Assembly (NCBI GenBank): GCA_045128275.1 | Contig: JBGVRH010000046.1 | Location: forward strand, 51,178-115,177 | Length of the DNA: 64,000 nucleotides | DNA from: Eubacteriales bacterium | GTDB lineage: Bacteria; Bacillota; Clostridia; Oscillospirales; CAG-272 | Direction: 5' to 3' | Part shown: positions 1 through 64,000 of the stretch, in pieces | Layout: every line of letters starts with the position of its first letter | How positions within the stretch are numbered: the stretch's first letter is position 1 | Translations under genes and position numbers: made by a program | The notes under the pieces: model-generated | Database searches by the model: none | What the model was told of the DNA's origin: nothing | The model's input: only the letters and a program-made list of their open reading frames with translations

Positions 1-140
1 TCCGCGCCGCAGCTCCCGAGACACAGGATGCCGTTCTGCGAGTATTGCAGATCGACACGGGGCGGACGCAGAGGAAAGATGCGTGATTTTAGAATTTAAG
101 TAGAAAGTCCGAGCATTGAAGCTCGGTAGGAATTGTCTCT

Positions 141-848
141 ATGTTAAATCATAATATCGAAGAAGCCGTCACCCTCGTCTCTATCGTAACGCAAGATCAT
201 GCCGTTTTGGATCGTCTCCATCGAAACATGGAGGCTATACTCCCGCACACATACGAGAGCGTATATAGCAAAAGGCCGCTTCCGTTTGCAATCAAAAACG
301 ATCTTTCCGCGGCATATCATCAGATCGGTAGGTTCTCCGGTCTAACCGACCACATCACTCACGCGAAAGAATTACTAATTGGTCCCGACGATCTCCAAAC
401 TCAAATTGTATATTCCACTATGCGTAATGTGCTTTTTGAGTCAAAATCGGATAATCTGAAGAAGCTTGACGACACGACAAGCAGGTTTCAAGAACGGAAG
501 TCCTATGACATAGATAAACTAAGCGCACTAAAACGACTGGTATTGGCTGAAAACTATGCTATTTATGCTCTTGCCATTTCTTCCTGTATCGAATCTGCCT
601 ATGCCATAGAAACGGTGATGGAATACCGTCAAAAGCATGGCTCTTTTGCACGCATGATAGCACGGCTATCCGGATCTATTCCGTACAGACAAGGTGAAGT
701 ACCATATCGCATCGACCGCATTGATTCTCTTTATCCGGTTATCAAAAGAAATTTTGACCTCATGTTCAGCACTACATCCTATCATCTTCTGTACGCCCAA
801 AATGATTTGTGGTTGACCCTCCATGGTATCGGCCTTGATGACGAATAA
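141..848 (+). CDS. hypothetical protein (cargo of ssrA-linked island)
   Basis: 235-aa ORF, visibly AT-richer than core genes. It lies 14 nt upstream of the integrase and is co-oriented with it. No family recognised. Confidence 0.5.
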   Translation: MLNHNIEEAVTLVSIVTQDHAVLDRLHRNMEAILPHTYESVYSKRPLPFAIKNDLSAAYHQIGRFSGLTDHITHAKELLIGPDDLQTQIVYSTMRNVLFESKSDNLKKLDDTTSRFQERKSYDIDKLSALKRLVLAENYAIYALAISSCIESAYAIETVMEYRQKHGSFARMIARLSGSIPYRQGEVPYRIDRIDSLYPVIKRNFDLMFSTTSYHLLYAQNDLWLTLHGIGLDDE

Positions 849-862
849 AGAAAGGAGCCTCC

Positions 863-1999
863 ATGCCCAGCTACGAGCAAAGCACCGGAAAGAATAAGTT
901 TTGGTCTGTCCGCTTCCGCGAAACCGGCGAGGATCAGAAACGCCACCAGAAGCGCCTCTCCGGCTTCAAGACCAAACGTGACGCGCGGCTCGCATACGAG
1001 GCCTACTGCCTGGAGCGAGACAAAGCCGCAAGAGAACGTAAGCCCATCGTCACCCCAGAGAACCCCGACAATATGTATTTCAGCGATCTGCTGGACGCAT
1101 ACCTTTTGTACGAGAAGGGCCGTGTGAAAGAATCGTCCTACTACGACATTGAGAACAAGATCGAAAACCGCATCCGCCCCTACTTTGAAGAAAAGCAGCT
1201 CTGGGAGATCAAGCCGGCAACCGTCCTTGAATGGTCGCAGGCACTCACCGAGGAAGGCTATTCCTACTCCTACCGCTCCGGCCTCATGACCCGTCTGAGC
1301 GGTATATACCGTTATGGTGCGAAGTACCACGACATCACCGACATCATGCCCAAGGTAGACAGGCCCCGCAATCTGGAAGCGAAAAAGAAGATGGAATACT
1401 GGACACCAGAGGAATTCAAATCCATGATTGAACACGTCAGCAATCCCACCTTCGCCACCATGTTCTGGACGCTGTACGTGGTCGGATGCCGCCGCGGCGA
1501 GGGAGCCGCCTTGACGTGGAACGATATTGATACCGAAAAGGGCACCGTGACCATTACCAAGTCCATCACCACCAAGGTCAAGGGCGCGACGTATAAGGTC
1601 ACGACTCCCAAGAATCTGTCCAGTAACCGAACCGTCTACATCCCTCCCTTCCTGTGCGCCATGCTGGAGGAACACCGTGGCCGGTGCGCTTCCCTGCCGG
1701 GAGGCGATGAGCTCACCGCTCCCACCGCCTTCGTGTTCGGCGGCTCCCGCCCCGTCCCCCACTCCTCGCTGGATCACGCTTTTGAGAGAGCCATTACCAA
1801 GGCAGGCGTGAAGCCGATCCGCATCCACGATCTGCGCCACTCCTGCGCATCCCGCCTCCTCTCCGCCGGTGTCAGCATCGTCGCCGTCTCGGAACACCTC
1901 GGTCATGCCGACGTGGAGCAGACCCTCAACACCTACGCGCATATGATGCCCGATGACCGCTCGATTATTGTCAAGGTTTTGCAGTCCATAAACGAATAG
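863..1999 (+). CDS. int: tyrosine-type site-specific integrase
   Basis: 378 aa. C-terminal catalytic region has IRIHDLRHSCASRLL and LGHADVEQTLNTYAHMM (R..HxxR..Y signature). It ends 114 nt from the tmRNA 3' end. Confidence 0.9.
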   Translation: MPSYEQSTGKNKFWSVRFRETGEDQKRHQKRLSGFKTKRDARLAYEAYCLERDKAARERKPIVTPENPDNMYFSDLLDAYLLYEKGRVKESSYYDIENKIENRIRPYFEEKQLWEIKPATVLEWSQALTEEGYSYSYRSGLMTRLSGIYRYGAKYHDITDIMPKVDRPRNLEAKKKMEYWTPEEFKSMIEHVSNPTFATMFWTLYVVGCRRGEGAALTWNDIDTEKGTVTITKSITTKVKGATYKVTTPKNLSSNRTVYIPPFLCAMLEEHRGRCASLPGGDELTAPTAFVFGGSRPVPHSSLDHAFERAITKAGVKPIRIHDLRHSCASRLLSAGVSIVAVSEHLGHADVEQTLNTYAHMMPDDRSIIVKVLQSINE

Positions 2000-2040
2000 G
2001 CACAAACAGTTCCCAAAACAGTTTGTGCCTAAAGTGTGCC

Positions 2041-2102
2041 AAAAAGCAAAAGAAGCCTATATGTTGTGTTCCAACATTCGTCCAAAACACAATATATAGG
2101 CT
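2041..2102 (-). terminator. intrinsic terminator downstream of ssrA
   Basis: On the minus strand: stem AGCCTATATATTGTGTT / AACACAACATATAGGCT followed by TCTTTTGCTTTTT, directly after the tmRNA CCA end. Confidence 0.6.
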
Positions 2103-2112
2103 CTTTTTGAGT

Positions 2113-2480
2113 TGGTGGAGATGAGGGGAGTCGAACCCCTGTCCGAAAACCGATCCATGCGACTTTCTCCGGGCGCAGCGTCTGATCAGATCTCCCTGGG
2201 GACGACCTCAGGCGCAAGGTCGTACACAGGCAGCCATTTTTTGCGTGATCGGCTCAATGGCGAACCACCGATGCACGGGCACCGCTACATGACGTTCAGC
2301 CTCGGGTCGCGGTACTCCCGGGGGGAACGGGCGGCATTATGAGCCGCGGCACTGCCAATTAGGCAGCCAGAGCAACAGAATTGTTGTCGTTTAATTTTTA
2401 AGGTTGGGCATTTTGACGGGGTTACCCGGCCCGGCCCGCTTATCGCACTTCACAATCCCCGTCGAAACCGGTACACCCCC
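2113..2480 (-). ncRNA. ssrA: tmRNA (SsrA)
   Basis: Minus strand starts GGGGGTGTACCGGTTTCGACGGGG and ends GGTTCGACTCCCCTCATCTCCACCA (tRNA-Ala-like acceptor/T-arm). Internal tag frame reads ...AAC GAC AAC AAT TCT GTT GCT CTG GCT GCC TAA (..NDNNSVALAA*). Adjacent to smpB. Confidence 0.9.
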
Positions 2481-2484
2481 ATGG

Positions 2485-2545
2485 AAGTGAAGAGTGAAGA
2501 GTGAAGAGTGAAGAGTGAAGAGTGAAGAGTGAAAAGAGAAGAGAA
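2485..2545. repeat. heptamer tandem repeat (GTGAAGA)n
   Basis: About 8 consecutive 7-nt units (gtgaaga x5, then degenerate gtgaaaa/gagaaga) fill the smpB-ssrA spacer and abut the tmRNA 5' end. Confidence 0.9.
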
Positions 2546-2587
2546 TCGGTGGAGTTCCCGCGGAACTCAAAATTTGGAGAAAAATGA

Positions 2588-3061
2588 TTAGCTGCGGTAG
2601 GTCTTGTCCTTCATGCGGCGCTCGATCTCGCGGTCGGATTCGGCCTTAGCGATGGAGTCGCGCTTATCGTAGAGCTTCTTGCCTCGGCAGAGTCCGATCT
2701 CGACCTTGAGGCGAGAGCCCTTGAAGTAGACCTGGAGAGGGACTAAGGTATAGCCCTTCTGGGTCATGAGTCCCTGGAGCTTCATGATCTCCTTCTTGTG
2801 CATGAGGAGTCTGCGATCGCGCAGGGGCTCGCGGTTGAAGATATTGCCATGCTCGTAGGGGCTGACGTGGATGCCGATGGCGTACAGCTCGCCGTCCTTG
2901 ATGTGGCAGTAGGAATCCTTGAGGTTGATGCCGCCGCCGCGGATGCTCTTGACCTCGGTGCCGTAGAGCTCGATCCCTGCTTCGTACTTCTCGTCGATGA
3001 AGTAATCGTGCCAGGCCTTCTTATTCTGGGTGATGATCTTGATCCCCTGCTTTTCTGCCAT
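2588..3061 (-). CDS. smpB: SsrA-binding protein SmpB
   Basis: 157 aa, N-terminus MAEKQGIKIITQNKKAWHDYFIDEKYEAGIELYGTEVKS... is typical SmpB. Immediately upstream of tmRNA. Confidence 0.95.
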   Translation of the reverse strand: MAEKQGIKIITQNKKAWHDYFIDEKYEAGIELYGTEVKSIRGGGINLKDSYCHIKDGELYAIGIHVSPYEHGNIFNREPLRDRRLLMHKKEIMKLQGLMTQKGYTLVPLQVYFKGSRLKVEIGLCRGKKLYDKRDSIAKAESDREIERRMKDKTYRS

Positions 3062-3117
3062 GGGTGAGCCCTCCTTTCCTTGGGTCTTGGGTCTTTGCGG
3101 TGGTGGTTTGGGTGGGG

Positions 3118-3480
3118 TTACTCGTTGACGTCGTTGTAGTAGACGTCCTCGTCGGGGAAATACATACCCAGCACGTCGCGGGCGTACTCGATGATGTAGT
3201 CCTCGTCGATCTCCTTATTGAGGAAATACTGGAGCTTTTTGTTCTCCTCCCGCAAGCGCTCGTACTCGGCCTGAAGCTCCTCGGTCTGGGCGCGGAGCTG
3301 ATTGGCCCGCATGACGTTGGCGATGCTGATGACCAGGGCGGCGACCAGCACGGAGGCCAGGGCCACCTTCATGAGCATGGATTTTCCCAGGCTCTTGTCG
3401 GGATCCTGCTTGGGGGCAATGGGCTGCTCCTCGGGGGTTACTTGCAGCTCGTTCTTTTCGGAATCGAAGCGATCAGCCAT
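3118..3480 (-). CDS. divIC: septum formation initiator (DivIC/FtsB family)
   Basis: 120 aa with a single TM helix followed by a coiled coil (LRAQTEELQAEYERLREENKKLQ). AAGGAG RBS. Synteny yabP-yabQ-divIC. Confidence 0.8.
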   Translation of the reverse strand: MADRFDSEKNELQVTPEEQPIAPKQDPDKSLGKSMLMKVALASVLVAALVISIANVMRANQLRAQTEELQAEYERLREENKKLQYFLNKEIDEDYIIEYARDVLGMYFPDEDVYYNDVNE

Positions 3481-3555
3481 GGGAGTCTCCTTTCTGCGTC
3501 GGTGGTTTTCTACGTGGATTCTTCCCGTCTGCCCGAGGTTTATGCGGGGGGACGG

Positions 3556-4134
3556 TCATTTCTTTTTGGGGGAATGCTCGGGGATGACCGCAAGGTCAAA
3601 GCCTCGGTTGGCGGCTTGTCTGAGATCCTCGATCACCCGCTCGGTCTGCCTCTCTCGGCTTTGGGACAGGGCTTTTCCGACCGTGATGCGCCAAAGGAAT
3701 CGCGCGGCTCTCGCGGTGATCCTACCCGTCCAAAGAAGCGGGGAAAGAGCCAGCCTGACCACTCGTTTTACCAAGCGCGACAGGGGCTTTTCCAGCTTTT
3801 CCACCATGCGTCCCAGGGTCTCCTTAAAGGCAAAGAAGCCGCACGCCATTCCCAACACGGCCGGCGCGCGGAGCTGTCCGTCGTTTCTGTAATACAGAAG
3901 AAGGATAAGGGTCAGGGCGGCGGTGACCGCAAAGAGCACGTCTCCCAGAAAGAGGGTAACGGCGAAAAGCTTGGATCTGCTTCCCTGTTTGCCCATACCG
4001 GACTCCCCGAAGGAGAGGAACCGCAGAAGGCGAAGCAGGGCATACCATCCGCCCAGGAAAAAGCCCGCAGCGGCGGCGTAGAGGAACAGGAGGGCCAGTG
4101 CTCCCTGGCTCTGGTAGAGATCCAGCCCGCTCAT
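3556..4134 (-). CDS. yabQ: spore cortex biosynthesis protein YabQ-like membrane protein
   Basis: 192-aa multi-TM protein. ATGA overlap with the yabP stop. Position between yabP and divIC as in Bacillus. Confidence 0.7.
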   Translation of the reverse strand: MSGLDLYQSQGALALLFLYAAAAGFFLGGWYALLRLLRFLSFGESGMGKQGSRSKLFAVTLFLGDVLFAVTAALTLILLLYYRNDGQLRAPAVLGMACGFFAFKETLGRMVEKLEKPLSRLVKRVVRLALSPLLWTGRITARAARFLWRITVGKALSQSRERQTERVIEDLRQAANRGFDLAVIPEHSPKKK

Positions 4135-4445
4135 GAGCCAAAGAAACGGCGGAGGCGGGGCTTGGCGGGGCGGGCGGAGGGGGGCTCTCGGTCGGGATCC
4201 TCGTAGAGAACACCGTTGAGCTTCCCCGTGACGGCTACGGTGCCGTCCTTGGTGTTGAGGACGTGGATACGCAGCTCCTCGCCCTCCAGGTTGAGAATAC
4301 CGCAGGTGGTGACCAGGCGGACAGTCTCCTCGTCGAAGCTGACCACCTCGGACACACCGCTGACGGTGATCTCACGGCGGTTGCCGATGGAGAGGGCGTG
4401 GCCCTTTCCCGTATCCGTTCCTCGGGGCTGTACCGTATCGTTCAT
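4131..4445 (-). CDS. yabP: sporulation protein YabP
   Basis: Motif ITVSGVSEVVSFDEETVRLVTTCGILNLEGEELRIHVLNTKDGTVAVTGKLNGVLY. Start set at MNDTV, which has AAGGAGG 8 nt upstream. Confidence 0.85.
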   Translation of the reverse strand: MNDTVQPRGTDTGKGHALSIGNRREITVSGVSEVVSFDEETVRLVTTCGILNLEGEELRIHVLNTKDGTVAVTGKLNGVLYEDPDREPPSARPAKPRLRRFFGS

Positions 4446-4525
4446 ATCCTGCCTCCTTTGCATGTGATCCGATGGATTCTATGCGGGGGCAGGCAGGATT
4501 ATGACGGTACGGTCAGCGGCGGAGA

Positions 4526-4771
4526 TCAGGACTCGACTACCTCGTAGAGGGAGGAGGCGGCATCCTTGCCGACGGTCTCCTTGACCTCCAGCACGCGGAT
4601 ACGCAGGGTTCTCGCACCGAAGGTAATATCAATGAGGTCACCGACCTTGACGTCGTAGGACGCTTTGGCGGGGCGGCCGTTGACCGTCACGTGATCGGCG
4701 TCGCAGGCATCGTTGGCCACAGTGCGGCGCTTGATGATGCGGCTCACCTTCAGGTACTTATCGAGACGCAT
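4526..4771 (-). CDS. yabO: S4-domain RNA-binding protein (YabO/Hsp15-like)
   Basis: 81 aa, MRLDKYLKVSRIIKRRTVANDACDADHVTVNGRPAK is an S4 fold signature. Precedes yabP as in Bacillus. Confidence 0.8.
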   Translation of the reverse strand: MRLDKYLKVSRIIKRRTVANDACDADHVTVNGRPAKASYDVKVGDLIDITFGARTLRIRVLEVKETVGKDAASSLYEVVES

Positions 4772-4772
4772 A

Positions 4773-5045
4773 TCAGTTCAGGCTCTCCTTGACGGACTTG
4801 GCGGACACGAAGGCCAGATACTTGCAAGCGGGGACGGAAACGACCTCACCGGTCTTGGGGTTGCGGCCCTTTCTCTCGGCGCGCTCGCGAACCTCGAAGG
4901 TACCGAAGCCGGACAGCTGAACCTTCTCACCTGCGGACAGGTTCTCCAGGATGGTCTCCTCGATGAGGCTCCAGGTCTCGGCGACCTGCTTCTGGGACAG
5001 CTCGCTCTTCTCGGCGACGGCTTTGATCAGTTGGCTCTTGTTCAT
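4773..5045 (-). CDS. hup: DNA-binding protein HU
   Basis: 90 aa, MNKSQLIKAVAEKSELSQKQVAET...GFGTFEVRERAERKGRNPKTGEVV. The ORF-track N-terminal extension was trimmed. Confidence 0.95.
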   Translation of the reverse strand: MNKSQLIKAVAEKSELSQKQVAETWSLIEETILENLSAGEKVQLSGFGTFEVRERAERKGRNPKTGEVVSVPACKYLAFVSAKSVKESLN

Positions 5046-5289
5046 GATATGACTCCAATCTTGTGATGTTTTTTGGGTAGGGATATTATACCACATTACC
5101 GCAAAAAATGCAATACCCCAAAACGATTTTTTTGTGTTTTTTCGGGCCTTTTTCCCGATGGTAAAAAATCCCCCGCCCTGTCTTGGGAGCATTCTGTAGA
5201 ATCCTGTCAAAACCCATTGGGCGGCATATACTGATAACGAGCGGCGGCGGCTTCGCTTCACCGCTCAAATCCATATGGAGGTATACATC

Positions 5290-6171
5290 ATGTCTGACAA
5301 CCGTTTTATCCCCTGTGGGATGACCGGAAACGGATGCGGCAAGGGTGGGGAAACCCGCACCGTCTGCGTGGAAACCAACCGCATTCTGGACTCCTGCCGT
5401 GACCGCGACTGCTTTGAGAACGTCCGCGTATTTCTGACCGATCTTGGCCAGGAGCTGATCGAGCGCACCACCCAGGTGCGGGTCAAGGATGCCTGCATCG
5501 CCTGGACCTACATCGGCATCGACCCCGTCCAGTTCAACCGCGGCTTCTACACCGTCCACATCCGCTTCTACGTCAAGCTCATTCTGGAGGCCTGCGTCTG
5601 CCCCGGCCGTTCCCAGGAGTTCGACGGCATCGCCGTGCTGGAAAAGCAGGTGGTGCTCTTCGGCGGGGACTCCTCGGTGAGCATCTTCCGCTCCAGCTCG
5701 GACGGCGCGGGGTTCTGCGCCGAGCCCGAGCCCTGCTACAAGGAGCGCAGTGTTCCCACCGCCGTGGTGGAGGCGGTGGATCCCATCGTCCTGGGCGTGC
5801 GGGTGCTGGAGCCTGTCTGTAGTGAGCCCGTATGCTGCTGCTGCTGTGCCTGTGACATCCCCCACTCCATCGCGGGCTGTCTCTCCGCCCCCCTCTACAC
5901 CGATGCCCGCGACTGCGACGGCCACGGCCACGATGACGGCCGCATCCTGGTGGTGTCCCTGGGCATCTTCTCCCTGGTACGGCTGGTGCGTCCCGCCCAG
6001 TACCTCATCACCGCCGCCGAGTTTGTCATTCCCGACAAGGAGTGCGTCTCGGCCTCTCCCGAGAGTCCCTGCGATCTCTTCCGCACCATGGCCTTCCCCA
6101 TTGCCGAGTTCTCCCCCGCCCCCATGCCTCTGCCCACCGCCGACCGCAACAAGTGCGGCTGTAACGGGTAA
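5290..6171 (+). CDS. cysteine-rich hypothetical protein
   Basis: 293 aa. GGAGG lies 8 nt upstream of the ATG (MSDNRF). Many Cys, including the run CCCCCAC. Followed by a strong terminator. Confidence 0.6.
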   Translation: MSDNRFIPCGMTGNGCGKGGETRTVCVETNRILDSCRDRDCFENVRVFLTDLGQELIERTTQVRVKDACIAWTYIGIDPVQFNRGFYTVHIRFYVKLILEACVCPGRSQEFDGIAVLEKQVVLFGGDSSVSIFRSSSDGAGFCAEPEPCYKERSVPTAVVEAVDPIVLGVRVLEPVCSEPVCCCCCACDIPHSIAGCLSAPLYTDARDCDGHGHDDGRILVVSLGIFSLVRLVRPAQYLITAAEFVIPDKECVSASPESPCDLFRTMAFPIAEFSPAPMPLPTADRNKCGCNG

Positions 6172-6300
6172 AGGGAGCGGGTACGGTCGTCGTAAACAGG
6201 GCGCACACATAGGTGCGCCCTACCGATAGGAATCGTAGCCCAAAGGATCAGCGCGACCGCCACCCCATCCCGGATACAGAGACCCGACAACCATAAAAAA

Positions 6301-6333
6301 ACGCCTCCGTACTTCCATACGGGGGCGTTTTTG
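6301..6333. terminator. bidirectional intrinsic terminator
   Basis: ACGCCTCCGTA-cttcca-TACGGGGGCGT, flanked by an A-run upstream and a T-run downstream. Lies between convergent genes. Confidence 0.7.
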
Positions 6334-6400
6334 GGGATGCCGCGCGGGGAGACCCCACGGGCATGGAACCGGGCGAACTTGCTTCAAGAATAGTCAAGAA

Positions 6401-6589
6401 TCAACCGTCGTCACGGTCAGAATAGTCGCCATCGACCTTGTCGAAGTCCTCCTTGGAGGCTCCGCACAGGGGGCATACCCAATCAGCGGGCAGATCCTCA
6501 AAATCGGTGCCTTCGTCGATACCGTTATCGGGATCGCCTACCTCGGGACGGTACTCATAACCGCACAGCTCGCAAGCATATACGCTCAT
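6401..6589 (-). CDS. rubredoxin
   Basis: 62 aa with CxxC...CxxC (CELCGY ... CPLCGA) and WVCP. GGAGG RBS upstream of MSVY. Confidence 0.9.
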
Positions 6590-6740
6590 TCCTCTCCCTC
6601 CTTCCACATGGTTATCTTGATTTCCCAAGGGTCATTTTTGACCCCTGCGAAATATCTGTAGTATATAATATAGCATTCAAGGCGTTTTGTCAAGAGCTAA
6701 AAGTGTTTTTTATGAAATTTTCTTGATTCGACAAATTCCG

Positions 6741-7874
6741 TCAGGAGTATATGCGGTATTTTTCAACAATTTCACAGAACCGTTTGGTTCCCTCCCGCGC
6801 TTGCTTCATGACCGCCGCGGGGTCGAAGTCGTCGGCCAGGATATCCTGCCCGATTCGGAGGGCGAGGCCTGCCCGCTTGACGGTGAATTCGGGATATTTC
6901 TTGAAGTGGCGGAGCATATGGAGCATGGTCTCGAAGGGGCGGTAGGTGTCGCGGTCGGTGATGTGCAGCTCCACGCCTCGGCAGGTCTGCTTCTCATGCT
7001 TGTTGAACATGGGGGTAAAGGCCAAGGGGCGGAACAGGACACCGGGGAGGGAGAGGGAATTCATGTCCCGCGCCAGGGCCTTCTCGTCCACGAAGGGGGC
7101 GCCCAGCCAGTCGAAGGGCCGGGTTGTTCCCCGCCCCTCGGAGAGGTTGGTTGCCTCGTAAATGCAGGAGCCGATGTAGTTGATGGCGGAGTTGACCGTG
7201 GGGATGTTGGGGGAGGGATTGACCCAGAGGAGGTCGGTCTCGTCGTAGTACATATGGGGTCTCCAGCCCTCGCAGGGGAGGACGTGAAGCTCACAGCCGA
7301 TGCCCTTCTCGGCATTGATGTAGCGGGCGTATTCCCCCACGGTGAGGCAGTAGCGGGTGGGGACGGCGTATTCCCCCACGAAGGAGGAATGGCGGCTCTC
7401 GTCCAGAATTAAGCCCTCACAGACGGTATTGCCGATGGGGTTGGGGCGATCCAGCACCAGGACAGGCTTCCCCGCGGCCTTGGCGGCCCGCATGAGCTGG
7501 GAGAGGTTGCAGATGTAGGTATAGAATCGCGCGCCCACGTCCTGGATATCGTAGACCGCCAGATCCACCTCGCCCAGCAGCTCGGTCAGGCGGTCGGAGC
7601 CCCGCAGAGCGGTGATATCGAAGAGCCGTGCCCCTGTCTCGGGGTGGGGAACGCCGTCCTCCTTGGAGAACCCGCCGTCCTGCATGGCCGAGGCCAGGCC
7701 GTGCTCGGGGGCAAAGAGAAGGCGGAGGTCGCTCAGCTCGGAGAGGATCTGATAGGTGGGGATACCCTGCTTGCTGATGCCCGAGGCGGCGGTGAGGAGG
7801 GCGGTCTTTCGGCCGCTGACGAGGGTCTCCAGGTCACTTACGCGGTCGATGCCGCAGAGAACGGTGTGCTTCAT
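6741..7874 (-). CDS. DUF1343 family protein (NamZ-like exo-beta-N-acetylmuramidase)
   Basis: 377 aa. The N-terminus (MKHTVLCGIDRV...LLTAASGISKQGIPTYQIL...LFAPEHG) is typical of DUF1343. Confidence 0.75.
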   Translation of the reverse strand: MKHTVLCGIDRVSDLETLVSGRKTALLTAASGISKQGIPTYQILSELSDLRLLFAPEHGLASAMQDGGFSKEDGVPHPETGARLFDITALRGSDRLTELLGEVDLAVYDIQDVGARFYTYICNLSQLMRAAKAAGKPVLVLDRPNPIGNTVCEGLILDESRHSSFVGEYAVPTRYCLTVGEYARYINAEKGIGCELHVLPCEGWRPHMYYDETDLLWVNPSPNIPTVNSAINYIGSCIYEATNLSEGRGTTRPFDWLGAPFVDEKALARDMNSLSLPGVLFRPLAFTPMFNKHEKQTCRGVELHITDRDTYRPFETMLHMLRHFKKYPEFTVKRAGLALRIGQDILADDFDPAAVMKQAREGTKRFCEIVEKYRIYS

Positions 7875-7970
7875 GGCGATTCCTTTCTGTGTCGGGGGTA
7901 TATTTGTGGGACGGGGGTCATAGGTTGTACGGAAAACGGGACAAACTCACTTGATGGAAAGGATGATGCT

Positions 7971-9614
7971 ATGCAGACCATATCCATGCCCCGACACCGT
8001 CGGGCCACCAACGCCGCGCAGCGGTTCGCGGTCAACGCCCTGTTGCTCATCGCCGTCAACCTCTTCATGCGGACGGTGGGGGTGGCCTTCAACGCCTACC
8101 TGGCGGGGCGGGCGGGGGGTGAGGTCATGGGGCTTCATTCCCTGCTCTTCGGGGTCTACGGCCTGGCCATGACGTTGGGCTGCGGGGGCATCAACCTGGG
8201 GACTACGCGGATGGTGGCTGACGTTATGGGGCGGTTCTGTCCCGTAGGCGAGGGGAGGCCTGTGGAGGACACCCACGAGGGGGAGGCCTGCCGTCGGGCC
8301 ATCCGTCGGGTGCTGGGAAAATGCGTCGGCTACAGTCTCCTCTGCGGCTTCGGGGCGGGGATCCTGCTGTTCACGGCCGCCCCGTGGATCGGTGAGGTCT
8401 GGCTGAACGACGGGCGGACGGTGCTGTCCCTGCGGGTGCTGGCCTTGACCCTCCCACCCATCGCGGTCTGCGCCTGTCTGAACGGATACTTCACGGCGGT
8501 GCGGCGGGTGGCCAAGTCGGCGGCGGTGGGGATCGGGGTACAGTTCCTCCGCATTGGCTTTTGCGCCTACCTCTTGACCCTGTGGCTCCCCGAGGGGGTA
8601 GAGATGACCTGCTTGGCTCTGGTGCTGGGCGGGGCTTTGTCCGAGATCAGCGGACTCCTGCTGACGGTGGTGGCCTACCTGGTAGACCGCCGTCAGCACC
8701 TGCGAAGCGGAGCGGAGGAAGCCCCCGACATAGGGGAGGACGGCTCCACCAAAAAGCTCTTGGGCATCACGGTCCCCGTGACCCTATCGGCCTGCCTGCG
8801 GTCGGGGCTCCTGACCCTTCAGCATATCCTCATCCCGCGGGGCTTGAAGCAAAGCGGGGCGAGCTGGGAAGCGGCGCTAGCCTCCTACGGAGTCCTGCAC
8901 AGCATGGTTCTGCCCGTGGTGCTGTTTCCCTCGGCCTTCATTTCCTCCTTTTCGGGGTTGCTGGTTCCCGAGGTAGCGGAGTCGGTGGCGCGGGGAGACA
9001 ACGAGCGGGTATCCCGCCTGGCGGGCAAGGTCGTGACCCCCGCTCTGATCTTTTCCTTTGGGGTGGCGGGGATCATGGCCTGCTTCGGGTATGAGCTGGG
9101 GGAGGTCATCTACGGCAGTCGGGAGGCGGGAATGTACATCCGTATCCTGGCTCCCCTCATCCCCATCATGTACGTGGACAGCTCGGTGGACGCCTTCCTC
9201 AAGGGCATGGGAGAGCAGGTCTACTCCATGAACGTCAACATTCTGGACGCGGCGGTGTCGGTGCTTCTGGTATGGCTTCTCCTGCCCCGCATGGGGCTAT
9301 GGGGCTACGTGGTGGCCATCTACGCCACCGAGACCCTGAACACCACCCTGTCCCTCTGTCGGATGCTCCGCATGAGCCGTATGCCCGTCCGTCTGTGGAG
9401 ACAGGTCTTCGGGCCCATCCTCTGCGCCGTGGGAGCGACTGCCCTGTGCCGCCTGGGCGGGGCTCTGCTCCATCTGCCCATTGAGGGGACGGCGGCTCTG
9501 GTCATCCATATCGCGGTCTGCGCCGCCGTCTATCTGGGGCTTTGCGTGATCACGGGGGTATGGAGTCGGGAGCAGACACGGGATCTTGGGCGGATCCTTG
9601 GGGTGAAATTTTGA
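7971..9614 (+). CDS. MOP-superfamily flippase (SpoVB/MurJ-like)
   Basis: 547-aa polytopic membrane protein with a polysaccharide-biosynthesis/SpoVB-like N-terminus. Start set at MQTISMP; the upstream extension is antisense to the DUF1343 gene. Confidence 0.7.
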   Translation: MQTISMPRHRRATNAAQRFAVNALLLIAVNLFMRTVGVAFNAYLAGRAGGEVMGLHSLLFGVYGLAMTLGCGGINLGTTRMVADVMGRFCPVGEGRPVEDTHEGEACRRAIRRVLGKCVGYSLLCGFGAGILLFTAAPWIGEVWLNDGRTVLSLRVLALTLPPIAVCACLNGYFTAVRRVAKSAAVGIGVQFLRIGFCAYLLTLWLPEGVEMTCLALVLGGALSEISGLLLTVVAYLVDRRQHLRSGAEEAPDIGEDGSTKKLLGITVPVTLSACLRSGLLTLQHILIPRGLKQSGASWEAALASYGVLHSMVLPVVLFPSAFISSFSGLLVPEVAESVARGDNERVSRLAGKVVTPALIFSFGVAGIMACFGYELGEVIYGSREAGMYIRILAPLIPIMYVDSSVDAFLKGMGEQVYSMNVNILDAAVSVLLVWLLLPRMGLWGYVVAIYATETLNTTLSLCRMLRMSRMPVRLWRQVFGPILCAVGATALCRLGGALLHLPIEGTAALVIHIAVCAAVYLGLCVITGVWSREQTRDLGRILGVKF

Positions 9615-9624
9615 CGAAAACAGC

Positions 9625-9650
9625 AAAGGGAGGCTCTCGCCTCCCTTTTT
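9625..9650. terminator. bidirectional intrinsic terminator
   Basis: AAAGGGAGGC-tctc-GCCTCCCTTT plus T-run, between convergent genes. Confidence 0.6.
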
Positions 9651-9654
9651 CGGG

Positions 9655-10440
9655 TCATTCGGTGGTCTTTTCCCTATCGTGGAAGCGGGTCAGAAGGAGG
9701 ATGGCGGCGAAGTAGAACAGGACACCGACTACGATATCCAGGATCAAGGTCAAGAGCATATCTGCCCAGCCGTCGGTGGAGCCGAAGAGCTTCATGAGTG
9801 TCAGCTGGTAGACGTGGTAGTCGATCTCGCGGAGGAGGAACAGCACCAGGGCGGACACGAAGGCCGTAAGCTGGAGGGGGTTCTTCACAGAGACCAGCTT
9901 GGTGAAGGGGTAGGCGGGGGCGGGGCCGTCGGTCTCGGTCAGCTCGGACTCCAGGGTAGCGCGGCTTACGCGGGCATCGTAGCGCTTTTTGGCCAGTGCA
10001 ATGACCGCCACCGTCACGACGTACTGGAGCAGCTCCAGCAGCACCATGGGCAGGATGATCAGAAGATCCGCCAGCAGATCCTCGCTATCGGGGATAGCGG
10101 AGTTGACGATAACGTCCATGAGGTAGTTGAGGAGGTACTTAACCAGGGTACAAAGGGAGAAAACGGCGATCACCGAGCGGCTCTTTTTCAGGCCCTCCCG
10201 CCAGATGGCGTAGACGGTAGCGGGATAGCAGACCGCGAAGACAGCCAGGTCAATGAGGCCGCCGTCGATGAGATAGTAGAGGATATTGGTGTACCAGGCA
10301 TCCACGTAGCTGACGTTGGAGGCAAGCTGGATGTAGAGGGGATGAAGAACAATGGCCTTGATGCCGAAGGCCAGAGCGGCCACCAGTGCCACCAGCTTCA
10401 GCATGCGGCGGACGGGCGATTGAGTACGGGACTGAGCCAT
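9655..10440 (-). CDS. hypothetical integral membrane protein
   Basis: 261 aa with about 6 hydrophobic helices. No family recognised. Confidence 0.55.
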   Translation of the reverse strand: MAQSRTQSPVRRMLKLVALVAALAFGIKAIVLHPLYIQLASNVSYVDAWYTNILYYLIDGGLIDLAVFAVCYPATVYAIWREGLKKSRSVIAVFSLCTLVKYLLNYLMDVIVNSAIPDSEDLLADLLIILPMVLLELLQYVVTVAVIALAKKRYDARVSRATLESELTETDGPAPAYPFTKLVSVKNPLQLTAFVSALVLFLLREIDYHVYQLTLMKLFGSTDGWADMLLTLILDIVVGVLFYFAAILLLTRFHDREKTTE

Positions 10441-10529
10441 AAGAGGATCCTTTCGGTTGGAGATTGATCGGTTACAGTATAAACCAAAACCGTGAAAATT
10501 GCAAGGGGTAAATCGAAATTTTCGGTTAA

Positions 10530-11510
10530 TTATGGAAGAAAGCTCCCGGCGAAGGTCTGCTTGAGGAGTTCAAAGTCGGGTTTGCTTCCCTGCGCCTGCT
10601 TACAGGCCTCCACCACCGCGCCGAAAACGGGGGGCATATCCGCTACGGTGTAGACGGCGGGGACGGCCGGATCGGTAAGGGAGGCGATGCGGTTCTGCCA
10701 GGCGGGAGACTCGTGCAGGGAGATGCCGCCTCCCATGACCACGGTAAGGATATCGGGGGCGGGGCGGCCGTCGGCGGTCAGATGGCGCCAGGCGGTCTCG
10801 GCGTACTCGGCCAGCTTGCGGGCGTTGCGTTGCAGAATGGCCTCGGCTACGGCATCGCCTTCACGGGCGGCTCGGAAGACCAGGGGGGCGCAGGCGGCGA
10901 TGTAGGGCTTGCCCTCGCTGTAGATCTCGGTGATGCGGGTATTGACCGCGCCGCCCAGGTGCTCCGCCAGAAGCTCGGACAGAATCGTGGCCTCGCCTCG
11001 GCCGTCGAAGTGGCGAAGGGCGGCCTCCAGAGCATCGCGGCCCATGTCAAAACCGCTCCCGCCGCTATCCAGCAGGTAGCCCCAGCCCCCGATGCGAACC
11101 ATTTCCTCGCCGCGGCGGAGGAAGCAGGCGCTTCCCGTTCCGCAGATGATGCAGGCTCCGTCTCCTTCGGGGAGGCCTCCCGACAACAGGATGTGGATAT
11201 CCGAGCGGACGGCCAAAGCCCCCGCCGCGGGAAAGGCCTCACGCAGGGTACTCTCCAGGGCAGGGCCGTAATTGATGCCTCCCGCGATGCCGAAAAACAG
11301 GGAGAGCTCGGGGAGGGCGGACTCGGTCAAGCCCGCTTTTTCCAAAAGGTCACGGCAAAGCCCCGTCAGCCGCTCCACCGACACGGGGAGGGTGACGTCG
11401 TTGGGGTTGGTGGCGTTGGTCTTGGCTTGGGACAGGACGGTACCGTCCATGGCGGTGAGCACACCCAGAGTTTTGGTGCCGCCGCCGTCAATGCCCATGA
11501 GGTAGCGCAT
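10530..11510 (-). CDS. BadF/BadG/BcrA/BcrD-type ATPase (N-acetylglucosamine kinase-like)
   Basis: 326 aa. MRYLMGIDGGGTKTLGVL phosphate-1 motif and CGTGS motif of the ASKHA fold. Confidence 0.75.
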   Translation of the reverse strand: MRYLMGIDGGGTKTLGVLTAMDGTVLSQAKTNATNPNDVTLPVSVERLTGLCRDLLEKAGLTESALPELSLFFGIAGGINYGPALESTLREAFPAAGALAVRSDIHILLSGGLPEGDGACIICGTGSACFLRRGEEMVRIGGWGYLLDSGGSGFDMGRDALEAALRHFDGRGEATILSELLAEHLGGAVNTRITEIYSEGKPYIAACAPLVFRAAREGDAVAEAILQRNARKLAEYAETAWRHLTADGRPAPDILTVVMGGGISLHESPAWQNRIASLTDPAVPAVYTVADMPPVFGAVVEACKQAQGSKPDFELLKQTFAGSFLP

Positions 11511-11568
11511 AGTGCCTCCTTACTTGAAAGAATCCCCACAAGGCTTACGCTCCCATGGGGATTTCGGT

Positions 11569-12264
11569 TCAGTATCGTTTGGCGTCCTTGAGGAGGGTCG
11601 CCGTGGTACGCATGATGTGGTCGACGTGGTCGGTCATGGTGCTCATGACCTTGGTGAAGGGGGCGTAGGATTTGGGGTTGTTTCCGTGCAGGTCGCTTCC
11701 AAAGGCTACGATCTTACCGTCCTCGATCCAGCGGAGCAGGTGCTTGGGCTTGAAGAGCTTGACCAGAGAATCGCAGTTGATCTGTCCGTAGAGGCCCATG
11801 TCGAAGAGCTCCTCGATGGACTCCTTGGGGTATCGATCCACGTGAGCCAGCACGGGGTTGATTCCCTGCTTCTTGATCTCCCGCACCGTATTGTACAGGG
11901 ACCGATCCCAGTCACCGTGGGTGAAGGGCATTTCCAGAAGCATCACGTCGGTTCCTTGGACACACAGATCCCGCAGTCCCTCCATGTTCTCCAGCCCCTG
12001 GCAGATCAGCACCTCGGCACCCAGAAGGATGCTCGGACGGCGGCCGTGGCCGTATCCCTTGAGGAGAAGCTTCAGACTGTCCTCCCGCTCCTCTAAAAAA
12101 ACTTCGGGCAGGATGTCCTGGGGATAGAAGTGGGAGGTGGCGCAGACCGTGGTCACGCCCGCCTGTCCGATCATGGCAAGCTGGTCAACCGCCGTCGCGG
12201 TACGACCCGAGCCGTGATCCATGTGCGGAAGAATGTGCGCATGAAAATCGATCAACTCTGCCAT
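11569..12264 (-). CDS. PHP-family protein-tyrosine phosphatase (CpsB/YwqE-like)
   Basis: MAELIDFHAHILPHMDHGS... metal-binding His motifs. Lies downstream of a BY-kinase. N-terminal ORF extension trimmed. Confidence 0.8.
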   Translation of the reverse strand: MAELIDFHAHILPHMDHGSGRTATAVDQLAMIGQAGVTTVCATSHFYPQDILPEVFLEEREDSLKLLLKGYGHGRRPSILLGAEVLICQGLENMEGLRDLCVQGTDVMLLEMPFTHGDWDRSLYNTVREIKKQGINPVLAHVDRYPKESIEELFDMGLYGQINCDSLVKLFKPKHLLRWIEDGKIVAFGSDLHGNNPKSYAPFTKVMSTMTDHVDHIMRTTATLLKDAKRY

Positions 12265-12546
12265 GGTATTCCCTTCTTTCCTGTAAGGCATCCTGCCCTG
12301 CGGTGGTGTTCTGACAAAGATCAATCCTTGGGTAATCGGCTCATGACCTTCATGATCCTGGCTCGTGCCCGGGCGTTTTTGGTCTTCAGGGATGTATCCC
12401 GCTTCCCGTTTTCACGCTTGGGGAGAGTTCTGTACCCGTGGGAGAGCTTGAACGAGCTTCCCTTTGAGGATAGTCTCATGGTTGCACGCCGCTTGAGCTT
12501 GTCCTTGTCGGCGCGCTTGACAAATTTCGTTGGAGTCCTTTGAACT

Positions 12547-14487
12547 TTAGTCTGCGGTCTCGGAGTCACGAAAGCTATCGTGAGTATCCTCAACCTCCTC
12601 GGTCTCGATTACTTCCTCGGTCTCGGCGGTCTCGACGGTCTCGGCGGTCTCGACGGTCTCAACGGTCTCCTCGACCATGGCGGTCTCGGGAGCGGCCTCC
12701 ATGATCTCGGTCTCGGGAGTCAGCACCTCGGTGTCCTCCACGTCGGCCAAGGTCTCGTCAGCGGCAATGGCCTCTTCATGGGCCTGGCTGTATCGGCTGG
12801 CTGCGTAAGAGGTTCCGCCGTAGGAACTGCCGTAGCGGCTGTAACGGCTGTAACCGTAACGGGTGTAATAGCCCTTATAGTAGCCGTACTTGAAGTGACG
12901 GTAGTAGCCCGACTTACCGTAGCGGAAGCGGTACTTACTGTAGCCGCTGTAATACTTGTTCTTGTAGTAGTCGCCGGACTTGATGTCGATATCGTTCAGA
13001 ATGAAGCCCGAAAGCGTTGCGCCAAAGCCCTCCATGATCTCAACGGCCAGGGAGATCATGCGGCGGTCGGAGTAACCGGAACGGATGACGAAGGTGTAAC
13101 CCGTCACCTGATCGTAGATGATACCGGCGTCGCTGACCTCACACACGGGAGGCAGGTCGATCAGCACCACGTCGTACTCTTCCTTAACGGTATCCATGAA
13201 CTTCTTCATGTTCTCGGAGGCCAGAAGCTCGGCGGGGTTGGGGGGGATCTTACCGCTGGTGATGATGTTGAGGTTCTCGTAGCCGCCGTTTCTGCGGTAG
13301 ATATCCTCGTAGCTGCACATACCGGCCAGCAGGTCGCTCATACCCTGAACCTTATTGTCCAGGCCGAAGATCTTGTGGATAACGGGGCAACGCAGGTCTC
13401 CGTCGATGAGCAGAACCTTCTTGTTCATCTGGGCGAAGGACACGGCCACGTTGGAAATGATCAGGGACTTACCCGCGCTGACGTAGGCGGAGGTCATACC
13501 ATACACGGCGCACTTCTCGCCTCGGGTGGTGTAGCACAGGTTGGTACGCAGAGCCTTGAAGGCCTCGGTGATGGCGAAGGGGGTCTTCTTATTCAGGAGG
13601 CGGCCCTCGTAGTCACGCTCGGACATCAGGTTTCCGCTGTCGGGGCTCTTGGAGTCCTTGCTTCCCTTGATGTGATCCCTCTTGGACTTATCCTTGAAGG
13701 CCTTGCTGCCGACCTTGGAATTCTCCCAGGTGGGGATCTGACCGATCACGGGGACCGTGAAGTGGTTCTTCAGATCCTCCTCGTTGTAGATGGTATAGTC
13801 GAAGTAGGTACGGAGCAGGCAGAAGAGATACACGGCAACCAGACCGATGGCAAAGCCGATAACGGTGTACAGGGTAACGTTACGGCCCATGAAGGTGACG
13901 CGATCCTCGCTGACCATGGTAATGGCCTTGGCCACGCTGTCGATGTTCTCCACGCCCTCGGGGTTCTCCACGCCGAAGTAGTAGTCCATGGAGGCGGGAA
14001 CGGTGTTCTGCAACGCCGTGGAAACGTCCAAGACAAACTGCTTGTCCACCCCGGATACCGTCACGTTCACGATCTGGGTATCCACGGTCACTGTCAGCAT
14101 TCCGCGGATCTGACGGCGGGTGATATTGGTATACTTCTCGCCGTAATTTTTCTTCAGGTACTCGCAGATGTTGTTGAGTGCCTTATCCTCGTTGATGATG
14201 TAGGGGGCATTGTAGGCGATGTTCAAAGCCGAGGAGCTGTTGGGGTTGGCGACAACCTGCACAAGCTCGTTGGTGTCGGATGCATAATGGTAGCTCAGAC
14301 CGTTCATGAGGAATTTGGTATCCAGATTATAGTACGGCTCAGCGTTGGTATAACGGTAAAGACCCAAAGCCGCGGCCAAAAGCACGGCAACGACTCCGAT
14401 CTTGATAAAATTACCTAATAAAACTCTCCACAAAAGGAGAACGTCCACTTGGCCCTTTTGCTGTTCCTTGATGTAACGACTTGCCAT
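12547..14487 (-). CDS. fused Wzz-like chain-length determinant / BY-type tyrosine kinase
   Basis: 646 aa. N-terminal region has 2 TM helices (Wzz-like). Walker A SAGKS, A' LLIDGDLRCP, B DVVLIDLPP. C-terminal Tyr cluster (YYKNKYYSGYSKY...), then an acidic ETVETVETAETVE repeat tail. Confidence 0.85.
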   Translation of the reverse strand: MASRYIKEQQKGQVDVLLLWRVLLGNFIKIGVVAVLLAAALGLYRYTNAEPYYNLDTKFLMNGLSYHYASDTNELVQVVANPNSSSALNIAYNAPYIINEDKALNNICEYLKKNYGEKYTNITRRQIRGMLTVTVDTQIVNVTVSGVDKQFVLDVSTALQNTVPASMDYYFGVENPEGVENIDSVAKAITMVSEDRVTFMGRNVTLYTVIGFAIGLVAVYLFCLLRTYFDYTIYNEEDLKNHFTVPVIGQIPTWENSKVGSKAFKDKSKRDHIKGSKDSKSPDSGNLMSERDYEGRLLNKKTPFAITEAFKALRTNLCYTTRGEKCAVYGMTSAYVSAGKSLIISNVAVSFAQMNKKVLLIDGDLRCPVIHKIFGLDNKVQGMSDLLAGMCSYEDIYRRNGGYENLNIITSGKIPPNPAELLASENMKKFMDTVKEEYDVVLIDLPPVCEVSDAGIIYDQVTGYTFVIRSGYSDRRMISLAVEIMEGFGATLSGFILNDIDIKSGDYYKNKYYSGYSKYRFRYGKSGYYRHFKYGYYKGYYTRYGYSRYSRYGSSYGGTSYAASRYSQAHEEAIAADETLADVEDTEVLTPETEIMEAAPETAMVEETVETVETAETVETAETEEVIETEEVEDTHDSFRDSETAD

Positions 14488-14619
14488 GAGATCAGCGGTT
14501 CCTTTCTTTTTTTGGCATTACGGCAGAGTTCTCCACCGCATAAACATACATGATATATTATACACGATGTTCCCTCGTTTGTCAAGTGTTTTTTTCATGA
14601 ATCTTTGGTGGTGCTCTAC

Positions 14620-14656
14620 AAAAAAACAGGACGCAATGCCGAAGCATTGCGTCCCG
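14620..14656 (-). terminator. intrinsic terminator of tsf
   Basis: Minus strand: GGGACGCAATGC-ttcg-GCATTGCGTCC followed by TGTTTTTTT. Confidence 0.8.
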
Positions 14657-14676
14657 CAAAATTCGATATTCGGGAA

Positions 14677-15603
14677 TTACTTGCCGCTTGCGAGCTTCTC
14701 GATCTCAGCAGCGAAGTCCTCTTCCTTCTTCTCGATACCCTCGCCCTTCTCGAAGCGGGAGAAGGAAGCGATGGTGATGTTGCCGCCAAGCTCCTTGGCA
14801 GTCTTGGCCACGTACTGAGCGACGGTCATGTCGTCCTCCTTGACGTAAGCCATATCGACCAGGCAGTTTGCCTCGTAGAACTTGCCCAGCTTACCCATGA
14901 TGATGCCGTCCAGAACCTTCTCGGGCTTGTTGGCCATCTTGGGATCGTTAGCCAGCTGAACCTTGATGATAGCCTTCTCGGACTCGATCACGGAAGCGGG
15001 AACGTCGTTTCTGGTCAGGTAAGGAGTGGGGTATGCGCCGATCTGCAGAGCGATGTTCTTGGCGAAGTCAGCGAAGCCCTCCTTGTCGCCGCAGTCGGTG
15101 TCGAACTTAACGATAACACCGATGGAGCCTGCGCCGTGGATGTAGGTAGCGGTCAGACCCTCGACCAGGACGAAGCGGCGAACGCTCAGCTTCTCACCGA
15201 TCTTGAAGATCTCCTCCTTCACCTTCTCCTCGACGGTGATGCCACCCTCGACATACTGGGAAGCCATCAGAGCCTCCAGGTTCTCGGGCTTGGTAGCCAG
15301 GATGGTCTTCAGCAGGTTGGAGACGAACTCCTGGAAGGACTCGTTCTTAGCGACGAAGTCGGTCTCGGAGTTGACCTCGATCATAGCGGTCAGGTCGCCC
15401 TCCTTCATGATGGCAACGATACCATCGGCGGCGATACGGGTTGCGATCTTGGAAGCGGCCTTCAGCTCGCCCTTCTCGCGGAGCAGCTTGATAGCGGCCT
15501 CGAAGTCGCCGTCAGTCTCAACGAGTGCCTTCTTGCACTCCATCATACCGATACCGGTCTGCTTACGCAGCTCGGCAACGTCCTTTGCGGAAATGTTTGC
15601 CAT
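14677..15603 (-). CDS. tsf: elongation factor Ts
   Basis: 308 aa, MANISAKDVAELRKQTGIGMMECKKALVETDGDFEAAIKLLREKG. Confidence 0.95.
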   Translation of the reverse strand: MANISAKDVAELRKQTGIGMMECKKALVETDGDFEAAIKLLREKGELKAASKIATRIAADGIVAIMKEGDLTAMIEVNSETDFVAKNESFQEFVSNLLKTILATKPENLEALMASQYVEGGITVEEKVKEEIFKIGEKLSVRRFVLVEGLTATYIHGAGSIGVIVKFDTDCGDKEGFADFAKNIALQIGAYPTPYLTRNDVPASVIESEKAIIKVQLANDPKMANKPEKVLDGIIMGKLGKFYEANCLVDMAYVKEDDMTVAQYVAKTAKELGGNITIASFSRFEKGEGIEKKEEDFAAEIEKLASGK

Positions 15604-15647
15604 GATAGTTTACCTCTTTTTTATAGAATAGGGGTGAGTGCGGAAAA

Positions 15648-16376
15648 TTACTCAGCGTCGGTAGCCTCGACGGTCTCAGCCTCGGTGGTCTGCTCGCCCT
15701 GACGGCCCTCGATGACGGCGTCAGCCATAACGGAGGAGATCAGCTTGATGGCGCGGATAGCGTCGTCGTTACCGGGGATGACGTAGTCGGCATCGTCGGG
15801 ATCGCAGTTGGTATCCACGATAGCGATCACGGGAATACCCAGCTTCTTGGCCTCGAGAACAGCGATGTGCTCCTTGTGGGGGTCAACGATGAAGATAGCG
15901 TCGGGCAGCTTCTCCATGGTCTTGATACCGCCGTAGGACTTCTCCATGTCGAAGATCTCCTTCTGCAGACCTGCAACCTCCTTCTTGGGGAGCAGATCGA
16001 AGGTGCCGTCCTCCTGCATCTTGTTCAGACCGTTCAGGCGGCTGATGGAGCGCTTGATGGTCTTGTAGTTGGTCAGCATACCGCCGGGCCAACGAACGTT
16101 GACATAGTACTGGCCGCAGCGCTCAGCCTCTTCCTTGATGGCCTCGGCTGCCTGCTTCTTGGTACCGACGAACAGAACGGTGCCGCCCTGAGCGGAGAGG
16201 TCACGAACGAAGTTGTAGGCCTCCTCGAACTTCTTCACGGTCTTCTGCAGGTCGATGATGTAGATGCCGTTTCTCTCGGTGAAGATGTACTCCTGCATCT
16301 TGGGGTTCCAGCGGCGGGTGTGGTGACCGAAGTGGACACCGGCCTCCAGCAGCTGCTTGATGGTGATGATAGACAT
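15648..16376 (-). CDS. rpsB: 30S ribosomal protein S2
   Basis: [27 protein letters not shown]...; start at 16376 with AAGGAGG RBS. Confidence 0.95.
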
Positions 16377-16511
16377 TTCTATGTCCTCCTTTTGGTTTTT
16401 CCACCACAGAGGCACGTGCGGCTGATCCCGAAAAGCCATTTTCGGGACACCAAGCCAACGATTGCGTCTGTGTGTGTATTGATTATGTGTGCTTTTTGCG
16501 CACACTGGTGT

Positions 16512-16540
16512 ATTATATCATACATCCTCACAAAGTGCAA
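16512..16540 (-). promoter_or_regulatory. sigma-A-type promoter of rpsB-tsf
   Basis: Minus strand: TTGCAC, 17-nt spacer, TATAAT, about 135 nt upstream of the rpsB ATG. Confidence 0.5.
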
Positions 16541-16628
16541 GAGGATTTTTTCGTTTTTACAATTTATTTACAATTGACCGGACCACCGTGAAAAATACCG
16601 TCCCGCAAGTCCACGGGACGGTACTCCT

Positions 16629-16913
16629 TCATTTTTTGCGGCTGCTTCCCCGCTCCAGACAGCTGGACAGCTCGGCGGCGGTGAGCTTGACCAGGACGGT
16701 GTCCTCTCCGATGCACTCCACGCGGCACCAGGGGATGCGGTAGTGCTCGGCCTTGGCGAAGCTGAACAGACCGCAGTCCTTGGGGATGATGAGGGCGGTG
16801 ATCTTGCCGTCCTCGGGACAGAGGGCCACCGCCGTGGGGTAGCCCAGCTTACCGCCGTCGCAGAGGTTGATGACCTCCATACAGGCAAGCTCGCTCGTGG
16901 TGATCTCTCTCAT
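16629..16913 (-). CDS. YlmC/YmxH-family sporulation protein (PRC barrel)
   Basis: 94 aa, ...ELACMEVINLCDGGKLGYPTAVALCPEDGKITALIIP... is typical of YlmC/YmxH. Confidence 0.85.
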   Translation of the reverse strand: MREITTSELACMEVINLCDGGKLGYPTAVALCPEDGKITALIIPKDCGLFSFAKAEHYRIPWCRVECIGEDTVLVKLTAAELSSCLERGSSRKK

Positions 16914-16963
16914 AGGTTCTCCTCCATACCAGTATGGCAGAGGATATGCGGAGAAGGCGGGGT

Positions 16964-19693
16964 TTATCCCTTGGCGGTCACGCGCTCCGCCACAAGCTTG
17001 ACGATCAGATAGACGGCGGGGGACACCACGGGGATCACCAGGGCCCAGAGGAGTCCCAGACCCGCTCCCAGGGCTACGGCCAGGGCGGCCACGTAGGTCA
17101 GAGCCAGAGCCAACGTGGTGAAAAAGACGGTGCGGTCGCGGCGGGGCAGGGGGGCGGCGCGGTAAATGGCCAGCTGGAGGCCCATCAGGCAGAGGAAGAG
17201 GAAATGGGTGGGATTCCCGCCGAAGTCCAGGTCGCAGTAGCGGCAGATGGCGGCGGCCAGGGTGGGGACGGCGGTGGCGGCGGCCACGGCGATGAGGCCG
17301 GCTCTGTGGGTGATGTGGGGGTTCTTCACCACGGTCTCCATGCTTCCCCGCTTGGCGGGAGAGGGAGCGGCGGGAAGGGCTACGGAGGAGATCAGCACCA
17401 AAAGATCCACGCCCAGCCCCGACAAAAGCAGAGCAGGAGCGGACAGGGTGGAGAGTCCCAGGAGCAGGGGCAGGATCACCAGCGCCAGGCGGGCGGCCTG
17501 GGACAGAAGCAGGAAGCGGAAGACCGTGGCGATGGAATCCTTGATACGGTCAGCGCAGAGGAGGGCGCGGCGCACGCCCATGATACCGCCTCCGTCGGAG
17601 GCTGTCCGTCTCACCACCACGTCGGCGCGGCGGCGGGCAAGATCCGAGGCGAGGGGGCTGTCGGGGAGGCCGTCGGGGGTGGCCAGGGGGTCGCGGAGGG
17701 CGGCCTTGGCGGTGAGCTTGGGATGACCCGCCTCGGCGGCGGCGTAGACCGAGGGAGAGCAGGTGATGGCCACGTCGGAGGCCCCCAGGAGGGGGAGATC
17801 CTCCCGATCCGCCGACAGGACGGCCACGGTGCGGCCGTGGGATTTCAGGTCGCTGATGAGGGTCAGCAGGCCCTCGGTGGTGGCGTTTGTAAAGGCGCGG
17901 TGGCCTTCATCCATAAGGGGTGCGGGGTTGCCTCCGTCTGCCAGGGTGTGGGCGGGGTGGGCTTCGGTGAGACCGCACTCCGACAGGGAGCGGAGGCTGA
18001 CGTCGTCACCGTCCCGCAAAAAGGCGGTGACACGGATGCCCGCCGCCTCCATGCCCTTGATGGCCCCCGCGGTCTTACGGCAGGTGTGGGGGGCGTAGGT
18101 CAGAAGGGCGCGGACGGCTGTCTCGCTTCCGGCGCGGGTGATGACGAACAGGGTGCGCTGACCCGTGCGGATGGCTTCTCGGTGGGCGCGGTAGAGGTCG
18201 CCCAGGCCCGCTTCGGTGATGGGAACGAGCAGGCCGTCGGCGTAGTGGGTATTGCAAGCGCGGATCTCCTCGAAATCGGAGGTGACCTTGACGGTGACGC
18301 GGCGGTTGCCCTCGGCGGTGGGGAAAACGGCGGAGATGCCGTCGGCCTCGGCGCGGGGATCCTTGGCGCGAACCAAAAGGGCATCGGTATCGATTTCCGC
18401 CCAGTCGGCCAGGGCGTCGGCCAGGGTAATCAGGGTATCGGCAGAAATGCTTCCCTCCCCGCTTGCCCCTGCGGAGGGGTAGGCCAAAAGACCGTGGCGG
18501 TACAGGTAGAGCAGCTCGGCCACAGCGGTAGCATCCCCGTCGGATTCGGGTCTGTCCAGGTGGTAGAGACGGTCTCCCAGGCGGAGGGTCTCGGCGTGAT
18601 CCTGCCCGTCGTGGAGGGCGGCGGTCCCCACCAGGATGAGGTCGGTGACCTCCGTCAACCGCTCGGGGATGGCCGAGGACTTGATATCCGCCGTGCTGAC
18701 GGCATCTCGGTCGGTGGCGGCGGCGCGGCGAAGGGCGGTATTGATATGAAGACCCCGGGCAAAGATATGCTCGGTGAGGGTCACGCCCGCCACGGCCAGG
18801 GCGGAGAGGAATATGTCCAGCAGCTCGTAGCGCTCCCCCAGGGTAAAGATGCCGATGGCGGTCACGGGGATGATGAGGACGATGAGACCCAGATTGTACA
18901 CCGACAGGTAGCGGGCCGCCCTCTTGAAGAGGGTGGGAGCCTGCCCCTTGCGGGGAGAGTCGATGCCCCCCGTAAGGCCGCCCAGGTGGGTTTCGCTTCC
19001 CACCGCCACAGCCACGGCGATGGCGAAGCCCGACTCGCAGATGCCCCCCGCAAAGACCATATTCTCGGGGGAGAGACGGTAGCTTCCGCCCGAGGCGGGG
19101 GTGGCCGTCGCGTCCTTGCGCAGGAGGGAGGAGGGACGGTCGGGGTCGGTGGAGATCTCCCGCTCGGTGACGGTGAAATCATCGGTGCGCAGGAGGCGGC
19201 AGTCGGCGGGGATCATATCGCCGGGGTAGAAGAGGAGAATATCCCCCCGAACCAGCTCGGAGGCGCCCACGCGGTGGATACGGCGGCCTCGCAGGACGCG
19301 GCAAAGCGGGGCATCGTAGGCGGCGAGGGCGGCATCTGCGCGGTCAGAGCGCCACAGGAAGAAGGCCGACAGGGCGGTATTGCCTCCCGCCAGGACCAGG
19401 CAGACAAGACCGAGGGCCACTCGGTCAAAAAACAGGGATATGACCGCCACGGCCAGGATGAGCCACAGGGCGGGCTCCTTCGCCACCCTCTTGAGGCAAG
19501 CGACAAAGCTGCGGGTGGGGGCGTTGTAGAGGGGCTTCGCCGTGGAGGCGGCCAGACGGCGCTCAGCCTCCTTTTGGGACAGCCCCGCGGCGGGGTCGGT
19601 GGCCAGGTGGGACAGAAGCTCCTCCACGGGGGCGGTGGCGGGGTTGATCTTACGGCGAACCCTGCGGGAATCGGTTTGCTCGGGAGATGGCAT
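16964..19693 (-). CDS. P-type ATPase-like membrane protein with degenerate catalytic motifs
   Basis: 909 aa. Has a Cation_ATPase_N-like N-terminus, an A-domain-like GDILLFYPGDMIPADCRLL, and about 10 TM helices. TGES, DKTGT and GDGxNDxP positions read TEREIS, VGTAALH and SADREDLP. Confidence 0.75.
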   Translation of the reverse strand: MPSPEQTDSRRVRRKINPATAPVEELLSHLATDPAAGLSQKEAERRLAASTAKPLYNAPTRSFVACLKRVAKEPALWLILAVAVISLFFDRVALGLVCLVLAGGNTALSAFFLWRSDRADAALAAYDAPLCRVLRGRRIHRVGASELVRGDILLFYPGDMIPADCRLLRTDDFTVTEREISTDPDRPSSLLRKDATATPASGGSYRLSPENMVFAGGICESGFAIAVAVAVGSETHLGGLTGGIDSPRKGQAPTLFKRAARYLSVYNLGLIVLIIPVTAIGIFTLGERYELLDIFLSALAVAGVTLTEHIFARGLHINTALRRAAATDRDAVSTADIKSSAIPERLTEVTDLILVGTAALHDGQDHAETLRLGDRLYHLDRPESDGDATAVAELLYLYRHGLLAYPSAGASGEGSISADTLITLADALADWAEIDTDALLVRAKDPRAEADGISAVFPTAEGNRRVTVKVTSDFEEIRACNTHYADGLLVPITEAGLGDLYRAHREAIRTGQRTLFVITRAGSETAVRALLTYAPHTCRKTAGAIKGMEAAGIRVTAFLRDGDDVSLRSLSECGLTEAHPAHTLADGGNPAPLMDEGHRAFTNATTEGLLTLISDLKSHGRTVAVLSADREDLPLLGASDVAITCSPSVYAAAEAGHPKLTAKAALRDPLATPDGLPDSPLASDLARRRADVVVRRTASDGGGIMGVRRALLCADRIKDSIATVFRFLLLSQAARLALVILPLLLGLSTLSAPALLLSGLGVDLLVLISSVALPAAPSPAKRGSMETVVKNPHITHRAGLIAVAAATAVPTLAAAICRYCDLDFGGNPTHFLFLCLMGLQLAIYRAAPLPRRDRTVFFTTLALALTYVAALAVALGAGLGLLWALVIPVVSPAVYLIVKLVAERVTAKG

Positions 19694-19741
19694 AGATACC
19701 TCCTCGTTTCGGCTTCACCGCGCTATGCGGTGAGGGTAGAA

Positions 19742-21406
19742 TCAGATGATCTCGATATGGATAGACAATTGGCCGCAGGCGGAGGCGCACAAGGCGCGGT
19801 AACGGCCGTTGCGGTTGGCAGCGGTGATGCCCGTGTCCGTGATACCGCCGTTTACCGTATAACGGCAGGTATGGCCCTCGTAGGCCACGGTGACTGTCGG
19901 GGACTCCACCGTTACGGCGGGGTGGATCTCGCCGTCAAAGGCAAGGACGGGGAGGGTATGGTGCTGCTCCCCGTCTCCGCTCTGGGTGATGGTGACCCCC
20001 TCGGCGGATACGGTATAGGTCAGGAGGGCCGTGCGGCCTCCGTAGGTGCAAGAGAGGGTGGCGGAAGCGGTATACTCATCCGCGGCGTAGGCCTTGACCT
20101 CATAGGCCGCCGCGGGATCGGCGGCAAACCGCCAGCCCTCGGGGGTCTTCTCGGCGGGGCAGAGGGACAGGGCTACGGGCTTGGGAATATCCACCGTAAA
20201 GACAGGCGCCTCGGGACAGGGCTGGGACAAGCAGATGGCCGATGGCGCGCCCGCGCGGTGGACTCTGCCAAGACCGCTTCCGTCGTAGTGGGGGTCGGCG
20301 TGAAGGTCGAATTCCAGGCCGTATCCTCCCGCCTTCAAAAAGAGCTTATGGAAGCGATCGGAGGTGAGGTAGGCGGTGGGAGCGGTGTCCCCCTCGGGGG
20401 CGGCGGGGATGGACTCGTCGCTGATGAGGGCGGCGGCGTAGAAGTTGGAGGCCGCGGTGATCATGTACTTATCGAAGTAGGCGTAGTCCTCACAGCCGCA
20501 GCGGGTCTCGGTGGAGTAGCGGTTCTTGACGTGGCGGATGGGGGCGCGGGACAGCCATCCCTCGGCGGCCTCCACGGCGCGGAGAGCGGCGGCCTTGAAG
20601 CGGGCGGCAAGGGGGAGATCCCCTTCCCTTTTGTAGCGGTTGGCCTCGTACTCCAGCAGGGCGGCCAGCCAGCCCTCGTTGTGGATGAACTGGTTACTGC
20701 GCCCGCCGAAGGCCATTTCTCCCGTCACCGACTGCATGGCCAGAGTCGCCATGCCCGTGCGGCGGAGGCAATCGTCTATGGCGGCGTAGTGCTTCCCTCG
20801 GTAGCCCTTATGGAGCAGGAGGGCGAAGAGACCGCGGGAGACGTGATCGTACATGATGGGCTGGTGGGCGTAGCCCCCTGCGTCGCAGTACAGGCCGTTT
20901 TCGTCCAGCCATTTGAGCTGAACCTGCAATTGGAGGTCGATGAAATCGCGGGAGTCGCAGAGTCCCATGTCCTGGCGGAAATACTCGCTGACCGCCGTGA
21001 AGAGCGCCCAGTTGCGGACCCCCGACTCGGGCTTGGTGGCGTAGCAGTTGTAGCAGGTCTCGGGGACGATGGTTGTGAGATCGGATTTCCAGCGGGGGAT
21101 ATCCTCGGGGAAGAGTCCCGCCGTCTCCAGCTCGGTAAGACAGCAGATGATCTCCCGCACCGAGAAGTCGTTGGCGGCCTTGACGCGGGGGATCTGCTCA
21201 CAGCAAAGGTTCATCATCTCGCAAAAGAGGGGAGCGAGGTCGGTACGGATGCCGTGGGACAAAAGGATGCCGATATTGGCAGTGAGGCGGGGGAAGCCGT
21301 GCTCGGTGAGGCCGTTTCGCTTCACCTCGTCGAAGTAGCGGCGGATGTGGGAGTCGGGGTAGGCGGAAAGGGAGGCGGACATGACAGAGAGGTAGCGGGG
21401 ATTCAT
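19742..21406 (-). CDS. hypothetical protein (possible alpha/alpha-toroid polysaccharide-acting enzyme)
   Basis: 554 aa from MNPRYL with AAAGGAGG RBS. The ORF-track N-terminal 29 aa come from the repeat element. Function not recognised. Confidence 0.55.
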   Translation of the reverse strand: MNPRYLSVMSASLSAYPDSHIRRYFDEVKRNGLTEHGFPRLTANIGILLSHGIRTDLAPLFCEMMNLCCEQIPRVKAANDFSVREIICCLTELETAGLFPEDIPRWKSDLTTIVPETCYNCYATKPESGVRNWALFTAVSEYFRQDMGLCDSRDFIDLQLQVQLKWLDENGLYCDAGGYAHQPIMYDHVSRGLFALLLHKGYRGKHYAAIDDCLRRTGMATLAMQSVTGEMAFGGRSNQFIHNEGWLAALLEYEANRYKREGDLPLAARFKAAALRAVEAAEGWLSRAPIRHVKNRYSTETRCGCEDYAYFDKYMITAASNFYAAALISDESIPAAPEGDTAPTAYLTSDRFHKLFLKAGGYGLEFDLHADPHYDGSGLGRVHRAGAPSAICLSQPCPEAPVFTVDIPKPVALSLCPAEKTPEGWRFAADPAAAYEVKAYAADEYTASATLSCTYGGRTALLTYTVSAEGVTITQSGDGEQHHTLPVLAFDGEIHPAVTVESPTVTVAYEGHTCRYTVNGGITDTGITAANRNGRYRALCASACGQLSIHIEII

Positions 21407-21419
21407 GGGTGGGCCTCCT

Positions 21420-21565
21420 TTCAAATTTGGGTTTGTCGAATAGATACAAGATACGGAGATACAAGATACAAGATATAGAACGGCTGTTGCCACAAGGTTA
21501 TTTCATATCTTGTATCTTTGTATCTTGTATCTTTGTATCTTTGTTTCTCACCGACAAAACGCAAT

Positions 21566-21567
<2 letters not shown>
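21420..21567. mobile_element. TIR-bounded long-hairpin element, (GATACAA)n stem type
   Basis: Ends are TTCAAATTTGGGTTTGTCG and CCGACAAAACGCAATTT. Arms are (GATACAA)n and (TTGTATC)n around a 28-nt loop. The right end overlaps the Clp ATPase stop codon. Confidence 0.6.
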
Positions 21568-23953
<2,386 letters not shown>

Positions 23954-24026
23954 ATATTTCACTTGTTGGGGGTACCCAACGGACTCCTTTGCTTGGGGTA
24001 ACGGATTAAAAACTAATCCAGGATAT

Positions 24027-24055
24027 ATCATACCACTTTTCGGGGCGGTTGTCAA
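24027..24055 (-). promoter_or_regulatory. sigma-A-type promoter of the Clp ATPase gene
   Basis: Minus strand: TTGACA, 17-nt spacer, TATGAT, about 75 nt upstream of the start. Confidence 0.5.
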
Positions 24056-24187
24056 GGGGGGGCGGAGTGAAGGGAGCGTGAAAGCAAGGTGACTGTGGGC
24101 CCCGTTACGCTTCCCCGGCACGCGAATGAGCCCCCCGCAATCGCGGGGGGCTCTCACTGTATAGTCGAGGGTAGGATGCCGTCGGGA

Positions 24188-25201
24188 TCAAGTCAGATAT
24201 CCCGTCCAGGGGAGCTTAGTCTTCTGCAAGAGGTCTACGGCGAGGATGACCGCACCGATCAACACCCATGCGACCGCCGTAATGATGAGCGTATGCTGCG
24301 TATGGATGAGCTTATCGCACAGCAGGGTGGCGGAAAAGATGACCATGCCTTGACAGCAGTAGATGATCGTGCTGATCCTCCGCATCCAAGGTGCCGTCGA
24401 GATCCTCACGGAGGAATTCACAGCAAACAGGAACAGGAAGAACGAGGCGGGGATCAGCATGAAAGCCGCATCAGTAGCCCCTGCACCGATCCATTTGTCT
24501 ACCAGGATGACCTCTACATAGTAGAGAGCGAAGGAGATCAGCCCCAGAAGGAGACAGAGACCTCCGGGGATCCCGGACAACCTCTCCCTGTTTTTCGCCG
24601 CGTATTTTCCGATGGCGAAGAAGAAGCAACCGCAGATGATGCTATTATAGGGGGTGAAATAGAGGAACCGCGTCATCTGCTTGGGGAGCAGACCGTGGTA
24701 CAGAGATGTCAGCACGCACAAAAGGTACATCAGTGCCGTGATAGCCAGGATCGTGCGGTCCGTCAGCTTTCTCCCCATCATGGAAACGATCCACGCGCTG
24801 AAGACACAGCTCAAAAGATACCACGAGCCCAAAAAGCTGTTTGATATCATCCATTCCTTGGCGATCATGACCCACGTGGTGACCGAGGTCAGATCTCGTG
24901 ATAGGAACCATGTATCCAGGATCTGAGGGATGTTGAAGACGAACCAAAGAGCATACAGGGCAAGGATCCGTATCGTGTATCGTTTCAGCTGCTCCCTTGA
25001 GACAGTCCCGTTCGTTCCCTTGCTGAACAGGAAGAAGGAGGACGCAAGGAAAAAGAAGGGCACGCCCCACCTTGCCAAGAGCTGTACTCCATAAAAATGC
25101 AACGGCTCTCCAACAGAGTGGAGAGCTCCAATGTGCATCGAAAATATCAAGATACTGCCTACAAGCTTTAACAGGTCGATCGCGTCATACTTTTTTTTCA
25201 T
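24188..25201 (-). CDS. acyltransferase family 3 membrane protein
   Basis: 337 aa from MKKKYDAIDLLKLVGSILIFSMHI...WGVPFFFLASSFFLF. Polytopic. Lower GC than neighbours. Confidence 0.8.
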   Translation of the reverse strand: MKKKYDAIDLLKLVGSILIFSMHIGALHSVGEPLHFYGVQLLARWGVPFFFLASSFFLFSKGTNGTVSREQLKRYTIRILALYALWFVFNIPQILDTWFLSRDLTSVTTWVMIAKEWMISNSFLGSWYLLSCVFSAWIVSMMGRKLTDRTILAITALMYLLCVLTSLYHGLLPKQMTRFLYFTPYNSIICGCFFFAIGKYAAKNRERLSGIPGGLCLLLGLISFALYYVEVILVDKWIGAGATDAAFMLIPASFFLFLFAVNSSVRISTAPWMRRISTIIYCCQGMVIFSATLLCDKLIHTQHTLIITAVAWVLIGAVILAVDLLQKTKLPWTGYLT

Positions 25202-25380
25202 GATACCGTGCTCCACATTCTTCTCAAGGCCTTTTTCACCGGCAGAAAGCAGGCGAGATCTGACCAAGTAACAGATAAGTGTATTATAATTCTTTTGAAA
25301 TAGCGTTTTGTTAACAAAAAAAAACAGAACAGTAACATTTTCGTAACATTCACCTTCTTCCAGCTCTTCGTAAAAGATCC

Positions 25381-25409
25381 TTGACAACTACGCCACCATG
25401 TAGTATAAT
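25381..25409 (+). promoter_or_regulatory. consensus sigma-A promoter
   Basis: TTGACA (25381-25386), 17-nt spacer, TATAAT (25404-25409), 70 nt upstream of the 25480 ATG. Confidence 0.6.
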
Positions 25410-25479
25410 ATAATGGAGTATAAATATTCCCCGCCCGCACAAACGGGCAGGCCCGCGCGCGGGCAGAAAGGACACATAT

Positions 25480-26178
25480 ATGACCTACGTAGTTGCCAAC
25501 CTTCACGGACACCTGGAGGAGTACAAGACCCTCCTCCAAACCATCAAATTCAACGCCGACAGAGACGTTTTGTACGTTCTGGGCGATACCGTGGACTACG
25601 GCCCCGATCCCATGGGGCTGATCGAGGACATGAGCTACCGCCTCAACGTCTACCCCATCGCGGGCGAGCATGATTTCACCGCCGTCAAGATGCTGGCGGG
25701 ATATGAAAAGATGCAGGCCGCCATGGCAAAGGGACAGGCTCCCGACAAGGAGTTCGTCAGCGAGCTGACCGCCTGGGTGCAGGACGGTGGCGAGCCTACC
25801 CTGTCGGGCTACCGCGCCCTGGACAAGGATATGCAGGAGGGCGCTCTGGAGTACCTGTCGGATATGCCTCTCTACGAGGAGGTCACGGTGAACGGCCATG
25901 ACTACCTGCTGATCCACCAGGGTATCTACGATTTCACCCCCGACGTGGAGCTGGACTGGCTGGAGCCCGAGGACTTCTTCTCGGAGTCCCTCGACCCCAC
26001 CGCCAAGTATTTCGAGGACAAGACCATCATCGTGGGTCATACTCCCACCAGCGAATCCAACGGCGGCGCGGATCGCATCTTCTACGGCAACGGTACCATC
26101 TTCATCGACTGCGGTCTGGGCCGCGGCGGCCGACTGGGATGCCTGCGTCTGGAGGACGGTAAGGAGTTCTATGTCTAA
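25480..26178 (+). CDS. metallophosphoesterase (Ser/Thr phosphatase family)
   Basis: 232 aa with motifs VANLHGH, LGDTVDYG and GHTP. Confidence 0.8.
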   Translation: MTYVVANLHGHLEEYKTLLQTIKFNADRDVLYVLGDTVDYGPDPMGLIEDMSYRLNVYPIAGEHDFTAVKMLAGYEKMQAAMAKGQAPDKEFVSELTAWVQDGGEPTLSGYRALDKDMQEGALEYLSDMPLYEEVTVNGHDYLLIHQGIYDFTPDVELDWLEPEDFFSESLDPTAKYFEDKTIIVGHTPTSESNGGADRIFYGNGTIFIDCGLGRGGRLGCLRLEDGKEFYV

Positions 26179-27601
26179 GCAGAAAACCAACCGAAACGAA
26201 AAGCCCGAGGTGGTGACGGTCAGCATCCATGACCTGAACAACCTCGGTTGCGGCGTGGCCAGAATGCCCGAGGGGACTCCCGACGGGGGTCTTGTGGTAT
26301 TCGTCAAGGGCACCGTCACGGGGGACGTGGCGCGGGCGCAGATCATCAAGCGCACCAAGTCCTTCTGCGTGGGCAAGCTTTTGGAGATCGTGACCCCCTC
26401 CCCCATGCGGGCGGAGGAGGAGTTTTGTCCTGCTCCCGAGGCCTGCGGCGGTTGCGTGTACCGCCACCTCAAATATGAGGATGAACTGATCTCTAAGCAT
26501 GCCCGCGTGGAGAAGGCCTTCCGACAGGCGGGGCTTGCCGACGTGGTCATCCGTCCCGTGCTGACCGTCAAGCGGGAGGGCGAGCACGTCACCCGCGGCT
26601 ACCGCAACAAGGGGATGTACCCCGTCCGTCAGGGCAAGAATGGGATGGAGGCGGGCTTCTATGCCGCCAAGACCCACAAGGTGATCCCCTGCTTTGACTG
26701 CGCCCTCCAGCCCGATTTCTTCGGTGAGTTGGTGCGGGAGGTGTGCAAGCTCTGCGACAAGTACCGCGTGACGGCTTACGATGAAGAAACGGGAAAGGGC
26801 ACTCTGCGCCACATTTACCTGCGTTGCGCCGCCGACGGGACGACTCTCCTGACGCTGGTGATCAACGATGTGAAGCTCCCCAAGCCTGCCGCCGAGGGGC
26901 TGGTGCATGAGTTGGTGGGCCGCTTCCCCTCCCTGTGCGGTATTCTTTTGAATATCAACCGCGAGAACACCAACGTGGTGCTGGGTGACAAGTTCGTGAC
27001 CCTGTGGGGCAAGGACTATCTGGAGGATATCCTCTGCGGCAAGAAGCTCCGCTTGTCGGCGGGGTCCTTCTACCAAGTGAACCACGATGCCGCCGAGCTG
27101 CTCTACAACACCGCCGCCGACATGGCGGGTTTGACGGGGAGCGAGCATCTCCTTGACCTCTACTGCGGCGCGGGGAGCATCGGTCTTTCCATGGCCGACC
27201 GCGTGGCCGACGTGACGGGCATTGAGATCATCCCCGAGGCGGTGGAGTGCGCCCAAGTCAACGCCCGCCTGAATGGGCTGGACGAGACCCGCGCGCGGTT
27301 CTTCTGCGGGGACGCGTCCGACGCGCATAAGTTCCTGGCCGCCGCGGAGGAGAACGGCGCGCCCTCCCCCGATCTGGTGGTGATCGACCCGCCCCGCAAG
27401 GGCACGACCCGCGAGCTGATCCAAGAGATCGCGGCGCGGGGGATTCGACGGGTGGTGTATATCTCCTGTGAGCCGGAGACGCTGGGGCGGGATTGCGCGG
27501 TGTTTAGAGAGTTTGGGTATAGCATCGGGGAGGTTCAGCCGGTGGACTTATTTCCCAGAACAGGTCACGTCGAAAGTGTCGTTTGTCTGTCACGAAAATA
27601 A
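26171..27601 (+). CDS. rlmD: 23S rRNA (uracil-C5)-methyltransferase, RlmD/RumA family with TRAM domain
   Basis: 476 aa. N-terminal TRAM-like barrel, Cys cluster CPAPEACGGCVY, SAM motif DLYCGAGSIG, and YISCEPETLGRD...VDLFPRTGHVESV. Confidence 0.85.
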   Translation: MSKQKTNRNEKPEVVTVSIHDLNNLGCGVARMPEGTPDGGLVVFVKGTVTGDVARAQIIKRTKSFCVGKLLEIVTPSPMRAEEEFCPAPEACGGCVYRHLKYEDELISKHARVEKAFRQAGLADVVIRPVLTVKREGEHVTRGYRNKGMYPVRQGKNGMEAGFYAAKTHKVIPCFDCALQPDFFGELVREVCKLCDKYRVTAYDEETGKGTLRHIYLRCAADGTTLLTLVINDVKLPKPAAEGLVHELVGRFPSLCGILLNINRENTNVVLGDKFVTLWGKDYLEDILCGKKLRLSAGSFYQVNHDAAELLYNTAADMAGLTGSEHLLDLYCGAGSIGLSMADRVADVTGIEIIPEAVECAQVNARLNGLDETRARFFCGDASDAHKFLAAAEENGAPSPDLVVIDPPRKGTTRELIQEIAARGIRRVVYISCEPETLGRDCAVFREFGYSIGEVQPVDLFPRTGHVESVVCLSRK

Positions 27602-27817
27602 GCGATTTTGACCCATAAAATGGCACTTTTTCGGCATTTTAAGCGGTTTTTGAGCCAAAAAAACGATATTTGAAATCAAAACACCTCAATTTGATTTGGG
27701 ACAAATGATGATTTTGAGCAAAGATCGAAACTCTAATTTACAGCTGTATAATCACGGACGGATATTTCAAATGCAAATCTCCGTGTATTGAGGAATTGTC
27801 TAATAAAAGCAAGAGGG

Positions 27818-29032
27818 ATGGTGGTTGTTGTGACTAATCAAGAAAAGGGCTTGGAGTTTGAAAAGCGGTGCTTTTCAAAGCTAGTGGATCTAAATTTTAC
27901 GGATTTATCTTTGACACGAAATACCGATAATGGTGCAGATATTATTGGAACATTAAATGGAACTAGGTATGTTTTCCAATGCAAAAACCATAAAAAGCCT
28001 CAGGGAAATAGATGTGTTCAAGAGGTGATTGCTGCGCAAAAGTTATATAAAGGTAATAGGTGTGTTGTTATTTCACATAGTTCGTTTACTTCTGCGGCAA
28101 TTGCTTTGGCTAAAGCTAATAACTGTATTCTTATTAAAGCAAATGTTTTTTTTGAGTTGTCTGATTTTCCTCCAAAAGATTACTCTGCGCAATTTGATCA
28201 AAACACTCCAGTGTATGATTTTGAATATCAACTAATTGAAAAATATGAAGAAATAAAGAAGAGGTTAGGGAGAACTCCTAAGTGGGAGGAACTTGATGCA
28301 CATACCCGTTATGTAATAACGAAGAAGTATAAAAATTATAGCATATTTTTGTCTTCAATAGGCGATAAAAAATGTACGGCTAAGCATTCAGACGATGAAC
28401 TTAAAAAAGAATATATGCGTATAAGAGAACTTTTGAACAGAGTTCCCACAGGTGCCGACATCCGCGCTTATAGTTCATTCCCATATAACCAGTTTCATGA
28501 GTATCCGTTAACCAAACTGCAAAAAGAATGTGGAGATCGACCTAATATAGAACGTGGGGTATCGAAGGAAGCATTAACACATTCATATTTTGAATTGGAG
28601 AAAAAACTAGGCCATCCTCCCGCTGTTAAAGAAATTGATCAATTTGGAACATATAGGTCGTCATATTATGTTCGCAGGTGGGGGAGTATAGACAACTTCC
28701 TGCTAGAAATTGGCAGAACGAGGACTTCTGCTGGATTACCTAGACGTTATACCAATGATGAGGTAATTGCAATATATTCACTTATAAAGATATTGCTATC
28801 TTTGGTAAAAGAGAGTGATAATTATGAAATCAATCAAACCGTTCTAGAACAACTTCAGTTTAATAGTGGAACGCTCATTTCGCCAGCTACCTTTTCAAAC
28901 AAATTTGGTGATTGGAAAGCTTTTTGCACATATTTAGAAGAAAACAATATTAACAATGAATTATTAAAAATCGTGAGGCGAATTCGTTGCGAAGGAATAC
29001 AAGTTCTGTTTACGGATACAGTACCGTCATAA
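27818..29032 (+). CDS. Mrr-like restriction endonuclease domain protein with HEAR-type repeats
   Basis: 404 aa, low GC. The N-terminus (...DNGADIIGTLNGTRYVFQCKNHKKPQGNRCVQEV) resembles the Mrr_cat D..(E/Q)xK core. It is followed by three ~45-aa helical repeats (..LGRTPKWEELD.., ..LNRVPTGADIR.., ..LGHPPAVKEID..). Confidence 0.65.
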   Translation: MVVVVTNQEKGLEFEKRCFSKLVDLNFTDLSLTRNTDNGADIIGTLNGTRYVFQCKNHKKPQGNRCVQEVIAAQKLYKGNRCVVISHSSFTSAAIALAKANNCILIKANVFFELSDFPPKDYSAQFDQNTPVYDFEYQLIEKYEEIKKRLGRTPKWEELDAHTRYVITKKYKNYSIFLSSIGDKKCTAKHSDDELKKEYMRIRELLNRVPTGADIRAYSSFPYNQFHEYPLTKLQKECGDRPNIERGVSKEALTHSYFELEKKLGHPPAVKEIDQFGTYRSSYYVRRWGSIDNFLLEIGRTRTSAGLPRRYTNDEVIAIYSLIKILLSLVKESDNYEINQTVLEQLQFNSGTLISPATFSNKFGDWKAFCTYLEENNINNELLKIVRRIRCEGIQVLFTDTVPS

Positions 29033-29473
29033 GATTTAAATGGTAAAAGCGAGACAATAAATTTTATTGAAAATTTCATGTCGGAATGGATAAACTATGG
29101 CTCATTTCAAAAGGTTGGACAAAATGGCGTTTTAATTCAAGGTCATAATAATTGAAACTATCTACGATATGTTTCCAAGCACCGTTCATAAATCAGGGAC
29201 AAATGTGATTTTCTACCTATGATTTTGAGACTTTTTGGAGTTTCCACCCCCGTTTTTGCCCGTTTTTTATACCTTTTGGAGTCTTGACCCATGTGGAGAA
29301 TGTCGTGTGCTTAAAACTCATACAGAATAATTCTCGCGAAAATATCCAGTAGTGGTAAAATCACCACCACATTTTCAGGAGAAATGAAACCCAAAATGCC
29401 GCGGCTTAAATGGTTTGAGCATAACGATAAAGTGAATAGAAAGTGAATAGAAAATGTAAAGGAGTTCTCAACC

Positions 29474-30799
29474 ATGTCCCCCTTTATCATAGCCATCATC
29501 CTCTTCGCCATCACCTACGTCCTTCTCTTCACCCTGCCCAAGGCGCGCTCCTACATAGCCCTTTGCTCGGCGGTGATCTTCTCGGTGTGGCTGACCTTCT
29601 TCTGCGCTGACATCGAGTTCGGTCTCGGTACCATCGTGGGTGCCATCGACTTCAATATCCTCATGATGATCGCGGGCACCATGGGCATCGTGACCCTGTT
29701 CATCGAGTCCAAAATGCCCATGCGGATCGCTGACGTGATGCTGTCCAAGTTCAAGAACGTCAAGATGGCCATTGTGGCCATGGCGGTGCTTTCGGGCGTG
29801 GTGTCGGCCTTCGTGGACAACGTGGCCACGGTCTTGATGATCGCCCCCATCGCTCTGGCGGTGTGCAAGAAGCAGAATATGTCCCCCGTCCCCGCCATCA
29901 TCTCCATCGCGGTCTCCTCCAACCTGCAGGGCGCGGCCACGCTGGTGGGCGACACCACCTCCATCCTGCTGGGCGGTTACGCCGGCATGAACTTCTTCGA
30001 CTTCTTCTGGTTCCTCGGCCGTCCCGGTATCTTTTGGGCGGTGGAGCTGGGCGCGGCGCTGACTGTGGTGATCCTCCTGTTCCTCTTCCGCAAGGAGACC
30101 AATCCTCTGACCCTCACCGACAAGACCGAGGTCACAGACTACGTTCCCTCCTACCTCATGGTGGGTGTTGTGGTGGCGCTGATCCTGGCCTCCTTCATCC
30201 CCCAGCCCGCGGGCGGCGCGCTTTTGACTCTATACGAGCTTCGCAACGGTATCATCTGCATGGTGCTTTTGTTGGTGGGCATCGTGATCAATCTCTGCCG
30301 TACCAGGAGCTTTGAGTCCACCAAGGGTGTGTTCAAGGAGATGGACTACCAGACCCTGCTCCTGCTGGCTTCCCTCTTCGTGGTCATTCAGGGCATCACC
30401 TCGGCGGGGGTTATCGACAAGCTGGCCGAGCTTCTGGTGAGCCTCGGCGGCGGCAATCTGTTCCTCATGTACACCGTCATCGTCTTCGCCTCGGTGCTGA
30501 TCTCGGCGGTGGTGGACAACATCCCCTACGTGCTGACCATGCTCCCCGTGGTGACGGGGGTGGCCCAGGCCATGGGGGTGGAGCCTTACGTCCTGTACTT
30601 CGGCCTCTTCGTGGGCGCGACCCTGGGCGGCAACATCACCCCCATCGGTGCCAGCGCGAACATCACGGGTATCGGTATTCTCCGCAAGGAGGGGCATGAG
30701 GTCAGAGCGAAGGACTTCATGAAGATCAGCGTGCCGTTTACGCTGACGGCGGTGCTTTCGGGGTATTTGTTTATTTGGGTTTTCTGGGGGCTTTTGTGA
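29474..30799 (+). CDS. ArsB/NhaD/CitMHS-superfamily permease
   Basis: 441-aa polytopic protein with internal duplication, typical of ion-transporter superfamily permeases. Confidence 0.7.
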   Translation: MSPFIIAIILFAITYVLLFTLPKARSYIALCSAVIFSVWLTFFCADIEFGLGTIVGAIDFNILMMIAGTMGIVTLFIESKMPMRIADVMLSKFKNVKMAIVAMAVLSGVVSAFVDNVATVLMIAPIALAVCKKQNMSPVPAIISIAVSSNLQGAATLVGDTTSILLGGYAGMNFFDFFWFLGRPGIFWAVELGAALTVVILLFLFRKETNPLTLTDKTEVTDYVPSYLMVGVVVALILASFIPQPAGGALLTLYELRNGIICMVLLLVGIVINLCRTRSFESTKGVFKEMDYQTLLLLASLFVVIQGITSAGVIDKLAELLVSLGGGNLFLMYTVIVFASVLISAVVDNIPYVLTMLPVVTGVAQAMGVEPYVLYFGLFVGATLGGNITPIGASANITGIGILRKEGHEVRAKDFMKISVPFTLTAVLSGYLFIWVFWGLL

Positions 30800-30802
30800 T
30801 CA

Positions 30803-30889
30803 CGCCCGCAGGGCATATCTCGCCCGAAGGGCATATCGTGCCAAACGGGCATATCTCGCCCAAAGGGCATCTCGCGCGCCGTTAGGCGC
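30803..30889. repeat. array of ~18-nt mini-hairpin units (orientation A)
   Basis: CGCCCGCAGGGCATATCT / CGCCCGAAGGGCATATCG / TGCCAAACGGGCATATCT / CGCCCAAAGGGCATCT... Starts 3 nt after the permease stop. It is the reverse complement of 31302-31372. Confidence 0.9.
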
Positions 30890-30919
30890 TCCATTCCATG
30901 ATTTCAAGGAGAACCTACC

Positions 30920-31294
30920 ATGGACAAGATCACCATACGCGAGTTATCCATAGATTTGACAGTTGACATTACGAAGGTTTGCGATCCACTCAGAGGCCGC
31001 AGTATCTTCATCAACCAGCTTCTCCGTGCCTGTTCCTCTATCGGCGCGAACGCCAGTGAAGCCAGATACGCGCAGAGCAACGCTGACTTTATCAATAAGC
31101 TTGAAATCGCGCTGAAGGAGTGCAACGAGACCGATTATTGGTTGGAAATACTGGTAAAGACAAACTCCATCAGTCAAGACGATTATCGCAGATTGTGCAG
31201 TAAATGCAGTCACATCAAGCGAAAGCTGATCGCGTCTATCACAACTGTTAAGAACAAAACAAATTCACAGTTCCCTACAGAACCGCAACCTTAA
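30920..31294 (+). CDS. four-helix-bundle protein (23S rRNA intervening-sequence protein / Avd family)
   Basis: 124 aa, QLLRACSSIGANASEARYAQSNADFINKLEIALKECNETDYWLEIL matches the family signature as remembered. Lower GC than flanks. Confidence 0.8.
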   Translation: MDKITIRELSIDLTVDITKVCDPLRGRSIFINQLLRACSSIGANASEARYAQSNADFINKLEIALKECNETDYWLEILVKTNSISQDDYRRLCSKCSHIKRKLIASITTVKNKTNSQFPTEPQP

Positions 31295-31301
31295 AGTAAT
31301 T

Positions 31302-31372
31302 GCGATATGCCCTTCGGGCACGATATGCCTACGGCGCGATATGCCCGTTGGGCGCGATATGCCCTTCGGGCG
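31302..31372. repeat. array of ~18-nt mini-hairpin units (orientation B)
   Basis: GATATGCCCTTCGGGCAC / GATATGCCTACGGCGC / GATATGCCCGTTGGGCGC / GATATGCCCTTCGGGCG. Starts 7 nt after the four-helix ORF stop. Confidence 0.9.
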
Positions 31373-31387
31373 TGAAAGGAGTCTCCC

Positions 31388-32211
31388 ATGAACGTCATCC
31401 ACACAACCCTCGAGATCGGCGCCACCGCGCCCTTCAGGATCATCCACCTCTCCGACACCCATCTGACCTACGCCGATCTCCGCGACGGCCAGCGCAAGGT
31501 GGATCTCATTGATTGGCGGCTTCCCTCCTTCCCCAACGCTGAAAAGGTGCTGGCCGAGGCGGGGGAGCTGTCCCGTGAGCTGAACGCCCCCATCTTCCAC
31601 ACGGGGGATCTCATCGACTACGTATCCCTGGCCAATCTGGAGGCGGTGAAGGCCTTCACCGACACCCACGACGTGTACATGGCCACGGGCAACCATGAGT
31701 TCTCCCTCTACGTAGGGGAGGCCAAGGAGGACGCGGCTTACCGCAACCAAAGTCTGCCCGCGGTGCAGGCCTGCTTTGGGAACAACATCCGCATGGATTC
31801 CCGTGTGGTGAACGGGGTCAATTTCGTCGCGCTGGACAACGGATACTACCTCTTTGAGCCCGAGCAGTTCGAGTTCCTCAAGGGAGAGGTGGCCAAAGGG
31901 CTGCCCATCGTGCTGATGATGCACACGCCCCTGTACGATCCCAAGTTCTACGAGCGCATGATGAGCTACTGCCCCTGCGCCTACCTTATGGGCGTGCCCG
32001 AGGAGCTGATGGTGGGCTAACCCCCGACCGCTACATCCAGCAGAAGGCGGACGAGGTCACGCTGAAGATGATGGAGTACATCGCAAAGGAGCCGCTCATC
32101 AAGTACATTCTGACGGGGCATCAGCATTTTGATTTCGAGAGCGTGTACGCCGAGAGAGTGCCCCAGATCGTGACGGGGATCGAGACGGCGAGGGTGATCG
32201 AGTTCGTGTAA
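31388..32211 (+). pseudogene. metallophosphoesterase, frameshifted
   Basis: The 210-aa ORF stops at TAA 32018-32020. The reading continues stop-free in the -1 frame to TAA 32209-32211 and carries the missing GHxH motif (ILTGHQHFD). The break lies next to a C5 run at 32021-32025. Confidence 0.7.
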
Positions 32212-32222
32212 AGGAGACCGCT

Positions 32223-33560
32223 ATGCTCACCCAAGATGCATATAAGCAGTTCTTTGAATCCCGTGACTTCCAAAAGAAATGGAAGGCCTACAAAACCGCC
32301 TTTGGGAAGAATCTGGACGGGCTGTTCGGGGATAACTACAACGCGAAGGTACGGCTGGCCGAGGGGTTGCAGTTACTATTGGACGGCAAGCTCCACGACG
32401 CGTATCACGGCCACCTCCGCCACTTCGCAGGCCTCTGCGAGACCCAGCTTGACCGCGCCGTTTTCGATCGGTTGGTCGCCCTCTGCTTCAACGAGTCGGA
32501 GATGTCCGCGGTGCGGGAGGGGGATTGGGTCAAACGCTCGTTGGGGGATGATTTCCTCTATGCCCGCGTGGAGAAACGGACGGCAGAGGGCGCTGTGGTC
32601 AAGGAGATCTTTACCCGCGGCTTGGTCTATATGAGGGATCAGGTGCGGGATCAGCCCTATTTCCGCTTGGAGATCACCGATCTGAAATGCTACCAGCTTC
32701 CCTCCCGTGCTGAGCTGAAGACCATCCAAGCCTATTGGGATGCCCACCCCGAGGAGGAGGCGTTGACCCGCCGCCACACCGAGCGGATGCTTTCCTATCG
32801 GGATGCCGCCTTGAAGAACGGTATGCAGGAGGCCGCCTGGGAGCACTGTCAATTCCACTTCTATCGGCGCACCACCGACAAGGCGGCCTTTGCTCTCAAT
32901 CTTCGGGATTATGGCACCCACATCCGCGTGGTCTACGGCTTCACGACCATTCCCGACGAGGATTTCTTCCGCGACCACGGAGGGGACGACGACGATATCA
33001 AGCTCCGCCACGCCGCTATCATACGGGACGATGAAGATGAAGCCGAGACCGCCCGCTCCATACAGGCGGTGTTTGAGCAGTACCGCCACACGGCCAAGGA
33101 CGATATCCTCGCGCTGAAAAAGGAGCGGCAGAAGGAGTTTCTGTCCCGCATCCACGCCTACCTCAAGCCCTTGGGCTTTGCCAAGAAGGCTTCCAAGTGG
33201 ACGAAAAAGCTCCCCGACGGCTTTGTTTTGGAGTTTGAGGCGCAGAAATCCGCCTATTCGGATGTGTATTACTTCAATATCTCGGTGTACCCTGACGGTC
33301 AGCTCTACCACGCCTGCTTCAGCACCCGGCTGACCACCGACGGAGAGCAGACCCACAACTGGCAGATCCTCACCGACGGGCAATTCCGTGATATCATGGA
33401 AAGAGCCATTAAGACCTATATCCAACCCATCCTGCAAACGCCCTTTTCCGAGCTGGGCAAGAAATCCCGCATCTGGGCGAGGTGCCTCTGTCAGCGGGAC
33501 AGGTGCGAGGCTTGCTGGGTGGAGAAGAATCTGTGGGAGACGAAAGAGGAGACGAAATGA
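32223..33560 (+). CDS. hypothetical protein (C-terminal DUF4304-like region)
   Basis: 445 aa, coding-like composition, AGGAG RBS. No confident family. Confidence 0.6.
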   Translation: MLTQDAYKQFFESRDFQKKWKAYKTAFGKNLDGLFGDNYNAKVRLAEGLQLLLDGKLHDAYHGHLRHFAGLCETQLDRAVFDRLVALCFNESEMSAVREGDWVKRSLGDDFLYARVEKRTAEGAVVKEIFTRGLVYMRDQVRDQPYFRLEITDLKCYQLPSRAELKTIQAYWDAHPEEEALTRRHTERMLSYRDAALKNGMQEAAWEHCQFHFYRRTTDKAAFALNLRDYGTHIRVVYGFTTIPDEDFFRDHGGDDDDIKLRHAAIIRDDEDEAETARSIQAVFEQYRHTAKDDILALKKERQKEFLSRIHAYLKPLGFAKKASKWTKKLPDGFVLEFEAQKSAYSDVYYFNISVYPDGQLYHACFSTRLTTDGEQTHNWQILTDGQFRDIMERAIKTYIQPILQTPFSELGKKSRIWARCLCQRDRCEACWVEKNLWETKEETK

Positions 33561-34153
33561 ATCATCCTCCGCGCCATCCCCGAAAGGAGACCGCTATGGA
33601 ACGTCAGAAAGATCTCCCGCGCAAGACCCAATACCACATCGCCGCCTGGATCCTCGCGGCGGTCTCGGCCTTCCTCATCCTGCTTTTGGTGGAGTCCGCG
33701 CTGAATATCCCTCTGCTCCATGCCACCCATGAAGACTTTCCCCGCAGAGAGTACACCTTTGTTTCTCTGCGGATCAACAAGGATCCCGAGGACGGAAGGC
33801 GTACCTATCTTATGACCGTGGAGGAGGAGACTCTGCCTCTGCGGATCCCCGATCTGATGGACTCGCCACAGCTTCGCTCTCGGCTGGAGGCCTTTGAGGC
33901 GGGAGACAGATTCTACTGCTACGTTGACGAGAATTCCGCTTCTCTGGAGGCGGTGGAGATGGGAATCTATACCCACGTGGATTTTTACACCCTGGAGGAG
34001 TATCAGGCCGAGCTTGCCGTGAGTCTTTACTCGCTCTTGCCCATCGGCGGGGTGATACTGGTGATCTCGGTGGGGGCCTCGGTCTGGTGCTTTGTGAAGG
34101 CGAGGAGATGCGGACTGGAGACGCCCGTAGCCGTGGATGATTCCATCTCTTAA
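33557..34153 (+). CDS. hypothetical membrane-anchored protein
   Basis: 198 aa from MNHPP. ATGA overlap with the upstream stop. TM helices near both the N- and C-termini. Confidence 0.55.
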   Translation: MNHPPRHPRKETAMERQKDLPRKTQYHIAAWILAAVSAFLILLLVESALNIPLLHATHEDFPRREYTFVSLRINKDPEDGRRTYLMTVEEETLPLRIPDLMDSPQLRSRLEAFEAGDRFYCYVDENSASLEAVEMGIYTHVDFYTLEEYQAELAVSLYSLLPIGGVILVISVGASVWCFVKARRCGLETPVAVDDSIS

Positions 34154-34166
34154 TAAATAATGAAAA

Positions 34167-34238
34167 CGATATGCCCTTCGGGCGCGAGATGCCCGTTGGG
34201 CGCGAGATGCCCGTTGGGCGCGGTATGCCCTGCGGGCG
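34167..34238. repeat. array of 18-nt mini-hairpin units (orientation B)
   Basis: GATATGCCCTTCGGGCGC / GAGATGCCCGTTGGGCGC / GAGATGCCCGTTGGGCGC / GGTATGCCCTGCGGGCG. Starts 13 nt after the upstream stop. Confidence 0.9.
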
Positions 34239-34256
34239 TAATAGAAAGGATAGAAT

Positions 34257-35396
34257 ATGCTCCCCTGCCCCTACGCGAAAAAATGCGGAGGCTGCTCCCT
34301 CCAGAACCTCCCCTATGAAGAACAGCTCCACTTGAAGCAGGCCAAGCTCATTAAGCTCCTTGGCCGTTTTGGCCGTGTGGAGGAGATCATCGGCATGGAG
34401 GATCCCACCCACTACCGCAACAAGATCCAAGCGGCCTTCCGCTCCAAGAGTGGGAAGGTGGTGTCGGGTGTGTACCAGTCTGCCTCCCGCCGCATCGTGG
34501 AGGTGGAGTCCTGTATGCTGGAGGACGAGTGCGCCGCGCCTATCCTGGCTACCGTCCGCAAGCTCTGCGCCTCCATGAAGATCCGTCCCTATGATCTGGA
34601 ATCGGGTCAGGGCTTTCTGCGGCACGTCTTGATCCGCAAGGGCTTTGTGAGCGGGGAGATCATGGTGGTGCTGGTCACAACCAAGGGCGAGTTCCGATCC
34701 GAGCGATCCTTTGTGAATGAACTGCTCCGTCGCCATCCCGAGATCACCACGGTGGTGCGGAATATCAACCCCACCGACACCGCCCTGTTTCTGGGGAGCG
34801 AGAGCCATATCCTCCACGGGGAGGGCTACATCACCGACCGCCTCTGCGGGCTGGAGTTCCGCATCAGCCCCCGCTCCTTCTATCAGGTCAATCCCATCCA
34901 GACCGAGATCCTGTACGGCAAGGCCAAGGAGTTCGCGGGTCTGACTGGGAGTGAGACCGTCATCGACGCCTACTGCGGCACGGGTACCATCGGGCTGACC
35001 GTGGCCTCGGGTGCCAAGGAGGTGATCGGCGTTGAGGTGAATAAGGACGCGGTGGCCGATGCTATGGAGAACGCCAAGCGCAACGGTGTCACCAACGCGG
35101 TCTTCCACGCCGCCGACGCGGGGGAGTTTATGGAGGCCATGGCCGCGAAGGGGCAGAGTGCCGACGTGGTCATCACCGACCCGCCGAGAGCGGGGTGCAG
35201 CGGGAAGTTTTTGCACAGTCTTATGAAGCTGGCTCCCAAGAGGATCGTGTACGTGTCCTGCAATCCCGAGACGTTGGCGCGGGATCTGTATACCTTGAGT
35301 AAGGGCGGGTATAAGGTGAGGAGGATACAGCCGGTGGATATGTTTCCGTTTACCTCCCATGCGGAGGTGGTCGTGGGGGTGGAGAGGAAAATATGA
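34257..35396 (+). CDS. RumA-family RNA (uracil-C5)-methyltransferase (no TRAM domain)
   Basis: 379 aa. CPYAKKCGGCSLQN Cys cluster, DAYCGTGTIG SAM motif, YVSCNPETLARD...VDMFPFTSHAEVV. Confidence 0.85.
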   Translation: MLPCPYAKKCGGCSLQNLPYEEQLHLKQAKLIKLLGRFGRVEEIIGMEDPTHYRNKIQAAFRSKSGKVVSGVYQSASRRIVEVESCMLEDECAAPILATVRKLCASMKIRPYDLESGQGFLRHVLIRKGFVSGEIMVVLVTTKGEFRSERSFVNELLRRHPEITTVVRNINPTDTALFLGSESHILHGEGYITDRLCGLEFRISPRSFYQVNPIQTEILYGKAKEFAGLTGSETVIDAYCGTGTIGLTVASGAKEVIGVEVNKDAVADAMENAKRNGVTNAVFHAADAGEFMEAMAAKGQSADVVITDPPRAGCSGKFLHSLMKLAPKRIVYVSCNPETLARDLYTLSKGGYKVRRIQPVDMFPFTSHAEVVVGVERKI

Positions 35397-35974
35397 GTTT
35401 ACCTGAACGAAAGAACCATCGTTTAAGACCATATGATTACGGAAAAAGCGGCTACTATTTCATTACGATCTGTACAAACAACCGCTTGCCGCTTCTATCT
35501 GTGATCACCGCACGGGAACAAAACTCCCCTTTGGTTCCCTCTACCCCCATTGTAGGGAGCGGTGCCCTCACCGCTCCGCAACCTTTGGTCACCCTTACAC
35601 TATTTGGTAAGACGGTACTGGAAAGCTGGAACAAAATTGAAACCATGAATGAAAATATCGCAATTGATAAGTATATTTTCATGCCCGACCATATTCACGG
35701 CATTATTCGTATAGATAACCCCGAAAAGATCCAACACCCAAAAGAGAATTTTGACTTTCAAGTGGCGGAGCGGTGGGGGCACCGCTCCCTACCGGGGGTT
35801 ATCCGAGATTTCAAATCCGTGACCACCCGTCAATACAAATCCATGTTTCATGTGAATGAATCGTTGTGGCAGTCCTCTTATTATGACACAGTGATCCGCA
35901 CACGCGAACAGTATATTGATATATGGAATTATATCGAGAACAATCCCCAAAAATGGTTATTTGAACACAGTTAA
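35393..35974 (+). CDS. REP-associated tyrosine transposase-like (RAYT / IS200-like Y1 HUH) protein
   Basis: 193 aa. YDYGKSGYYFITICTNNR, HUH motif FMPDHIHGII, C-terminal catalytic-Tyr region LWQSSYYDTVIRTREQYIDIWNYIENNPQKW. Lower GC. ATGA overlap with the upstream stop. Confidence 0.8.
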   Translation: MSLPERKNHRLRPYDYGKSGYYFITICTNNRLPLLSVITAREQNSPLVPSTPIVGSGALTAPQPLVTLTLFGKTVLESWNKIETMNENIAIDKYIFMPDHIHGIIRIDNPEKIQHPKENFDFQVAERWGHRSLPGVIRDFKSVTTRQYKSMFHVNESLWQSSYYDTVIRTREQYIDIWNYIENNPQKWLFEHS

Positions 35975-35997
35975 TAGCGTGAAGAAAGGAACCGCCA

Positions 35998-36558
35998 ATG
36001 TCCAAAAGATCCCGTGCCCGTACCAAGGCGCGACAATCGGAAAAGCAGACCGCCAGTGATCTGGAATTGAAGAAAGCACACATTCGTGATGCCTCCTCCG
36101 AGCAGGTGATTTATTTGATCCTGTGGGGGGTGCTTACCGCCGTATGCCTGGCAGTCCCCGTGTTTTTTCAGCCATCCTCGGTTTCCCTTTGGTTTCTCCC
36201 CGTGGCACCTGCCATTCTGACCGCCATATGGGCAGTGCGGGCGATCCGTTTCCGTCGGGTCGCAAGGCTGTACGAGGGCATTTGCCACGCAAGCGAGGAG
36301 ACCGTGTCGTTTCGCTGCCGCAAGGTGGATTTCTATGAGCGGCAGATCTCCAAGTGGAACTCGATCCTGTTCTGCATCGCCTTTTACGCTGAGGACGGAC
36401 GGGTATTTTACTACGTTTACGCCTATCGGGAGGGACTGTCCCCCCTTGCGGTCAAGACGATCCGAAAACGGTTTACGGGTGCCGACGTGGAATTTTTGTG
36501 CTACCGCGGTACTACGGCCGTAAAAGAATTTGATCCCTACCAACTCATTCTCACATAG
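35998..36558 (+). CDS. hypothetical membrane protein
   Basis: 186 aa with a basic N-terminus, two TM helices and a C-terminal soluble domain. Confidence 0.5.
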   Translation: MSKRSRARTKARQSEKQTASDLELKKAHIRDASSEQVIYLILWGVLTAVCLAVPVFFQPSSVSLWFLPVAPAILTAIWAVRAIRFRRVARLYEGICHASEETVSFRCRKVDFYERQISKWNSILFCIAFYAEDGRVFYYVYAYREGLSPLAVKTIRKRFTGADVEFLCYRGTTAVKEFDPYQLILT

Positions 36559-36571
36559 AAAGGAACCCACC

Positions 36572-37270
36572 ATGAACATCCTCTTCATCGGCAACAGCTA
36601 CACCTACTTTTTCGACCTCCCTTCCCTTTTCGCTGACCTCTGCCGCGCAAACGGTCACGACGTCCGCGTGGATTCCGTCACTGCCGGCGGCCGCAAGCTG
36701 CACGAGTGTCTGACCGAATTCTATAGCGATCTGAACGTGGGCGACCCGCTGGGCAAGAAGATCTCCGAGCTTCTGGAGGAGGTGGAGTACGACGTGCTGA
36801 TCCTGCAGGAGCAGTCCTGTCTCCCCTACCACAACCCCGAGCTGTTCTTCGCGGGGGCGGTGGGGCTGTCCACCATCATCGGGGCGTGGCGCACCATCCT
36901 GTACGCGACTTGGGGCCGCATGGACGGCAGTGAGGATCTGGACTACTTCGGCTGGACCCGTCTTTCCATGACCCGGGGACTGTATGATTCCTACTGCCAC
37001 GCCGCCTCGCTGGTTCACGGCGAGGTGTCCCCCGTGGGTCTGTGCTTCGCCAAGGCGGTGGAGACCACCCCCGAGATCGACCTGTACGATCCCGACAAGT
37101 CCCATCCCTCCTACGCGGGCTCCTGTGTGACGGCTCTGTGCCACTACAAGACGGTGTTCGGGGAGATGCCTGCCGATCTGTCGGCGCTGAAGCTGGATCG
37201 TGAGGCGGTGGCCAAGCTTACGGCCATCGTGGACGAGGTGGTGCAGGTAGAAAAGGAAATTGAATCATGA
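36572..37270 (+). CDS. SGNH/GDSL-like hydrolase family protein
   Basis: 232 aa from MNILFIGNSYTYF (GNS block I-like motif). N-terminal ORF extension trimmed. Confidence 0.55.
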   Translation: MNILFIGNSYTYFFDLPSLFADLCRANGHDVRVDSVTAGGRKLHECLTEFYSDLNVGDPLGKKISELLEEVEYDVLILQEQSCLPYHNPELFFAGAVGLSTIIGAWRTILYATWGRMDGSEDLDYFGWTRLSMTRGLYDSYCHAASLVHGEVSPVGLCFAKAVETTPEIDLYDPDKSHPSYAGSCVTALCHYKTVFGEMPADLSALKLDREAVAKLTAIVDEVVQVEKEIES

Positions 37271-37625
37271 TCCTTTTCCGCCCTGTCGGTGAAGCCGAGC
37301 TGCGGCTGATCGCCGAGACAAACTTTCGCACCTTCCCTCCCCGGCTGGACTGGCAGCCCATCTTTTATCCCGTGTTGAATCAGCGGTATGCCAAGAGATC
37401 GCGGACAGATGGAACACCAAGGATCCCGCGTCGGGCTATCGGGGCTACGTGACCCGCTTTGAGGTGGATGATGCCTATATCGTCCGTTTTCCTGTGCAGA
37501 CCGTGGGCGCGAGCTATCACCAAGAGCTATGGGTTCCCGCCGAGGAACTGGAAGAATTCAATCAACATATTCTGGGTAAGATCGAGATCGTCAAAACCAT
37601 AGAAGGAACCTGCTCCGACACATAA
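37267..37625 (+). pseudogene. conserved small protein, frameshifted
   Basis: The ORF MILFRPVGEAELRLIAETNFRTFPPRLDWQPIFYPVLNQRYA turns into basic nonsense near 37392-37396. The -1 frame reads EIADRWNTKDPASGYRGYVTRFEVDDAYIV...WVPAEELEEFNQHILGKIEIV through to TAA 37623-37625. Confidence 0.6.
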
Positions 37626-37649
37626 ACATCTTTTGAAAGGACGCCGCTC

Positions 37650-39449
37650 ATGTACGAAAGCACCTCCATCCGCCTCCAAGCCCACAAGGGCGATTCCGTA
37701 AACGCCCCCGAGAACACCATGGCCGCCTTCCGCGCCGCCTGTGATGCGGGGTATGAATTCATCGAGCTGGATCCCAAATTCACCTCCGACGGGGTGTGCG
37801 TGCTACACCACGATTGGACGGTGAACAGAACAGGACATAGCGCCGACGGTACCGCTCTGCCTCCCGACACGCGGGTGGACGGGCTGACTCTGACCGAACT
37901 GAAGGCGTTGGACTTCGGGGTGTGGTTCTCCGAGGAGTTTCGCAGGGAGACCATCCCCACCTTTGAGGAGGCCATCCCCTACATCCTGTCCCGTGGCGTG
38001 TCGGTCAAGGTGGACAACGTGTGGGAGCGGTTCACCCCCGAGCAGCAGGAGATCCTGTTCGGTCTCGTGCGAAGGATCGGTGCCTGTCACCCCGAGACGG
38101 GGGCGAGGATTGGCATGACCTGCGCGCGGCTGGAGAACGTGGCGCGGGTTGCGAAGGAGCTTCCCGAGGCGGCCATTCATTACGATGGATTGGTGGACGA
38201 TGCGGCTCTTGCGGCTCTGGATGAGTCCGCGGCGGGGCGGGAGCTGTACATCTGGCTTCGGTTCCACAACGCCAAGACCGCGTGGAACAAGAATCCTCCC
38301 GTGGATGCCGCGTATGCCGAAAAGGTCAAGGCGCACGGGCGGTTGGGGATCTGGCTGATCGACGACCCTGACGAGATGCCCGCTGTGAGGGAGTTTGCGC
38401 CCTTTGTGGTGGAGACCAACGGTGGGGTGAGGCCAACAAAAAATAATATTTGTTACTTCACGAAATCTACTGAAAAGCTCCTAACAATATTGCAACTTCT
38501 CGATGTTCCCAAAGATGACATCATAGGTATTATGATGCTATGTGAAAACAACGAAGAAATCAGTAACAAGGTACTAGGTTATGTGATTTTCAAGGAAGAA
38601 ACCAATTTTGGAATCACCTATTCTGATATTCTGTCGTATACCATGTCTGTTCGCATACATATGGGGCTCGACCGCATTCAGTTTTTGCCCTTCTGTATGT
38701 ATGTCCGCTACATTAAAGAATCGACGGAAGAACTCTACCACGGCGATTTTTATTATGTGAATACCGTATACGGATGGGATGAAAGCAGTTATCTGCTTGT
38801 GAATGAATTGGATGAAGAAAAGGAGTATCCTGCAGAAGATTTTGAACGGATCACCCCCTCATTGATCGTATACACCGGATATGAGGACGAGGCTGGAAAT
38901 CTTTGCGCCGAAGAAGGCTTTGAAATTGGGGAACAGTACCGCGTAACAAAGATTCAAAATATGTACTACATACTGGACAACGGACGTCAATGTGTTGACG
39001 AAGAGATCTGGCCTGTCGAGTTTATACCAACACCTCCATCCCCTGAAAAAGCCATTTCGCACGACACCGCTTTGAACTATTTGAAACACGCCATTGAGCA
39101 CGGTGATGTTCACGGATTTTCAAAGCATCTTACGGATCAAACCGAGTTAATCTGTGATTTCGATGACAGCCATCTCGTTGGGCCGAATGCGATCATCAAA
39201 TATTTTCTGGAACAGCATAATTGTGTACTGGATCATGGTCTGTTTCGATTCGTATTAAACGGAAAAGTCGAGGAAACAGGGCAATCTCCTTTCCAAGCAG
39301 GTGAACAGATTCTTTTGATCCATGAAAAAAATCCCAACGAGGACGGTCTCTTCCCTTTTCATGCGAACACAAAAGAACACGGGTGTTTCATCACCAAAAT
39401 CATCATAACCAATCATCTGGTTCAATCATTGACTCCTACCGAGGACTGA
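37650..39449 (+). CDS. glycerophosphodiester phosphodiesterase domain fused to an AT-rich C-terminal extension
   Basis: 599 aa. The first ~260 aa are GDPD-like (QAHKGDSVNAPENTMAAF...IELDPKFTSDGVCVLHHD). From about nt 38436 the composition drops sharply to AT-rich and the remaining ~340 aa are unrecognised. Confidence 0.65.
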   Translation: MYESTSIRLQAHKGDSVNAPENTMAAFRAACDAGYEFIELDPKFTSDGVCVLHHDWTVNRTGHSADGTALPPDTRVDGLTLTELKALDFGVWFSEEFRRETIPTFEEAIPYILSRGVSVKVDNVWERFTPEQQEILFGLVRRIGACHPETGARIGMTCARLENVARVAKELPEAAIHYDGLVDDAALAALDESAAGRELYIWLRFHNAKTAWNKNPPVDAAYAEKVKAHGRLGIWLIDDPDEMPAVREFAPFVVETNGGVRPTKNNICYFTKSTEKLLTILQLLDVPKDDIIGIMMLCENNEEISNKVLGYVIFKEETNFGITYSDILSYTMSVRIHMGLDRIQFLPFCMYVRYIKESTEELYHGDFYYVNTVYGWDESSYLLVNELDEEKEYPAEDFERITPSLIVYTGYEDEAGNLCAEEGFEIGEQYRVTKIQNMYYILDNGRQCVDEEIWPVEFIPTPPSPEKAISHDTALNYLKHAIEHGDVHGFSKHLTDQTELICDFDDSHLVGPNAIIKYFLEQHNCVLDHGLFRFVLNGKVEETGQSPFQAGEQILLIHEKNPNEDGLFPFHANTKEHGCFITKIIITNHLVQSLTPTED

Positions 39450-39470
39450 TTGTACGAGTAAGAAACTGCT

Positions 39471-40265
39471 ATGAAACGAACACTCTTAACTATTGATTCC
39501 AATCTTTTCCCTACCGAGTACCGCCCCCTGCTGACAGGCGCGCCCGTCTACGACAGCTCCTGCTCCCCTGCGGCGAGGGTGTACTACATCGACCGCGACG
39601 GGGGGTACTACCTCAAGACCCAGCCCGTGGCCAAGGGGTCTCTGCGCCTTGAGGCCGAGAAGGGCCGCTTCTTCTTTGAGAAGGGCTTGGGCGCGGAGGT
39701 GCTTTCCTACACCACCGTGGGGGAGTCCGATTGGCTTCTGACCCGCCGTGTGGTGGGGGAGGACTGCACCCATGCCGAGTATCTGGCACAACCCGAGCGG
39801 CTGGTGGAGCTGTGGGCGGAGATCCTGCGTCGACTCCACGATCTGCCCATTGAGGGCTGTCCCGCGCCCGATTATCTGGGCAAATATCTGGCCTTGGCGG
39901 AGGAGAACTACCGCACGGGCAACTATGACAAGAGCCAATTCCCCGACAGCTTCGGGTACACCTGTGCCGAGGAGGCGTGGGGGGTTCTGTCCGAGGGCAA
40001 GCACCTTTTGAAGGCCGACACCCTCATCCACGGGGACTACTGTCTCCCCAACGTCCTGCTGGACGGGTGGAGATTCTCGGGGTTCATCGACCTTGGGAAC
40101 AGCGGTGTGGCGGATCGACACATCGACCTGTTCTGGGGTGCGTGGACGCTGGGGTTCAATCTGCACACCGATGCCTACCGTGGGCGGTTCTTCGATGCCT
40201 ACGGGCGGGATAAGGTGGACGAGGACTTGATCCGCGTGGTGGCGGCGGCGGAAGTGTTTGGGTGA
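39471..40265 (+). CDS. aminoglycoside phosphotransferase family (APH(3')-like) kinase
   Basis: 264 aa with catalytic loop HGDYCLPNVLL and IDLGNSGVADRHIDL. Confidence 0.8.
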   Translation: MKRTLLTIDSNLFPTEYRPLLTGAPVYDSSCSPAARVYYIDRDGGYYLKTQPVAKGSLRLEAEKGRFFFEKGLGAEVLSYTTVGESDWLLTRRVVGEDCTHAEYLAQPERLVELWAEILRRLHDLPIEGCPAPDYLGKYLALAEENYRTGNYDKSQFPDSFGYTCAEEAWGVLSEGKHLLKADTLIHGDYCLPNVLLDGWRFSGFIDLGNSGVADRHIDLFWGAWTLGFNLHTDAYRGRFFDAYGRDKVDEDLIRVVAAAEVFG

Positions 40266-40296
40266 ATGCGAAATGCAAAATGCAAAATGCAAAATC
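40266..40296. repeat. heptamer tandem repeat (ATGCAAA)n
   Basis: atgcgaa atgcaaa atgcaaa atgcaaa, beginning at the nucleotide after the APH stop codon. Confidence 0.85.
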
Positions 40297-40317
40297 AAGA
40301 ACGATATAACGAAAACC

Positions 40318-40713
40318 ATGAAGAAGACAAAACCTTTATTCATCCCCTGTACAGAGAAGCGCAAAGGCTCTACCGCCTACTACGAATTCCAATACTGCAA
40401 GCGTGACCTGACCGTGGAGCAAGCGGTCAAGTCGGATGCGTGGACGTACTGGGCGGAGGATTCCCTGCTGGTTCACATGGACGGGGAGCATGAGCTGTTT
40501 CAGCACTACATAAAGCCGTATATGTCCGCGCCCCACGCGCCAAATGGGAGTCGGGTGTACTTCTACGCGGGAGTCAACTACTACACCCGCGAGGAGACCG
40601 CCGAGATGCTGGATAAGATCAAGGCAGACCGCCCCGACGAGTGTGAGGTGCTGATCCCGTGGCTGGAGCGGGCGGCGGGGGAGCTTTACGGATTCTATAT
40701 TTTGGGGATCTGA
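40318..40713 (+). CDS. hypothetical protein
   Basis: 131 aa from MKKTKPLF. The upstream part of the ORF is repeat-derived. Confidence 0.5.
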   Translation: MKKTKPLFIPCTEKRKGSTAYYEFQYCKRDLTVEQAVKSDAWTYWAEDSLLVHMDGEHELFQHYIKPYMSAPHAPNGSRVYFYAGVNYYTREETAEMLDKIKADRPDECEVLIPWLERAAGELYGFYILGI

Positions 40714-40738
40714 TACCCTTACTACATAGGAGAAAACC

Positions 40739-41320
40739 ATGAAGAAGAAAAAAACATGCATCCCCCTCCCCGAGGGGTGCGAGACCTTTCGCGGGTCGGG
40801 TATAGTCGGGTTGACGGCGGCTTGTCTGGATGCTACCTTGCTCCTGACCGCGCTGTTTCTTCCCGTTCTCCTGTGCCTTGCCTTACAGGAGCAGAACGCC
40901 CGCCACTTTCTGCTGATCCTGCTCCTGATCCCCCTTCTGATCTGTGTTTACATTCCGGTTGGTTGCATCGTCCTCCTGCTCTCCCGCCTGTTCGTCAAGC
41001 CCCGCGTGGGGATTCTGGACGGACGGATCTACATGACGAACTCACGACGCTCCATCCCTATGGCAGAAATTCGCTCCATGGAGCTGTTTCTCGGAAGCTA
41101 CAGCCACAGGCGCACAGCTCAGCCCACGCACCTGACCGTTACACTTCCCCACGACGAGACCCTCGTGATCTCCCATCCTTCCCCTCGTCTTCTCCGTACC
41201 TTACGCAGATCTCTTCCCGACGTACAATTTACCGTGAATTGGAAGTACCGCGTATGGATTAACGGCGGTATCGGACTGATCGGAGGCGTGATCTTGGGGA
41301 TCGTAATTCTTTGCCTATGA
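40739..41320 (+). CDS. hypothetical membrane protein (bPH-like C-terminal region)
   Basis: 193 aa with two N-terminal TM helices and one C-terminal TM helix. Confidence 0.5.
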   Translation: MKKKKTCIPLPEGCETFRGSGIVGLTAACLDATLLLTALFLPVLLCLALQEQNARHFLLILLLIPLLICVYIPVGCIVLLLSRLFVKPRVGILDGRIYMTNSRRSIPMAEIRSMELFLGSYSHRRTAQPTHLTVTLPHDETLVISHPSPRLLRTLRRSLPDVQFTVNWKYRVWINGGIGLIGGVILGIVILCL

Positions 41321-41345
41321 CCTTTTACCCCCATAAGGAGCCTAT

Positions 41346-42299
41346 ATGACCAACTGGAAACAAATCACCCTCACCACCCCTCGCCTCATCCTGCGCCCGT
41401 GGGTGGAGACCGACGCCGAGGCCTTGTACCGCTTTGCCCGTGACCCTCTGGTGGGGCCGCCCGCGGGCTGGCCGCCTCACACGTCGGTGGAGAACAGCCG
41501 CGAGATCATCCGCACTGTCCTTGCGGCGCGGGAGACCTATGCCATGGTGTTGCGCTACGATACAACCGACTCGCTCAGCGGGGAGGTCATCTCTGCGGGG
41601 ACACCCGTGGGGAGCGTGGGCATCATGTTCAAGGGCTGCGGCTCTTACCCGCACATGGCGAACACCGAGGCCGAGATCGGCTACTGGGTGGCTCTGCCCC
41701 TCTGGGGGCGGGGACTGGTGCCCGAGGCGGTGAAGGCCTTGCAGGCGCGGTGCTTTACCGACTTGAAGCTGGACGGTCTGTGGTGCGGGTACTACGAGGG
41801 GAACGAAAAATCCCGACGGGTACAGGAAAAATGTGGTTTTACGCCGCGGTGCGACATGGAGATCCCGCCCCATCCCTTAAACGGGGCGACGAAGGAATAT
41901 TTCACCTACCTGTCCCGCGAGGCGTGGGAGGTCATGCAAGAGCCTGTGACCCATGAAATGAGCCTGCGGGAGGCCCCCTATCGCGCGGTGGCCTCGGGGC
42001 GCAAGGTGATCGAGATGCGGTTATTTGACCCCAAGCGGCAGATATTGCAGGCGGGGGATGAGATCCGCTTCACCCTTGTGGGAGGAGACGAATCCGTCAC
42101 CGCCCTTGTGGTGGGGCTTCACTACTTCCCTTCCTTTGCCGAGTTGTATGAGGCCATGATCCCCCGCGTGGGGGCGGTGGGCCTGGGGTATGGCGAGGGG
42201 GAGGTGCCCCATCCCGACGATATGCTGGAGTATTATTCCGAGGATGCCATTGCCCGCTTCGGGGTGGTGGGGATCGAGATTGAAATTCGGAATTCGTAA
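41346..42299 (+). CDS. GNAT N-acetyltransferase (RimJ/RimL-like) fused to an ASCH domain
   Basis: 317 aa. N-terminus LTTPRLILRPWVETDAEALYRFARDP... is GNAT-like. The C-terminal ~110 aa (VIEMRLFDPKRQILQAGDEIRF...) is ASCH-like. Confidence 0.75.
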   Translation: MTNWKQITLTTPRLILRPWVETDAEALYRFARDPLVGPPAGWPPHTSVENSREIIRTVLAARETYAMVLRYDTTDSLSGEVISAGTPVGSVGIMFKGCGSYPHMANTEAEIGYWVALPLWGRGLVPEAVKALQARCFTDLKLDGLWCGYYEGNEKSRRVQEKCGFTPRCDMEIPPHPLNGATKEYFTYLSREAWEVMQEPVTHEMSLREAPYRAVASGRKVIEMRLFDPKRQILQAGDEIRFTLVGGDESVTALVVGLHYFPSFAELYEAMIPRVGAVGLGYGEGEVPHPDDMLEYYSEDAIARFGVVGIEIEIRNS

Positions 42300-42317
42300 T
42301 GCGTAATTCGTAATTGG
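42285..42317. repeat. heptamer tandem repeat (CGTAATK)n
   Basis: attcgga attcgta atgcgta attcgta att. Overlaps the last 4 codons and the TAA of the GNAT-ASCH gene. Confidence 0.85.
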
Positions 42318-42355
42318 AGAGCGGTGACGGGGGCGGTATCGGATCCCGGTCGCGA

Positions 42356-42557
42356 TTCAAATTTGGGTTTGACGGTGAGGCGGCCGCGTCCTTGACCCTC
42401 CCCTTTGGGGAGGGGGGACCGCGGAGCGGTGGGTGAGGTTTGAGAAGCATGTTGTGTGTCAACGGTTTTCACCTCATCCACCACCTTCGGTGGTCCCCCT
42501 TCCCCAAAGGGGAAGGTCGGGGAACGGGGGAACGAACCGATCACTAAACAGCAATTT
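42356..42557. mobile_element. TIR-bounded long-hairpin element, GC-rich mini-palindrome stem type
   Basis: Ends are TTCAAATTTGGGTTTGACGG and CCGATCACTAAACAGCAATTT. Arms are inverted copies carrying CCCTCCCCTTTGGGGAGGGG-type local palindromes. The loop ends AACGGTTTTC. Confidence 0.6.
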
Positions 42558-42591
42558 TTTTCACAACATTCAACAGAAACGAGAACATCAC

Positions 42592-44124
42592 ATGGACTAC
42601 GAACACATCCAATGCCACGGTGAGGGCTTGACTCTCCCTCGCGGCTTTGCCGAGCGGATGCGGAGCATGCTGGGGGATGACTTCCCCGCCTTCTGCGACT
42701 CCTACGCCAAGGACATCCACCCCTCCCTGCGGGTGAACACCCTGAAGCTGACTCCCGAGGGACTGCGGGAGATCGCGCCCTTCGTGGGGAGTGAGATCCC
42801 TTGGCAGAGAAACGGCTTTTACTACACCACCGACGGGGAGACCCGCCCCGGCAAGCACCCCCTCCACGAGGCGGGGGCGTACTACATCCAGGAGGCCAGC
42901 GCCATGCTTCCCGCCTCCCTGTGTCCCCCCAAGCCGGGCGAGCGGGTACTTGACCTCTGCGCCGCCCCCGGCGGTAAGGCTACTCAGCTGGCCGCCGCCC
43001 TGTGCGGTGAGGGGCTTTTGGTGGCCAACGAGATCCACCCCACCCGCGCGGGGATTTTGTCCCAGAACATGGAGCGCATGGGGGTACGGAACGCCGTAGT
43101 GACCAACGCCACCCCCGCCGAGCTTTCGGAAAAATTCCCCGCCTTCTTTGACAGGATCGTGGTGGACGCGCCCTGCTCGGGGGAGGGAATGTTCCGCAAG
43201 GAGGCGGATGCCGTGACCATGTGGAGTCCCGAGAACGTGGCTCTCTGCGCCGCGCGACAGGGTGAGATCCTGGAAGAGGCGGCGAAAATGCTCCGCGCGG
43301 GCGGGTACTTGGTCTACTCCACCTGCACCTTCGCCCCCGCCGAGAACGAGGGGGCGGTAATGAATTTCCTGTCCCGCCATCCCGAATTCGAGGTGGTTCG
43401 GTCTGCCGAAGACGCTGTTATAGAGTCCCGCGAAAGGGGACTTCTGGACGGCGGCAGACCCGAGTGGGAGGAGGAGTACGGTCAGTTCCCCGCAAGCATC
43501 GCGGATCAGGTGAAGGACACCTACCGCGTGTTCCCCCACCATTGCGACGGCGAGGGGCATTTCGCGGCACTCCTGCACAAGCGGGAGGAGGGTGGTGAAG
43601 TCCCCCTCTCCTCCAAGGAAGGCAAAAAGAAGAGCCGCAAGCCCGAAAAGCCAAGCGGCGGCAAGGGAAAGCCCGCGCCTGTGACCGTTGCGGTCAAGCT
43701 CCTTGAGGAGTTCTGCCGCGAGGTCATGGGGGGGATTCCTTCGTGGGTCGGGGAGACGGTTCCCTGCCTGTTCGGGGACAAGCTGTACCTGGTGCCCAAG
43801 GCTCTGTGCGGTGAAATCGACCCCACCGAAGCGTTGAAGGGTCTCCGCGTGCTGCGCGCGGGGCTCTGCGTGGGGACGGTGGTGGGTCTGGACAAGGGGC
43901 GCGGGCGGTTTGAGCCCGATCATGCCCTGGCGCTCTGCGCGGGGGCGGGAATCCGCACCCTTGCGGTGGACTATGACTCTGCGGTGGCTTACCTGCGGGG
44001 TGAGACGCTCCCCTGCGAATTACGGGGCTGGCATACCGTGAGCTACTGCGGGCTTCCCCTCGGCTGGGGCAAGGCCTCGGATGGGGTGATGAAGAATCAT
44101 TATCCCAAGGGGCTGCGGTGGTAA
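42592..44124 (+). CDS. rsmF: NOL1/NOP2/Sun-family rRNA cytosine-C5 methyltransferase (RsmF/RsmB-like)
   Basis: 510 aa from MDYEHI. SAM motif DLCAAPGGKATQLA, PCSGEGMFRK, STCTFAPAENE. Confidence 0.85.
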   Translation: MDYEHIQCHGEGLTLPRGFAERMRSMLGDDFPAFCDSYAKDIHPSLRVNTLKLTPEGLREIAPFVGSEIPWQRNGFYYTTDGETRPGKHPLHEAGAYYIQEASAMLPASLCPPKPGERVLDLCAAPGGKATQLAAALCGEGLLVANEIHPTRAGILSQNMERMGVRNAVVTNATPAELSEKFPAFFDRIVVDAPCSGEGMFRKEADAVTMWSPENVALCAARQGEILEEAAKMLRAGGYLVYSTCTFAPAENEGAVMNFLSRHPEFEVVRSAEDAVIESRERGLLDGGRPEWEEEYGQFPASIADQVKDTYRVFPHHCDGEGHFAALLHKREEGGEVPLSSKEGKKKSRKPEKPSGGKGKPAPVTVAVKLLEEFCREVMGGIPSWVGETVPCLFGDKLYLVPKALCGEIDPTEALKGLRVLRAGLCVGTVVGLDKGRGRFEPDHALALCAGAGIRTLAVDYDSAVAYLRGETLPCELRGWHTVSYCGLPLGWGKASDGVMKNHYPKGLRW

Positions 44125-44435
44125 ATTGCAGTTTATCGGTCTCCGACCGACAAACTGCAAGTGAAGCGCTCCCGCTGGTCGCATGAAGAGCGGCAGAGCC
44201 GCATGAAGCGCTCCCGTTGGTCGCATGAAGTACGCCATTCGGGCGCGATAAGGTGCAGATCCTTCGGATCTGTCCATTTAAAATAAAATTGAAACCCGAA
44301 GGGTTTCTTCCTTCATGCGGCAAAGCCGCGCTTCATTCACGCGTAGCGTGAACTTCACGCTCGCTTGCGAGCACTTCATGCGCCTTAGGCGCACTTCATT
44401 TGGGTTTATCGCAGAGCGATAAACCCAAATTTGAA
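44123..44435. mobile_element. composite hairpin-ended element with 28-nt conserved core
   Basis: Q hairpin AAATTGCAGTTTATCGG..CCGACAAACTGCAA, arms of ~20-nt mini-hairpin units, core GGTGCAGATCCTTCGGATCTGTCCATTT (44252-44279), and P hairpin ..TTTGGGTTTATCGCAGAGCGATAAACCCAAATTTGAA. Overlaps the rsmF TAA. Confidence 0.6.
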
Positions 44436-44478
44436 TCTCCCTCCATCTATATACATCATTTTCCGAAAGGACACTTTT

Positions 44479-46317
44479 ATGAACACCAAACCAAACACCT
44501 CCTCCCGCGCCGTCACACCCTGTATTCTGGGCTTTTCGGCGTTGGGTGCGTACTTCGCCGTTCTCTTTTTCGGCGGACTGCTCAATAGCGGCAAGGAGAG
44601 TATCCTTGACCCCGAATTCATCATCCATCTCCATCCCTTGATCTATGCCGTGGCGTGGCTGGTGCTGGCCGCCATTCTTGTGGTGTACGGCTCGGTCTCC
44701 AAGGGGTTTGTCTACGGCTTTTCATGGCTTTCCTCGGTGGGCTACGCGATCCTGACCGCCGTACTGGGGGAGAGCTATTTCCTCACCTTCGCCATGTGCG
44801 GGGTGGTGGCGATCATGACCGTAGCCTGCGGGAGGGCTTTGCGCGCTGACGTGGCCGTGACCAAGAAGAAGACCGAGAGCAAGGGGCTTTCCGCTCTTGG
44901 CGGTAAGGTGGCGGTAGGCATCGTAGCGGTGCTGGGCGGGGGCTTGACTCTGTTTTTGCTCCTCTCCTCCTACCTGTCCTACACCATGTCTCCCTCCGCC
45001 TCCACGGGGGTGTATGTTCAGCTCATGGAATTTCTGAAGAGCGGAATTTCCTTTGATACCACGCTGGAATTCGGAGAGTCGGTGTCCCATCTGGCGGCCC
45101 ATATCTCCCCCATCTTCCTGGTCTATCTGCCCTTCTACGCCGTAATTCCCTCGCCTGTGACCCTCCTGGTATTGCAAACTCTGGCTGTGTTCTCGGCGGT
45201 GGTGCCTATGTGGCTGATCTGTCGGAAGAAGGGACTGTCCCCCGCTCTTTCGGCGGTGGTGTGCGGTCTGCTCTGCCTGTTCCCCGCGGTGTGGGGCGGT
45301 GCGGCGGGGTCTCTCCATGAGTACGCTCTGCTCCTGCCTCTGCTTTTGTGGCTTTTGTGGGCCTTGGAGGCTCGCCGCAAGATCCTGCCTTGGGTCTTCG
45401 CCCTCCTCGTCCTCTGCGTGCGGGAGACCTGCGCCATCCATCTCTTCGCGGTGGGGGCATACCACGCGCTGACGGTGGGGAGCGGCGAGGATACGGCCAA
45501 GAAGGAGCGGGGCCGTGGACTGCTCCTCATGGGTGCTTCCCTTCTCTACTTCGTGGTCGCCATGGCGGTCCTGACCTACGCGGGTAAGGGGACGCTGATC
45601 ACCCGCTTTGACAACGTAACGGGCATCTATGGCACCGACTTCGGCACCCTTCTGCGGGAGATCTTCTACAACCCCGCCATCGCAGTCTACGAGATGCTGA
45701 CTACGGCCAAGCTGCACTATATCCTGTGCCTGCTCCTGCCTCTGGGGCTGATCCCTGTTTTCACTGGGAAGAAGGCGGGACTGGTGTTCCTGCTTCCCTT
45801 CCTGGCCCTCAATCTGCTCTCGGATTTCCCCTACCATTTCAGCCTGGACTTCCCCTACTCCTTCGGGGTCTCGGCTCTTGCTCTCTACCTCTGCGCCGAC
45901 GGGCTGGCGGGACTGACCGCAGATCGTGAGAAGGCTCTGACGGTGAAGCGGCTGACCACCCTGGCGGTGTGCTTTACCCTCATCGTGGGGGGCTTCCGTC
46001 TGGTGGGGTACGGGCTGTTCACCGAGTACGCCGTTCAGGGGCGGGACGAGGTGGCTTCCATGACCGAGCTTCTGGAGGCCGTGGAGGACGGCGCGCCCGT
46101 CAGCGCGTCGGGGCGGTTGATCCCCTCCCTGGCGGCACGGGAGGAGGTCTACTATCTCCACCAGGGACAACTGACCGAGTATGTGGTCATCGACCTGCGG
46201 GAGGAATGGGCCACCGAGGCGGACGCGAAATTTGATGAAAAATACTACACCGACAAGGGCTACACCGTGGTGAAGCGGTGCGCGGACGTTGGGGTGGTGT
46301 TGAAGAAAGGAACTTGA
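44479..46317 (+). CDS. DUF2079-like polytopic membrane protein
   Basis: 612 aa from MNTKPN with many TM helices. The region SHLAAHISPIFLVYLPFY is reminiscent of DUF2079. Confidence 0.6.
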   Translation: MNTKPNTSSRAVTPCILGFSALGAYFAVLFFGGLLNSGKESILDPEFIIHLHPLIYAVAWLVLAAILVVYGSVSKGFVYGFSWLSSVGYAILTAVLGESYFLTFAMCGVVAIMTVACGRALRADVAVTKKKTESKGLSALGGKVAVGIVAVLGGGLTLFLLLSSYLSYTMSPSASTGVYVQLMEFLKSGISFDTTLEFGESVSHLAAHISPIFLVYLPFYAVIPSPVTLLVLQTLAVFSAVVPMWLICRKKGLSPALSAVVCGLLCLFPAVWGGAAGSLHEYALLLPLLLWLLWALEARRKILPWVFALLVLCVRETCAIHLFAVGAYHALTVGSGEDTAKKERGRGLLLMGASLLYFVVAMAVLTYAGKGTLITRFDNVTGIYGTDFGTLLREIFYNPAIAVYEMLTTAKLHYILCLLLPLGLIPVFTGKKAGLVFLLPFLALNLLSDFPYHFSLDFPYSFGVSALALYLCADGLAGLTADREKALTVKRLTTLAVCFTLIVGGFRLVGYGLFTEYAVQGRDEVASMTELLEAVEDGAPVSASGRLIPSLAAREEVYYLHQGQLTEYVVIDLREEWATEADAKFDEKYYTDKGYTVVKRCADVGVVLKKGT

Positions 46318-46319
46318 CC

Positions 46320-47387
46320 ATGCTTTTGACTGATCTGCAACCTGGCGAATGGCGCAAGATCTACCTCCCCGAGGCCTCCTGCGCCTTTGACGGGGACTAC
46401 TGCTTCCACGTCCGCAGGGGGGATGCCTCGCGGCTGATGATCTACCTCTGCGGCGGCGGCGTTTCCTGGGATCGGGACAGTGCCAAGTGGCCCTCTGTCC
46501 CCGAGACCGCCGAGAAGTACGGCCACGTGGGGCTGTACACGGTCTGCGCCGACACCCGACCCGAGGTCATGTCCATCACCACGGGTGCCGAGAGCGGCTT
46601 CCACTCCACCACCGAGGAGAATCCCCTATGTGGCTGGAGCGAGATCATGATCCCCTACGCCACGGGGGATTTCCACACGGGCACGGGAGACCTGACCTTC
46701 ACCGCCGCTGACGGGAGCGAGCGGGTACTGCATCACCACGGCTACCTGAACCTGCAAAAGATTTTGAAGATCGCCCGCGAGCTGTTCCCCTCGGTGGAGC
46801 GACTGTTCATCTGCGGAGAGAGCGCGGGGGCCTTCGGCACGGCGGCTCTGGCGGGGGATATCATGGATGCCTTCCCCGAGTGCGATGACGTGACCATCCT
46901 GGCGGACTCCGCCCTCATGTCCTACGATTGGTCGGACTCCGCCCGCCATATCTGGCAGAGCCCGCCCCACATCGCGGATGCCGTTCAGACCGAGAACATG
47001 GTCACCGACTGGTTCCGCGCGGTCTACGCCAAATACGGGGACAAGCCCCGCTACCTGTTCTCCTGCGGCTGCCGCGACCACATCCTCATCATGTTCCGCG
47101 TCTACGCCGAGACGGGGGTATTCACCATCGACCCCGCGCATTGCGAGGAGTTCCGAGGCAATCTCGCGGCCATGTGTCGGGAGCTGAAGGCGCTGACACC
47201 CAAGTTCTCCTTCTACATCCACGATTTCATGGCGGCAGAGCTGGCTCCCGGAGTCCTGCATTGCAGCTTCGCCAACGGCTACTACACCCATGGACGGATC
47301 GACGGGGTATCCCCCAAGGAGTGGCTGGAGGATGCCATGAACGGCAAGCTCTATGACGTGGGCATGGGGCTTTTGGAGGGTAAGTAA
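46320..47387 (+). CDS. alpha/beta hydrolase (pectin-acetylesterase-like)
   Basis: 355 aa from MLLTDL with motifs LCGGGVSWD and nucleophile elbow ICGESAGAFG. Confidence 0.5.
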   Translation: MLLTDLQPGEWRKIYLPEASCAFDGDYCFHVRRGDASRLMIYLCGGGVSWDRDSAKWPSVPETAEKYGHVGLYTVCADTRPEVMSITTGAESGFHSTTEENPLCGWSEIMIPYATGDFHTGTGDLTFTAADGSERVLHHHGYLNLQKILKIARELFPSVERLFICGESAGAFGTAALAGDIMDAFPECDDVTILADSALMSYDWSDSARHIWQSPPHIADAVQTENMVTDWFRAVYAKYGDKPRYLFSCGCRDHILIMFRVYAETGVFTIDPAHCEEFRGNLAAMCRELKALTPKFSFYIHDFMAAELAPGVLHCSFANGYYTHGRIDGVSPKEWLEDAMNGKLYDVGMGLLEGK

Positions 47388-47402
47388 GCCTCTTTTGTCA
47401 TA

Positions 47403-47447
47403 AAAAAAGTGAAGAACCGCTTTTGGTTGGCGGTTCTTCACTTTTTG
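47403..47447. terminator. bidirectional intrinsic terminator
   Basis: AAAAAGTGAAGAACCGC-ttttggttg-GCGGTTCTTCACTTTTT, between convergent genes. Confidence 0.75.
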
Positions 47448-47458
47448 GTTTGGGGGAA

Positions 47459-47597
47459 TTCAAATTTGGGTTTATCGAAGAGATACAAGATACGGAGATA
47501 CAAGATACAAGATATGGAACGGATTATGCCGTAACGTTTTTTCATATCTTGTATCTTTGTATCTTGTAACTTGTATCTCGCAGAAAAACTGCAATTT
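47459..47597. mobile_element. TIR-bounded long-hairpin element, (GATACAA)n stem type
   Basis: Ends are TTCAAATTTGGGTTTATCG and CGCAGAAAAACTGCAATTT. The left arm GATACAAGATACGGAGATACAAGATACAAGATAT is identical to the copy at 21420. Confidence 0.6.
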
Positions 47598-47630
47598 GAA
47601 AGTAAACAAGAAACGAATCTAATGCCCCGA

Positions 47631-48650
47631 TCAAGGCGTGATGATAAACTTTCCCCTTGCGCGGAGCTGGCCATCCGCCAGGATCTCGGGGAGCTTGTCC
47701 AGGGGCTCGCAGGCGTAGACCATGGAGGAGACGTCGATCTTGCCGCCGTCGATGAGATCCAGGGCGCGCTTCTGGGTATAGGGGTTGATGAAGGAGGCCT
47801 TGAGGGTGATCTCCTTCTTGAAGATCTCGAAGGGCTTTATGGGCATCTCGTCGGCGGGGGCGGTAAGGCCGAAGAGCATGACGGTGGACTTCTTGCCCGC
47901 GATGGCAATGGCCTGCTGCATGGTGGCGACCTTACCTACGCACTCGATGACGCAGGCGATGCGGTCGATGCCCTTGGCGGCCAGCACGGCTTTCACGTCC
48001 TCGGTCATAGGGTCGATGGTGAGATCCGCGCCCAGCTTGACGGCGAGGTCACGCTTCTCGGCTACGGGCTCCATGAGGATGAGCTTGCCCGCTCCAGAAA
48101 GCTTGGCCAGCTGGAGCATGAGCAGACCGATCATGCCGCCGCCGATGACGGCTACGGTGTCGCCGGGCTTGATCTCGCAGAGGTCGATTCCGTGGACACA
48201 GCAGGCCACGGGCTCGGTCATGGCGGCCATCTCGTAGGTGGTGGTGTCGGCGATCTTGTAGACCTGGGACTGGGGGACGGCGCAGTACTCGGCAAAGCCG
48301 CCGTGGACGGTGGTGCCGATGCCGATCATGTGCTCGCAGAAGTGGCCGATGCCCGCCTTGCAGTAGGGGCATTCGTTGCAGAGCTTATTGGGGTCGACGC
48401 AAACGCGGTCGCCCACCTTGACCGAGGTCACGCCCTCGCCCACGGCCTCCACGATGCCCGCGAACTCATGGCCCAGGACTGTCCCCGCGGGGGTGGCGGC
48501 GGCTCCCTCGTCGCCGTGATAGATATGAACGTCGGTACCGCAGATACCGCAGGCCTTGACCTTCAGGAGGACTTCGCCTGCCTTGGGGGTGGGCTTGGGA
48601 ATATCGAGGATGCGGAGATCAGTGGCTTGATAGAATACGGCGGCTTTCAT
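47631..48650 (-). CDS. zinc-dependent alcohol dehydrogenase family (threonine/sorbitol dehydrogenase-like)
   Basis: 339 aa with motifs GHEFAGIV, structural-zinc CNECPYCKAGIGHFC and GGGMIGL. Confidence 0.9.
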   Translation of the reverse strand: MKAAVFYQATDLRILDIPKPTPKAGEVLLKVKACGICGTDVHIYHGDEGAAATPAGTVLGHEFAGIVEAVGEGVTSVKVGDRVCVDPNKLCNECPYCKAGIGHFCEHMIGIGTTVHGGFAEYCAVPQSQVYKIADTTTYEMAAMTEPVACCVHGIDLCEIKPGDTVAVIGGGMIGLLMLQLAKLSGAGKLILMEPVAEKRDLAVKLGADLTIDPMTEDVKAVLAAKGIDRIACVIECVGKVATMQQAIAIAGKKSTVMLFGLTAPADEMPIKPFEIFKKEITLKASFINPYTQKRALDLIDGGKIDVSSMVYACEPLDKLPEILADGQLRARGKFIITP

Positions 48651-48827
48651 AGGGTTACCTCCCGTTGTTTATGTTGTCTTTAGTATAGCACAGATCGGTC
48701 GGGAAATCAAGATGTCAGCGGAAACTTTTGACGGTGTATGGGAAATTTGTTTCCCGCCGCATACCGCGCGTCCCGCCTGTCCATACTCTCCCTACCCGCA
48801 AGGGAATCCATATTTCAGGAGGAGACT

Positions 48828-49283
48828 ATGGTACTCACCCAAAAGGAAGCCACCCTCATCAAGGATCTGAAGGGCCAGGAGCAGCTCTGCATCGACAAGT
48901 ACACGAAGCACGCCGAGTGCGCCCACGATCCCCAGCTCAAGCAGCTATTCAGCCGTATCGCAGAGGTGGAAAGGGGGCATCTGAGCACTCTGACCCAGAT
49001 GGAGAACGGCACCGCGCCCGCCACGGGTGGCGGCGGTCAGTCCTCGATCCCCGCCTTTACCGCCTACCACACCCAGGCCGAGACCCCCGAGAAGAAGCAG
49101 GACTGCTACCTCTGCACCGACCTGCTCACCACCGAGAAGCACGCCTCGGGGCTGTATGACACCTGCGTCTTTGAATTCGGTCAGACCGAGCTGCGCAAGG
49201 CCTTGAACCACATCCAGACCGAGGAGCAGGAGCACGGGGAGATGATCTACAAGTATATGAAGGCGAATTCTATGTATTCGTGA
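48828..49283 (+). CDS. cotF: spore coat protein F-like (Coat_F domain)
   Basis: 151 aa from MVLTQKEATLIKDLKGQEQLCIDKYTKHAE.... AGGAGG RBS. Confidence 0.75.
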   Translation: MVLTQKEATLIKDLKGQEQLCIDKYTKHAECAHDPQLKQLFSRIAEVERGHLSTLTQMENGTAPATGGGGQSSIPAFTAYHTQAETPEKKQDCYLCTDLLTTEKHASGLYDTCVFEFGQTELRKALNHIQTEEQEHGEMIYKYMKANSMYS

Positions 49284-49316
49284 GCTTTTTGGGGAGCATC
49301 GATGACGATGCTCCCT

Positions 49317-49529
49317 TTCAAATTTGGGTTTATCGCAGAGCGATAAACCCAAATTTGAAGTGAAAAGTGAAGAGTGAAAAGTGAAGAGTGGAGGTGCAGA
49401 TCCTTCGGATCTGTCCATTTTTGATCAAAAAGAAGGAAACCGAAGGTTTCCCTCCTCACCTCTTCACTATTCACTATTACTTATTACTTCAATTGCGGTT
49501 TTCGGTCGCAGACCGATAAACTGCAATTT
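49317..49529. mobile_element. composite hairpin-ended element with 28-nt conserved core, (GTGAAGA)n stem type
   Basis: Perfect 18-bp P hairpin CAAATTTGGGTTTATCGC-aga-GCGATAAACCCAAATTTG, GTGAARA arms, core identical to 44252-44279 at 49393-49420, and Q hairpin AATTGCGGTTTTCGGTC-gca-GACCGATAAACTGCAATT. Confidence 0.6.
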
Positions 49530-49732
49530 AAATAATTTCCTCCCCGAATATGAACAATAAATAATTTTGTAAAAATTCTTCAATACCTATGGAAATTTTC
49601 TCAAAAGTATGATATAATGAGTAGAAAACTATACTCGGATACCAGTATCATCTGAAAAAGTATCGAGTTTTACCATATTCTGTCAGCTTCTTGGTTTCGC
49701 TGACCCTACTTTTGAAAGGATTCCCCGTATTT

Positions 49733-52168
49733 ATGTCCAAGTATATTGAAAAAGCCGAAAATCAGACCCTGCCCCTCGTCGTTCTGCGGGGTGTGGTGGC
49801 CTTCCCCGGCATGACCGTCAACTGCGATGTGCAGAAGGACAGCTTCAAGTCCCCCGCCGCCGCCCAGTCCGCGGCCACAGGCGGAGAGCTTGTGGTGCTG
49901 GCTTCCCTGCTGGATATTTCCGAGCCCGACACGGGTGAGGCAGACATCCAGAAGCTCTGCCCCGTAGGCACCGTGGCCCGCATCAAGCAGCTGGTTCGTA
50001 CCCCCGACGGCGATACCCGTCTCATTGCCGAGGGTCTCTGCCGCGCTCAGCTGGGCTCCATCATTGAGCTTGGTAAGTTCACCGTCGCCAACGTCATCTC
50101 CAAGACCGTCATCACCGACGACAACGGAGGGTTGGAGGGCGAGGCCTACATCCGCGAGGCCAACAAGGTTCTCCAGGGTGTGGTGCGCTTCATCCCTGCC
50201 GTGGCCGACGATATCATGACCCACGTCTCTACCATCAAGAATCCCGGGCTGTACGCCGACTTCGTGGCCGCCAACATCCTGACCCGTTATGAGGACAAGC
50301 AGGCCATTCTGGAGTGCTTCGAGCCCATGGTGCGCATCGACACCCTCATCCTCCTCCTCAAGCACGAGGGCGATCTGCTCTCCACCGAGAGGGAGATCAA
50401 TCGCCGCGTCCGCGCCCGCATCGACCGCAATCAGCGGGAATACTACCTCCGCGAGGAGATGAAGGTCATCCAGGACGAGCTGGGTGACGGCGGCAGCGAC
50501 CCCGATGAGTTCTACAACCGCATTCTGGAGGCACATCTGCCCACCGAAATTGAGGAAAAGCTCTTGAAGGAGAACGCCAAGCTGGCCCGCCTCCCCTTCG
50601 GCTCGGCTGAGTCCTCGGTCATCACCAACTATCTGGAAACCTGCCTCGATCTGCCCTGGACCAAGTCCACCCGCGACCGCGTGGACGTGGCCGCCGCAAG
50701 AAAGGTGCTGGACGCCGACCACGACGGCATGGAGAAGGTCAAGGAGCGTATCCTGGAGTTCCTGGCCGTCAAGCAGATCGCCCCCGAGCTGAAGAATCAG
50801 ATCATCTGTCTCGTAGGCCCTCCCGGTGTGGGTAAGACCTCCATCGCCGCCTCCATCGCCCGCGCCATGAAGCGCAAGTACGTCCGTGTCTCTCTGGGCG
50901 GTGTGCGGGACGAGAGCGACATCCGCGGTCACAGAAAGACCTACATCGGCGCCATGCCCGGCCGTATCGTCACGGCTCTGACCCAGGTGGGGGTACGCAA
51001 TCCCCTCATGCTCCTGGACGAGATCGACAAGCTGACCCGCGACAACCACGGCGACCCCTCCTCCGCCCTCTTGGAGGTACTGGATCCCGAGCAGAACAAG
51101 TTCTTCCGCGACCATTTCGTGGAGATGCCCTTCGACCTCTCCGACACCCTCTTCATCTGCACCGCTAACACGCTGGACACCATCCCCAAGCCTCTTCTGG
51201 ACAGAATGGAGGTCATCCAGCTTCCCTCCTATACCAAGAACGAGAAGATTTCCATTGCTCTGAACCATCTGATCCCCAAGCAGCTTAAGAAGCACGGTCT
51301 GACCCGCCGCACCCTCAAGATCACCGAGGAGGCCGTGGGGGAGATCATCGACTACTACACCCGCGAGGCGGGCGTGCGTAACCTGGAGCGCTCCATCGCG
51401 TCCCTCTGCCGCAAGGCCGCCAAGCGGCTGGTGGAGGAGCCCGAGACCAAGCGTGTCACGGTGGACGCCGCCGACGTGAAGGTCTACCTGGGCGCCCGCA
51501 AGCTCCTGCCCGAGCGCATCTCCCCCGAGGACGAGGTGGGCGTGGTCAACGGACTGGCCTACACCGAGGTAGGCGGCGATATGCTCCGTGTGGAGGTAGC
51601 CGTACTGGAGGGCTCCGGCAAGCTGGAGCTGACCGGCTCTCTGGGCGACGTCATGAAGGAATCGGCTCACGCCGCTCTGACCTTCGTGCGCTCCATCGCT
51701 TCCCAGTACAACATTCCCTCCGACTTCTACCAGAAGAAGGACATCCATATCCACGTCCCCGAGGGCGCAGTGCCCAAGGACGGCCCCTCGGCGGGTGTCA
51801 CCATGACCACCGCGCTGGTGTCGGCTCTTTCGGGTATTCCCGTCCGCCGCGATATCGCCATGACGGGTGAGGTCACCCTCCGCGGCAACGTCCTGGCCAT
51901 CGGCGGGCTGAAGGAGAAGACCATGGCCGCCTACGCCGCCGGGATCACCACCGTCTGCATCCCCGCCGACAATATGGGCGATCTGGACGAGATCGATCCC
52001 ATCGTCCGCGAGAATCTGACCTTTATCCCCTGCCGCAAGGCGGGCGAGGTGCTGGCCGCCGCGCTGGTACTGCCCGAGGCCAAGGCCTCCGTGAAGGTCG
52101 CCGCAACCGATACGCCCGAGGTCATGATGACCCCCGAGGTGACGGTTCGTCCCTCTACTACTCTGTAA
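49733..52168 (+). CDS. lon: ATP-dependent Lon protease
   Basis: 811 aa with Walker [10 protein letters not shown] and catalytic PKDGPSAGV. Confidence 0.95.
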
Positions 52169-52186
52169 TATAAGGAGGAGACCGCT

Positions 52187-52807
52187 ATGGCATCCCCCAT
52201 CAATCTGCAAAACGTAAACCTCCGCATGACGGCAGGTGAGATCCGTCAGTTCCCCTCGGATCCCATCCCCCAGATCGCTCTGTCGGGTCGCTCCAACGTG
52301 GGCAAAAGCTCCCTGATCAACACCCTCCTGGGGCGCAAGTCCCTGGCGCGGGTCAGCTCTGCCCCCGGCAAGACCATCACCATCAACTTCTACGAGATCG
52401 ACAAGAAGATCTTCCTGGTGGACCTCCCCGGCTACGGCTTTGCCAAGCGCCCCAAGGAGGATCAGATCAAGTGGCAGATGCTGACCGACGGATTCTTCAC
52501 CAAGAACCCCAACCTTGACCGTCTGGCCGCCGTGGCCCAGCTGGTGGACAGCCGCATCGGGCTCACCGACGACGACCGCGCCATGGTGGACTACCTCCGC
52601 GCCGCAGGCATTCCCTACTTTATCATCGCCACCAAGGTGGATAAGCTCAATGCCACCGAGCGCAAGAATAACCTGGCCGCCATCGCCACCGATCCCGCTC
52701 TGGACGAGGATACCGTGATCATTCCCTTCTCCTCCCTCAAAAACGAGGGACGGGAGGACGTGCTCCGTCAGATCGGTGTCATGACGGGCGTGAGAATGAG
52801 CAAGTAA
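52187..52807 (+). CDS. engB: ribosome-biogenesis GTPase YsxC/EngB
   Basis: 206 aa with G1 GRSNVGKSS, G3 DLPGYG and G4 TKVDK. lon-ysxC synteny. Confidence 0.9.
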   Translation: MASPINLQNVNLRMTAGEIRQFPSDPIPQIALSGRSNVGKSSLINTLLGRKSLARVSSAPGKTITINFYEIDKKIFLVDLPGYGFAKRPKEDQIKWQMLTDGFFTKNPNLDRLAAVAQLVDSRIGLTDDDRAMVDYLRAAGIPYFIIATKVDKLNATERKNNLAAIATDPALDEDTVIIPFSSLKNEGREDVLRQIGVMTGVRMSK

Positions 52808-52834
52808 AATCTAACTCCATCAAGGAATTTTCCC

Positions 52835-54139
52835 ATGAATCTTCTGTATAACCATCTTTCCGTCAATCAGGACGGCCACCTCGCCATCGGCGGGCTGGAC
52901 ACCCTCGCGCTGGCCAAGCAGTTCGGCACCCCCGCCTACATCATGGACGAGGACGCCATCCGCACCATGATGCGCACCTATCTGAACGCCGCTCACACCT
53001 ACTTCGGTGCCGACGCGCTGCCTCTCTACGCCTCCAAGGCTCTGTGCTTCACGGGGATCTACAGGATCGCCGCCGAGGAGGGCATGGGGGTGGACTGCGT
53101 ATCGGGGGGCGAGCTGTACACCGCCAAGCGCGCGGGCTTCCCTGCCGAGCGCATCTACTTCCACGGCAACAACAAGACCGAGCGGGATATCGACGATGCC
53201 ATGGACATGGGCGTGGGTACCTTCGTGGTGGACAATACCGACGAGCTTCTGTCGGTGGAGTCCCACGCCGCTGCAAGAGGCATCACCCAGCGCATCCTGC
53301 TCCGCATCACCCCCGGTATCGATCCCCATACCCACAAGGCCATCGTAACCGGCTCGGTGGATTCCAAGTTCGGCTCCGCCATTGAGACGGGACAGGCTAT
53401 GGCCATCGTCAAGCTGGCTCTCGCCCAGCCCCACATCCATCTGTCGGGCTTCCATTGCCACATCGGCTCCCAGATCTTCGACACCGATCCCTTCTCCGAG
53501 GCCGCCGACATTATGGTGAAGTTCATCGCCTCCGTCAAGGCCGCGTGCGGATATGAGGTGGAGGAGCTGAACCTGGGCGGTGGATTGGGCGTGCCCTACA
53601 CCGAGTTTGACCGCCCCGTGGACTACGCCGCCGCTATCAAGGATATGGCCGCTATCGTCCACGGCTATTGCGACACCCACGGCGTCAAGATGCCCAAGGT
53701 CATCCTGGAGCCGGGCCGTTCCCTGGTGGCCGCCGCAGGCATCACCCTGTACACCGTGGGCTCCGTCAAGACCATCCCCGGCTTCCGCACCTACGTGTCG
53801 GTGGACGGCGGTATGCCCGACAACCCCCGCTACGCCCTGTACCAGTCTACATATACCGCTCTCATCGCCGACCGCCCCAACGAGCCTCGGGACTGCCGCG
53901 TGACCGTCGCGGGCCGCTGTTGTGAGTCGGGGGATCTCATCGGTGAGGATATGCCCCTGCAGGAGGCTCACCGCGGCGACATTCTCGCGGTGCTGACCAC
54001 GGGCGCGTACAACTTCGCCATGGCATCCAACTACAACCGTCTGCCCCGTCCCCCCGTGATCCTGGTGAAGGACGGCGAGGCCAGAGTGGCGGTCAAGCGG
54101 GAGACCTATGAGGATCTGGTCAAAAACGATGTGATCTGA
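52835..54139 (+). CDS. lysA: diaminopimelate decarboxylase
   Basis: 434 aa with PLP-fold motifs (YASKAL, HGNNKT, GGGLG, CESGD). Confidence 0.95.
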   Translation: MNLLYNHLSVNQDGHLAIGGLDTLALAKQFGTPAYIMDEDAIRTMMRTYLNAAHTYFGADALPLYASKALCFTGIYRIAAEEGMGVDCVSGGELYTAKRAGFPAERIYFHGNNKTERDIDDAMDMGVGTFVVDNTDELLSVESHAAARGITQRILLRITPGIDPHTHKAIVTGSVDSKFGSAIETGQAMAIVKLALAQPHIHLSGFHCHIGSQIFDTDPFSEAADIMVKFIASVKAACGYEVEELNLGGGLGVPYTEFDRPVDYAAAIKDMAAIVHGYCDTHGVKMPKVILEPGRSLVAAAGITLYTVGSVKTIPGFRTYVSVDGGMPDNPRYALYQSTYTALIADRPNEPRDCRVTVAGRCCESGDLIGEDMPLQEAHRGDILAVLTTGAYNFAMASNYNRLPRPPVILVKDGEARVAVKRETYEDLVKNDVI

Positions 54140-54142
54140 AAA

Positions 54143-54373
54143 AATGCGTAATTCGTAATGCGTAATTCGTAATGCGTAATTGCGGAAGCCCTTCGCCAAA
54201 GCGAAAGCCGATCTCATGGCAGTTCATGAGAGCTTTATGGTTGGAAAACATACCGTCCCCCAAGGAAATCGTTGCAAATGGGGATGGATGAAATTTCCCT
54301 ACCATGCAATCATATCTTTCCAAAGGCAAAATGCTCCATTCATTACGAATTGCGAATTACGAATTGCGAATTA
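54143..54373. repeat. inverted (CGTAATK)n heptamer arms around a ~160-nt unique centre
   Basis: Left arm aatgcgtaattcgtaatgcgtaattcgtaatgcgtaatt (54143-54181). Right arm cattacgaattgcgaattacgaattgcgaatta (54341-54373). Starts 3 nt after the lysA stop. Confidence 0.8.
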
Positions 54374-54412
54374 TTCCGTTTCTCCCTTCCCTGCCTCGAA
54401 AGGAGGTATCTC

Positions 54413-55153
54413 ATGCCTTTTCTCTCCGATATCCTGCTGATGCTTCTCTCCCTGCCCGTCATGCTCATGGCCCTTTCGGTTCACGAATCCGCCCACGGCT
54501 ACGCGGCCTACAGGCTGGGAGACCCCACCGCCCACAGTTTAGGGCGCATCACCCTCAACCCCGTCAAGCACTTTGACCTCTTCGGCTTTCTGTCCATGCT
54601 GATCTTCCACATCGGCTGGGCCAAGCCCGTTCCCGTCAACGCCCGCTACTTCAAGAATCCCCGCAGGGACTTCGCCATCGTGGGCGCGGCGGGCCCTCTG
54701 TCCAATATCTGCCTCGCGCTGATCCATCTTCTGATCCTGCGCCTGGTTATGATCTACGCCACGAATACCGTTGTGAACGGCACCCTTACCGAGGGTGTGT
54801 GGATGACGGTGCTGGCTCTCGTGGTCTACCTCCTCTACATGGGAGTGGCCATGAATATCATCCTGGCCATCTTCAATCTCATTCCCATCCCCCCCTTTGA
54901 CGGCTCCCGCATCTTCTACGCCTTCCTGCCTCCCAAGTGGTACTTCGGGGTCATGAAGTATGAGCGCTACATCATGCTGGGGTGCATCATTCTGTTCTTC
55001 GTCATGCGGCGCATGAATGTCAACCCTCTGGGCGTTTTCGAGGGCTGGGTGATCAACGGACTGTTCACCGTCACGGGTATGGGAAAGGGCACCCTTGAGC
55101 TGGGGGTGTTCAACTACCTGAACGCCTATCTGGCCAATCTTCTGTTCGGATAA
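54413..55153 (+). CDS. site-2 protease family (M50) membrane metallopeptidase
   Basis: 246 aa from MPFLSD with AGGAGG RBS. HESAHGY HExxH motif and NLIPIPPFDGS motif. Confidence 0.8.
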   Translation: MPFLSDILLMLLSLPVMLMALSVHESAHGYAAYRLGDPTAHSLGRITLNPVKHFDLFGFLSMLIFHIGWAKPVPVNARYFKNPRRDFAIVGAAGPLSNICLALIHLLILRLVMIYATNTVVNGTLTEGVWMTVLALVVYLLYMGVAMNIILAIFNLIPIPPFDGSRIFYAFLPPKWYFGVMKYERYIMLGCIILFFVMRRMNVNPLGVFEGWVINGLFTVTGMGKGTLELGVFNYLNAYLANLLFG

Positions 55154-55177
55154 AATTCTCATGAAAGGAGCGCGGAA

Positions 55178-55999
55178 GTGGAAGCGCTGACTTACCGACT
55201 GGAAACCTTCGAAGGCCCCCTTGATCTTCTGCTCTCCCTGATCCAGAAGAACAAGGTGGAGATCTCGGATATCCCCATCGCCCTGATCTGCGACCAATAC
55301 ATGGCCTACATCACCGAGGCCGAGCGGCTGGATATGGATCTGGCCTCGGAATTCATCGTGATGGCCTCCGAGCTGATGCTCATCAAGAGCAAGATGCTCC
55401 TTCCCAAGGCCGAGCCCGAGGAGGAGGATCCCCGTGCCGAGCTGGCCGACGCCCTGCGCAAATACCAGCAGGCCAAGGCGGCCGCTGCCCTTTTGGGGAA
55501 GGCTTACCCCACCTTCAGCGGGCGCATGGTCAAGGACACCGACGAGATATCCGTGGACAAGACCTTTGTGGCCGACCAATCCGTCACCTCCCTGTGCCAG
55601 GCGGTGCGCCGCATCATCGCCTACCGCGAGGAGCACCCCCAGGCCGACAAGGTGACCTTCACCCCCATGATCGCCAAGCCCATCGTCCCTGTGGAGGCCA
55701 AGATCGTGGGAATTCTCCGCCATTTCGAAAGAAAAGAGAAGGTGACCATGACCTCCCTCATTGAGGATGCGGTCTCCCTTCCCGATATGATCGCCGTGTT
55801 CCTGGGTATTCTGGAGCTGGTCAAGCTTCGCCGCATTGTGCTGGTGGAGCGGGACGACATTTCCGACTCGGTCTACGGCATTGACTCTGAATTCATCATA
55901 GGCGAGGAGCCCGCCGTCCCGGAGGACTCCGAGCTGATCTCGGATTTCGATATCCTACCCGATTCCAAAAGTGAGGAGGTGAACACCCATGCCGACTGA
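55178..55999 (+). CDS. scpA: segregation and condensation protein A
   Basis: 273 aa, GTG start after AAAGGAG. FEGPLDLLLSLIQKNKVEISDIPIA. Confidence 0.9.
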   Translation: MEALTYRLETFEGPLDLLLSLIQKNKVEISDIPIALICDQYMAYITEAERLDMDLASEFIVMASELMLIKSKMLLPKAEPEEEDPRAELADALRKYQQAKAAAALLGKAYPTFSGRMVKDTDEISVDKTFVADQSVTSLCQAVRRIIAYREEHPQADKVTFTPMIAKPIVPVEAKIVGILRHFERKEKVTMTSLIEDAVSLPDMIAVFLGILELVKLRRIVLVERDDISDSVYGIDSEFIIGEEPAVPEDSELISDFDILPDSKSEEVNTHAD

Positions 56000-56639
56000 A
56001 AACAAGAAGGACGCCGTCACAGAAGCGTTAGACTCCATCGAGGCGGTCAAGAAAGCCATCGAGGCCATTCTCTTCGCGGCGGGCTATCCCGTCAAGTACG
56101 AGAAGCTCTCGGAGGTCACGGGACTTTCCCAGAGAGACCTGCGTGGGCTTGTTGAGAGCATGGCTGCCGAGTACGACGGGCGGGGCATTCAGCTTCTTCT
56201 GTACCCCGACACCTGTCAGCTCACCACCAAGGAGGTCTTCGCCCCCTACATCCGCGAGGCCCTGGGCATCAAGCGAGGCGGTAACCTTTCGGCCTCCTCC
56301 CTGGAGGTGCTGGCCGTGGTTGCCTACAACCAGCCCGTGACCCGCGCCTACATCGACACGGTGCGCGGCGTGGACAGCTCCTACGCGGTGACCTCCCTTC
56401 TGGATAAGGGACTCATCGAGGCGGTGGGCCGTCTGGACGCCCCCGGCCGTCCCATGCTCTACGGCACCACCGATAAGTTCCTCCGCGTGTTCGGCCTTCG
56501 CTCCCTGGCGGATCTGCCCGAGACCGAGGCCTTGGACGTGGCCTCCTCCGCGGCGGAGGGGGTGCTGATCGAGGAGGACAAATCCCAGCTCACCATTGAT
56601 TCCGCCGAAGTGCCCGCCGAAGGAAAGGAGGAGACCTAA
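55989..56639 (+). CDS. scpB: segregation and condensation protein B
   Basis: 216 aa, AIEAILFAAGYPV...LEVLAVVAYNQPVTRAYIDTVRGV. Confidence 0.9.
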   Translation: MPTENKKDAVTEALDSIEAVKKAIEAILFAAGYPVKYEKLSEVTGLSQRDLRGLVESMAAEYDGRGIQLLLYPDTCQLTTKEVFAPYIREALGIKRGGNLSASSLEVLAVVAYNQPVTRAYIDTVRGVDSSYAVTSLLDKGLIEAVGRLDAPGRPMLYGTTDKFLRVFGLRSLADLPETEALDVASSAAEGVLIEEDKSQLTIDSAEVPAEGKEET

Positions 56640-57452
56640 ATGCCCGCTCTGATCGTCATAGGGTGCATCATCCTGTTCTTCGTGGTTCTGTTCACGGTAC
56701 ACATCAACGTGCGCATCGCCATGAGCGACGATATGACCCTGACTCTGAAGGTCTTCGGGATCCCCATCAAGATCCTCCCCAAGAAGCCCAAGACCTACAA
56801 TCCCAAGGATTATACCTTAAAGAAGATCCGCAAGCGTGACGCCAAGGCCGCCGAAAAGGCCGCCAAGGCCGCTGAAAAGAAGAAGAAAAAGAAGGCCGAG
56901 AAGGAAGCCAAGAAGGCTGAAAAGGCCGCCGAGGAGGCCAAGCTCACCCCCGAGGAAAAGCAGGCCATCAAGGACAAGAAGAAGGCCTCCCGTCCTCCCA
57001 TCACCGAGCTGATCCCCCTGGCTCTGGATGTGGCCAAGCTCTTCTTCTCCCGCTTCTTCGGAAAGATCCACATCCGTGTCATCAAGCTCAACGTCCGCAT
57101 CGGCGCGGGAGACGCCATGACCGCCGCCGTGATCTACGGTCTGGCCAACCAGGCGGTGCAGTACACCATGGAGTTCCTCCGTAAGTTCTGCCGCGTGGAC
57201 AAGTACAGTCAGTCTGATATCCGCATCGAGCCCGATTTCCTCATTGAGGACATCGCCTTCGCCTTCGATCTCAACGTCCGCGTGACCCTGGGCGGTATGC
57301 TGGGCGCGATTTTCAAGGCGGGCTGGAAGTTTCTCGTGGGCTTTATCAAGATCAAGCCCGATCCCAACCATCCGAAGCCCTCGGTCAAGCCTCCTAAGGC
57401 CCCCAAGCCCGAGCCTGCTCCCCTGCCCGACGCTCCCGAGCCTCGGTCTTAA
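56640..57452 (+). CDS. DUF2953/YtfI-like sporulation membrane protein
   Basis: 270 aa with an N-terminal TM helix and a Lys/Ala/Glu-rich linker. Lies upstream of the ytfJ homologue. Confidence 0.6.
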   Translation: MPALIVIGCIILFFVVLFTVHINVRIAMSDDMTLTLKVFGIPIKILPKKPKTYNPKDYTLKKIRKRDAKAAEKAAKAAEKKKKKKAEKEAKKAEKAAEEAKLTPEEKQAIKDKKKASRPPITELIPLALDVAKLFFSRFFGKIHIRVIKLNVRIGAGDAMTAAVIYGLANQAVQYTMEFLRKFCRVDKYSQSDIRIEPDFLIEDIAFAFDLNVRVTLGGMLGAIFKAGWKFLVGFIKIKPDPNHPKPSVKPPKAPKPEPAPLPDAPEPRS

Positions 57453-57510
57453 TTCCCCTGTTCCCCATTTATAAAATAAAAATACGTAAATAAAGAAAGG
57501 AAACACCATC

Positions 57511-57924
57511 ATGTCCACCAACGAAACCAAGCTGCAAGACGTAATCCAGACCTCCCTTCAGAACATCAAGACTCTGATCGACACCAACACCATCATCGGT
57601 ACCCCCATCACCCACCCCTCGGGCACCGTCATCATCCCCGTCTCCAAGGTCGCTATGGCCTATGCCACCGGCGGTCTGGACTACGTGGGTAAGACCGACC
57701 CCAACGCCAAGCCCGTGAACTTCGGCGCAGGCGGCGGCACCGGCCTGACCCTCCAGCCCATCGGCTTCCTGGTGATCAACGCCGCCGGTGAGGTGGAGAT
57801 GCTCAACGTGGGCGTCAAGAACCCCTCCGATCCCATCGAGCAGATCGCCGATATCATCGAGCGCTCCCCCGAGATCATCGCCCGCGTCAAGGCTCTGCTG
57901 GGCAAGGACAAGGTCGAGGAGTAA
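57511..57924 (+). CDS. ytfJ: GerW/YtfJ-family sporulation protein
   Basis: 137 aa, ...IIGTPITHPSGTVIIPVSKVAMAYATGG...GGGTG. Confidence 0.85.
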   Translation: MSTNETKLQDVIQTSLQNIKTLIDTNTIIGTPITHPSGTVIIPVSKVAMAYATGGLDYVGKTDPNAKPVNFGAGGGTGLTLQPIGFLVINAAGEVEMLNVGVKNPSDPIEQIADIIERSPEIIARVKALLGKDKVEE

Positions 57925-57976
57925 TTTCTTCCCGTAGTTCGTGATCCTGTCCTCCTGCTCGGACAGGTGTCATAAA

Positions 57977-58034
57977 GCCTCCCGTCCCGCCGTATAGTGT
58001 GGTATACCATGCTTGTACCACGGAGGGACGGGAG
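57977..58034 (+). promoter_or_regulatory. leader stem sequestering the dacB Shine-Dalgarno
   Basis: GCCTCCCGTCCCGCCGT (57977-57993) is complementary at 14 of 15 positions to ACGGAGGGACGGGAG (58020-58034), which contains the GGAGG directly before ATG 58035. Confidence 0.45.
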
Positions 58035-59312
58035 ATGCGCCATACCAACCACACTCATCATACACGGCTCCTGCGGGCGGCGTTTGCCACGATGGCAACG
58101 GTGCTCTTGTTTTTGACGGTCGCGGGGGTCTTTTTTCCTGTTGTTCCTCTCGCCCGGGAGGGTGTCCCCACCGCGGCGGGACTGTCACCCGACCAAAGCG
58201 GCTCGGTGGTGATCCCTGCGGGAGACGCTTCCCTGCCTGTCGCGCTGACGGGGGTCAACGCCCGCGCCGCTGTGCTGATGGAGGCGGGCTCGGGGAACGT
58301 GATCTTCGGACAGAACGAGAATGCCCGCTTGCCCATGGCCTCCACCACCAAGATCATGACGGCTCTGGTGGCTCTGGAGGCGTTGCCTTTGGATACACCC
58401 GTCAAGATCACCGCCGAATCCGTGGGGGTGGAGGGATCCTCCATCTATCTTGTGGAGGGGGAGGTGCTGACTCTGGAGCAGCTGCTCTACGCCCTGCTTC
58501 TGGAGTCCGCCAACGATGCCGCTTCGGCTATCGCGGTGGCGGTTTCGGGGAGCGTGGAGGAATTTGCCGAGCGCATGAACCGAAAGGCTTCCGAGCTGGG
58601 GCTGACGGATACCCATTTCGTCAATCCCCACGGGCTGGATCATGAAGATCACTACACCACGGCCTATGAGCTGGCGGTCATCACCCGGGCGGCTTTGGAG
58701 AACGAGATCTTCCGCGCCATCTGCGCCACCGAGCGAAAGACCATTCCCCTTCACGGCACCGAGGGGGTGCGGCTGCTTCTGAATCACAATAAGCTTCTGG
58801 GCAGCTACGAGGGCTGTATCGGGGTCAAGACGGGGTTCACCAAGAAGACAGGACGGTGTCTGGTCTCCGCCGCAAAGCGGGATGGAGTCACCCTCATCGC
58901 CGTCACCCTGAACGCCCCCGACGATTGGCGGGATCACGCCGCCATGCTGGACTACGGCTTTGGCCTGTATGAGACGATTCCGCTCTGCGAGGCGGGATTC
59001 TTCTCGGCTCCTCTGTGGCTGGTGTCGGGCACCCAGGAGTACGTTATGGCGGAGAACACCGACTCCCTCGCCGTGACTCTGCGGCGGGATCACGGCCCCA
59101 TCCGCTGTGTGGTGGAGCTTCCCCGCTTTGCCTTCGCCCCTGTGCGGGCGGAGGAGACCGTGGGTTCTCTGCGCTTCTTTGAGGAGGCGCGGGACGGCAC
59201 CAAACGGGAGCTGGGGGCAGTACCGCTGAAGGCGGCCTACGGAGTGGAGGCGGTCACTTACCCGCAAGGCTTTTGGGAGCGGTTGCTTGCTCTCTTTCAA
59301 AAAAAGAATTGA
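58035..59312 (+). CDS. dacB: D-alanyl-D-alanine carboxypeptidase (peptidase S11, DacB-like)
   Basis: 425 aa with signal/TM helix, SxxK ASTTK, SxN ESANDAA and KTG KTGFT. Confidence 0.85.
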   Translation: MRHTNHTHHTRLLRAAFATMATVLLFLTVAGVFFPVVPLAREGVPTAAGLSPDQSGSVVIPAGDASLPVALTGVNARAAVLMEAGSGNVIFGQNENARLPMASTTKIMTALVALEALPLDTPVKITAESVGVEGSSIYLVEGEVLTLEQLLYALLLESANDAASAIAVAVSGSVEEFAERMNRKASELGLTDTHFVNPHGLDHEDHYTTAYELAVITRAALENEIFRAICATERKTIPLHGTEGVRLLLNHNKLLGSYEGCIGVKTGFTKKTGRCLVSAAKRDGVTLIAVTLNAPDDWRDHAAMLDYGFGLYETIPLCEAGFFSAPLWLVSGTQEYVMAENTDSLAVTLRRDHGPIRCVVELPRFAFAPVRAEETVGSLRFFEEARDGTKRELGAVPLKAAYGVEAVTYPQGFWERLLALFQKKN

Positions 59313-59332
59313 CACAAAAAGGAAATTTTGAT

Positions 59333-60058
59333 ATGGAACCCATTCGCATTTCCAAATATTTCACCGACTGCGGGGTCATGTCCCGCCGTGCCGCCGACAC
59401 CGCCGTGGAGCGGGGGGAGGTCAAGGTCAACGGAGTCACCGCCGTTCTGGGACAGAAGGTGGATCCCGACACCGACACCGTGACCTGGAAGGGCAAGAAG
59501 ATTATCCTGCCCGCCAAGCCCGCCAAGACGGTGATCATGCTCAACAAGCCCCGCGGCTATCTCACCACCCTGTCGGATGACAAGGGACGGCACACCGTGG
59601 CCGAGCTGGTGGCCGATGCGGGGGTGCGCCTGTACCCTGTGGGGCGGTTGGATATGGATTCCGACGGTCTGCTCCTCCTCACCAACGACGGCGATCTGGC
59701 CAACAAGCTGGCCCACCCCTCCCATGAGGTGAAGAAGGTCTACCTGGCCTACGTGGAGGGCAACGTCACCGCCGAGCAGATGACGGGCATGACCCGCCCC
59801 ATAGAGATCGACGGCAAGATGACCTCCCCCGCCGAGGTACGCAAGGCCGCCTTCAACGGGTTCGAGACCGCTCTGGAGGTCACCATCCACGACGGCCGTA
59901 ACCGCCAGGTGCGCCGACTGTGCGAGCGGGAGGGGCTGTACGTCCGCAAGCTGACCCGAGTGGCCGAGGGGCCTCTGCTCCTGGGGGATCTGGACGAGGG
60001 CAAGTGGCGCCGTCTCACCGCTTCTGAGGTTCGCAAGCTCAAGGGAAGCCACAACTGA
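59333..60058 (+). CDS. rluB: pseudouridine synthase (RsuA/RluB family)
   Basis: 241 aa with an S4 domain N-terminus and catalytic GRLDMDSDGLLLLTNDG. Confidence 0.9.
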   Translation: MEPIRISKYFTDCGVMSRRAADTAVERGEVKVNGVTAVLGQKVDPDTDTVTWKGKKIILPAKPAKTVIMLNKPRGYLTTLSDDKGRHTVAELVADAGVRLYPVGRLDMDSDGLLLLTNDGDLANKLAHPSHEVKKVYLAYVEGNVTAEQMTGMTRPIEIDGKMTSPAEVRKAAFNGFETALEVTIHDGRNRQVRRLCEREGLYVRKLTRVAEGPLLLGDLDEGKWRRLTASEVRKLKGSHN

Positions 60059-60079
60059 CACCGAGAAAGGAATTTCATC

Positions 60080-60502
60080 ATGCTGGAAGTATTACCCATT
60101 CAGACCAAGACCGAGCAGGCGGAGATCTGCGCCCGCGCAGGGGTCGCTTTTCAGGAAAACGATATGGCGTACCGCGCCTCGGTGGACGGGGAGCTGACCG
60201 CCGTCTGCCAGTTCTGCATGGACGCGGAGGGCGGCCATATCCATACTCTCGCCATGCTCAAGGACAGAGAATTCTCCGACCGCGACCGCATCGAGTCCCT
60301 CTTCGTCACGGGCCGCGCCGCCATGAATTTCATCGACCTCTGCGGCGTCCACAAGGCCTACTTTGAGGACGAGGCCTTCGAGAGCGAGGGCATGATCAAG
60401 TCCATCGGCTTTTCAAAGCTGGAGGACGGACGGTGGTTCGTGGATCTCACCGACTTCTTCGTGGAGCCCTGCCAGCACGGGCATGGGCTGAAGAAGGAAT
60501 AA
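60080..60502 (+). CDS. hypothetical protein
   Basis: 140 aa, coding-like composition. Possibly a GNAT-like fold; not confidently recognised. Confidence 0.5.
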   Translation: MLEVLPIQTKTEQAEICARAGVAFQENDMAYRASVDGELTAVCQFCMDAEGGHIHTLAMLKDREFSDRDRIESLFVTGRAAMNFIDLCGVHKAYFEDEAFESEGMIKSIGFSKLEDGRWFVDLTDFFVEPCQHGHGLKKE

Positions 60503-60524
60503 GCTGTTTTCAACGCATTCTCCC

Positions 60525-60583
60525 TTGACAGGGACGCATCTATATGATATAATGGCATTATCGAGACAATCGGTAATGCCATT
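60525..60583 (+). promoter_or_regulatory. sigma-A promoter overlapped by a 10-bp inverted repeat
   Basis: TTGACA (60525-30), 17-nt spacer, TATAAT (60548-53). AATGGCATTA-N13-TAATGCCATT (60551-60583) is followed by ATTTTTT. Duplicated at 63033-63091. Confidence 0.6.
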
Positions 60584-60604
60584 ATTTTTTGAAAGGAATC
60601 TACC

Positions 60605-63019
60605 ATGAAGCACACCGCTCTGCGTTTTCTGATCGCTTCCCTGCTCATCCTCGTCATGGCTCTGCCCCTGTTCGCCTGCGACAAGGGGAATACCCCCGAC
60701 GAGACCACCCTGCCTGCCGACACCACGGACACGCCTGCCGAGACCCCCACCGAACAGCCTACCGAGACCCCTACGGAGGAGCCCACGGAGGAGGTCACCG
60801 AGCCCGAGGCGCCTCTGCCCACCGAGATCACCCTCCCTGAGGCATACACGACCGCCGACATCGTCTACGAGTGTGAAGACGGCTCCGTGGTCTACTCCTA
60901 TAACGGCAAGACCGCCAAGGACTTTGAGGCGGTGACGGCCCACTATACGAGTGGAGGCTACAAGCAGTACAGCTCCATCATCCAGGGCGAGAATCCCGCC
61001 GCCACCTTCGTAGGCGACGGTCCCATGGCTCATATCTACTGGATCAAGGCCACGGGAGAGCTGAGCATCGCCATCTCGGCCGACGCTGCCCACACCCTGC
61101 CTCCCATGACCCCCGCCGCCACCGACGGCGAGTACGAATGCAACGTGGCGCAGATGAAGGATACCCAGAACTTCATCGGCATGGGCTACGTCATTCAGCT
61201 GAAGGACGGCTCCTTCATCGTCTACGACGGCTCCTACGCCAACCAGACCTCCACCATCGTCCGTTACATCACGAACGCATGGAAGGGTGAGGGCAAGCCC
61301 ACCGTCCGCGCGTGGGTGCTGACTCATTCCCACAACGATCACTACCCCGCCTTTGAGGAATTCGCCAACAACAAGCGCTTCCGCGATCAGATCACGGTGG
61401 AGCACGTCATCGTCTCCCCTCTGAACGACGAGAGGTTCGCTCTCAACGATGTGGAGGAGTTCTACCTCAGCACCAAGTTCTGGGACGATGTGAAGAATCT
61501 GGAGGGTGCCAAGGTGGTCTTCGCCCACACGGGCATGAACTTCACCTTCTGTAATCTGGATATGGAGATCCTCTACACCCCCGAGAACGGCTACAAGACC
61601 GCCACCTCGGTGGGCAACTTCAACAACACCAGTATCGTCTCCCGCCTGTACGCCGAGGGCTACTCGGCTATGTTTACGGGTGACGTCAGCAACGTGGGCG
61701 TGGATTTCCTCATGAACGCCTACGGGGACTACCTGAAGAGCGATATGTGTCAGGTCTCCCACCACGGTGTGGAGGGTGAGTACATCCTGCCCTTCTACGA
61801 CACCGTCAAGGCTCCCATCCTCTTCTACCCCGCCTCCCTCGCGCTGTACGATATGACCGAGGCCGCCTACAGCCCCAAGGTGCATATCGCCCTGGAGAAG
61901 CGGGACTACGTCAAGGAGATCCTCATCCACCAGATCAGCCAGTTCACCCGCGCGTGGGGCACCACCTTCCCTGCCGACGCTACGCTGAATATGCACGGCT
62001 ACAACCCTCCCGAGATCCGCTATGAGGGACAAAACGATATCCCCGAGTCCGACCGTCTGACCGTGAACAAGAGGGTCTTCAAGGTGGGTGAACCCATCAT
62101 GATCACCGCTGTCGGTGACGGCTACGACTGGGTGGGTATCTTCGACAAGCCCAACACCATCAGCGGCGCGTACCGTTGGTGGAGACTCCACGACAACGAC
62201 GACGAGGACTACCCCGTTGCCCCCGCAGGCACGCCCTTCGACGCGCTGACACAGCCCGCCGACAGAACCAACGGTGAGATCCCCGCCGGCACGTGGTACA
62301 TCGTCCTCATCGACGAGGACAACGGCGCCGTAGGCGTGGGCTCCGTGACCATCGCCATCGTTGAGGATATCCCCGTGGCCGATCCGCTGGCTCCCTCCAT
62401 CCACGTGACCTTCGACGGCGCCGCCGAGGACGCCTGCGGAAACACCACCGTCAAGACCCACGGCAACGCCGTCTACGAGGAGGGCGTCAAGGGGCAGGGC
62501 GCTGTGGTCGGCACCGACTACTTCTCCATCCTCGGCTACGATCCCGATAACAAGAGCTTCACCATCTCGGTCTGGGCCAAGGTGAAGAGCATCACGGGTG
62601 ATCCCGCTCTCTTCGCCACCAAGGAATGGGCCAGCGGCTCTTACAAGGGATTTGCGCTGGGCATCGACGGCACGAGCAACCTCCATGCCAACATCGGTGA
62701 CGGCTCTCACCGCGTGGACATTAAGCCCGACCTGCCCTCCGGTGTGCTGAACGAGTGGGTTCACTACACCCTCGTCGTGGATCGCATGGCAGGCGAGATG
62801 AAGGTCAGCATCAACTTCGGCGCGTTCAAGACCGTGTCCATCCCCGCCAATCTCATCAACGCTCCCTACGGCGGTGAGGGCGCGCTGTTCATCGGTCAGG
62901 ACGCCACGGGCAACTACCAGCACGGCAAGATGACCGTCACGGTGGACGAGTTCATGGTATTTGACCACGCCCTGAATTCCGAGGATCTTTCCAAGCTGGC
63001 CGAAAGCTACGGGAAATAA
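60605..63019 (+). CDS. lipoprotein with metallo-beta-lactamase fold and C-terminal LamG/concanavalin-like domain
   Basis: 804 aa with lipobox LPLFAC, a Thr/Pro/Glu linker, HxHxDH motif THSHNDH, later SHHG, and a C-terminal Laminin_G_3-like region (...FTISVWAKV...VDEFMVFDHALNSEDL). Confidence 0.7.
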   Translation: MKHTALRFLIASLLILVMALPLFACDKGNTPDETTLPADTTDTPAETPTEQPTETPTEEPTEEVTEPEAPLPTEITLPEAYTTADIVYECEDGSVVYSYNGKTAKDFEAVTAHYTSGGYKQYSSIIQGENPAATFVGDGPMAHIYWIKATGELSIAISADAAHTLPPMTPAATDGEYECNVAQMKDTQNFIGMGYVIQLKDGSFIVYDGSYANQTSTIVRYITNAWKGEGKPTVRAWVLTHSHNDHYPAFEEFANNKRFRDQITVEHVIVSPLNDERFALNDVEEFYLSTKFWDDVKNLEGAKVVFAHTGMNFTFCNLDMEILYTPENGYKTATSVGNFNNTSIVSRLYAEGYSAMFTGDVSNVGVDFLMNAYGDYLKSDMCQVSHHGVEGEYILPFYDTVKAPILFYPASLALYDMTEAAYSPKVHIALEKRDYVKEILIHQISQFTRAWGTTFPADATLNMHGYNPPEIRYEGQNDIPESDRLTVNKRVFKVGEPIMITAVGDGYDWVGIFDKPNTISGAYRWWRLHDNDDEDYPVAPAGTPFDALTQPADRTNGEIPAGTWYIVLIDEDNGAVGVGSVTIAIVEDIPVADPLAPSIHVTFDGAAEDACGNTTVKTHGNAVYEEGVKGQGAVVGTDYFSILGYDPDNKSFTISVWAKVKSITGDPALFATKEWASGSYKGFALGIDGTSNLHANIGDGSHRVDIKPDLPSGVLNEWVHYTLVVDRMAGEMKVSINFGAFKTVSIPANLINAPYGGEGALFIGQDATGNYQHGKMTVTVDEFMVFDHALNSEDLSKLAESYGK

Positions 63020-63032
63020 AAACTCATCCGTA

Positions 63033-63091
63033 TTGACAAGCACCCCATTCTATGATATAATGGCATTATCGAGATAATCGGTAATGCCATT
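63033..63091 (+). promoter_or_regulatory. duplicate promoter/palindrome
   Basis: TTGACA (63033-38), 17-nt spacer, TATAAT (63056-61). AATGGCATTA-N13-TAATGCCATT (63059-63091). Confidence 0.6.
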
Positions 63092-63113
63092 ATTTTTTGA
63101 AAGGAATCTGACC

Positions 63114-64000
63114 ATGAAGCACACCGCTCTGCGTTTTCTGATCGCGTCCCTGCTGATCCTCGCCATGGCTCTGCCCCTGTTCGCCTGTGACAAGGGGAAT
63201 GCCCCCGACGAGACCACCCTCCCCTCCGCTGACGGAAGCGAGACCCCCGCGCCCGACACCGAGGCTCCTACCGAGGCCGAGACCGAGGCGCCTCTGCCCA
63301 CCGAGGTGAGCCTGCCCGAGGCCTATCAAACCGCCGACATCGTCTATCCCTGCAATGACGGCTCCACCCTCTACACCTACGCGGGCAAGACCGCCGAGGA
63401 TTTCGCCGCGGTCTGCGCCCATTACAAGGGGCTGGGCTTCAAGGTCTACTCGGATACGGTCAAGGCCGAGAACACCGCCACCACCTTCGTGGGTGACGGC
63501 CCCATGGCTCATATCTATTGGCACAAGGCCAAGGGTGAGCTGAACATCGTCCTGTCCGACACCGCCGCCGCTACCCTGCCTCCCATGACCCCCGAGGTGA
63601 CCGACGGTGAGTACGAATGCACGGTCATGCAGATGAAGGACAGCACCAACGTCAACGGCATGTGCTACGTCATTCAGCTGAAGGACGGCTCCTACATCGT
63701 CTACGACGGCTCTTATGCCACCCAGGCCCGTAAGATGGTCACCTACATGGAAGAAAACTACAAGGGAGAGGGCAAGCCCACCGTCCGCGCTTGGGTATTG
63801 ACCCACTCCCACGGCGACCACTACCCCACCTTCCAGACGGTCACAAGACGGATGGATGATGCCATCAACGTGGAGTATATCGTGTATTCCCCTCTCCGCG
63901 AGGAGGACTACGAGATGAACGATGAAGAGATCTACTTCAGCACCGAGAAGTTCCAAAATGATGCCGCCGAGCTGGACGGCGCGAAGCTGGTCTACGCCCA
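63114..64000 (+). CDS. paralogous MBL-fold lipoprotein (partial, runs off the window)
   Basis: MKHTALRFLIASLLILAMALPLFAC... is nearly identical to the 60605 gene over the signal peptide, then diverges. THSHGDH motif. No stop before the window end. Confidence 0.7.
   Translation, partial: MKHTALRFLIASLLILAMALPLFACDKGNAPDETTLPSADGSETPAPDTEAPTEAETEAPLPTEVSLPEAYQTADIVYPCNDGSTLYTYAGKTAEDFAAVCAHYKGLGFKVYSDTVKAENTATTFVGDGPMAHIYWHKAKGELNIVLSDTAAATLPPMTPEVTDGEYECTVMQMKDSTNVNGMCYVIQLKDGSYIVYDGSYATQARKMVTYMEENYKGEGKPTVRAWVLTHSHGDHYPTFQTVTRRMDDAINVEYIVYSPLREEDYEMNDEEIYFSTEKFQNDAAELDGAKLVYA

Follow-up and report, generated by a model that had tools for sequence, protein, structure and literature searches.

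PF05635 (S23p, 'four helix bundle protein') is a very large protein family with crystal structures dating from 2006-2007. We know of no function for it outside diversity-generating retroelements (DGRs), and the role of the open reading frames (ORFs) found in rRNA intervening sequences (IVSs) has, to our knowledge, been an open question since the 1990s. IVSs have complementary borders, are excised by RNase III and in some cases carry S23p ORFs, and the Xanthomonas S23p protein Xcc0516 is a pentameric toroid (PMC4990558). For Avd, the pentamer has an RNA partner of its own, the 'Avd-binding RNA' element (bioRxiv 10.1101/2023.10.23.563531), and a GxxRxxxSxxxNxxE motif of the family has been noted (PMC3936711). 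Gut-1 (RF01706), an orphan small RNA of unknown function from human gut metagenomes, was graded as certainly RNA by Weinberg et al. 2010 (PMC2864571), whose description includes neither a partner gene nor any mention of a second, inverted copy.

Here, a locus in a 64-kb stretch of DNA from a Eubacteriales bacterium (hereafter the window) is compared with these systems. It carries a stand-alone four-helix-bundle (4HB) gene bracketed by two inverted repeat arrays, and it ties together PF05635 proteins, the orphan Gut-1 RNA and the ORFs inside rRNA IVSs. We regard it as an even call whether the locus is a member of a widespread two-part module, composed of a stand-alone PF05635 gene and its cognate repeat arrays, that takes the form of an IVS-like cassette with a probably pentameric protein partner. 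No paper linking Gut-1 or four-helix-bundle proteins with flanking inverted repeats was found in the searchable literature, and the putative protein-repeat partnership is apparently undescribed in searchable papers.

A cassette with inverted arms in an intergenic site

The cassette is located between a CitMHS permease gene and a metallophosphoesterase gene, with genes for a DUF4304 protein and a methyltransferase nearby. Its features, together with those of a lone array, are as follows (R1 denotes a covariance model described below).

30790-30877, minus strand: upstream arm 'R', the entire four-hairpin GCGAUAU-type Gut-1-like motif in inverted orientation (R1 41.0 bits, E 1.4e-9)
30875-30889, plus strand: small hairpin GCGCCGTTAGGCGC, paired in the fold, separating the R arm from the ORF leader
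30906-30911, plus strand: ribosome-binding site AAGGAG of the 4HB gene, 8 nt 5' of the ATG, in the loop part of the predicted structure
30920-31294, plus strand: 4HB protein gene, 124 aa, PF05635/TIGR02436 (S23p / IVS-protein / Avd fold family)
31300-31385, plus strand: downstream arm 'F', the sense copy of the motif (R1 50.5 bits, E 2.4e-12)
34164-34251, plus strand: lone F copy with no ORF (R1 47.7 bits, E 1.6e-11)

Repeat detection delimits the upstream array at 30799-30877 (four GCCCGAAGGGCATATC-type units at 18-nt spacing; the R arm shows four GCCCNNNGGGCATATC units on the plus strand) and the downstream array at 31302-31375 (four GATATGCCCTTCGGGC-type units). The two are mutual reverse complements, with best arms of 43 nt at 91%, so that the two inverted arrays of about four 18-nt units that a first-pass annotation had described around the ORF are real. 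That annotation had also placed the cassette tightly between the permease stop and the ribosome-binding site of the next gene, and rightly so: the stop codon (30797-30799) lies immediately 5' of the upstream array, and the 3' tail of the F arm, GUGAAAGGAG, is the source of the Shine-Dalgarno sequence (31376-31381) for the metallophosphoesterase gene, whose ATG is at 31388. A consensus scan of the plus strand found neither promoter nor terminator inside the cassette. The 16-nt unit has 12 matches in the window against 0.87 expected by chance, including those in the third, lone array (34168-34237), which is missing from the first-pass annotation; the corresponding motif copy ends just 5' of the ribosome-binding site of a RumA/RlmD-type methyltransferase gene (ATG at 34257). 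Further ORF-less inverted heptamer arrays occur elsewhere in the window.

In the minimum-free-energy fold of 30790-31385 (-230 kcal/mol, z = -8.8), a long stem closes around the ORF, and the same stem is recovered in the centroid fold. When cofolded, the arms reach -136 kcal/mol, as against -47 and -35 when folded singly (sum -82). In these models, the inverted arms are able to close an imperfect stem of ~75 bp that is strongly favoured over local hairpins, in agreement with the stem of about 70-85 nt with the ORF in its loop, and with the preference over local mini-hairpins, proposed from the first inspection.

A conserved four-helix-bundle protein whose gene differs in GC from its neighbours

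HMM searches gave the ORF 82.3 bits against PF05635 (cut-off 33.8) and 93 bits against TIGR02436 (cut-off 24), which secures the membership of the IVS/Avd family initially proposed for it. The AlphaFold2 model of the 124-aa protein (pLDDT 90.3; helices 6-21, 28-48, 54-80 and 86-116) has an up-down four-helix-bundle fold like those of 2RLD and 2GSC, and its best Foldseek matches are 2RLD (E 9e-7, TM 0.77-0.87), 2GSC (TM 0.8-0.88) and the Avd structures 4DWL/8UB7. The deposited structures 2RLD, 2GSC and 4DWL each contain five chains and, by analogy, the window protein most likely forms a homopentameric ring, as for 2RLD, 2GSC and Avd. The family alignment shows RxxxSxxxNxxE in the window protein with R36, S40, N44 and E47 invariant, and Q33 at the position of the leading G of the longer motif. 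The protein is mildly basic (pI ~8.3-9), and HMM searches recognised the 4HB domain alone, with no nuclease, recombinase or transposase domain.

The ORF has 46% GC and 58% GC3, compared with 59.5-61% GC and 86-87% GC3 in both neighbouring genes, consistent with the lower GC than the flanks reported in the first-pass annotation. Comparison of the window with the related locus L027 (dN 0.042, dS 0.92; dN/dS ~0.05) shows strong purifying selection on the ORF. Most near-identical proteins come from contigs of ~1 kb. A tblastn search of the window with six diverse 4HB queries returned this one 4HB gene, with no relics in the other heptamer-array palindromes. The location outside rRNA and DGRs, which had been singled out as unusual, is not: stand-alone 4HB genes in such settings are very common, with thousands of matches.

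Several identities could be discarded. The window contains no rRNA or tRNA genes (only a tmRNA at 2113-2480), which rules out an rRNA-linked IVS here, and a DGR remnant is ruled out by the lack of a reverse transcriptase motif (Y[AVILMCT]DD is absent from all open stretches of at least 150 aa in six frames across the whole window) and of a template/variable repeat (TR/VR)-like pair near the cassette in a whole-window repeat search. These rRNA, motif and repeat searches bear out the absences noted at first sight. The 4HB protein has no match in PADLOC or PHROGs, which speaks against a defence-system or phage gene. A CRISPR array is ruled out on anatomy, since the array has no more than four units, its 'spacers' are palindromic, near-constant hairpins and the arrays come in inverted pairs; a Pfam scan of the five neighbouring ORFs yielded no cas genes, and the listing of 23S_rRNA_IVP among cas-locus genes in papers concerns the gene, not the arrays.

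Each array is a Gut-1-like motif under constraint

The covariance model R1, trained on 17 AT-rich relatives only, has exactly three matches in the 64 kb (30790-30877, 31300-31385 and 34164-34251; 41-50 bits), and it also matches canonical Gut-1 loci at 47-55 bits. The F arm comprises five linkers (GCGAUAU, ACGAUAU, GCGAUAU, GCGAUAU and GUGAAAG) and four hairpins with UNCG-type loops; against the Rfam Gut-1 model it scores 21.6 bits (E 0.67), below the gathering score of 50. Among relatives with GTGAAAT linkers, the sense arrays of 4HB loci are bona fide Rfam Gut-1 (57-89 bits in 18 of the 20 loci tested; gathering score 50), and the Gut-1 seed alignment itself contains inverted AUAUCAC arrays in its flanks. 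By sequence homology, each window array is a full copy of the motif, with five heptamer linkers and four hairpins, in which GCGAUAU takes the place of GUGAAAU. The arrays of 18-nt mini-hairpins in the first-pass annotation are therefore real as arrays but not anonymous, each being a complete four-hairpin motif homologous to Gut-1.

The spacers between cores mostly differ from one another in sequence. Compared with shuffled spacers they show a large excess of hairpins, whose loops are of the UNCG type on the sense copy, and compensatory changes occur in 9 of 17 consensus pairs. The repeat period is ~21 bp in sense arrays, 18 bp in the window and 24-26 bp in inverted arrays. Between the window and L027, at a synonymous pS of 0.53, the F arm differs by two substitutions (~97% identity over aligned positions) and the R arm retains ~88-90% identity; the arrays are thus conserved to a far greater degree than synonymous sites, which shows purifying selection on them as well.

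Gene and arrays travel together

Of 69 4HB loci whose upstream flank spans at least 250 nt, ~63 have both a sense and an inverted array, and the core heptamer tracks the protein clusters (CGATAT, TGAAAT and TGAATT). Arrays contain four to six full heptamers, not always five. The L136 locus carries two 4HB paralogues, 65% identical and 1.2 kb apart, one with GTGAAAT/ATTTCAC and the other with ATGAAAT/ATTTCAT in all copies of its module, and an array-plus-promoter module also lies there 5' of a non-4HB ORF. These sequence comparisons indicate that the gene-array association is near-universal and the heptamers clade-specific.

The expectation that inverted arrays would always bracket other copies of the ORF did not hold, as most of the closest relatives carry both array copies upstream of it. 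The bracketing stem is therefore one arrangement of the module rather than its essence and, because the ORF is not bracketed in most close relatives, closing-stem excision cannot serve as the mechanism in general. Loci of the GTGAAAT clade have a good -35/-10 promoter-like site in the interval from the inverted array to the ORF (TTGATA-17-TATTCT in L099), and a terminator immediately upstream of the sense array. In sister clades, the module often follows a co-oriented tRNA gene at a distance of 35-450 nt, and one module follows a 5S rRNA gene.

The bracketed design, a 4HB gene with inverted heptamer arrays, was found in three bacterial phyla. Specifically, homologues in Bacteroides (BT_0352) and Xanthomonadaceae (Xcc0516) lie inside operons, bracketed by inverted arrays of at least four plain heptamers. 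The Bacteroides loci araD-4HB-araA and aminotransferase-4HB-DAHP synthase are flanked by AATTGAC (x4-6) and TTGTCAA (x4), and the accB-4HB-accC loci of Xanthomonas and Dyella by GGGAATC-type heptamers (x4) and their mirror, with a variant unit mirrored in both arms. Folding of a Bacteroides cassette gave a 31-bp closing stem. Synteny is retained at accB-accC from Xanthomonas to Dyella, at araD-araA in Bacteroidaceae and beside RumA/RlmD genes in Clostridia.

Presence, absence and ORF-less copies

A scan of species representatives gave the closest matches, at ~90% nucleotide identity, in MAGs of uncultured Clostridia/Oscillospiraceae obtained from the guts of ruminants and other animals. Upstream of the phosphoesterase gene, the cassette is present in the window and L027, the site is empty in L001 and L003, and L056 holds a lone array. 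Upstream of rumA, L001-L004 (a related species) carry a complete R-4HB-F cassette; the window, L019, L035 and L056 have a lone array there, and in L027 the site is empty. Judging from these alignments, the cassette is polymorphic for presence and absence at orthologous sites of genomes that are ~85-90% identical. Comparison of filled and empty sites revealed no clear target-site duplication; the termini TCACGCCC...GGGCGTGA are themselves inverted, which makes a flanking GTGA ambiguous as such a duplication.

In the MAG RGIG4611, ORF-less copies are present on at least 38 contigs, mostly as R-centre-F palindromes and many at contig ends. These palindromes have outer terminal inverted repeats CAAATTTGGGTTTGTCG in common, and sequence comparison shows that the centre of the ORF-less R-F elements shares the CGCCGTYAGGCG hairpin with the window cassette. 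No 4HB gene was seen in the ~200 kb of RGIG4611 scanned.

The first-pass description of an IVS-like cassette in an ordinary intergenic site is a fair one, given the inverted arms, the favoured stem, the absence from the orthologous site of relatives and the same design in Bacteroides and Xanthomonadaceae operons. Taken as a whole, the earlier interpretation is partly supported.

A proposed mechanism and its alternatives

Under the module reading, the probably pentameric 4HB protein would recognise the transcribed sense array through its tandem heptamers, comparable to the way in which Avd binds its dedicated RNA element, and the inverted array, by pairing with the sense heptamers, would compete with the protein for them. 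In the window, read-through of the permease-4HB-phosphoesterase string would fold into the ~75-bp imperfect duplex with the 4HB message in its loop. This R:F duplex would be a plausible RNase III substrate, a design as in ORF-bearing 23S rRNA IVSs, and cleavage would cut the cassette out of the polycistronic RNA. Protein binding could tune that cleavage and, with it, both the expression of the 4HB gene and how far the ribosome-binding site of the next gene, in the array tail, is exposed. The ORF-less copies (34164-34251 and the dozens in the related MAG) may be extra binding or processing sites, or non-autonomous derivatives. We infer RNA rather than DNA as the ligand, physical binding, a match of the pentamer to five linkers, RNase III cleavage and autoregulation. 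The covariation between heptamer and protein clade could instead reflect linked inheritance and concerted evolution within the module rather than recognition. The module reading is also weakened by the only mild basicity of the protein, by heptamer numbers that vary from four to six and by the sub-threshold score of the Rfam Gut-1 model on the window array.

Other models can be envisioned for the same trends. It is rather unlikely, in our estimation, that the array pair is a MITE- or REPIN-like mobile DNA repeat for which the 4HB gene encodes a mobility or maintenance factor in a RAYT-like role, the window cassette being autonomous and the ORF-less copies non-autonomous. Presence and absence upstream of the phosphoesterase and rumA genes, the RGIG4611 palindromes with common terminal inverted repeats on at least 38 contigs, the ORF GC3 of 58% against 86-87% in its neighbours and the concentration of near-identical proteins on ~1-kb contigs all favour such mobility. 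The many dispersed inverted copies typical of REP/BIME elements and MITEs are found in RGIG4611, and just three copies in the 64-kb window. This model has to contend, however, with a 4HB protein lacking any recognisable nuclease, recombinase or transposase domain and any PADLOC or PHROGs match, with the lack of a clearly visible target-site duplication, with the many clades that hold the module at a single syntenic site across long divergence and with the 4HB gene not being seen in ~200 kb of RGIG4611. A transposase acting in trans from elsewhere in the genome is possible. Mobility aside, the arrays might be mere bystanders, that is, ordinary host repeats of the REP/BIME type (mRNA stabilisers or terminators) among which the 4HB gene sits or inserts without functional partnership. 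Lone arrays and ORF-less palindromes do outnumber ORF-bearing ones in the GC-rich lineage, and the window has other ORF-less inverted heptamer arrays. We nevertheless disfavour this idea as highly improbable: about nine in ten 4HB loci, drawn from three phyla and several clades, have arrays, the heptamer is specific to the clade and uniform inside each module, and array conservation far exceeds that of synonymous sites.

The nature of the ligand separates the remaining model, in which the arrays are double-stranded DNA sites akin to iterons or operators and a 4HB oligomer regulates its own gene together with other array-preceded genes; we consider this unlikely. The inverted array of the GTGAAAT clade abuts the promoter-like site 5' of the ORF, the array-plus-promoter module of L136 precedes a non-4HB ORF, the sense-array period of ~21 bp corresponds to two helical turns and, on duplex DNA, inverted copies would display an identical site. 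Moreover, the positions of promoter-like site and terminator in that clade suggest that its arrays may lie outside the 4HB mRNA, which fits a DNA operator or a separate small RNA better than a cis-acting leader. Conversely, compensatory changes preserve the spacer hairpins, and UNCG-type loops are favoured on one strand, which argues for a single-stranded, RNA-level constraint. The window clade and Bacteroides leave no room for a promoter between array and start codon, and the periods of 18 bp in the window and 24-26 bp in inverted arrays mean that the arrays are not helically phased.

Returning to the module as a protein-repeat partnership, a broader and more speculative proposal, which we advance with less confidence, is that stand-alone PF05635 proteins may be sequence-specific readers of tandem heptamers, a pentamer facing about five of them. 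Protein and inverted arrays would together make up a cassette of ancient origin, common to the whole family, that inserts into transcribed regions and whose closing stem allows it to be neutralised or regulated as RNA, with ORF-bearing IVSs, Gut-1, the ORF-less heptamer-array palindromes dispersed through this genome and perhaps Avd with its spacer RNA as specialisations. Should the protein-repeat partnership be real, it would establish a new class of ring proteins that bind RNA (or DNA) with programmable heptamer specificity, explain the survival of small selfish cassettes in essential operons (accBC and araDA) and rRNA, and provide an annotation rule for thousands of unexplained intergenic repeat arrays.

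Comparison with known systems

The window arrays share with Gut-1 the alternation of conserved heptamer linkers and short variable hairpins, covariation support and an occurrence in gut Clostridia, and differ from it in a GCGAUAU rather than GUGAAAU linker and in the low score (21.6 bits) of the Rfam model on the window array. The REP/BIME-REPIN-RAYT systems likewise have short hairpin units with a conserved linker, inverted intergenic pairs, dozens of copies in some genomes and a single associated gene with repeats on its flanks. By contrast, the gene associated here encodes a 4HB protein without HUH/Y1 transposase motifs, the arrays have four or five units with strict heptamer linkers, and many modules are syntenically stable.

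TRAP-type ring proteins pair an oligomeric ring with evenly spaced short repeats in a leader RNA, where alternative pairing competes for the same nucleotides. They have no homology to the 4HB protein, and a stoichiometry of five protomers to about five heptamers, like the binding itself, is conjecture. Avd (4DWL, 8UB7) is closer, as it has the same four-helix-bundle fold (TM ~0.76-0.87), forms a pentameric barrel and binds a structured RNA element encoded beside its own gene. Sequence identity to Avd is ~15%, however, the window has neither a reverse transcriptase nor a template/variable repeat pair, and the RNA partner in DGRs is a single spacer element instead of tandem heptamer arrays.

The 23S rRNA IVSs of Leptospira, Coxiella and Brucella differ from the window cassette in their location, the latter lying between protein-coding genes and not in helix 9, 25 or 45 of a 23S rRNA gene. 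The window arms, moreover, are tandem repeat arrays with defined heptamer linkers; the window ORF is under strong purifying selection, whereas the Coxiella ORF is decaying; and RNase III excision is established for IVSs but putative for the window cassette. The resemblance is nonetheless extensive. Both encode proteins of the same S23p/PF05635 family, both are elements of ~0.45-0.6 kb with complementary borders, a long stem and an ORF in the loop (PMC4990558; predicted fold for the window), and both sit in transcribed regions tolerant of RNA discontinuity and are sporadic among relatives (PMC4990558).

A four-helix-bundle gene between paired arrays

The cassette consists of a short ORF encoding a four-helix-bundle (4HB) protein and two arrays of hairpin-forming units:

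30799-30877: upstream (inverted) array, four 18-nt units of the GCCCGAAGGGCATATC type, read from the sequence
30920-31294: 4HB ORF, 124 codons, between the upstream and downstream arrays
31302-31375: downstream (sense) array, four units of the reverse-complement type GATATGCCCTTCGGGC, read from the sequence

Coordinates and reverse complementarity bear out the first-pass annotation, which had placed the ORF between inverted arrays of 18-nt units and assigned it to the IVS/Avd family. The ORF scores 82.3 bits against PF05635 and 93 bits against TIGR02436 and is a clear PF05635 member. AlphaFold2 models its product as a four-helix bundle (pLDDT 90); the nearest solved structures are BT_0352 (2RLD), Xcc0516 (2GSC) and the diversity-generating retroelement (DGR) protein Avd (4DWL, 8UB7), and the 2RLD, 2GSC and Avd depositions contain five chains each. 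In the predicted fold of the 596-nt region (z = -8.8) the arrays pair and leave the ORF in the loop, as had been proposed, with a computed inter-arm duplex of -136 kcal/mol versus -82 kcal/mol for both arms folded locally, and the arrays bracketing the 4HB gene are predicted strongly to favour a closing stem. Both junctions claimed for the cassette were confirmed: the permease stop codon directly precedes its start, and its 3' end, GUGAAAGGAG, serves as ribosome-binding site for the gene that follows. Its composition is likewise below that of its flanks (GC3 of 58% in the ORF versus 86-87% in both flanking genes). Searches also upheld the reported absence from the window of an rRNA gene, a reverse-transcriptase motif and a template/variable repeat pair; the last two absences rule out a DGR identity for the cassette.

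Each array is a complete Gut-1-like motif

The 16-nt array unit has 12 matches in the window versus 0.87 expected, among them a third, lone array at 34168-34237. Relatives were sampled from 80 metagenomic loci and further loci of named metagenome-assembled genomes (MAGs), all encoding 4HB relatives. Nearly all close relatives (at least 56% identity) carry four CGATAT and four ATATCG cores beside the ORF, separated by short hairpins whose sequence varies by locus, and more distant 4HB clades keep the layout with GTGAAAT, ATGAAAT or ATGAATT as the core. An Rfam scan identifies the GTGAAAT-clade sense array as Gut-1 (RF01706), with 57-89 bits in 18 of the 20 loci tested (gathering score, 50), and the inverted array gives a weaker RF01706 score on the opposite strand. 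Gut-1 was described in 2010 as an orphan RNA from 43 examples, found in human gut metagenomes only, and was rated certainly RNA from covariation, with neither function nor partner gene given (PMC2864571). Inverted AUAUCAC arrays are already visible in the flanks of its seed alignment.

Because the Rfam Gut-1 model gives the downstream array of the window only 21.6 bits, we trained a new covariance model, R1, on 17 sense arrays; these came from AT-rich relatives, and none from the window's lineage. R1 has exactly three matches in the 64-kb window:

31300-31385, + strand: 50.5 bits, E 2e-12
34164-34251, + strand: lone array, 47.7 bits
30790-30877, - strand: 41.0 bits

R1 also matches canonical Gut-1 loci. 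Each array of the cassette is therefore one complete motif copy, one sense and one inverted, made of five linkers (four of GCGAUAU type and a terminal GUGAA) and four hairpins. The earlier description as arrays of 18-nt mini-hairpins stands for the hairpin units and the reverse-complementary arms, but the arrays are not anonymous repeats. Spacers between cores, although mostly distinct in sequence, fold far better than shuffled spacers; those of the sense copy favour UNCG-type loops, and compensatory changes occur at 9 of 17 consensus pairs.

Arrays accompany the gene in most loci examined

Of 69 loci whose upstream flank spans 250 nt or more, about 63 have a sense array together with an inverted one, as judged from core counts or R1, and core type tracks 4HB protein clusters. 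This conserved protein, whose fold family forms pentamers, almost always occurs together with two inverted arrays of ~4-6 clade-specific heptamers. That the ORF would always be bracketed did not hold, since the majority of relatives have the sense-inverted-ORF arrangement, with both arrays upstream. Inverted-ORF-sense occurs in the window and in the related loci L001-L004, L027, L076-L079 and L083, and sense-inverted-ORF-sense in two others (L064, L066); loss of one sense copy from the latter can yield either of the other arrangements.

One metagenomic locus (L136, contig ULUB01061131.1) encodes two 4HB paralogues, 65% identical and 1.2 kb apart; the module of one is GTGAAAT/ATTTCAC in all copies and that of the other ATGAAAT/ATTTCAT, and a third module, of GTGAAAT type and carrying a promoter-like site, lies ahead of an unrelated ORF. 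The three modules lie in tandem (1-3352), each ordered terminator-sense array-inverted array-promoter, with a small unknown gene after each paralogue. Conserved ~150-nt segments separate them, so the layout resembles a cassette array.

Plain-heptamer arrays, without any Rfam family match, bracket 4HB genes in Bacteroidaceae and in Xanthomonas and Dyella. Bacteroidaceae relatives of BT_0352 lie inside araD|araA or between aminotransferase and DAHP synthase genes. Their upstream array is AATTGAC x4-6 and continues into the ATG; the downstream array is TTGTCAA x4. The arms (31-37 nt) are 89-97% complementary, and the cassette is predicted to fold with a 31-bp closing stem. Xcc0516 relatives in Xanthomonas and Dyella sit between accB and accC, with four GGGAATC-type heptamers on one side and the mirrored set on the other, and the odd Xanthomonas unit GGGAGT is mirrored in the opposite arm.

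Turnover, synteny and selection

Presence and absence were compared at two sites over orthologous loci of ~85-92% nucleotide identity. Upstream of the phosphoesterase gene, the window and L027 hold the cassette (4HB 92.7% identical), L056 has a lone sense array only, and L001 and L003 are empty. Upstream of the RumA-type gene, L001-L004 hold the full cassette; the window, L019, L035 and L056 have a lone sense array, and L027 is empty. Between the phosphoesterase gene and rumA (32223-34153) the window carries a DUF4304 protein gene and an unannotated membrane-protein gene. Both are missing in L001-L004, which have the 4HB cassette instead; L027 and L035 contain different small ORFs and L056 keeps the membrane-protein gene alone, making this stretch a variable cargo slot flanked by two array sites. 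The phosphoesterase gene itself (31388-32211), a metallophosphoesterase gene downstream of the cassette, is split into a 210-aa and a 47-aa ORF because a C-run near 32016 differs by 1 nt from the intact orthologues (274-276 aa) of L027 and L003, and is either a pseudogene or the product of a homopolymer sequencing error.

Searching species-representative genomes with a two-unit DNA pattern returned 51 loci, ~38 of them from the MAG Clostridia bacterium RGIG4611. Most of the latter are ORF-less inverted-centre-sense palindromes (~170-240 nt), often at contig ends, and the CGCCGTYAGGCG hairpin is common to their centres and to the region after the window's upstream arm. Many clades keep the module in a single syntenic place (accB|accC, araD|araA or, in 15 or more Clostridia loci, beside RumA/RlmD genes), which counts against simple mobility. 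Modules of the GTGAAAT/ATGAAAT clade (L092-L136) usually follow co-oriented tRNA genes of diverse identity at a distance of 35-450 nt, in one case (L099, 2010-2836) downstream of 5S rRNA and tRNA-Asn; GCGATAT-clade modules adjoin RumA/RlmD-type 23S rRNA methyltransferase genes, not tRNA genes. The modules show a recurrent link to stable-RNA loci.

Between the window and L027, the 4HB ORF has dN 0.042 and dS 0.92 and is under strong purifying selection. The sense arm differs by two substitutions (~97% identity), the inverted arm is ~88-90% identical, and pS at synonymous sites is 0.53.

Other repeats and neighbouring genes

Outer inverted repeats CAAATTTGGGTTTRTCG occur on several ORF-less inverted heptamer arrays of the window and also cap ORF-less 18-nt elements of a related MAG. 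ORF-less inverted AGATACA arrays (21442-21548 and 47481-47578) lie within two copies of one palindrome, ~90% identical (21423-21567 and 47462-47610), ordered as outer repeat AAATTTGGGTTTRTCG, AGATACA x5, 28-nt loop, TGTATCT x5 and inverted outer repeat; they share the design of the 4HB-bracketing arrays of Bacteroides and Xanthomonas, but without an ORF. An ORF-less inverted AAGTGAA array lies at 49358-49489. At 49320-49530 and 44123-44432, an outer palindrome AAATTTGGGTTTATCG...CGATAAACCCAAATTT is clustered with AAGTGAA arrays, facing TTCACTA on the opposite side, and with a 43-nt segment, AGGTGCAGATCCTTCGGATCTGTCCATTT, that is repeated; the window holds 10 occurrences of its outer-repeat motif, versus 0.5 expected. 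A further element (54143-54373), without a long ORF or an Rfam match at gathering threshold, sets alternating heptamers AATGCGT/AATTCGT x2.5 against inverted ATTACGA/ATTGCGA x2.3, ~160 nt apart, and stops immediately upstream of the next gene's ribosome-binding site. No relic 4HB gene was found by tblastn inside any of these ORF-less inverted arrays. An AGTGAAG x8 tandem array (2486-2543) lies 5 bp past the 5' end of the minus-strand tmRNA gene (2113-2480), with similar short arrays at 29429-29453 (upstream of the permease gene), 40265-40295 and 42284-42315.

An AT-rich island (27788-29032; GC 35% versus 58% for the window), ~450 nt upstream of the permease gene, encodes an Mrr-type restriction endonuclease domain fused to homing-endonuclease-associated repeats, with a weak PADLOC match to ZorD. 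Tandem paralogous genes at 60525-61353 and 63033-63832 are each preceded by the same 77-nt promoter-like segment and hairpin (TTGACA...TATAAT...ATGGCATTATCGAGACAATCGGTAATGCCATTATTTTTT), possibly a leader or attenuator.

A model for the gene-array partnership

We propose that the 4HB protein would recognize the tandem heptamers, for which the Avd pentamer binding a dedicated RNA element provides a precedent (bioRxiv 10.1101/2023.10.23.563531), and that the inverted copy would compete for them via base-pairing. RNA would be the likelier ligand, given the hairpin covariation and UNCG loops. The GTGAAAT clade suggests another reading: a promoter-like site lies between arrays and ORF and a terminator before the sense array, and its arrays may therefore be a DNA operator or a separate sRNA. 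Core/protein covariation can arise from linkage alone, and the 4HB protein is only mildly basic; both counsel caution. The closing duplex of the bracketing arrangement could make the cassette an IVS-like unit, open to excision by RNase III, by analogy with 23S IVSs, which have complementary borders, are cut by RNase III and in some cases contain S23p ORFs (PMC4990558). Because the array tail carries its Shine-Dalgarno sequence, the next gene could also be tuned by binding or cleavage.

Comparison with known systems

None of the papers searched connects Gut-1 with a gene, or four-helix-bundle proteins with repeat arrays at their flanks; the literature mentions only the occurrence of PF05635 genes within cas loci. 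The gene-array partnership revealed by the window locus is likely a feature of the whole family that has not been described before, and it merits experimental study. The arrays of the cassette are a Gut-1 RNA variant scoring under the Rfam threshold. The cassette is akin to REPIN/RAYT systems in copy-number behaviour but has no transposase. It works like an ORF-bearing 23S IVS but lies outside rRNA and is therefore not a true IVS; with its paired arms and the ORF in the loop, it suits the earlier proposal of an IVS-like cassette at an ordinary intergenic site.

Follow-up and report, generated by a model that had tools for sequence, protein, structure and literature searches.

A candidate RAYT gene with two embedded REPs, inserted behind rlmD in a bovine-gut Clostridia genome

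Few repeats are as common in bacterial genomes as REPs and REPINs, and the route by which RAYTs spread them is poorly understood. The closest described relatives of the gene presented here are the proteins of subclass 2.4 (Quentin et al. 2018, BMC Genomics 19:475, PMC6006769), which is RAYT group 4 of Bertels et al. 2017. They are given as 194 aa in length with the motifs NH[IFV]H, WQ, and YIxNNP, and their genes have REPs "inserted in tnpAREP", "generally between HuH and Y", besides flanking ones (PMC6006769). Literature on RAYT biochemistry was found only for one E. coli enzyme, a member of subclass 2.2, and none for subclass 2.4. That enzyme, TnpA_REP or RayT (4er8), forms a partner system with REP-BIME repeats (Messing et al. 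2012, PMC3479197; Corneloup et al. 2021, PMC8266576) and binds the 5' GTAG through W94, Q95, W99, E100, H101, and R104 (figure S11, PMC6006769); its gene is flanked by REPs and contains none, and the REP stems are bulged. The Pseudomonas RAYTs (groups 2 and 3) are REPIN-flanked and described as vertically inherited, with a single-copy RAYT for each family of inverted REP doublets, copies in the hundreds, and REPIN families that outlast their RAYT (Bertels and Rainey 2011). The IS200/IS605 transposases, such as those of IS608 and ISDra2, recognize hairpins on single-stranded DNA, and their elements are multicopy, with end hairpins outside tnpA and often with tnpB.

We analyzed a window of 64,000 nt from a bovine-gut Clostridia MAG in which a 193-aa ORF (35393-35974, + strand) appears to encode a RAYT/TnpA_REP protein of the REPs-in-gene subclass 2.4 (group 4), with a genomic repeat here called the type-A REP as its cognate substrate, a reading to which we give a probability of roughly 0.75. 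The subclass is proposed because of the motifs (DHIH with D for N, WQ, and YIENNP in a protein of 193 aa) and the presence of in-frame REPs. Further likenesses to subclass 2.4 are long canonical GTAG REPs with a G-C rich stem base, an in-frame REP in a peripheral loop that follows HuH, and a patchy taxonomic distribution. The gene differs in having DHIH rather than NHIH, where a 35% identical paralogue and most homologues also have N, and in lacking flanking REPs. It also has an extra REP before HuH, which gives an inverted doublet around this motif, a pair not described in the text of PMC6006769; the host is a member of the Clostridia, whereas that paper stresses Cyanobacteria and Bacteroidetes. 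Since REPs inside subclass 2.4 genes have been known since 2018, the interest of the locus is modest, and it adds a clean further case.

The HUH motif that the first-pass annotation had recognized in this ORF is present as PDHIHGII (residues 98-105, codons 35684-35707, + strand). H100 and H102 are invariant in 54 homologues (alignment A1), and the motif lies on strand 100-107 of the AF2 model (pLDDT 81). The same annotation took WQSSYYDTVIR (residues 159-169; 35867-35899, + strand) for the catalytic tyrosine region. This proved incorrect, as a profile alignment to 4er8 makes it the counterpart of the GTAG-binding segment W94-R104 of E. coli TnpA_REP. The catalytic tyrosine is instead Y180 in YIENNP (35930-35947, + strand), which together with N184, four residues on, is invariant in alignment A1 and aligned with Y115 and N119 of 4er8. 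The two proteins are about 18% identical; they have in common the W-Q...R segment, the Y...N pair, GTAG-tagged hairpins as known or, here, predicted substrates, and the HUH-Y1 fold (TM 0.52-0.60). A Foldseek search with the model matched ISDra2/IS608 TnpA as well as 4er8, the best matches being IS200/IS605 transposases; the predicted structure is thus of the HUH-Y1 type, and the fold search confirms the family.

Among NCBIfam profiles, REP_Tyr_transpos (NF047646), a model built from subclasses other than that of this protein, scored best with 53 bits (E 3e-14, cut-off 80 not reached), and the IS200 model scored 16.9 bits. PF01797 (Y1_Tnp), the Pfam family named in the first-pass annotation for an HMM search, reached 22.9 bits against a gathering threshold of 23, short by 0.1 bit because of two inserted loops. 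The scores below the REP_Tyr_transpos and Y1_Tnp cut-offs and the lack of flanking REPs are points against the subclass 2.4 reading.

Two 31-nt GTAG-tagged hairpins, mutually inverted, form part of the reading frame, one on each side of the HUH codons, a pattern with a chance expectation of 0.04. The upstream copy (35552-35582, + strand) has a GTAG head, a 9-bp stem (35556-35564/35569-35577), a 4-nt loop, and a GCAAC tail; it matches genomic type-A REPs exactly and codes for residues 54-64 (VGSGALTAPQP) in a loop modeled partly at low confidence (pLDDT <50, residues 44-59). The downstream copy (35762-35792, - strand; stem 35767-35775/35780-35788) is its reverse complement (94% over 31 nt) and codes for residues 124-134 (AERWGHRSLPG), again in a low-confidence loop (mean pLDDT 54-56, blocks 111-130). 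The pair folds as a 34-bp long-range stem around the HUH codons. Both hairpins had been overlooked in the first-pass annotation.

The type-A REP, GTAGGGAGCG(GT/AC)GCCCTC(AC/GT)CGCTCC, has about 40 copies in the draft genome (40 counted in the relative comparison), including the two inside the gene. As in Pseudomonas, copies often form inverted REPIN-like doublets, here about 110 nt apart, and they number tens rather than hundreds. The embedded REPs represent the minority stem variant GT/AC (9-10 genomic copies; the majority variant AC/GT has about 27), which speaks against the favored reading; they share flanking bases with the genomic doublets, namely CATT before GTAG and GCAAC or GCCAC tails. 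If genomic REPINs are viewed as internally deleted forms of the REP-to-REP segment of the gene, the similarity extends a few bases past the REPs and not through the spacer. One REPIN site is occupied in this genome and its closest relative (G005) and empty in G012; at a second site, the G015 sequence is shorter by about 123 nt. Two further REP families, B and C, have about 40 copies each and no matching RAYT, so the relation between REPs and RAYTs is not strictly one to one, and here too REPIN families resemble those of Pseudomonas in outlasting their RAYT. No GTAG-tagged hairpin occurs within 1.5 kb outside the ORF, in agreement with the earlier statement that REPs do not flank it; the sole other one in the window is a type C-like REP (GTAGGGCGCACCTATGTGTGCGCCC; 6199-6223, - strand). 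An Rfam search at gathering threshold across the window returned tmRNA only. With permissive thresholds, the region 30700-36100 gave a single nonsignificant match to Gut-1 (31318-31383, 21.6 bits, E 0.9), and no Rfam family covered the gene or its REPs.

If it works like its homologue E. coli TnpA_REP, the protein would bind a GTAG-tagged hairpin on single-stranded DNA, the GTAG being read by the WQ...R segment (residues 159-169). The strand would then be cut and rejoined by way of a phosphotyrosine bond to Y180, while H100 and H102 hold the metal, a chemistry that would be common to the IS200/IS605 transposases. The type-A REP would be the cognate substrate, and its two inverted copies in the gene would be translated as two surface loops. 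By this analogy we infer binding, cleavage, and present-day activity. For gut Clostridia, the locus would provide a compact and well-defined pairing of enzyme and substrate, in which the gene names its own substrate by carrying the type-A REP.

The distribution of the repeats in relatives was assessed with the genome itself as G000 and a lineage call of at least 50% identity. The RAYT lineage was present in only 4 of 61 related genomes (G000, G005, G017, and G046), and these have 40, 21, 54, and 24 type-A REPs, respectively. The incomplete genome G015 has 35 type-A REPs and no RAYT, and the other 56 have between 0 and 3. The association is significant by a Fisher exact test that ignores shared ancestry (P ~1e-5), and it comes from just two phylogenetically independent groups, namely one subclade within the genus plus G046. 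Among about 460 genomes, none had the gene without type-A REPs. Three genomes, all incomplete (74-90%), have 9-35 type-A REPs without the RAYT lineage (G015, G123, and G248), in which the absence of the gene is either a loss or an assembly gap. The presence of type-A REPs in relatives follows the RAYT gene. Related genomes offer natural controls, one bearing the gene with few other repeats and several bearing the repeats without the gene.

The gene lies directly behind a host gene for a 379-aa RlmD/RumA-family 23S rRNA (uracil-C5) methyltransferase (34257-35396, + strand; TIGR00479 rumA, 376.6 bits), whose native C-terminus (...ERKI) is kept. As previously described, its ATG overlaps the rlmD stop codon; the sequence reads ATGA at 35393-35396, preceded by an SD-like GGAGAGG at 35381-35387, and G005 shows the same overlap, as do all contigs read that encode the exact protein. 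Downstream is a 186-aa predicted membrane ORF (35998-36558, + strand) that is missing from more distant members of the genus. The RAYT gene occupies the rlmD site in G000 and G005 and is absent from it in G017, G015, G001, and G008, so that the insertion is common only to the closest relative; the close relative G017 has an empty site and a related allele 8 kb away. The inserted segment (about 35390-35985) is essentially the ORF alone, leaving no room outside it for left or right end hairpins. From these comparisons the gene is best described as a recent ORF-sized insertion without ends of its own. The profiles, the fold, and the size of the insertion together bear out the first-pass annotation of a RAYT-type HUH-Y1 protein without IS ends, and the lower GC content it reported was also found (0.44-0.47 across the ORF versus 0.59 for the genome).

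The description of the gene as domesticated was only partly upheld; although it lacks ends, it was inserted recently. In this clade the RAYT gene has been gained and lost as a bare ORF, which fits poorly with the common notion of domesticated transposases as fixed and vertically inherited and differs from the Pseudomonas RAYTs in the recent insertion and in the doublet within the reading frame. Similarly, the gene is solitary in that its lineage has one copy in the genome and no IS ends, but a second RAYT-like gene, the 35% identical paralogue, lies on a different contig (C74:94995-95564). Expression probably occurs by read-through from rlmD and translational coupling, given the overlap between the RAYT start codon and the end of rlmD. 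The gene is covered at 100% identity by contigs from metatranscriptomes, to which DNA carry-over may contribute; for the metatranscriptome sequence upstream of 35364, no source was traced in the genome or the fetched loci.

The first-pass annotation linked the protein to hairpin repeats, and this holds for the GTAG-tagged type-A REPs. It proposed a role for the protein in disseminating or maintaining 18-nt mini-hairpin arrays and P/Q hairpin elements, which we consider very improbable. The 18-nt array reported 1.15 kb upstream of the gene (34167-34238) is real, and the units are plentiful in genomes of the same subclade (106 in G000, 139 in G017, and 28 in G015). However, they have stems of just 4 bp without GTAG or another conserved tetranucleotide foot, and the REPs embedded in the gene are of type A. 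Nor do the units track the gene, since there are only 5 in G005, which has a 95% identical orthologue, none in G046, which has the lineage, and 28 in G015, which lacks the RAYT. The co-occurrence of gene and repeats across relatives, suggested as a check of that proposal, thus exists for type-A REPs and not for 18-nt units. The P/Q hairpins, counted in the genome itself only, lack the GTAG tag and are likewise not supported as partners. That the protein is instead the transposase of an autonomous, self-moving IS200/IS605-type insertion sequence would accord with its insertion relative to four relatives, the different site of the G017 allele, the GC content (44% versus 59%), and the best Foldseek matches. 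A self-moving element is nonetheless highly unlikely given the single lineage copy per genome, the lack of space for end hairpins outside the ORF, the absence of tnpB, the low score with the IS200 model, and an identical insertion site in nine metagenome contigs.

It is also unlikely that the gene is an inactive or repurposed remnant, with type-A REPs as leftovers of past activity and the embedded copies merely tolerated, although REP families B and C persist without a matching RAYT and type-A REPs are kept without the gene in G015, G123, and G248. The embedded REPs encode peptides in low-confidence loops, which agrees with the opinion in the literature that the protein is little affected by them. 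Against a remnant, every catalytic and GTAG-contact residue is intact and invariant, the nine metagenome contigs, which come from different samples, encode the protein with 100% identity at the same site, and REPIN sites vary among close relatives. Moreover, of 80 distant homologous loci in other genomes, 47 have a + strand REP before and a - strand REP after HUH, and the REP sequence shifts in concert, with 85% identity between the two REPs within a gene versus 44% between genes. Random tolerated insertions do not explain a pair with such conserved position and orientation and concerted change.

Under the favored reading of an active subclass 2.4 RAYT, we tentatively raise the possibility, against the odds as we judge them, that the embedded pair is not just tolerated but has a conserved function in this subclass. 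The suggestion is made because of the same two positions and orientation in these 47 loci, the concerted change with the genomic REP family, and the 34-bp stem. The pair could be a master REPIN that keeps the specificities of enzyme and substrate linked and reseeds genomic REPs. Another possibility is a site for self-recognition, at which the enzyme would throttle, excise, or invert its own catalytic segment. A joint 35583->35756 (DNA run X2) was considered as an excision of the HUH segment, but with a 30-nt side lying on the REPs it was read as the contig of another genomic REPIN. As for inversion, the contigs yielded no joints with a change of strand between the embedded REPs, although rare forms would be hidden in them. 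The conserved placement of the pair on either side of the HUH codons hints at a role for the internal REPs, and the C74 paralogue also carries two embedded REPs, of another genomic family (type D), at homologous protein positions.

The 193-aa open reading frame at 35393–35974 (+ strand) is a genuine REP-associated tyrosine transposase (RAYT)-like HUH-Y1 gene, as the first-pass annotation had proposed, judging by the ORF itself, family scores and fold matches. The overlap of its ATG with the TGA of an upstream 379-aa gene (34257–35396; TIGR00479 rumA/RlmD, 376.6 bits; here rlmD) and its low GC content (0.44–0.47 vs 0.59 for the genome) likewise stand, and a GGAGAGG site lies five bases 5' of the ATG. 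Two family profiles, NCBIfam REP_Tyr_transpos (53 bits, cut-off 80) and Pfam Y1_Tnp (22.9 bits, cut-off 23), matched, but both fell below threshold. An AlphaFold model built with 54 homologues (pLDDT 81) matched IS200/IS605 transposases and Escherichia coli TnpA_REP (4er8, TM 0.52–0.60) in Foldseek. The motif WQSSYYDTVIR, previously taken for the tyrosine region, is not that region: in the 4er8 profile alignment these residues (159–169) correspond to W94–R104 of the E. coli enzyme, and figure S11 of the 2018 survey gives W94, Q95, W99, E100, H101 and R104 as 5' GTAG-binding residues (Quentin et al. 2018, PMC6006769). The catalytic tyrosine is Y180 within YIENNP, with N184 four residues on, and both are invariant across the homologue alignment.

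A feature overlooked by the first-pass annotation is a pair of REPs inside the gene. GTAG-headed hairpins are the signature of REP elements, and each of the two has a GTAG head, a 9-bp stem and a 4-nt loop, a hairpin pattern with a chance expectation of 0.04 in the window. Embedded REP 1 (35552–35582, + strand; 31 nt, GTAGGGAGCGGTGCCCTCACCGCTCCGCAAC) and embedded REP 2 (35762–35792; 31 nt), the latter the reverse complement of the former at 94%, flank the HUH codons (35684–35707) on both sides. Their in-frame translations are VGSGALTAPQP (residues 54–64) and AERWGHRSLPG (residues 124–134), both of which lie in loops of the structural model that are wholly or partly of low confidence. When the single strand is folded, whether as RNA or as DNA, the two REPs pair with each other in a stem of ~34 bp around the HUH-coding segment (z-scores −6.7 and −6.5). 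Just 5' of embedded REP 1 the ORF contains another hairpin, which is imperfect and has the foot CTAC (GGGAAC...GTTCCC; 35514–35544, − strand); it could be either a decayed REP or a coincidental match.

According to the survey's account of TnpA_REP subclass 2.4, which is group 4 in the RAYT classification of Bertels et al. 2017, members average 194 aa, carry NH[IFV]H (HuH), WQ and YIxNNP motifs, have long canonical REPs and show as a "unique feature" REPs in frame within tnpAREP, usually placed in a peripheral loop that separates HuH from Y (Quentin et al. 2018, PMC6006769). The present protein agrees in size and in its DHIH, WQ and YIENNP motifs, but unlike the subclass as described in that text it has a second REP before HuH and an inverted-pair geometry. 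The locus is therefore a new, unusually clear example of a published kind.

Embedded pairs also occur in other genes. The one further RAYT-like gene of the window's genome (G000; C74:94995–95564, 35% identical) contains two REPs of another family, type D, at 95190–95212 (+) and 95361–95383 (−), read as VGAIIDRP and GRPLVAPT at homologous protein positions and differing from each other by a compensatory stem change. Nearly all homologues in 61 related genomes have the pair, with lineage-specific REP sequence. Of 80 homologous loci taken from a 185,579-species collection, 47 show the arrangement of a + REP ahead of HUH and a − REP behind it; in 19 only one side carries a REP (5 before, 14 after), 11 lack REPs and 3 are arranged otherwise. 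Over the 20 bases 3' of GTAGGG, mean identity is 85% within a gene vs 44% between genes. The pair is thus a conserved subfamily trait that evolves in concert, rather than a chance insertion. All examined RAYT genes have a GC content of 40–45%, against 50–60% for their host genomes.

The G000 draft (3.0 Mb, 112 contigs; window, C46:51178–115177) holds about 130–155 GTAG-tagged hairpins of several families. Type A, the family embedded in the RAYT gene (GTAGGGAGCG(AC/GT)GCCCTC(GT/AC)CGCTCC), has 40 copies at up to three mismatches, a count that is approximate because repeats break the assembly, 21 of the 40 lying ≤200 nt from a contig end. Types B (GTAGGGGAGGGGCTTGCCCCTCCC) and C (GTAGGGGCGGCCCCATGTGGCCGCCC) have about 40 copies each, and type D (GTAGGGGCGACCATTGGTCGCCC) about 14; the only other GTAG REP in the window is type C-like (6199–6223). 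No RAYT with matching embedded REPs was found in G000 for types B and C; relatives do have RAYTs embedding type B or type C REPs (G018, locus L015; G026, locus L026). Inverted type-A doublets ~110 nt apart are frequent (for example C18:3974–4110, C59:39112–39247, C51:26047–26182 and C98:48634–48769) and are REPINs. These doublets and the gene's pair are also alike next to the REP: on one side CATT precedes GTAG, and the tails are GCAAC and GCCAC. About ten type-A REPs (C5:4853, C22:9745, C31:7365, C62:4096, C65:4261, C76:8316 and others) have CCTCTGCC ahead of them and GCGGGCGGCCACGC behind, which suggests a composite BIME-like element joining type A to another GC-rich hairpin.

The first-pass annotation tied the RAYT to hairpin repeats, rightly, but named the wrong family, an 18-nt mini-hairpin unit (ATGCCCNNNGGGCRYGA). 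Among the 61 relatives, homologues at ≥50% identity (the RAYT lineage) occur only in G000 itself, G005 (95%), G017 (65%) and G046 (50%), the last from a different family of the same order. Type-A REPs, at up to two mismatches, number 40, 21, 54 and 24 in these carriers, against 106, 5, 139 and 0 of the 18-nt units, which do not track the gene. Genomes with no lineage match are G015 (74% complete; 35 type-A REPs, 28 units), G026 (2 and 8) and the other 55 (0–3 and 0–4). The association with type-A REPs (4, 0, 1, 56) has a Fisher P of ~1e-5; with shared ancestry taken into account, the data amount to some two independent groups. When 401 genomes were sampled evenly across the order, the lineage at E ≤ 1e-35 was confined to G000 and G046, and high numbers of true type-A REPs were seen only in these, G248 (13) and G123 (9), the last two having RAYTs with embedded REPs of other types. 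Neither set includes a genome with the gene and without type-A REPs. The few incomplete genomes with the REPs and no gene fit either loss of the gene while repeats persist or failure to assemble a repeat-containing gene.

The insertion site was examined by comparing window positions 34700–36700 with the genus at the DNA level and inspecting junctions. G005 keeps the order rlmD, RAYT and ORF186 (a 186-aa predicted membrane ORF, 35998–36558) at 93% identity. In G017 (flanks 91–94% identical) rlmD is followed by 58 nt and then ORF186, an empty site, and G015 has no RAYT there. The gene at 36530 directly follows rlmD in G001 and G008, which also lack ORF186; the rlmD 3' spacer therefore received two successive insertions. 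Since the RlmD C-terminus (...ERKI) is native, the inserted piece is about 35390–35985, the RAYT ORF with little else. The gene was gained recently, as a bare ORF. The G017 allele (65% identical) lies 8 kb off, after another rumA-family gene, at a site equivalent to window 27601/29474. In the window, this spacer 3' of the second rumA-family gene (26171–27601) is occupied by a 414-aa low-GC ORF (27788–29032). Both RAYT insertions of the clade thus lie just 3' of a rumA-family gene. The exact protein occurs in nine contigs, with identical neighbours in the eight listed, from different samples, and the site is fixed within the species.

Some signs of activity were seen. The C98 type-A REPIN site is filled in G000 and G005 and has only 20 nt in G012, and the C18 site is ~123 nt shorter in G015. 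The RAYT locus is present in bovine gut metagenomes, and contigs from two metatranscriptome runs match the gene at 100% identity, interrupted only at the two REPs, which suggests transcription, with DNA carry-over possible. In these contigs (runs X18/X19) the match begins at 35364 and the right side equals the window; the ~249 nt 5' of it, ending ...GGAATTAGGGACAACCGTC, differ from the window and were not found in G000 or any fetched locus. The same sample also has a G017-like rlmD 3' end without the RAYT.

The likeliest reading, with a probability of roughly 0.75, is a subclass 2.4 RAYT with single-stranded DNA of type-A REPs and REPINs as its substrate. Its WQ...R segment would read GTAG, Y180 would serve cleavage and joining, and the gene would be expressed as part of the rlmD transcript. 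A partnership with the mini-hairpin arrays is very unlikely given that their unit does not track the gene among relatives. That the gene is an autonomous IS200/IS605 element, the group also matched by its fold, is scarcely probable; the IS200 model scores merely 16.9 bits. An inactive remnant is equally hard to credit for an ORF that retains Y180 and N184. The embedded pair might tentatively be seen as a working part, serving either as master REPIN or for self-recognition, a rather unlikely reading. Conserved position and orientation and concerted sequence change favour it over passive tolerance.

Arrays of the 18-nt unit lie at 30799–30870, 31302–31372 and 34167–34238; genome-wide they form mirror-image pairs ~80 nt apart. 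Apart from small numbers in G005 and G026, they are limited to G000, G015 and G017. Rfam Gut-1 has a weak, sub-threshold match at 31318–31383, and a tmRNA gene is found at 2113–2480 on the − strand (Rfam RF00023, 145 bits).

Follow-up and report, generated by a model that had tools for sequence, protein, structure and literature searches.

REP, BIME and REPIN repeats of proteobacteria are mobilised by RAYT Y1 transposases and are thought to affect mRNA stability and termination; a REP unit is an imperfect palindrome of 20-40 nt headed by GTAG. Bacterial MITEs and BOX elements can carry terminator activity, and the Foldback (FB) transposons of eukaryotes have long inverted arms made of short tandem sub-repeats, such that the whole element can snap back. 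Among RNA motifs, Gut-1 (Rfam RF01706) consists of tandem mini-hairpins split by a conserved short unit (GUGAAAU) and is a probable sRNA backed by covariation (Rfam; Weinberg et al. 2010, Genome Biol 11:R31, PMC2864571). The published context of Gut-1 is "human gut only" together with its likely sRNA status, and nothing further (Weinberg et al. 2010, PMC2864571), and in the literature searched, Gut-1 or RF01706 was mentioned only by that paper.

Here, we describe two copies of a hairpin-rich intergenic repeat, at 44123-44435 (element 1) and 49317-49529 (element 2), in a window of 64,000 nt, the whole stretch of DNA analysed, from an uncultured gut member of the Clostridia. Our verdict is that they belong with the known REP/BIME/MITE-like mosaic repeats, of which they form a novel version with Gut-1-class RNA modules embedded in it. 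Specifically, we favour, with a probability of roughly 60%, the reading that each locus represents a mosaic foldback repeat, non-coding and present in multiple copies across a clade of uncultured gut Clostridia, that would act as a bidirectional terminator or insulator built of two Gut-1-class arms and that is mobile as DNA.

The likeness to REP, BIME and REPIN repeats lies in the multi-copy intergenic palindromes, their mosaicism with short motifs, their frequent position beside terminators and the presence of a RAYT-like gene in the genome. The terminal palindromes of our elements, termed P and Q, nevertheless differ from REP units in that they lack the GTAG head, have much longer perfect stems and do not flank the RAYT-like gene. 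With Correia/CREE, ERIC, RUP and BOX repeats, the elements share small size, non-coding content, multiple copies, terminal inverted repeats and strong predicted structure, and, like BOX (boxA-boxB(n)-boxC), they are modular, with a tandemly repeated internal module. They are short, non-coding and multi-copy, have unrelated flanks and are present or absent at an orthologous site, as MITEs and mosaic repeats are in the broad sense. Unlike DDE-mobilised MITEs, which combine inverted repeats with a target-site duplication, no direct repeat was found at 49 elements; further, no cognate insertion sequence was found, and the ends, conserved between species, enclose interiors of extreme heterogeneity. 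The likeness to FB transposons is an analogy only: P/Q elements come from bacteria, are smaller by a factor of 10-100, and have yielded no evidence of a related enzyme. Integron attC sites are a poor comparison as well: there is no cassette array, the elements are single, and no recurrent recombinase was found in related loci. Among known operators and boxes, we know of no convincing match to Spo0A, CodY, Rex, dif or parS motifs. Finally, the Termite-leu RNA (RF01730) scored 27.4 bits, below its gathering threshold of 51, over a stretch that runs from the terminator of the CotF-like gene through the P hairpin into the first part of the element 2 array. Its second hairpin (AAAUgcGGG...CCCgcAUUU, then GUaaAaAUGAAAG) resembles P plus the first array units, a likeness that we treat as a lead only; none of the loci searched reached the Termite-leu threshold.

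Anatomy of the composite and simple elements

Both elements share one layout, with P and Q outermost, two arms of short tandem units inside them and two small facing hairpins at the centre (the core and hairpin 2), separated by an AT-rich spacer of 17-24 nt. The outer 19-nt halves of P and Q are the terminal inverted repeats of the P/Q family. The terminal palindromes, the identical 28-nt core and the second, GAA-looped hairpin reported in the initial annotation were all found at both loci. The core (GGTGCAGATCCTTCGGATCTGTCCATTT) has exactly two matches in the window (44252-44279 and 49393-49420, both on the + strand), against an expectation of 0 in shuffled sequence, even with 3 mismatches allowed. 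The two composite elements fold far better than their shuffled counterparts (z = -11.1 and -13.1), and in each the right arm is an imperfect reverse complement of the left.

In element 1, Q (AAATTGCAGTTTATCGGTC-TCC-GACCGACAAACTGCAAGT; 44123-44162) has its outer half as the terminus and overlaps the TAA stop of an RsmF-like gene. It is followed by a left arm of four (G/C)ATGAAG units with a variable mini-hairpin (44163-44251, + strand), Gut-1-like in architecture and read centre-ward, and then by the core hairpin (44252-44279, + strand), with its stem at 44255-44262 / 44266-44273, a TTC loop and the conserved flanks GGTGC and GTCCATT; this hairpin resembles a + strand terminator, though its T tail is weak. 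Hairpin 2 (GAAACCC-GAA-GGGTTTC; 44291-44307, - strand) is followed on the - strand by CAATTTTATTTT and is terminator-like for that strand. The right arm of TGAAG plus mini-hairpin units (44308-44395) reads centre-ward on the - strand, and P (ATTTGGGTTTATCGC-AGA-GCGATAAACCCAAATTTGAA; 44396-44435), with a perfect 15-bp stem at 44398-44430, closes the element 44 nt upstream of the ATG of a DUF2079 gene.

Element 2 begins with P (49317-49359), a perfect 20-bp stem directly after the terminator hairpin of a CotF-like gene, and continues with a left arm of GTGAARA heptamers with a 14-nt period (AGTGAAAAGTGAAG; 49360-49392, + strand), a core hairpin identical to that of element 1 (49393-49420, + strand) and hairpin 2 (GGAAACC-GAA-GGTTTCC; 49435-49451, - strand), which precedes TTCTTTTTGATC on the - strand. 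A right arm of degenerate heptamers (TCTTCAC / TATTCAC / TATTACT; 49452-49490, - strand) leads to Q (49491-49529). The Q hairpins of both elements are imperfect and mutually opposite in orientation, and P stands on the right in element 1 and on the left in element 2, with both cores on the + strand, confirming that P and Q swap ends between copies while the core keeps its orientation. The arms, which had been thought to differ completely between the copies, do not: a TGAAG-containing short unit is common to both (GCATGAAG with mini-hairpins, as compared to GTGAARA heptamers). An exact-protein look-up of the CotF-like neighbour returned one match, on a 1.8-kb contig with both of its ends inside elements, and the sequencing run SRR25030126 contains a contig (L001) of 100% identity.

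Nor are the two composites the sole members of the family in the window. The P/Q ends (TTCAAATTTGGGTTTATCG / GTAAATTGCAGTTTATCG) also bound three simpler foldback elements, and the generic end motif AAATTNNNGTTTATCG, at up to 2 mismatches, occurs 12 times against 0.65 expected. The first simple member (21420-21570) has a P-type left end, a Q-type right end and AGATACA / TATCTTG heptamer arms that form one long hairpin, and its P end lies directly against the ribosome-binding site of a gene on the - strand. The second (42356-42557) joins a P-type left end and a Q-like right end to palindromic, GC-rich cargo, while the third (TTCAAATTTGGG...CTGCAATTTGAA; 47459-47600), again with AGATACA arms, has a fold z-score of -11.4 and is flanked by a bidirectional terminator on one side and by the 3' end of an ADH gene on the other. 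In these simple elements, the P/Q ends are half-palindromes that pair with each other, that is, plain terminal inverted repeats of a single hairpin. Across the window, the elements occur one at a time at separate places among housekeeping genes (RsmF, DUF2079, Lon, CotF, ADH and GNAT).

Dispersal, probable reshuffling and the question of the mobilising activity

Searching beyond the window, as the initial annotation had proposed, revealed the P 16-mer in multiple copies in approximately 20 uncultured Clostridia MAGs from animal guts, often about 140 nt from contig ends, as expected of an assembly-breaking repeat. From related loci we recovered 39 paired P/Q elements with conserved ends and unrelated palindromic interiors, and a pattern search for the core gave 25 further hits, bringing the composites to approximately 30 in all. 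That the hairpin-ended repeat is dispersed and probably mobile, as first suggested, is borne out by these paired ends and by two comparisons. First, one related copy (L120) aligns with element 2 over 213 nt at 97.2% identity, while its flanks are unrelated (41-44% identity). Second, the orthologous RsmF-DUF2079 spacer of a sister species (L030) lacks element 1.

Parts also differ between copies. The RsmF-DUF2079 site of a further locus (L037) is occupied by a composite that agrees with element 1 in Q, P, core and hairpin 2 but has entirely different arms, and two other composites (L114 and L138) are chimeras with unlike arms. At the orthologous GNAT-RsmF site, the window (42356-42557) and L030 each hold a family member with unrelated cargo and reversed end order, yet the right boundaries fall within 3 nt of the same position. 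P and Q loops are variable, and a given loop can be seen either way round (CAGAG/CTCTG and GGAAC/GTTCC are examples); the 49 elements examined have inverted termini of 16-19 nt and no target-site duplication. Under our preferred reading, the element would move as DNA, as one unit and without target-site duplication, and recombination between copies would reshuffle its modules, inverting the centre, swapping the arms and forming chimeras.

Such a pattern could also arise if P and Q, with their inverted arms on either side of a short variable spacer, were the core sites of a site-specific recombinase, the family then being a cassette system that swaps non-coding cargo between conserved ends. The unrelated cargo within the same ends, the near-coincident boundaries and reversed ends at the GNAT-RsmF site, the composite in L037 that retains P, Q and core around different arms, the variable, bidirectional loops and the lack of target-site duplication would all suit such a system. 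We consider it highly improbable, however, given that no recombinase gene recurs near the elements and that each end of a simple element has no more than a half-site, an outcome not expected of integration at a full site. Further, the chimeras and arm swaps are accounted for just as well by homologous recombination or gene conversion among the copies, and independent insertions into the same short spacer could account for the shared position. A broader form of this idea, in which P and Q delimit a cassette system for hairpin-forming non-coding cargo that is inserted, inverted or exchanged at conserved sites by an enzyme or by an RNA processing machinery that recognises the P:Q stem, is a long shot, though less so. 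Its cargo would comprise Gut-1-class RNA pairs with their own terminators, REPIN-like pairs of GTAG hairpins and a structured RNA of approximately 500 nt; a separate GTAG-hairpin repeat is present in these genomes and is the cargo of some P...Q elements. Were this true, Gut-1 RNAs would be mobile, self-terminating RNA modules and not ordinary sRNA genes.

The two distinct terminal hairpins had originally been likened to the left and right ends of IS200/IS605 elements and their PATE derivatives, and one alternative is that the repeat is a PATE-like derivative or a REP/BIME, with P and Q serving as the left and right ends by which a Y1 HUH transposase would recognise it and move it in single-stranded form. 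The elements resemble PATEs in their hairpin-forming ends, non-coding interiors and lack of target-site duplication, the last being compatible with a HUH enzyme, and the two terminal hairpins are related yet distinct. There is also a moderate orientation bias, counted over copies many of which are related and so not independent, with the P end toward the gene start in 21 cases versus 10 and downstream in 12 of 16 co-directional contexts, which could reflect a replication-strand bias. Finally, the window itself contains a single Y1 ORF, RAYT-like (35393-35974) and with a visible HUH motif. This ORF scored 53 bits against NCBIfam REP_Tyr_transpos and 22.9 bits against Pfam Y1_Tnp, both below the curated cut-offs, and a PDB sequence search with its protein gave no match. 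It overlaps an upstream rRNA-methyltransferase-like ORF, is followed by plain spacer and contains an inverted hairpin pair that differs from P and Q, being of the GTAG type (GTAGGGAGCGGTGCCCTCACCGCTCC) by which REP repeats are classically recognised. GTAG-type hairpins in the window (at 35552, 35792 and 6223) are separate from P and Q, which begin TTCAAATTT and GTAAATTGC without a GTAG head, and neither P nor Q lies within 5 kb of the ORF.

The link to this enzyme class fared poorly, since neither an IS200/IS605 transposase nor an IS200/IS605 element with P/Q ends turned up in the window or in approximately 0.75 Mb of related loci, and no Y1 gene adjoins any element across those loci. All-against-all clustering of 743 ORFs from the related loci revealed no recurrent transposase or recombinase, and tblastn of the RAYT-like protein against all of these loci hit only translated REP-like hairpins in one locus (L043). 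The structure of the ends is also at odds with Y1 recognition: P and Q are near-perfect palindromes of 15-20 bp and not short imperfect hairpins, and in the simple elements they serve as mutually pairing half-palindromes, the ordinary inverted repeats of a single hairpin, not as separate left- and right-end hairpins. A conserved tetra- or pentanucleotide at the boundaries had been anticipated, but the only conserved boundary bases are TTC, which precedes 44-47 of 52 P ends and pairs with GAA inside the P stem, and so looks like part of the element and not a separate target or cleavage motif. We regard mobilisation by a Y1 enzyme as very unlikely. A mobilising enzyme presumably exists, and its activity, which would leave no target-site duplication, merits a search.

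Two further candidates were rejected. Viral contigs gave 37 matches to the P 16-mer and 43 to the Q 16-mer, all single and none with a paired end, as expected of chance matches; hence, the family does not appear to be phage-borne. Likewise, distant end pairs that might delimit an autonomous element enclose ordinary metabolic genes (for example, 2417...6556 in L026).

Facing hairpins at the centre

The proposal that the centre consists of convergent terminators has held up on several counts. In the core search pattern, 4+4 positions of the stem were unconstrained, and each of the 25 hits is complementary at these positions. With L037 included, double changes occur in 3 of 8 pairs of the core stem and one-sided changes in 0 of 8, so that, as judged from these alignments, the stem is kept by fully compensated changes only. 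The core stem is 7-8 bp long and that of hairpin 2 is 6-7 bp, and a consensus terminator scan flags both. The T-rich tails lie on opposite strands: the 12 nt after the core contain on average 6.4 T on the + strand (23 copies), and the 12 nt after hairpin 2 contain 6.3 T on the - strand (18 copies). On each strand a stem-loop is thus followed by a U-rich tract, the arrangement of a bidirectional intrinsic terminator. The T-run reported after the core on the + strand is evident in element 2 (CCATTTTTGATC), but the corresponding tail of element 1 is weak (CCATTTAAAAT). Flanking genes of the composites are arranged ->-> in 7 cases, <-<- in 8 and <--> in 3, counted over related and hence non-independent copies; the elements thus lie in either orientation relative to these genes, which suggests that the core has no orientation preference. 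Taken together, the core and hairpin 2 fit predicted convergent intrinsic terminators.

Other features sit less easily with a plain terminator. The T tail after the core is set off from the stem by CC, and conservation of the GGTGC and GTCCATT flanks exceeds what a plain terminator would require, pointing to additional, specific recognition. Further, element 1 lies between co-directional genes (RsmF and DUF2079) that are only approximately 60 nt apart in L030, so that strong termination at this point would cut a probable operon in two, which counts against the terminator model; in the 44 nt before the DUF2079 ATG, no obvious new promoter was found.

Tandem-unit arms and the Gut-1 class

The arms of three related composites (L094, L115 and L127) match Gut-1 at 54-56 bits, above the Rfam gathering threshold of 50 bits, with one match per arm and always on the strand that reads toward the element centre. 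The arms in the window fall below that threshold. At Rfam gathering thresholds the window yields tmRNA only, and a whole-window scan at E<=1 gives no Gut-1 match; the right arm of element 1 has a weak match (19.3 bits at 44368-44431, - strand; E 0.29 in a 451-nt search), while element 2 has bare heptamers. In element 1, each arm has four (G/C)AUGAAG units with variable mini-hairpins between them, which is the Gut-1 layout with a different unit, and the arms of element 2 have the repeated units without mini-hairpins. The family, through the arms of its related copies, is like Gut-1 in having tandem mini-hairpins split by a conserved short unit, in uncultured gut bacteria in both cases, and the difference is that the arms described here come as two convergent copies enclosed by terminal palindromes. 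A search of the published Gut-1 alignment file for the exact P and Q strings gave no match, showing that most of the published Gut-1 members lack these ends.

The folding of the arms depends on the strand. Of 15 arms with mini-hairpins, 13 fold more stably centre-ward than as the reverse complement, the mean difference being -4.8 kcal/mol, and G.U pairs make up 47 of 400 pairs centre-ward, as compared to 14 of 336 in the reverse complement, many of these copies being related, such that the samples are not independent. Over the whole interior, the asymmetry is small (-1.1 kcal/mol), and in the P/Q stems the comparison of G.U with A.C involves few in-stem mismatches and some register noise. The strand-specific folding modelled for the arms argues that they are made as RNA. 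Neither a consensus scan nor inspection of P and Q found a promoter for the arms: P and Q hold poor sigma-70-like hexamers, and a promoter role for them was rejected, the scan having flagged neither and the hexamer spacing shifting with loop length. Arm transcription would consequently depend on read-through.

Each half of the element, read centre-ward, can then be pictured as a terminal palindrome, an array of tandem Gut-1-class units, which may be bare heptamers or include mini-hairpins, and an intrinsic terminator. RNA polymerase entering from either flanking gene would produce a highly structured 3' tail and stop at the centre, so that the element would work as an orientation-independent bidirectional terminator or insulator that also gives stable, hairpin-rich RNA ends.

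A different division of labour would make each half a gene in its own right. Convergent sRNA-gene cassettes, each with a promoter in or near P or Q and its own terminator, would act in trans, and termination of the neighbouring genes would be incidental. In one variant, the RNAs would be, for example, a sponge for a protein binding the repeated (G/A)UGAA(G/A). CsrB and RsmZ are protein-sponge RNAs in which a short single-stranded motif is repeated between hairpins, and the arms share that layout. The strand asymmetry of arm folding likewise points to selection on RNA, and the Gut-1 matches lie on the strand reading toward the terminator. Gut-1 itself is classified as a probable sRNA supported by covariation (Rfam; Weinberg et al. 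2010, PMC2864571). We nonetheless think this arrangement unlikely, because no conserved promoter was found, the Q hexamers (TTGCAG...GATAAA) lacking the invariant T and having a loop-dependent spacing. Further, the short unit varies between copies (GTGAAGA, AATGAAT, GCATGAAG, GTGAAAT and ATGAAAT), which argues against one sequence-specific binding partner, heptamer arrays also stand alone, pointing with or against the direction of transcription (one lies upstream of the tmRNA gene), and the arms of element 2 have no mini-hairpins at all.

The elements carry several implications. For the host genomes, P/Q repeats break up short-read assemblies and mark points of rearrangement. If efficient, the compact, approximately 55-nt bidirectional terminator at the centre could be a useful genetic part for Clostridia. 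For Gut-1, an orphan Rfam motif since 2010 that came from gut metagenomes only, with no organism, context or function attached, our results provide host lineages, which are Oscillospiraceae-like Clostridia, uncultured and from animal guts; a genomic architecture of convergent pairs that end at predicted back-to-back terminators and are bounded by conserved palindromes; and evidence that it is a module of a dispersed mosaic repeat.

Anatomy of the composite repeats

Reading of both sequences confirmed the anatomy that the initial annotation had proposed for the two composite repeats, element 1 (44123-44435) and element 2 (49317-49529). Specifically, element 1 begins with a terminal palindrome, Q (44123-44162), followed by a left arm of four (G/C)ATGAAG-plus-mini-hairpin units (44163-44251), a 28-nt hairpin core (44252-44279; stem CAGATCC/GGATCTG, loop TTC, flanks GGTGC and GTCCATT), an AT-rich spacer, a second hairpin (hairpin 2, GAAACCC-GAA-GGGTTTC, 44291-44307), a right arm that is an imperfect reverse complement of the left (44308-44395), and a second palindrome, P (44396-44435). 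Element 2 runs in the order P (here a perfect 20-bp stem), GTGAARA heptamers, core (49393-49420, identical to that of element 1), spacer, hairpin 2 (49435-49451), degenerate complementary heptamers and Q. Exact core matches number two in the window, versus zero expected, and the generic end motif AAATTNNNGTTTATCG occurs 12 times, versus 0.65 expected. Folded as single strands, both elements form two terminal hairpins and a long arm-to-arm stem with two small hairpins at its tip (-153.9 kcal/mol, z = -11.1 for element 1; -103.2 kcal/mol, z = -13.1 for element 2).

The initial annotation had also proposed searching for the core elsewhere, and a metagenome scan with the pattern GGTGC-N4-CCTTCGG-N4-GTCCATT, which left the variable stem positions free, recovered it at 25 loci. 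Together with L015, L037 and L094 (L-numbers denote related loci from other genomes or metagenomes) and the window, these amount to about 30 composites. Read along the core strand, their common plan is a terminal palindrome, an array, the core, an AT-rich spacer of 17-24 nt, hairpin 2 (GGAAACC-GAA-GGTTTCC or GAAACCC-GWA-GGGTTTC, lacking in a few copies), a second array and the other terminal palindrome. P lies left of the core in most composites and Q in element 1, L134, L123, L015 and L037; thus, the centre can sit either way between P and Q, as expected from centre-flipping recombination between inverted arms. The chimeras L114 and L138 each combine one heptamer arm with one 7-mer-plus-hairpin arm, and arm-arm pairing is therefore not required. 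L117, L118/L131 and L133 retain array and core without P.

A P/Q-bounded family and its dispersal

An end-motif search surfaced three simpler elements in the window (21420-21570, 42356-42557 and 47459-47600), in each of which one long hairpin has a P-type half, TTCAAATTTGGGTTTATCG, at one end, a Q-type half, CGATAAACTGCAATTT, at the other, and an interior filled by arrays of the AGATACA heptamer or by GC-rich palindromes. When one genome per species was scanned for a P 16-mer, at least 112 loci were returned. About half of the matches listed were single chance matches in unrelated phyla, and among the matches listed the 16-mer was present in multiple copies in about 20 MAGs of uncultured bacteria with the label Clostridia, Eubacteriales, Oscillospiraceae or Acutalibacteraceae, which derive mostly from the guts of ruminants and other animals. 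The 16-mer frequently lies ~140 nt from contig ends, the pattern expected of an assembly-breaking repeat. The 39 paired elements (94-587 nt) extracted from these loci and the window have conserved ends and interiors that are entirely unlike each other and all palindromic. Modules that recur in these interiors comprise arrays of heptamers, arrays of an 18-22 nt “short unit plus mini-hairpin”, GTAG-headed hairpins in inverted pairs, and a structured ~500-nt cargo. The last, hairpin-rich and found between family termini in three MAGs (L031 4102-4593, L040 5277-5798, L053 3205-3744), contains a strongly conserved segment, GAGCTCCGCGCGGACGGC...GGGTTATCGGGTAT, with apparent compensatory changes; it matched no Rfam family at gathering thresholds and is possibly a structured RNA not yet described.

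Further arrays lie elsewhere in the window. Inverted arrays (30799-30875 and 31302-31372) of an 18-nt short unit plus mini-hairpin, GCGATATGCCCTTCGGGC, lie on both sides of a gene for a 23S-rRNA-intervening-sequence protein (30920-31294, +; four-helix bundle, Pfam PF05635, 82 bits), an arrangement with the arm logic of the composites but a protein-coding cargo; a third such array (34167-34238) lies upstream of an ORF at 34257. Eight perfect AGTGAAG heptamers (2486-2543), as in the element 2 arm though without P, Q or core, sit between a probable smpB terminator hairpin (2555-2572) and the tmRNA gene ssrA (2113-2480, -), 5 nt upstream of the mature tmRNA 5' end and on the opposite strand. Inverted AATGCGT/AATTCGT arms (54143-54181 and 54341-54375) enclose a ~160-nt non-coding centre between two + strand genes; this heptamer recurs at the GNAT gene 3' end (42284-42315) and as an array type in L013, L032, L043 and L098. 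An (AATGCAA)x4 array (40265-40295) follows the stop codon at 40265, and neither it nor the AATGCGT/AATTCGT repeats matched Rfam.

L120 matches element 2 at 97.2% identity over 213 nt between unrelated flanks (41-44% identity), L116 and L128 match it at 92%, and L134 matches element 1 at 85% (right half 94%, left arm 72%). L030 (species bin SGB_7273), syntenic with window 40317-46209, has an RsmF-DUF2079 gap of about 60 nt without an element, and thus represents an empty site for element 1. At the same site, L037 (SGB_1696) carries a composite with the right junction of element 1, comprising Q, a core with two compensated stem changes, hairpin 2 and P, but with AATGAAT heptamer arms where element 1 has GCATGAAG-plus-hairpins. 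Likewise, the GNAT-RsmF spacer holds a family member in both the window and L030, with right boundaries within 3 nt of the same position, unrelated cargo and reversed end order. Such cargo turnover at orthologous sites is suggestive of a site-specific cassette system, a rival reading of low probability for which no enzyme was found. Window-L037 synteny stops past the P end at 47462-47479. Synteny or contig identity breaks exactly within P or Q at window 47479 versus L037 6091, in L115/L135 and in L128/L137, which suggests that the repeats are rearrangement points or a source of chimeric short-read assemblies.

No target-site duplication was found across 49 elements. P ends nearly always read TTCAAATTTGGG..., and Q ends frequently GTAAATTGCAG. 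TTC is present at 44-47 of 52 P ends, and this triplet base-pairs with GAA inside full P hairpins. In composites, the outer palindrome half is full length and the inner half is often shortened where the array starts, so the outer halves are the true termini. In a crude gene-orientation analysis, gene starts outnumbered gene ends facing the P end by 21 to 10, and the P end lay downstream in 12 of 16 co-directional contexts, counts that suggest a polarity of the P end. In the window, the split is 2:2. Cumulative GC skew peaks at about 48-50 kb of the window and declines after; the peak may mark a replication terminus or inversion boundary, and four of the five window P/Q elements lie within 8 kb of it.

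Centre and arms as predicted RNA features

The N4/N4 stem positions are complementary in 25 of 25 pattern matches, which contain four stem variants, with a fifth (GAAATCC/GGATTTC) from L037. Across the five, three of eight pairs show double (compensatory) changes and none one-sided changes, and 97.5% of cells are paired versus 17-50% in slid registers. T content averages 6.4 in the 12 nt 3' of the core stem and 6.3 in the 12 nt past hairpin 2 on the opposite strand, and a consensus terminator scan flags the core hairpin of element 2 (49396-49414, +) and hairpin 2 of element 1 (44307-44291, -). The compensated stems, opposed T-rich tails and flagged hairpins support the earlier proposal of a convergent-terminator centre. 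Flanking genes relative to the core (->-> 7, <-<- 8, <--> 3) display no polarity, which fits a symmetric bidirectional device. The T tract after the core begins only past CC and is weak in element 1, and the invariance of the flanking GGTGC and GTCCATT suggests that they are recognised for more than termination. The core is a conserved structure and resembles half of a predicted back-to-back terminator.

For the arms, an Rfam search of related loci returned six matches to Gut-1 RNA (RF01706) above its 50-bit gathering threshold (53.8-56 bits); L094, L115 and L127 contribute two each, one in either arm and always on the strand reading toward the centre. The whole-window Rfam scan gave no Gut-1 match. 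The Gut-1 consensus is three mini-hairpins with GUGAAAU between them, and the window's own arms are divergent, element 1 scoring 19.3 bits and element 2 repeating the heptamer without hairpins. Mini-hairpins, GCCGCAAGCGGC, within the otherwise pure heptamer arrays of L133 and L037 indicate that the two arm types form a continuum. Gut-1 was described from human-gut environmental sequence as a probably non-coding RNA with 43 representatives (Weinberg et al. 2010, PMC2864571), the only mention of it in our literature search; its published alignment file contains no exact P or Q search string. To test for RNA-level selection, we folded each arm against its own reverse complement. Mini-hairpin arms folded better toward the centre in 13 of 15 informative cases (mean -4.8 kcal/mol), with G.U pairs at 47/400 versus 14/336 in the reverse complement; the whole interior and the P/Q stems gave little signal. 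Because several arms are related copies, this asymmetry is supportive rather than conclusive. The arms fall in or next to the Gut-1 class. In a rival, less likely reading they would be true sRNA gene pairs with promoters of their own, and no promoter was found. A sub-threshold likeness to Termite-leu RNA (49288-49372, +; 27.4 bits versus a gathering threshold of 51) spans the CotF terminator, P hairpin and first array units; as a lead only, it may hint at P-like hairpins in termite-gut bacteria.

Mobilisation and a three-part reading

The genes adjoining the elements are housekeeping (RsmF, DUF2079, Lon, CotF, zinc ADH, GNAT). The initial annotation had linked the elements to IS200/IS605-type PATEs; about 0.75 Mb of loci, however, contained neither a Y1 gene near the elements nor any other recurrent transposase or recombinase, no longer P...Q element carried an enzyme gene, and the family was absent from viral contigs. 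The window does encode a RAYT-like Y1 protein (35393-35974, +) with a visible HUH motif (DHIHGII), scoring 22.9 bits against Pfam Y1_Tnp (cut-off 23) and 53 bits against NCBIfam REP_Tyr_transpos (cut-off 80), and its gene has no P or Q on its flanks. Instead, an in-frame inverted pair of GTAG-headed hairpins, GTAGGGAGCGGTGCCCTCACCGCTCC (35552-35582 and 35762-35792), brackets the HUH motif and recurs as cargo in P...Q elements of L043, L046 and L100. By analogy with REP/RAYT systems, these hairpins, not P/Q, are likely the protein's substrates. Of the defining features of a PATE or REP mobilised by Y1, a rival reading of low probability, several were looked for in the P/Q elements and not found. 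The RAYT-like gene start overlaps the stop of an upstream rRNA-methyltransferase-like ORF, with which it may be co-transcribed. Separately, a low-GC island in the 28-30 kb GC trough (GC 0.42 versus about 0.59), probably foreign DNA, encodes a protein (27788-29032, +) with an Mrr-type restriction endonuclease domain and homing-endonuclease-associated repeats.

The palindromic mosaic intergenic repeat is a familiar kind of object, and the nearest known in function and architecture are REP/BIME mosaics, structured MITEs and BOX elements. In the literature searched, we found no description of the P/Q-bounded family, of the convergent-pair-plus-terminator design or of Gut-1 placed inside a dispersed repeat. 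The best-supported reading of the elements is a mosaic foldback intergenic repeat in three parts, in which P and Q would supply the termini, two Gut-1-class RNA arms would be read convergently, and the centre would act as paired back-to-back intrinsic terminators. Such an element would halt transcription coming from either side, leaving the halted transcripts with stable, hairpin-rich RNA 3' tails, while spreading as DNA without target duplication and being reshuffled by recombination between copies.
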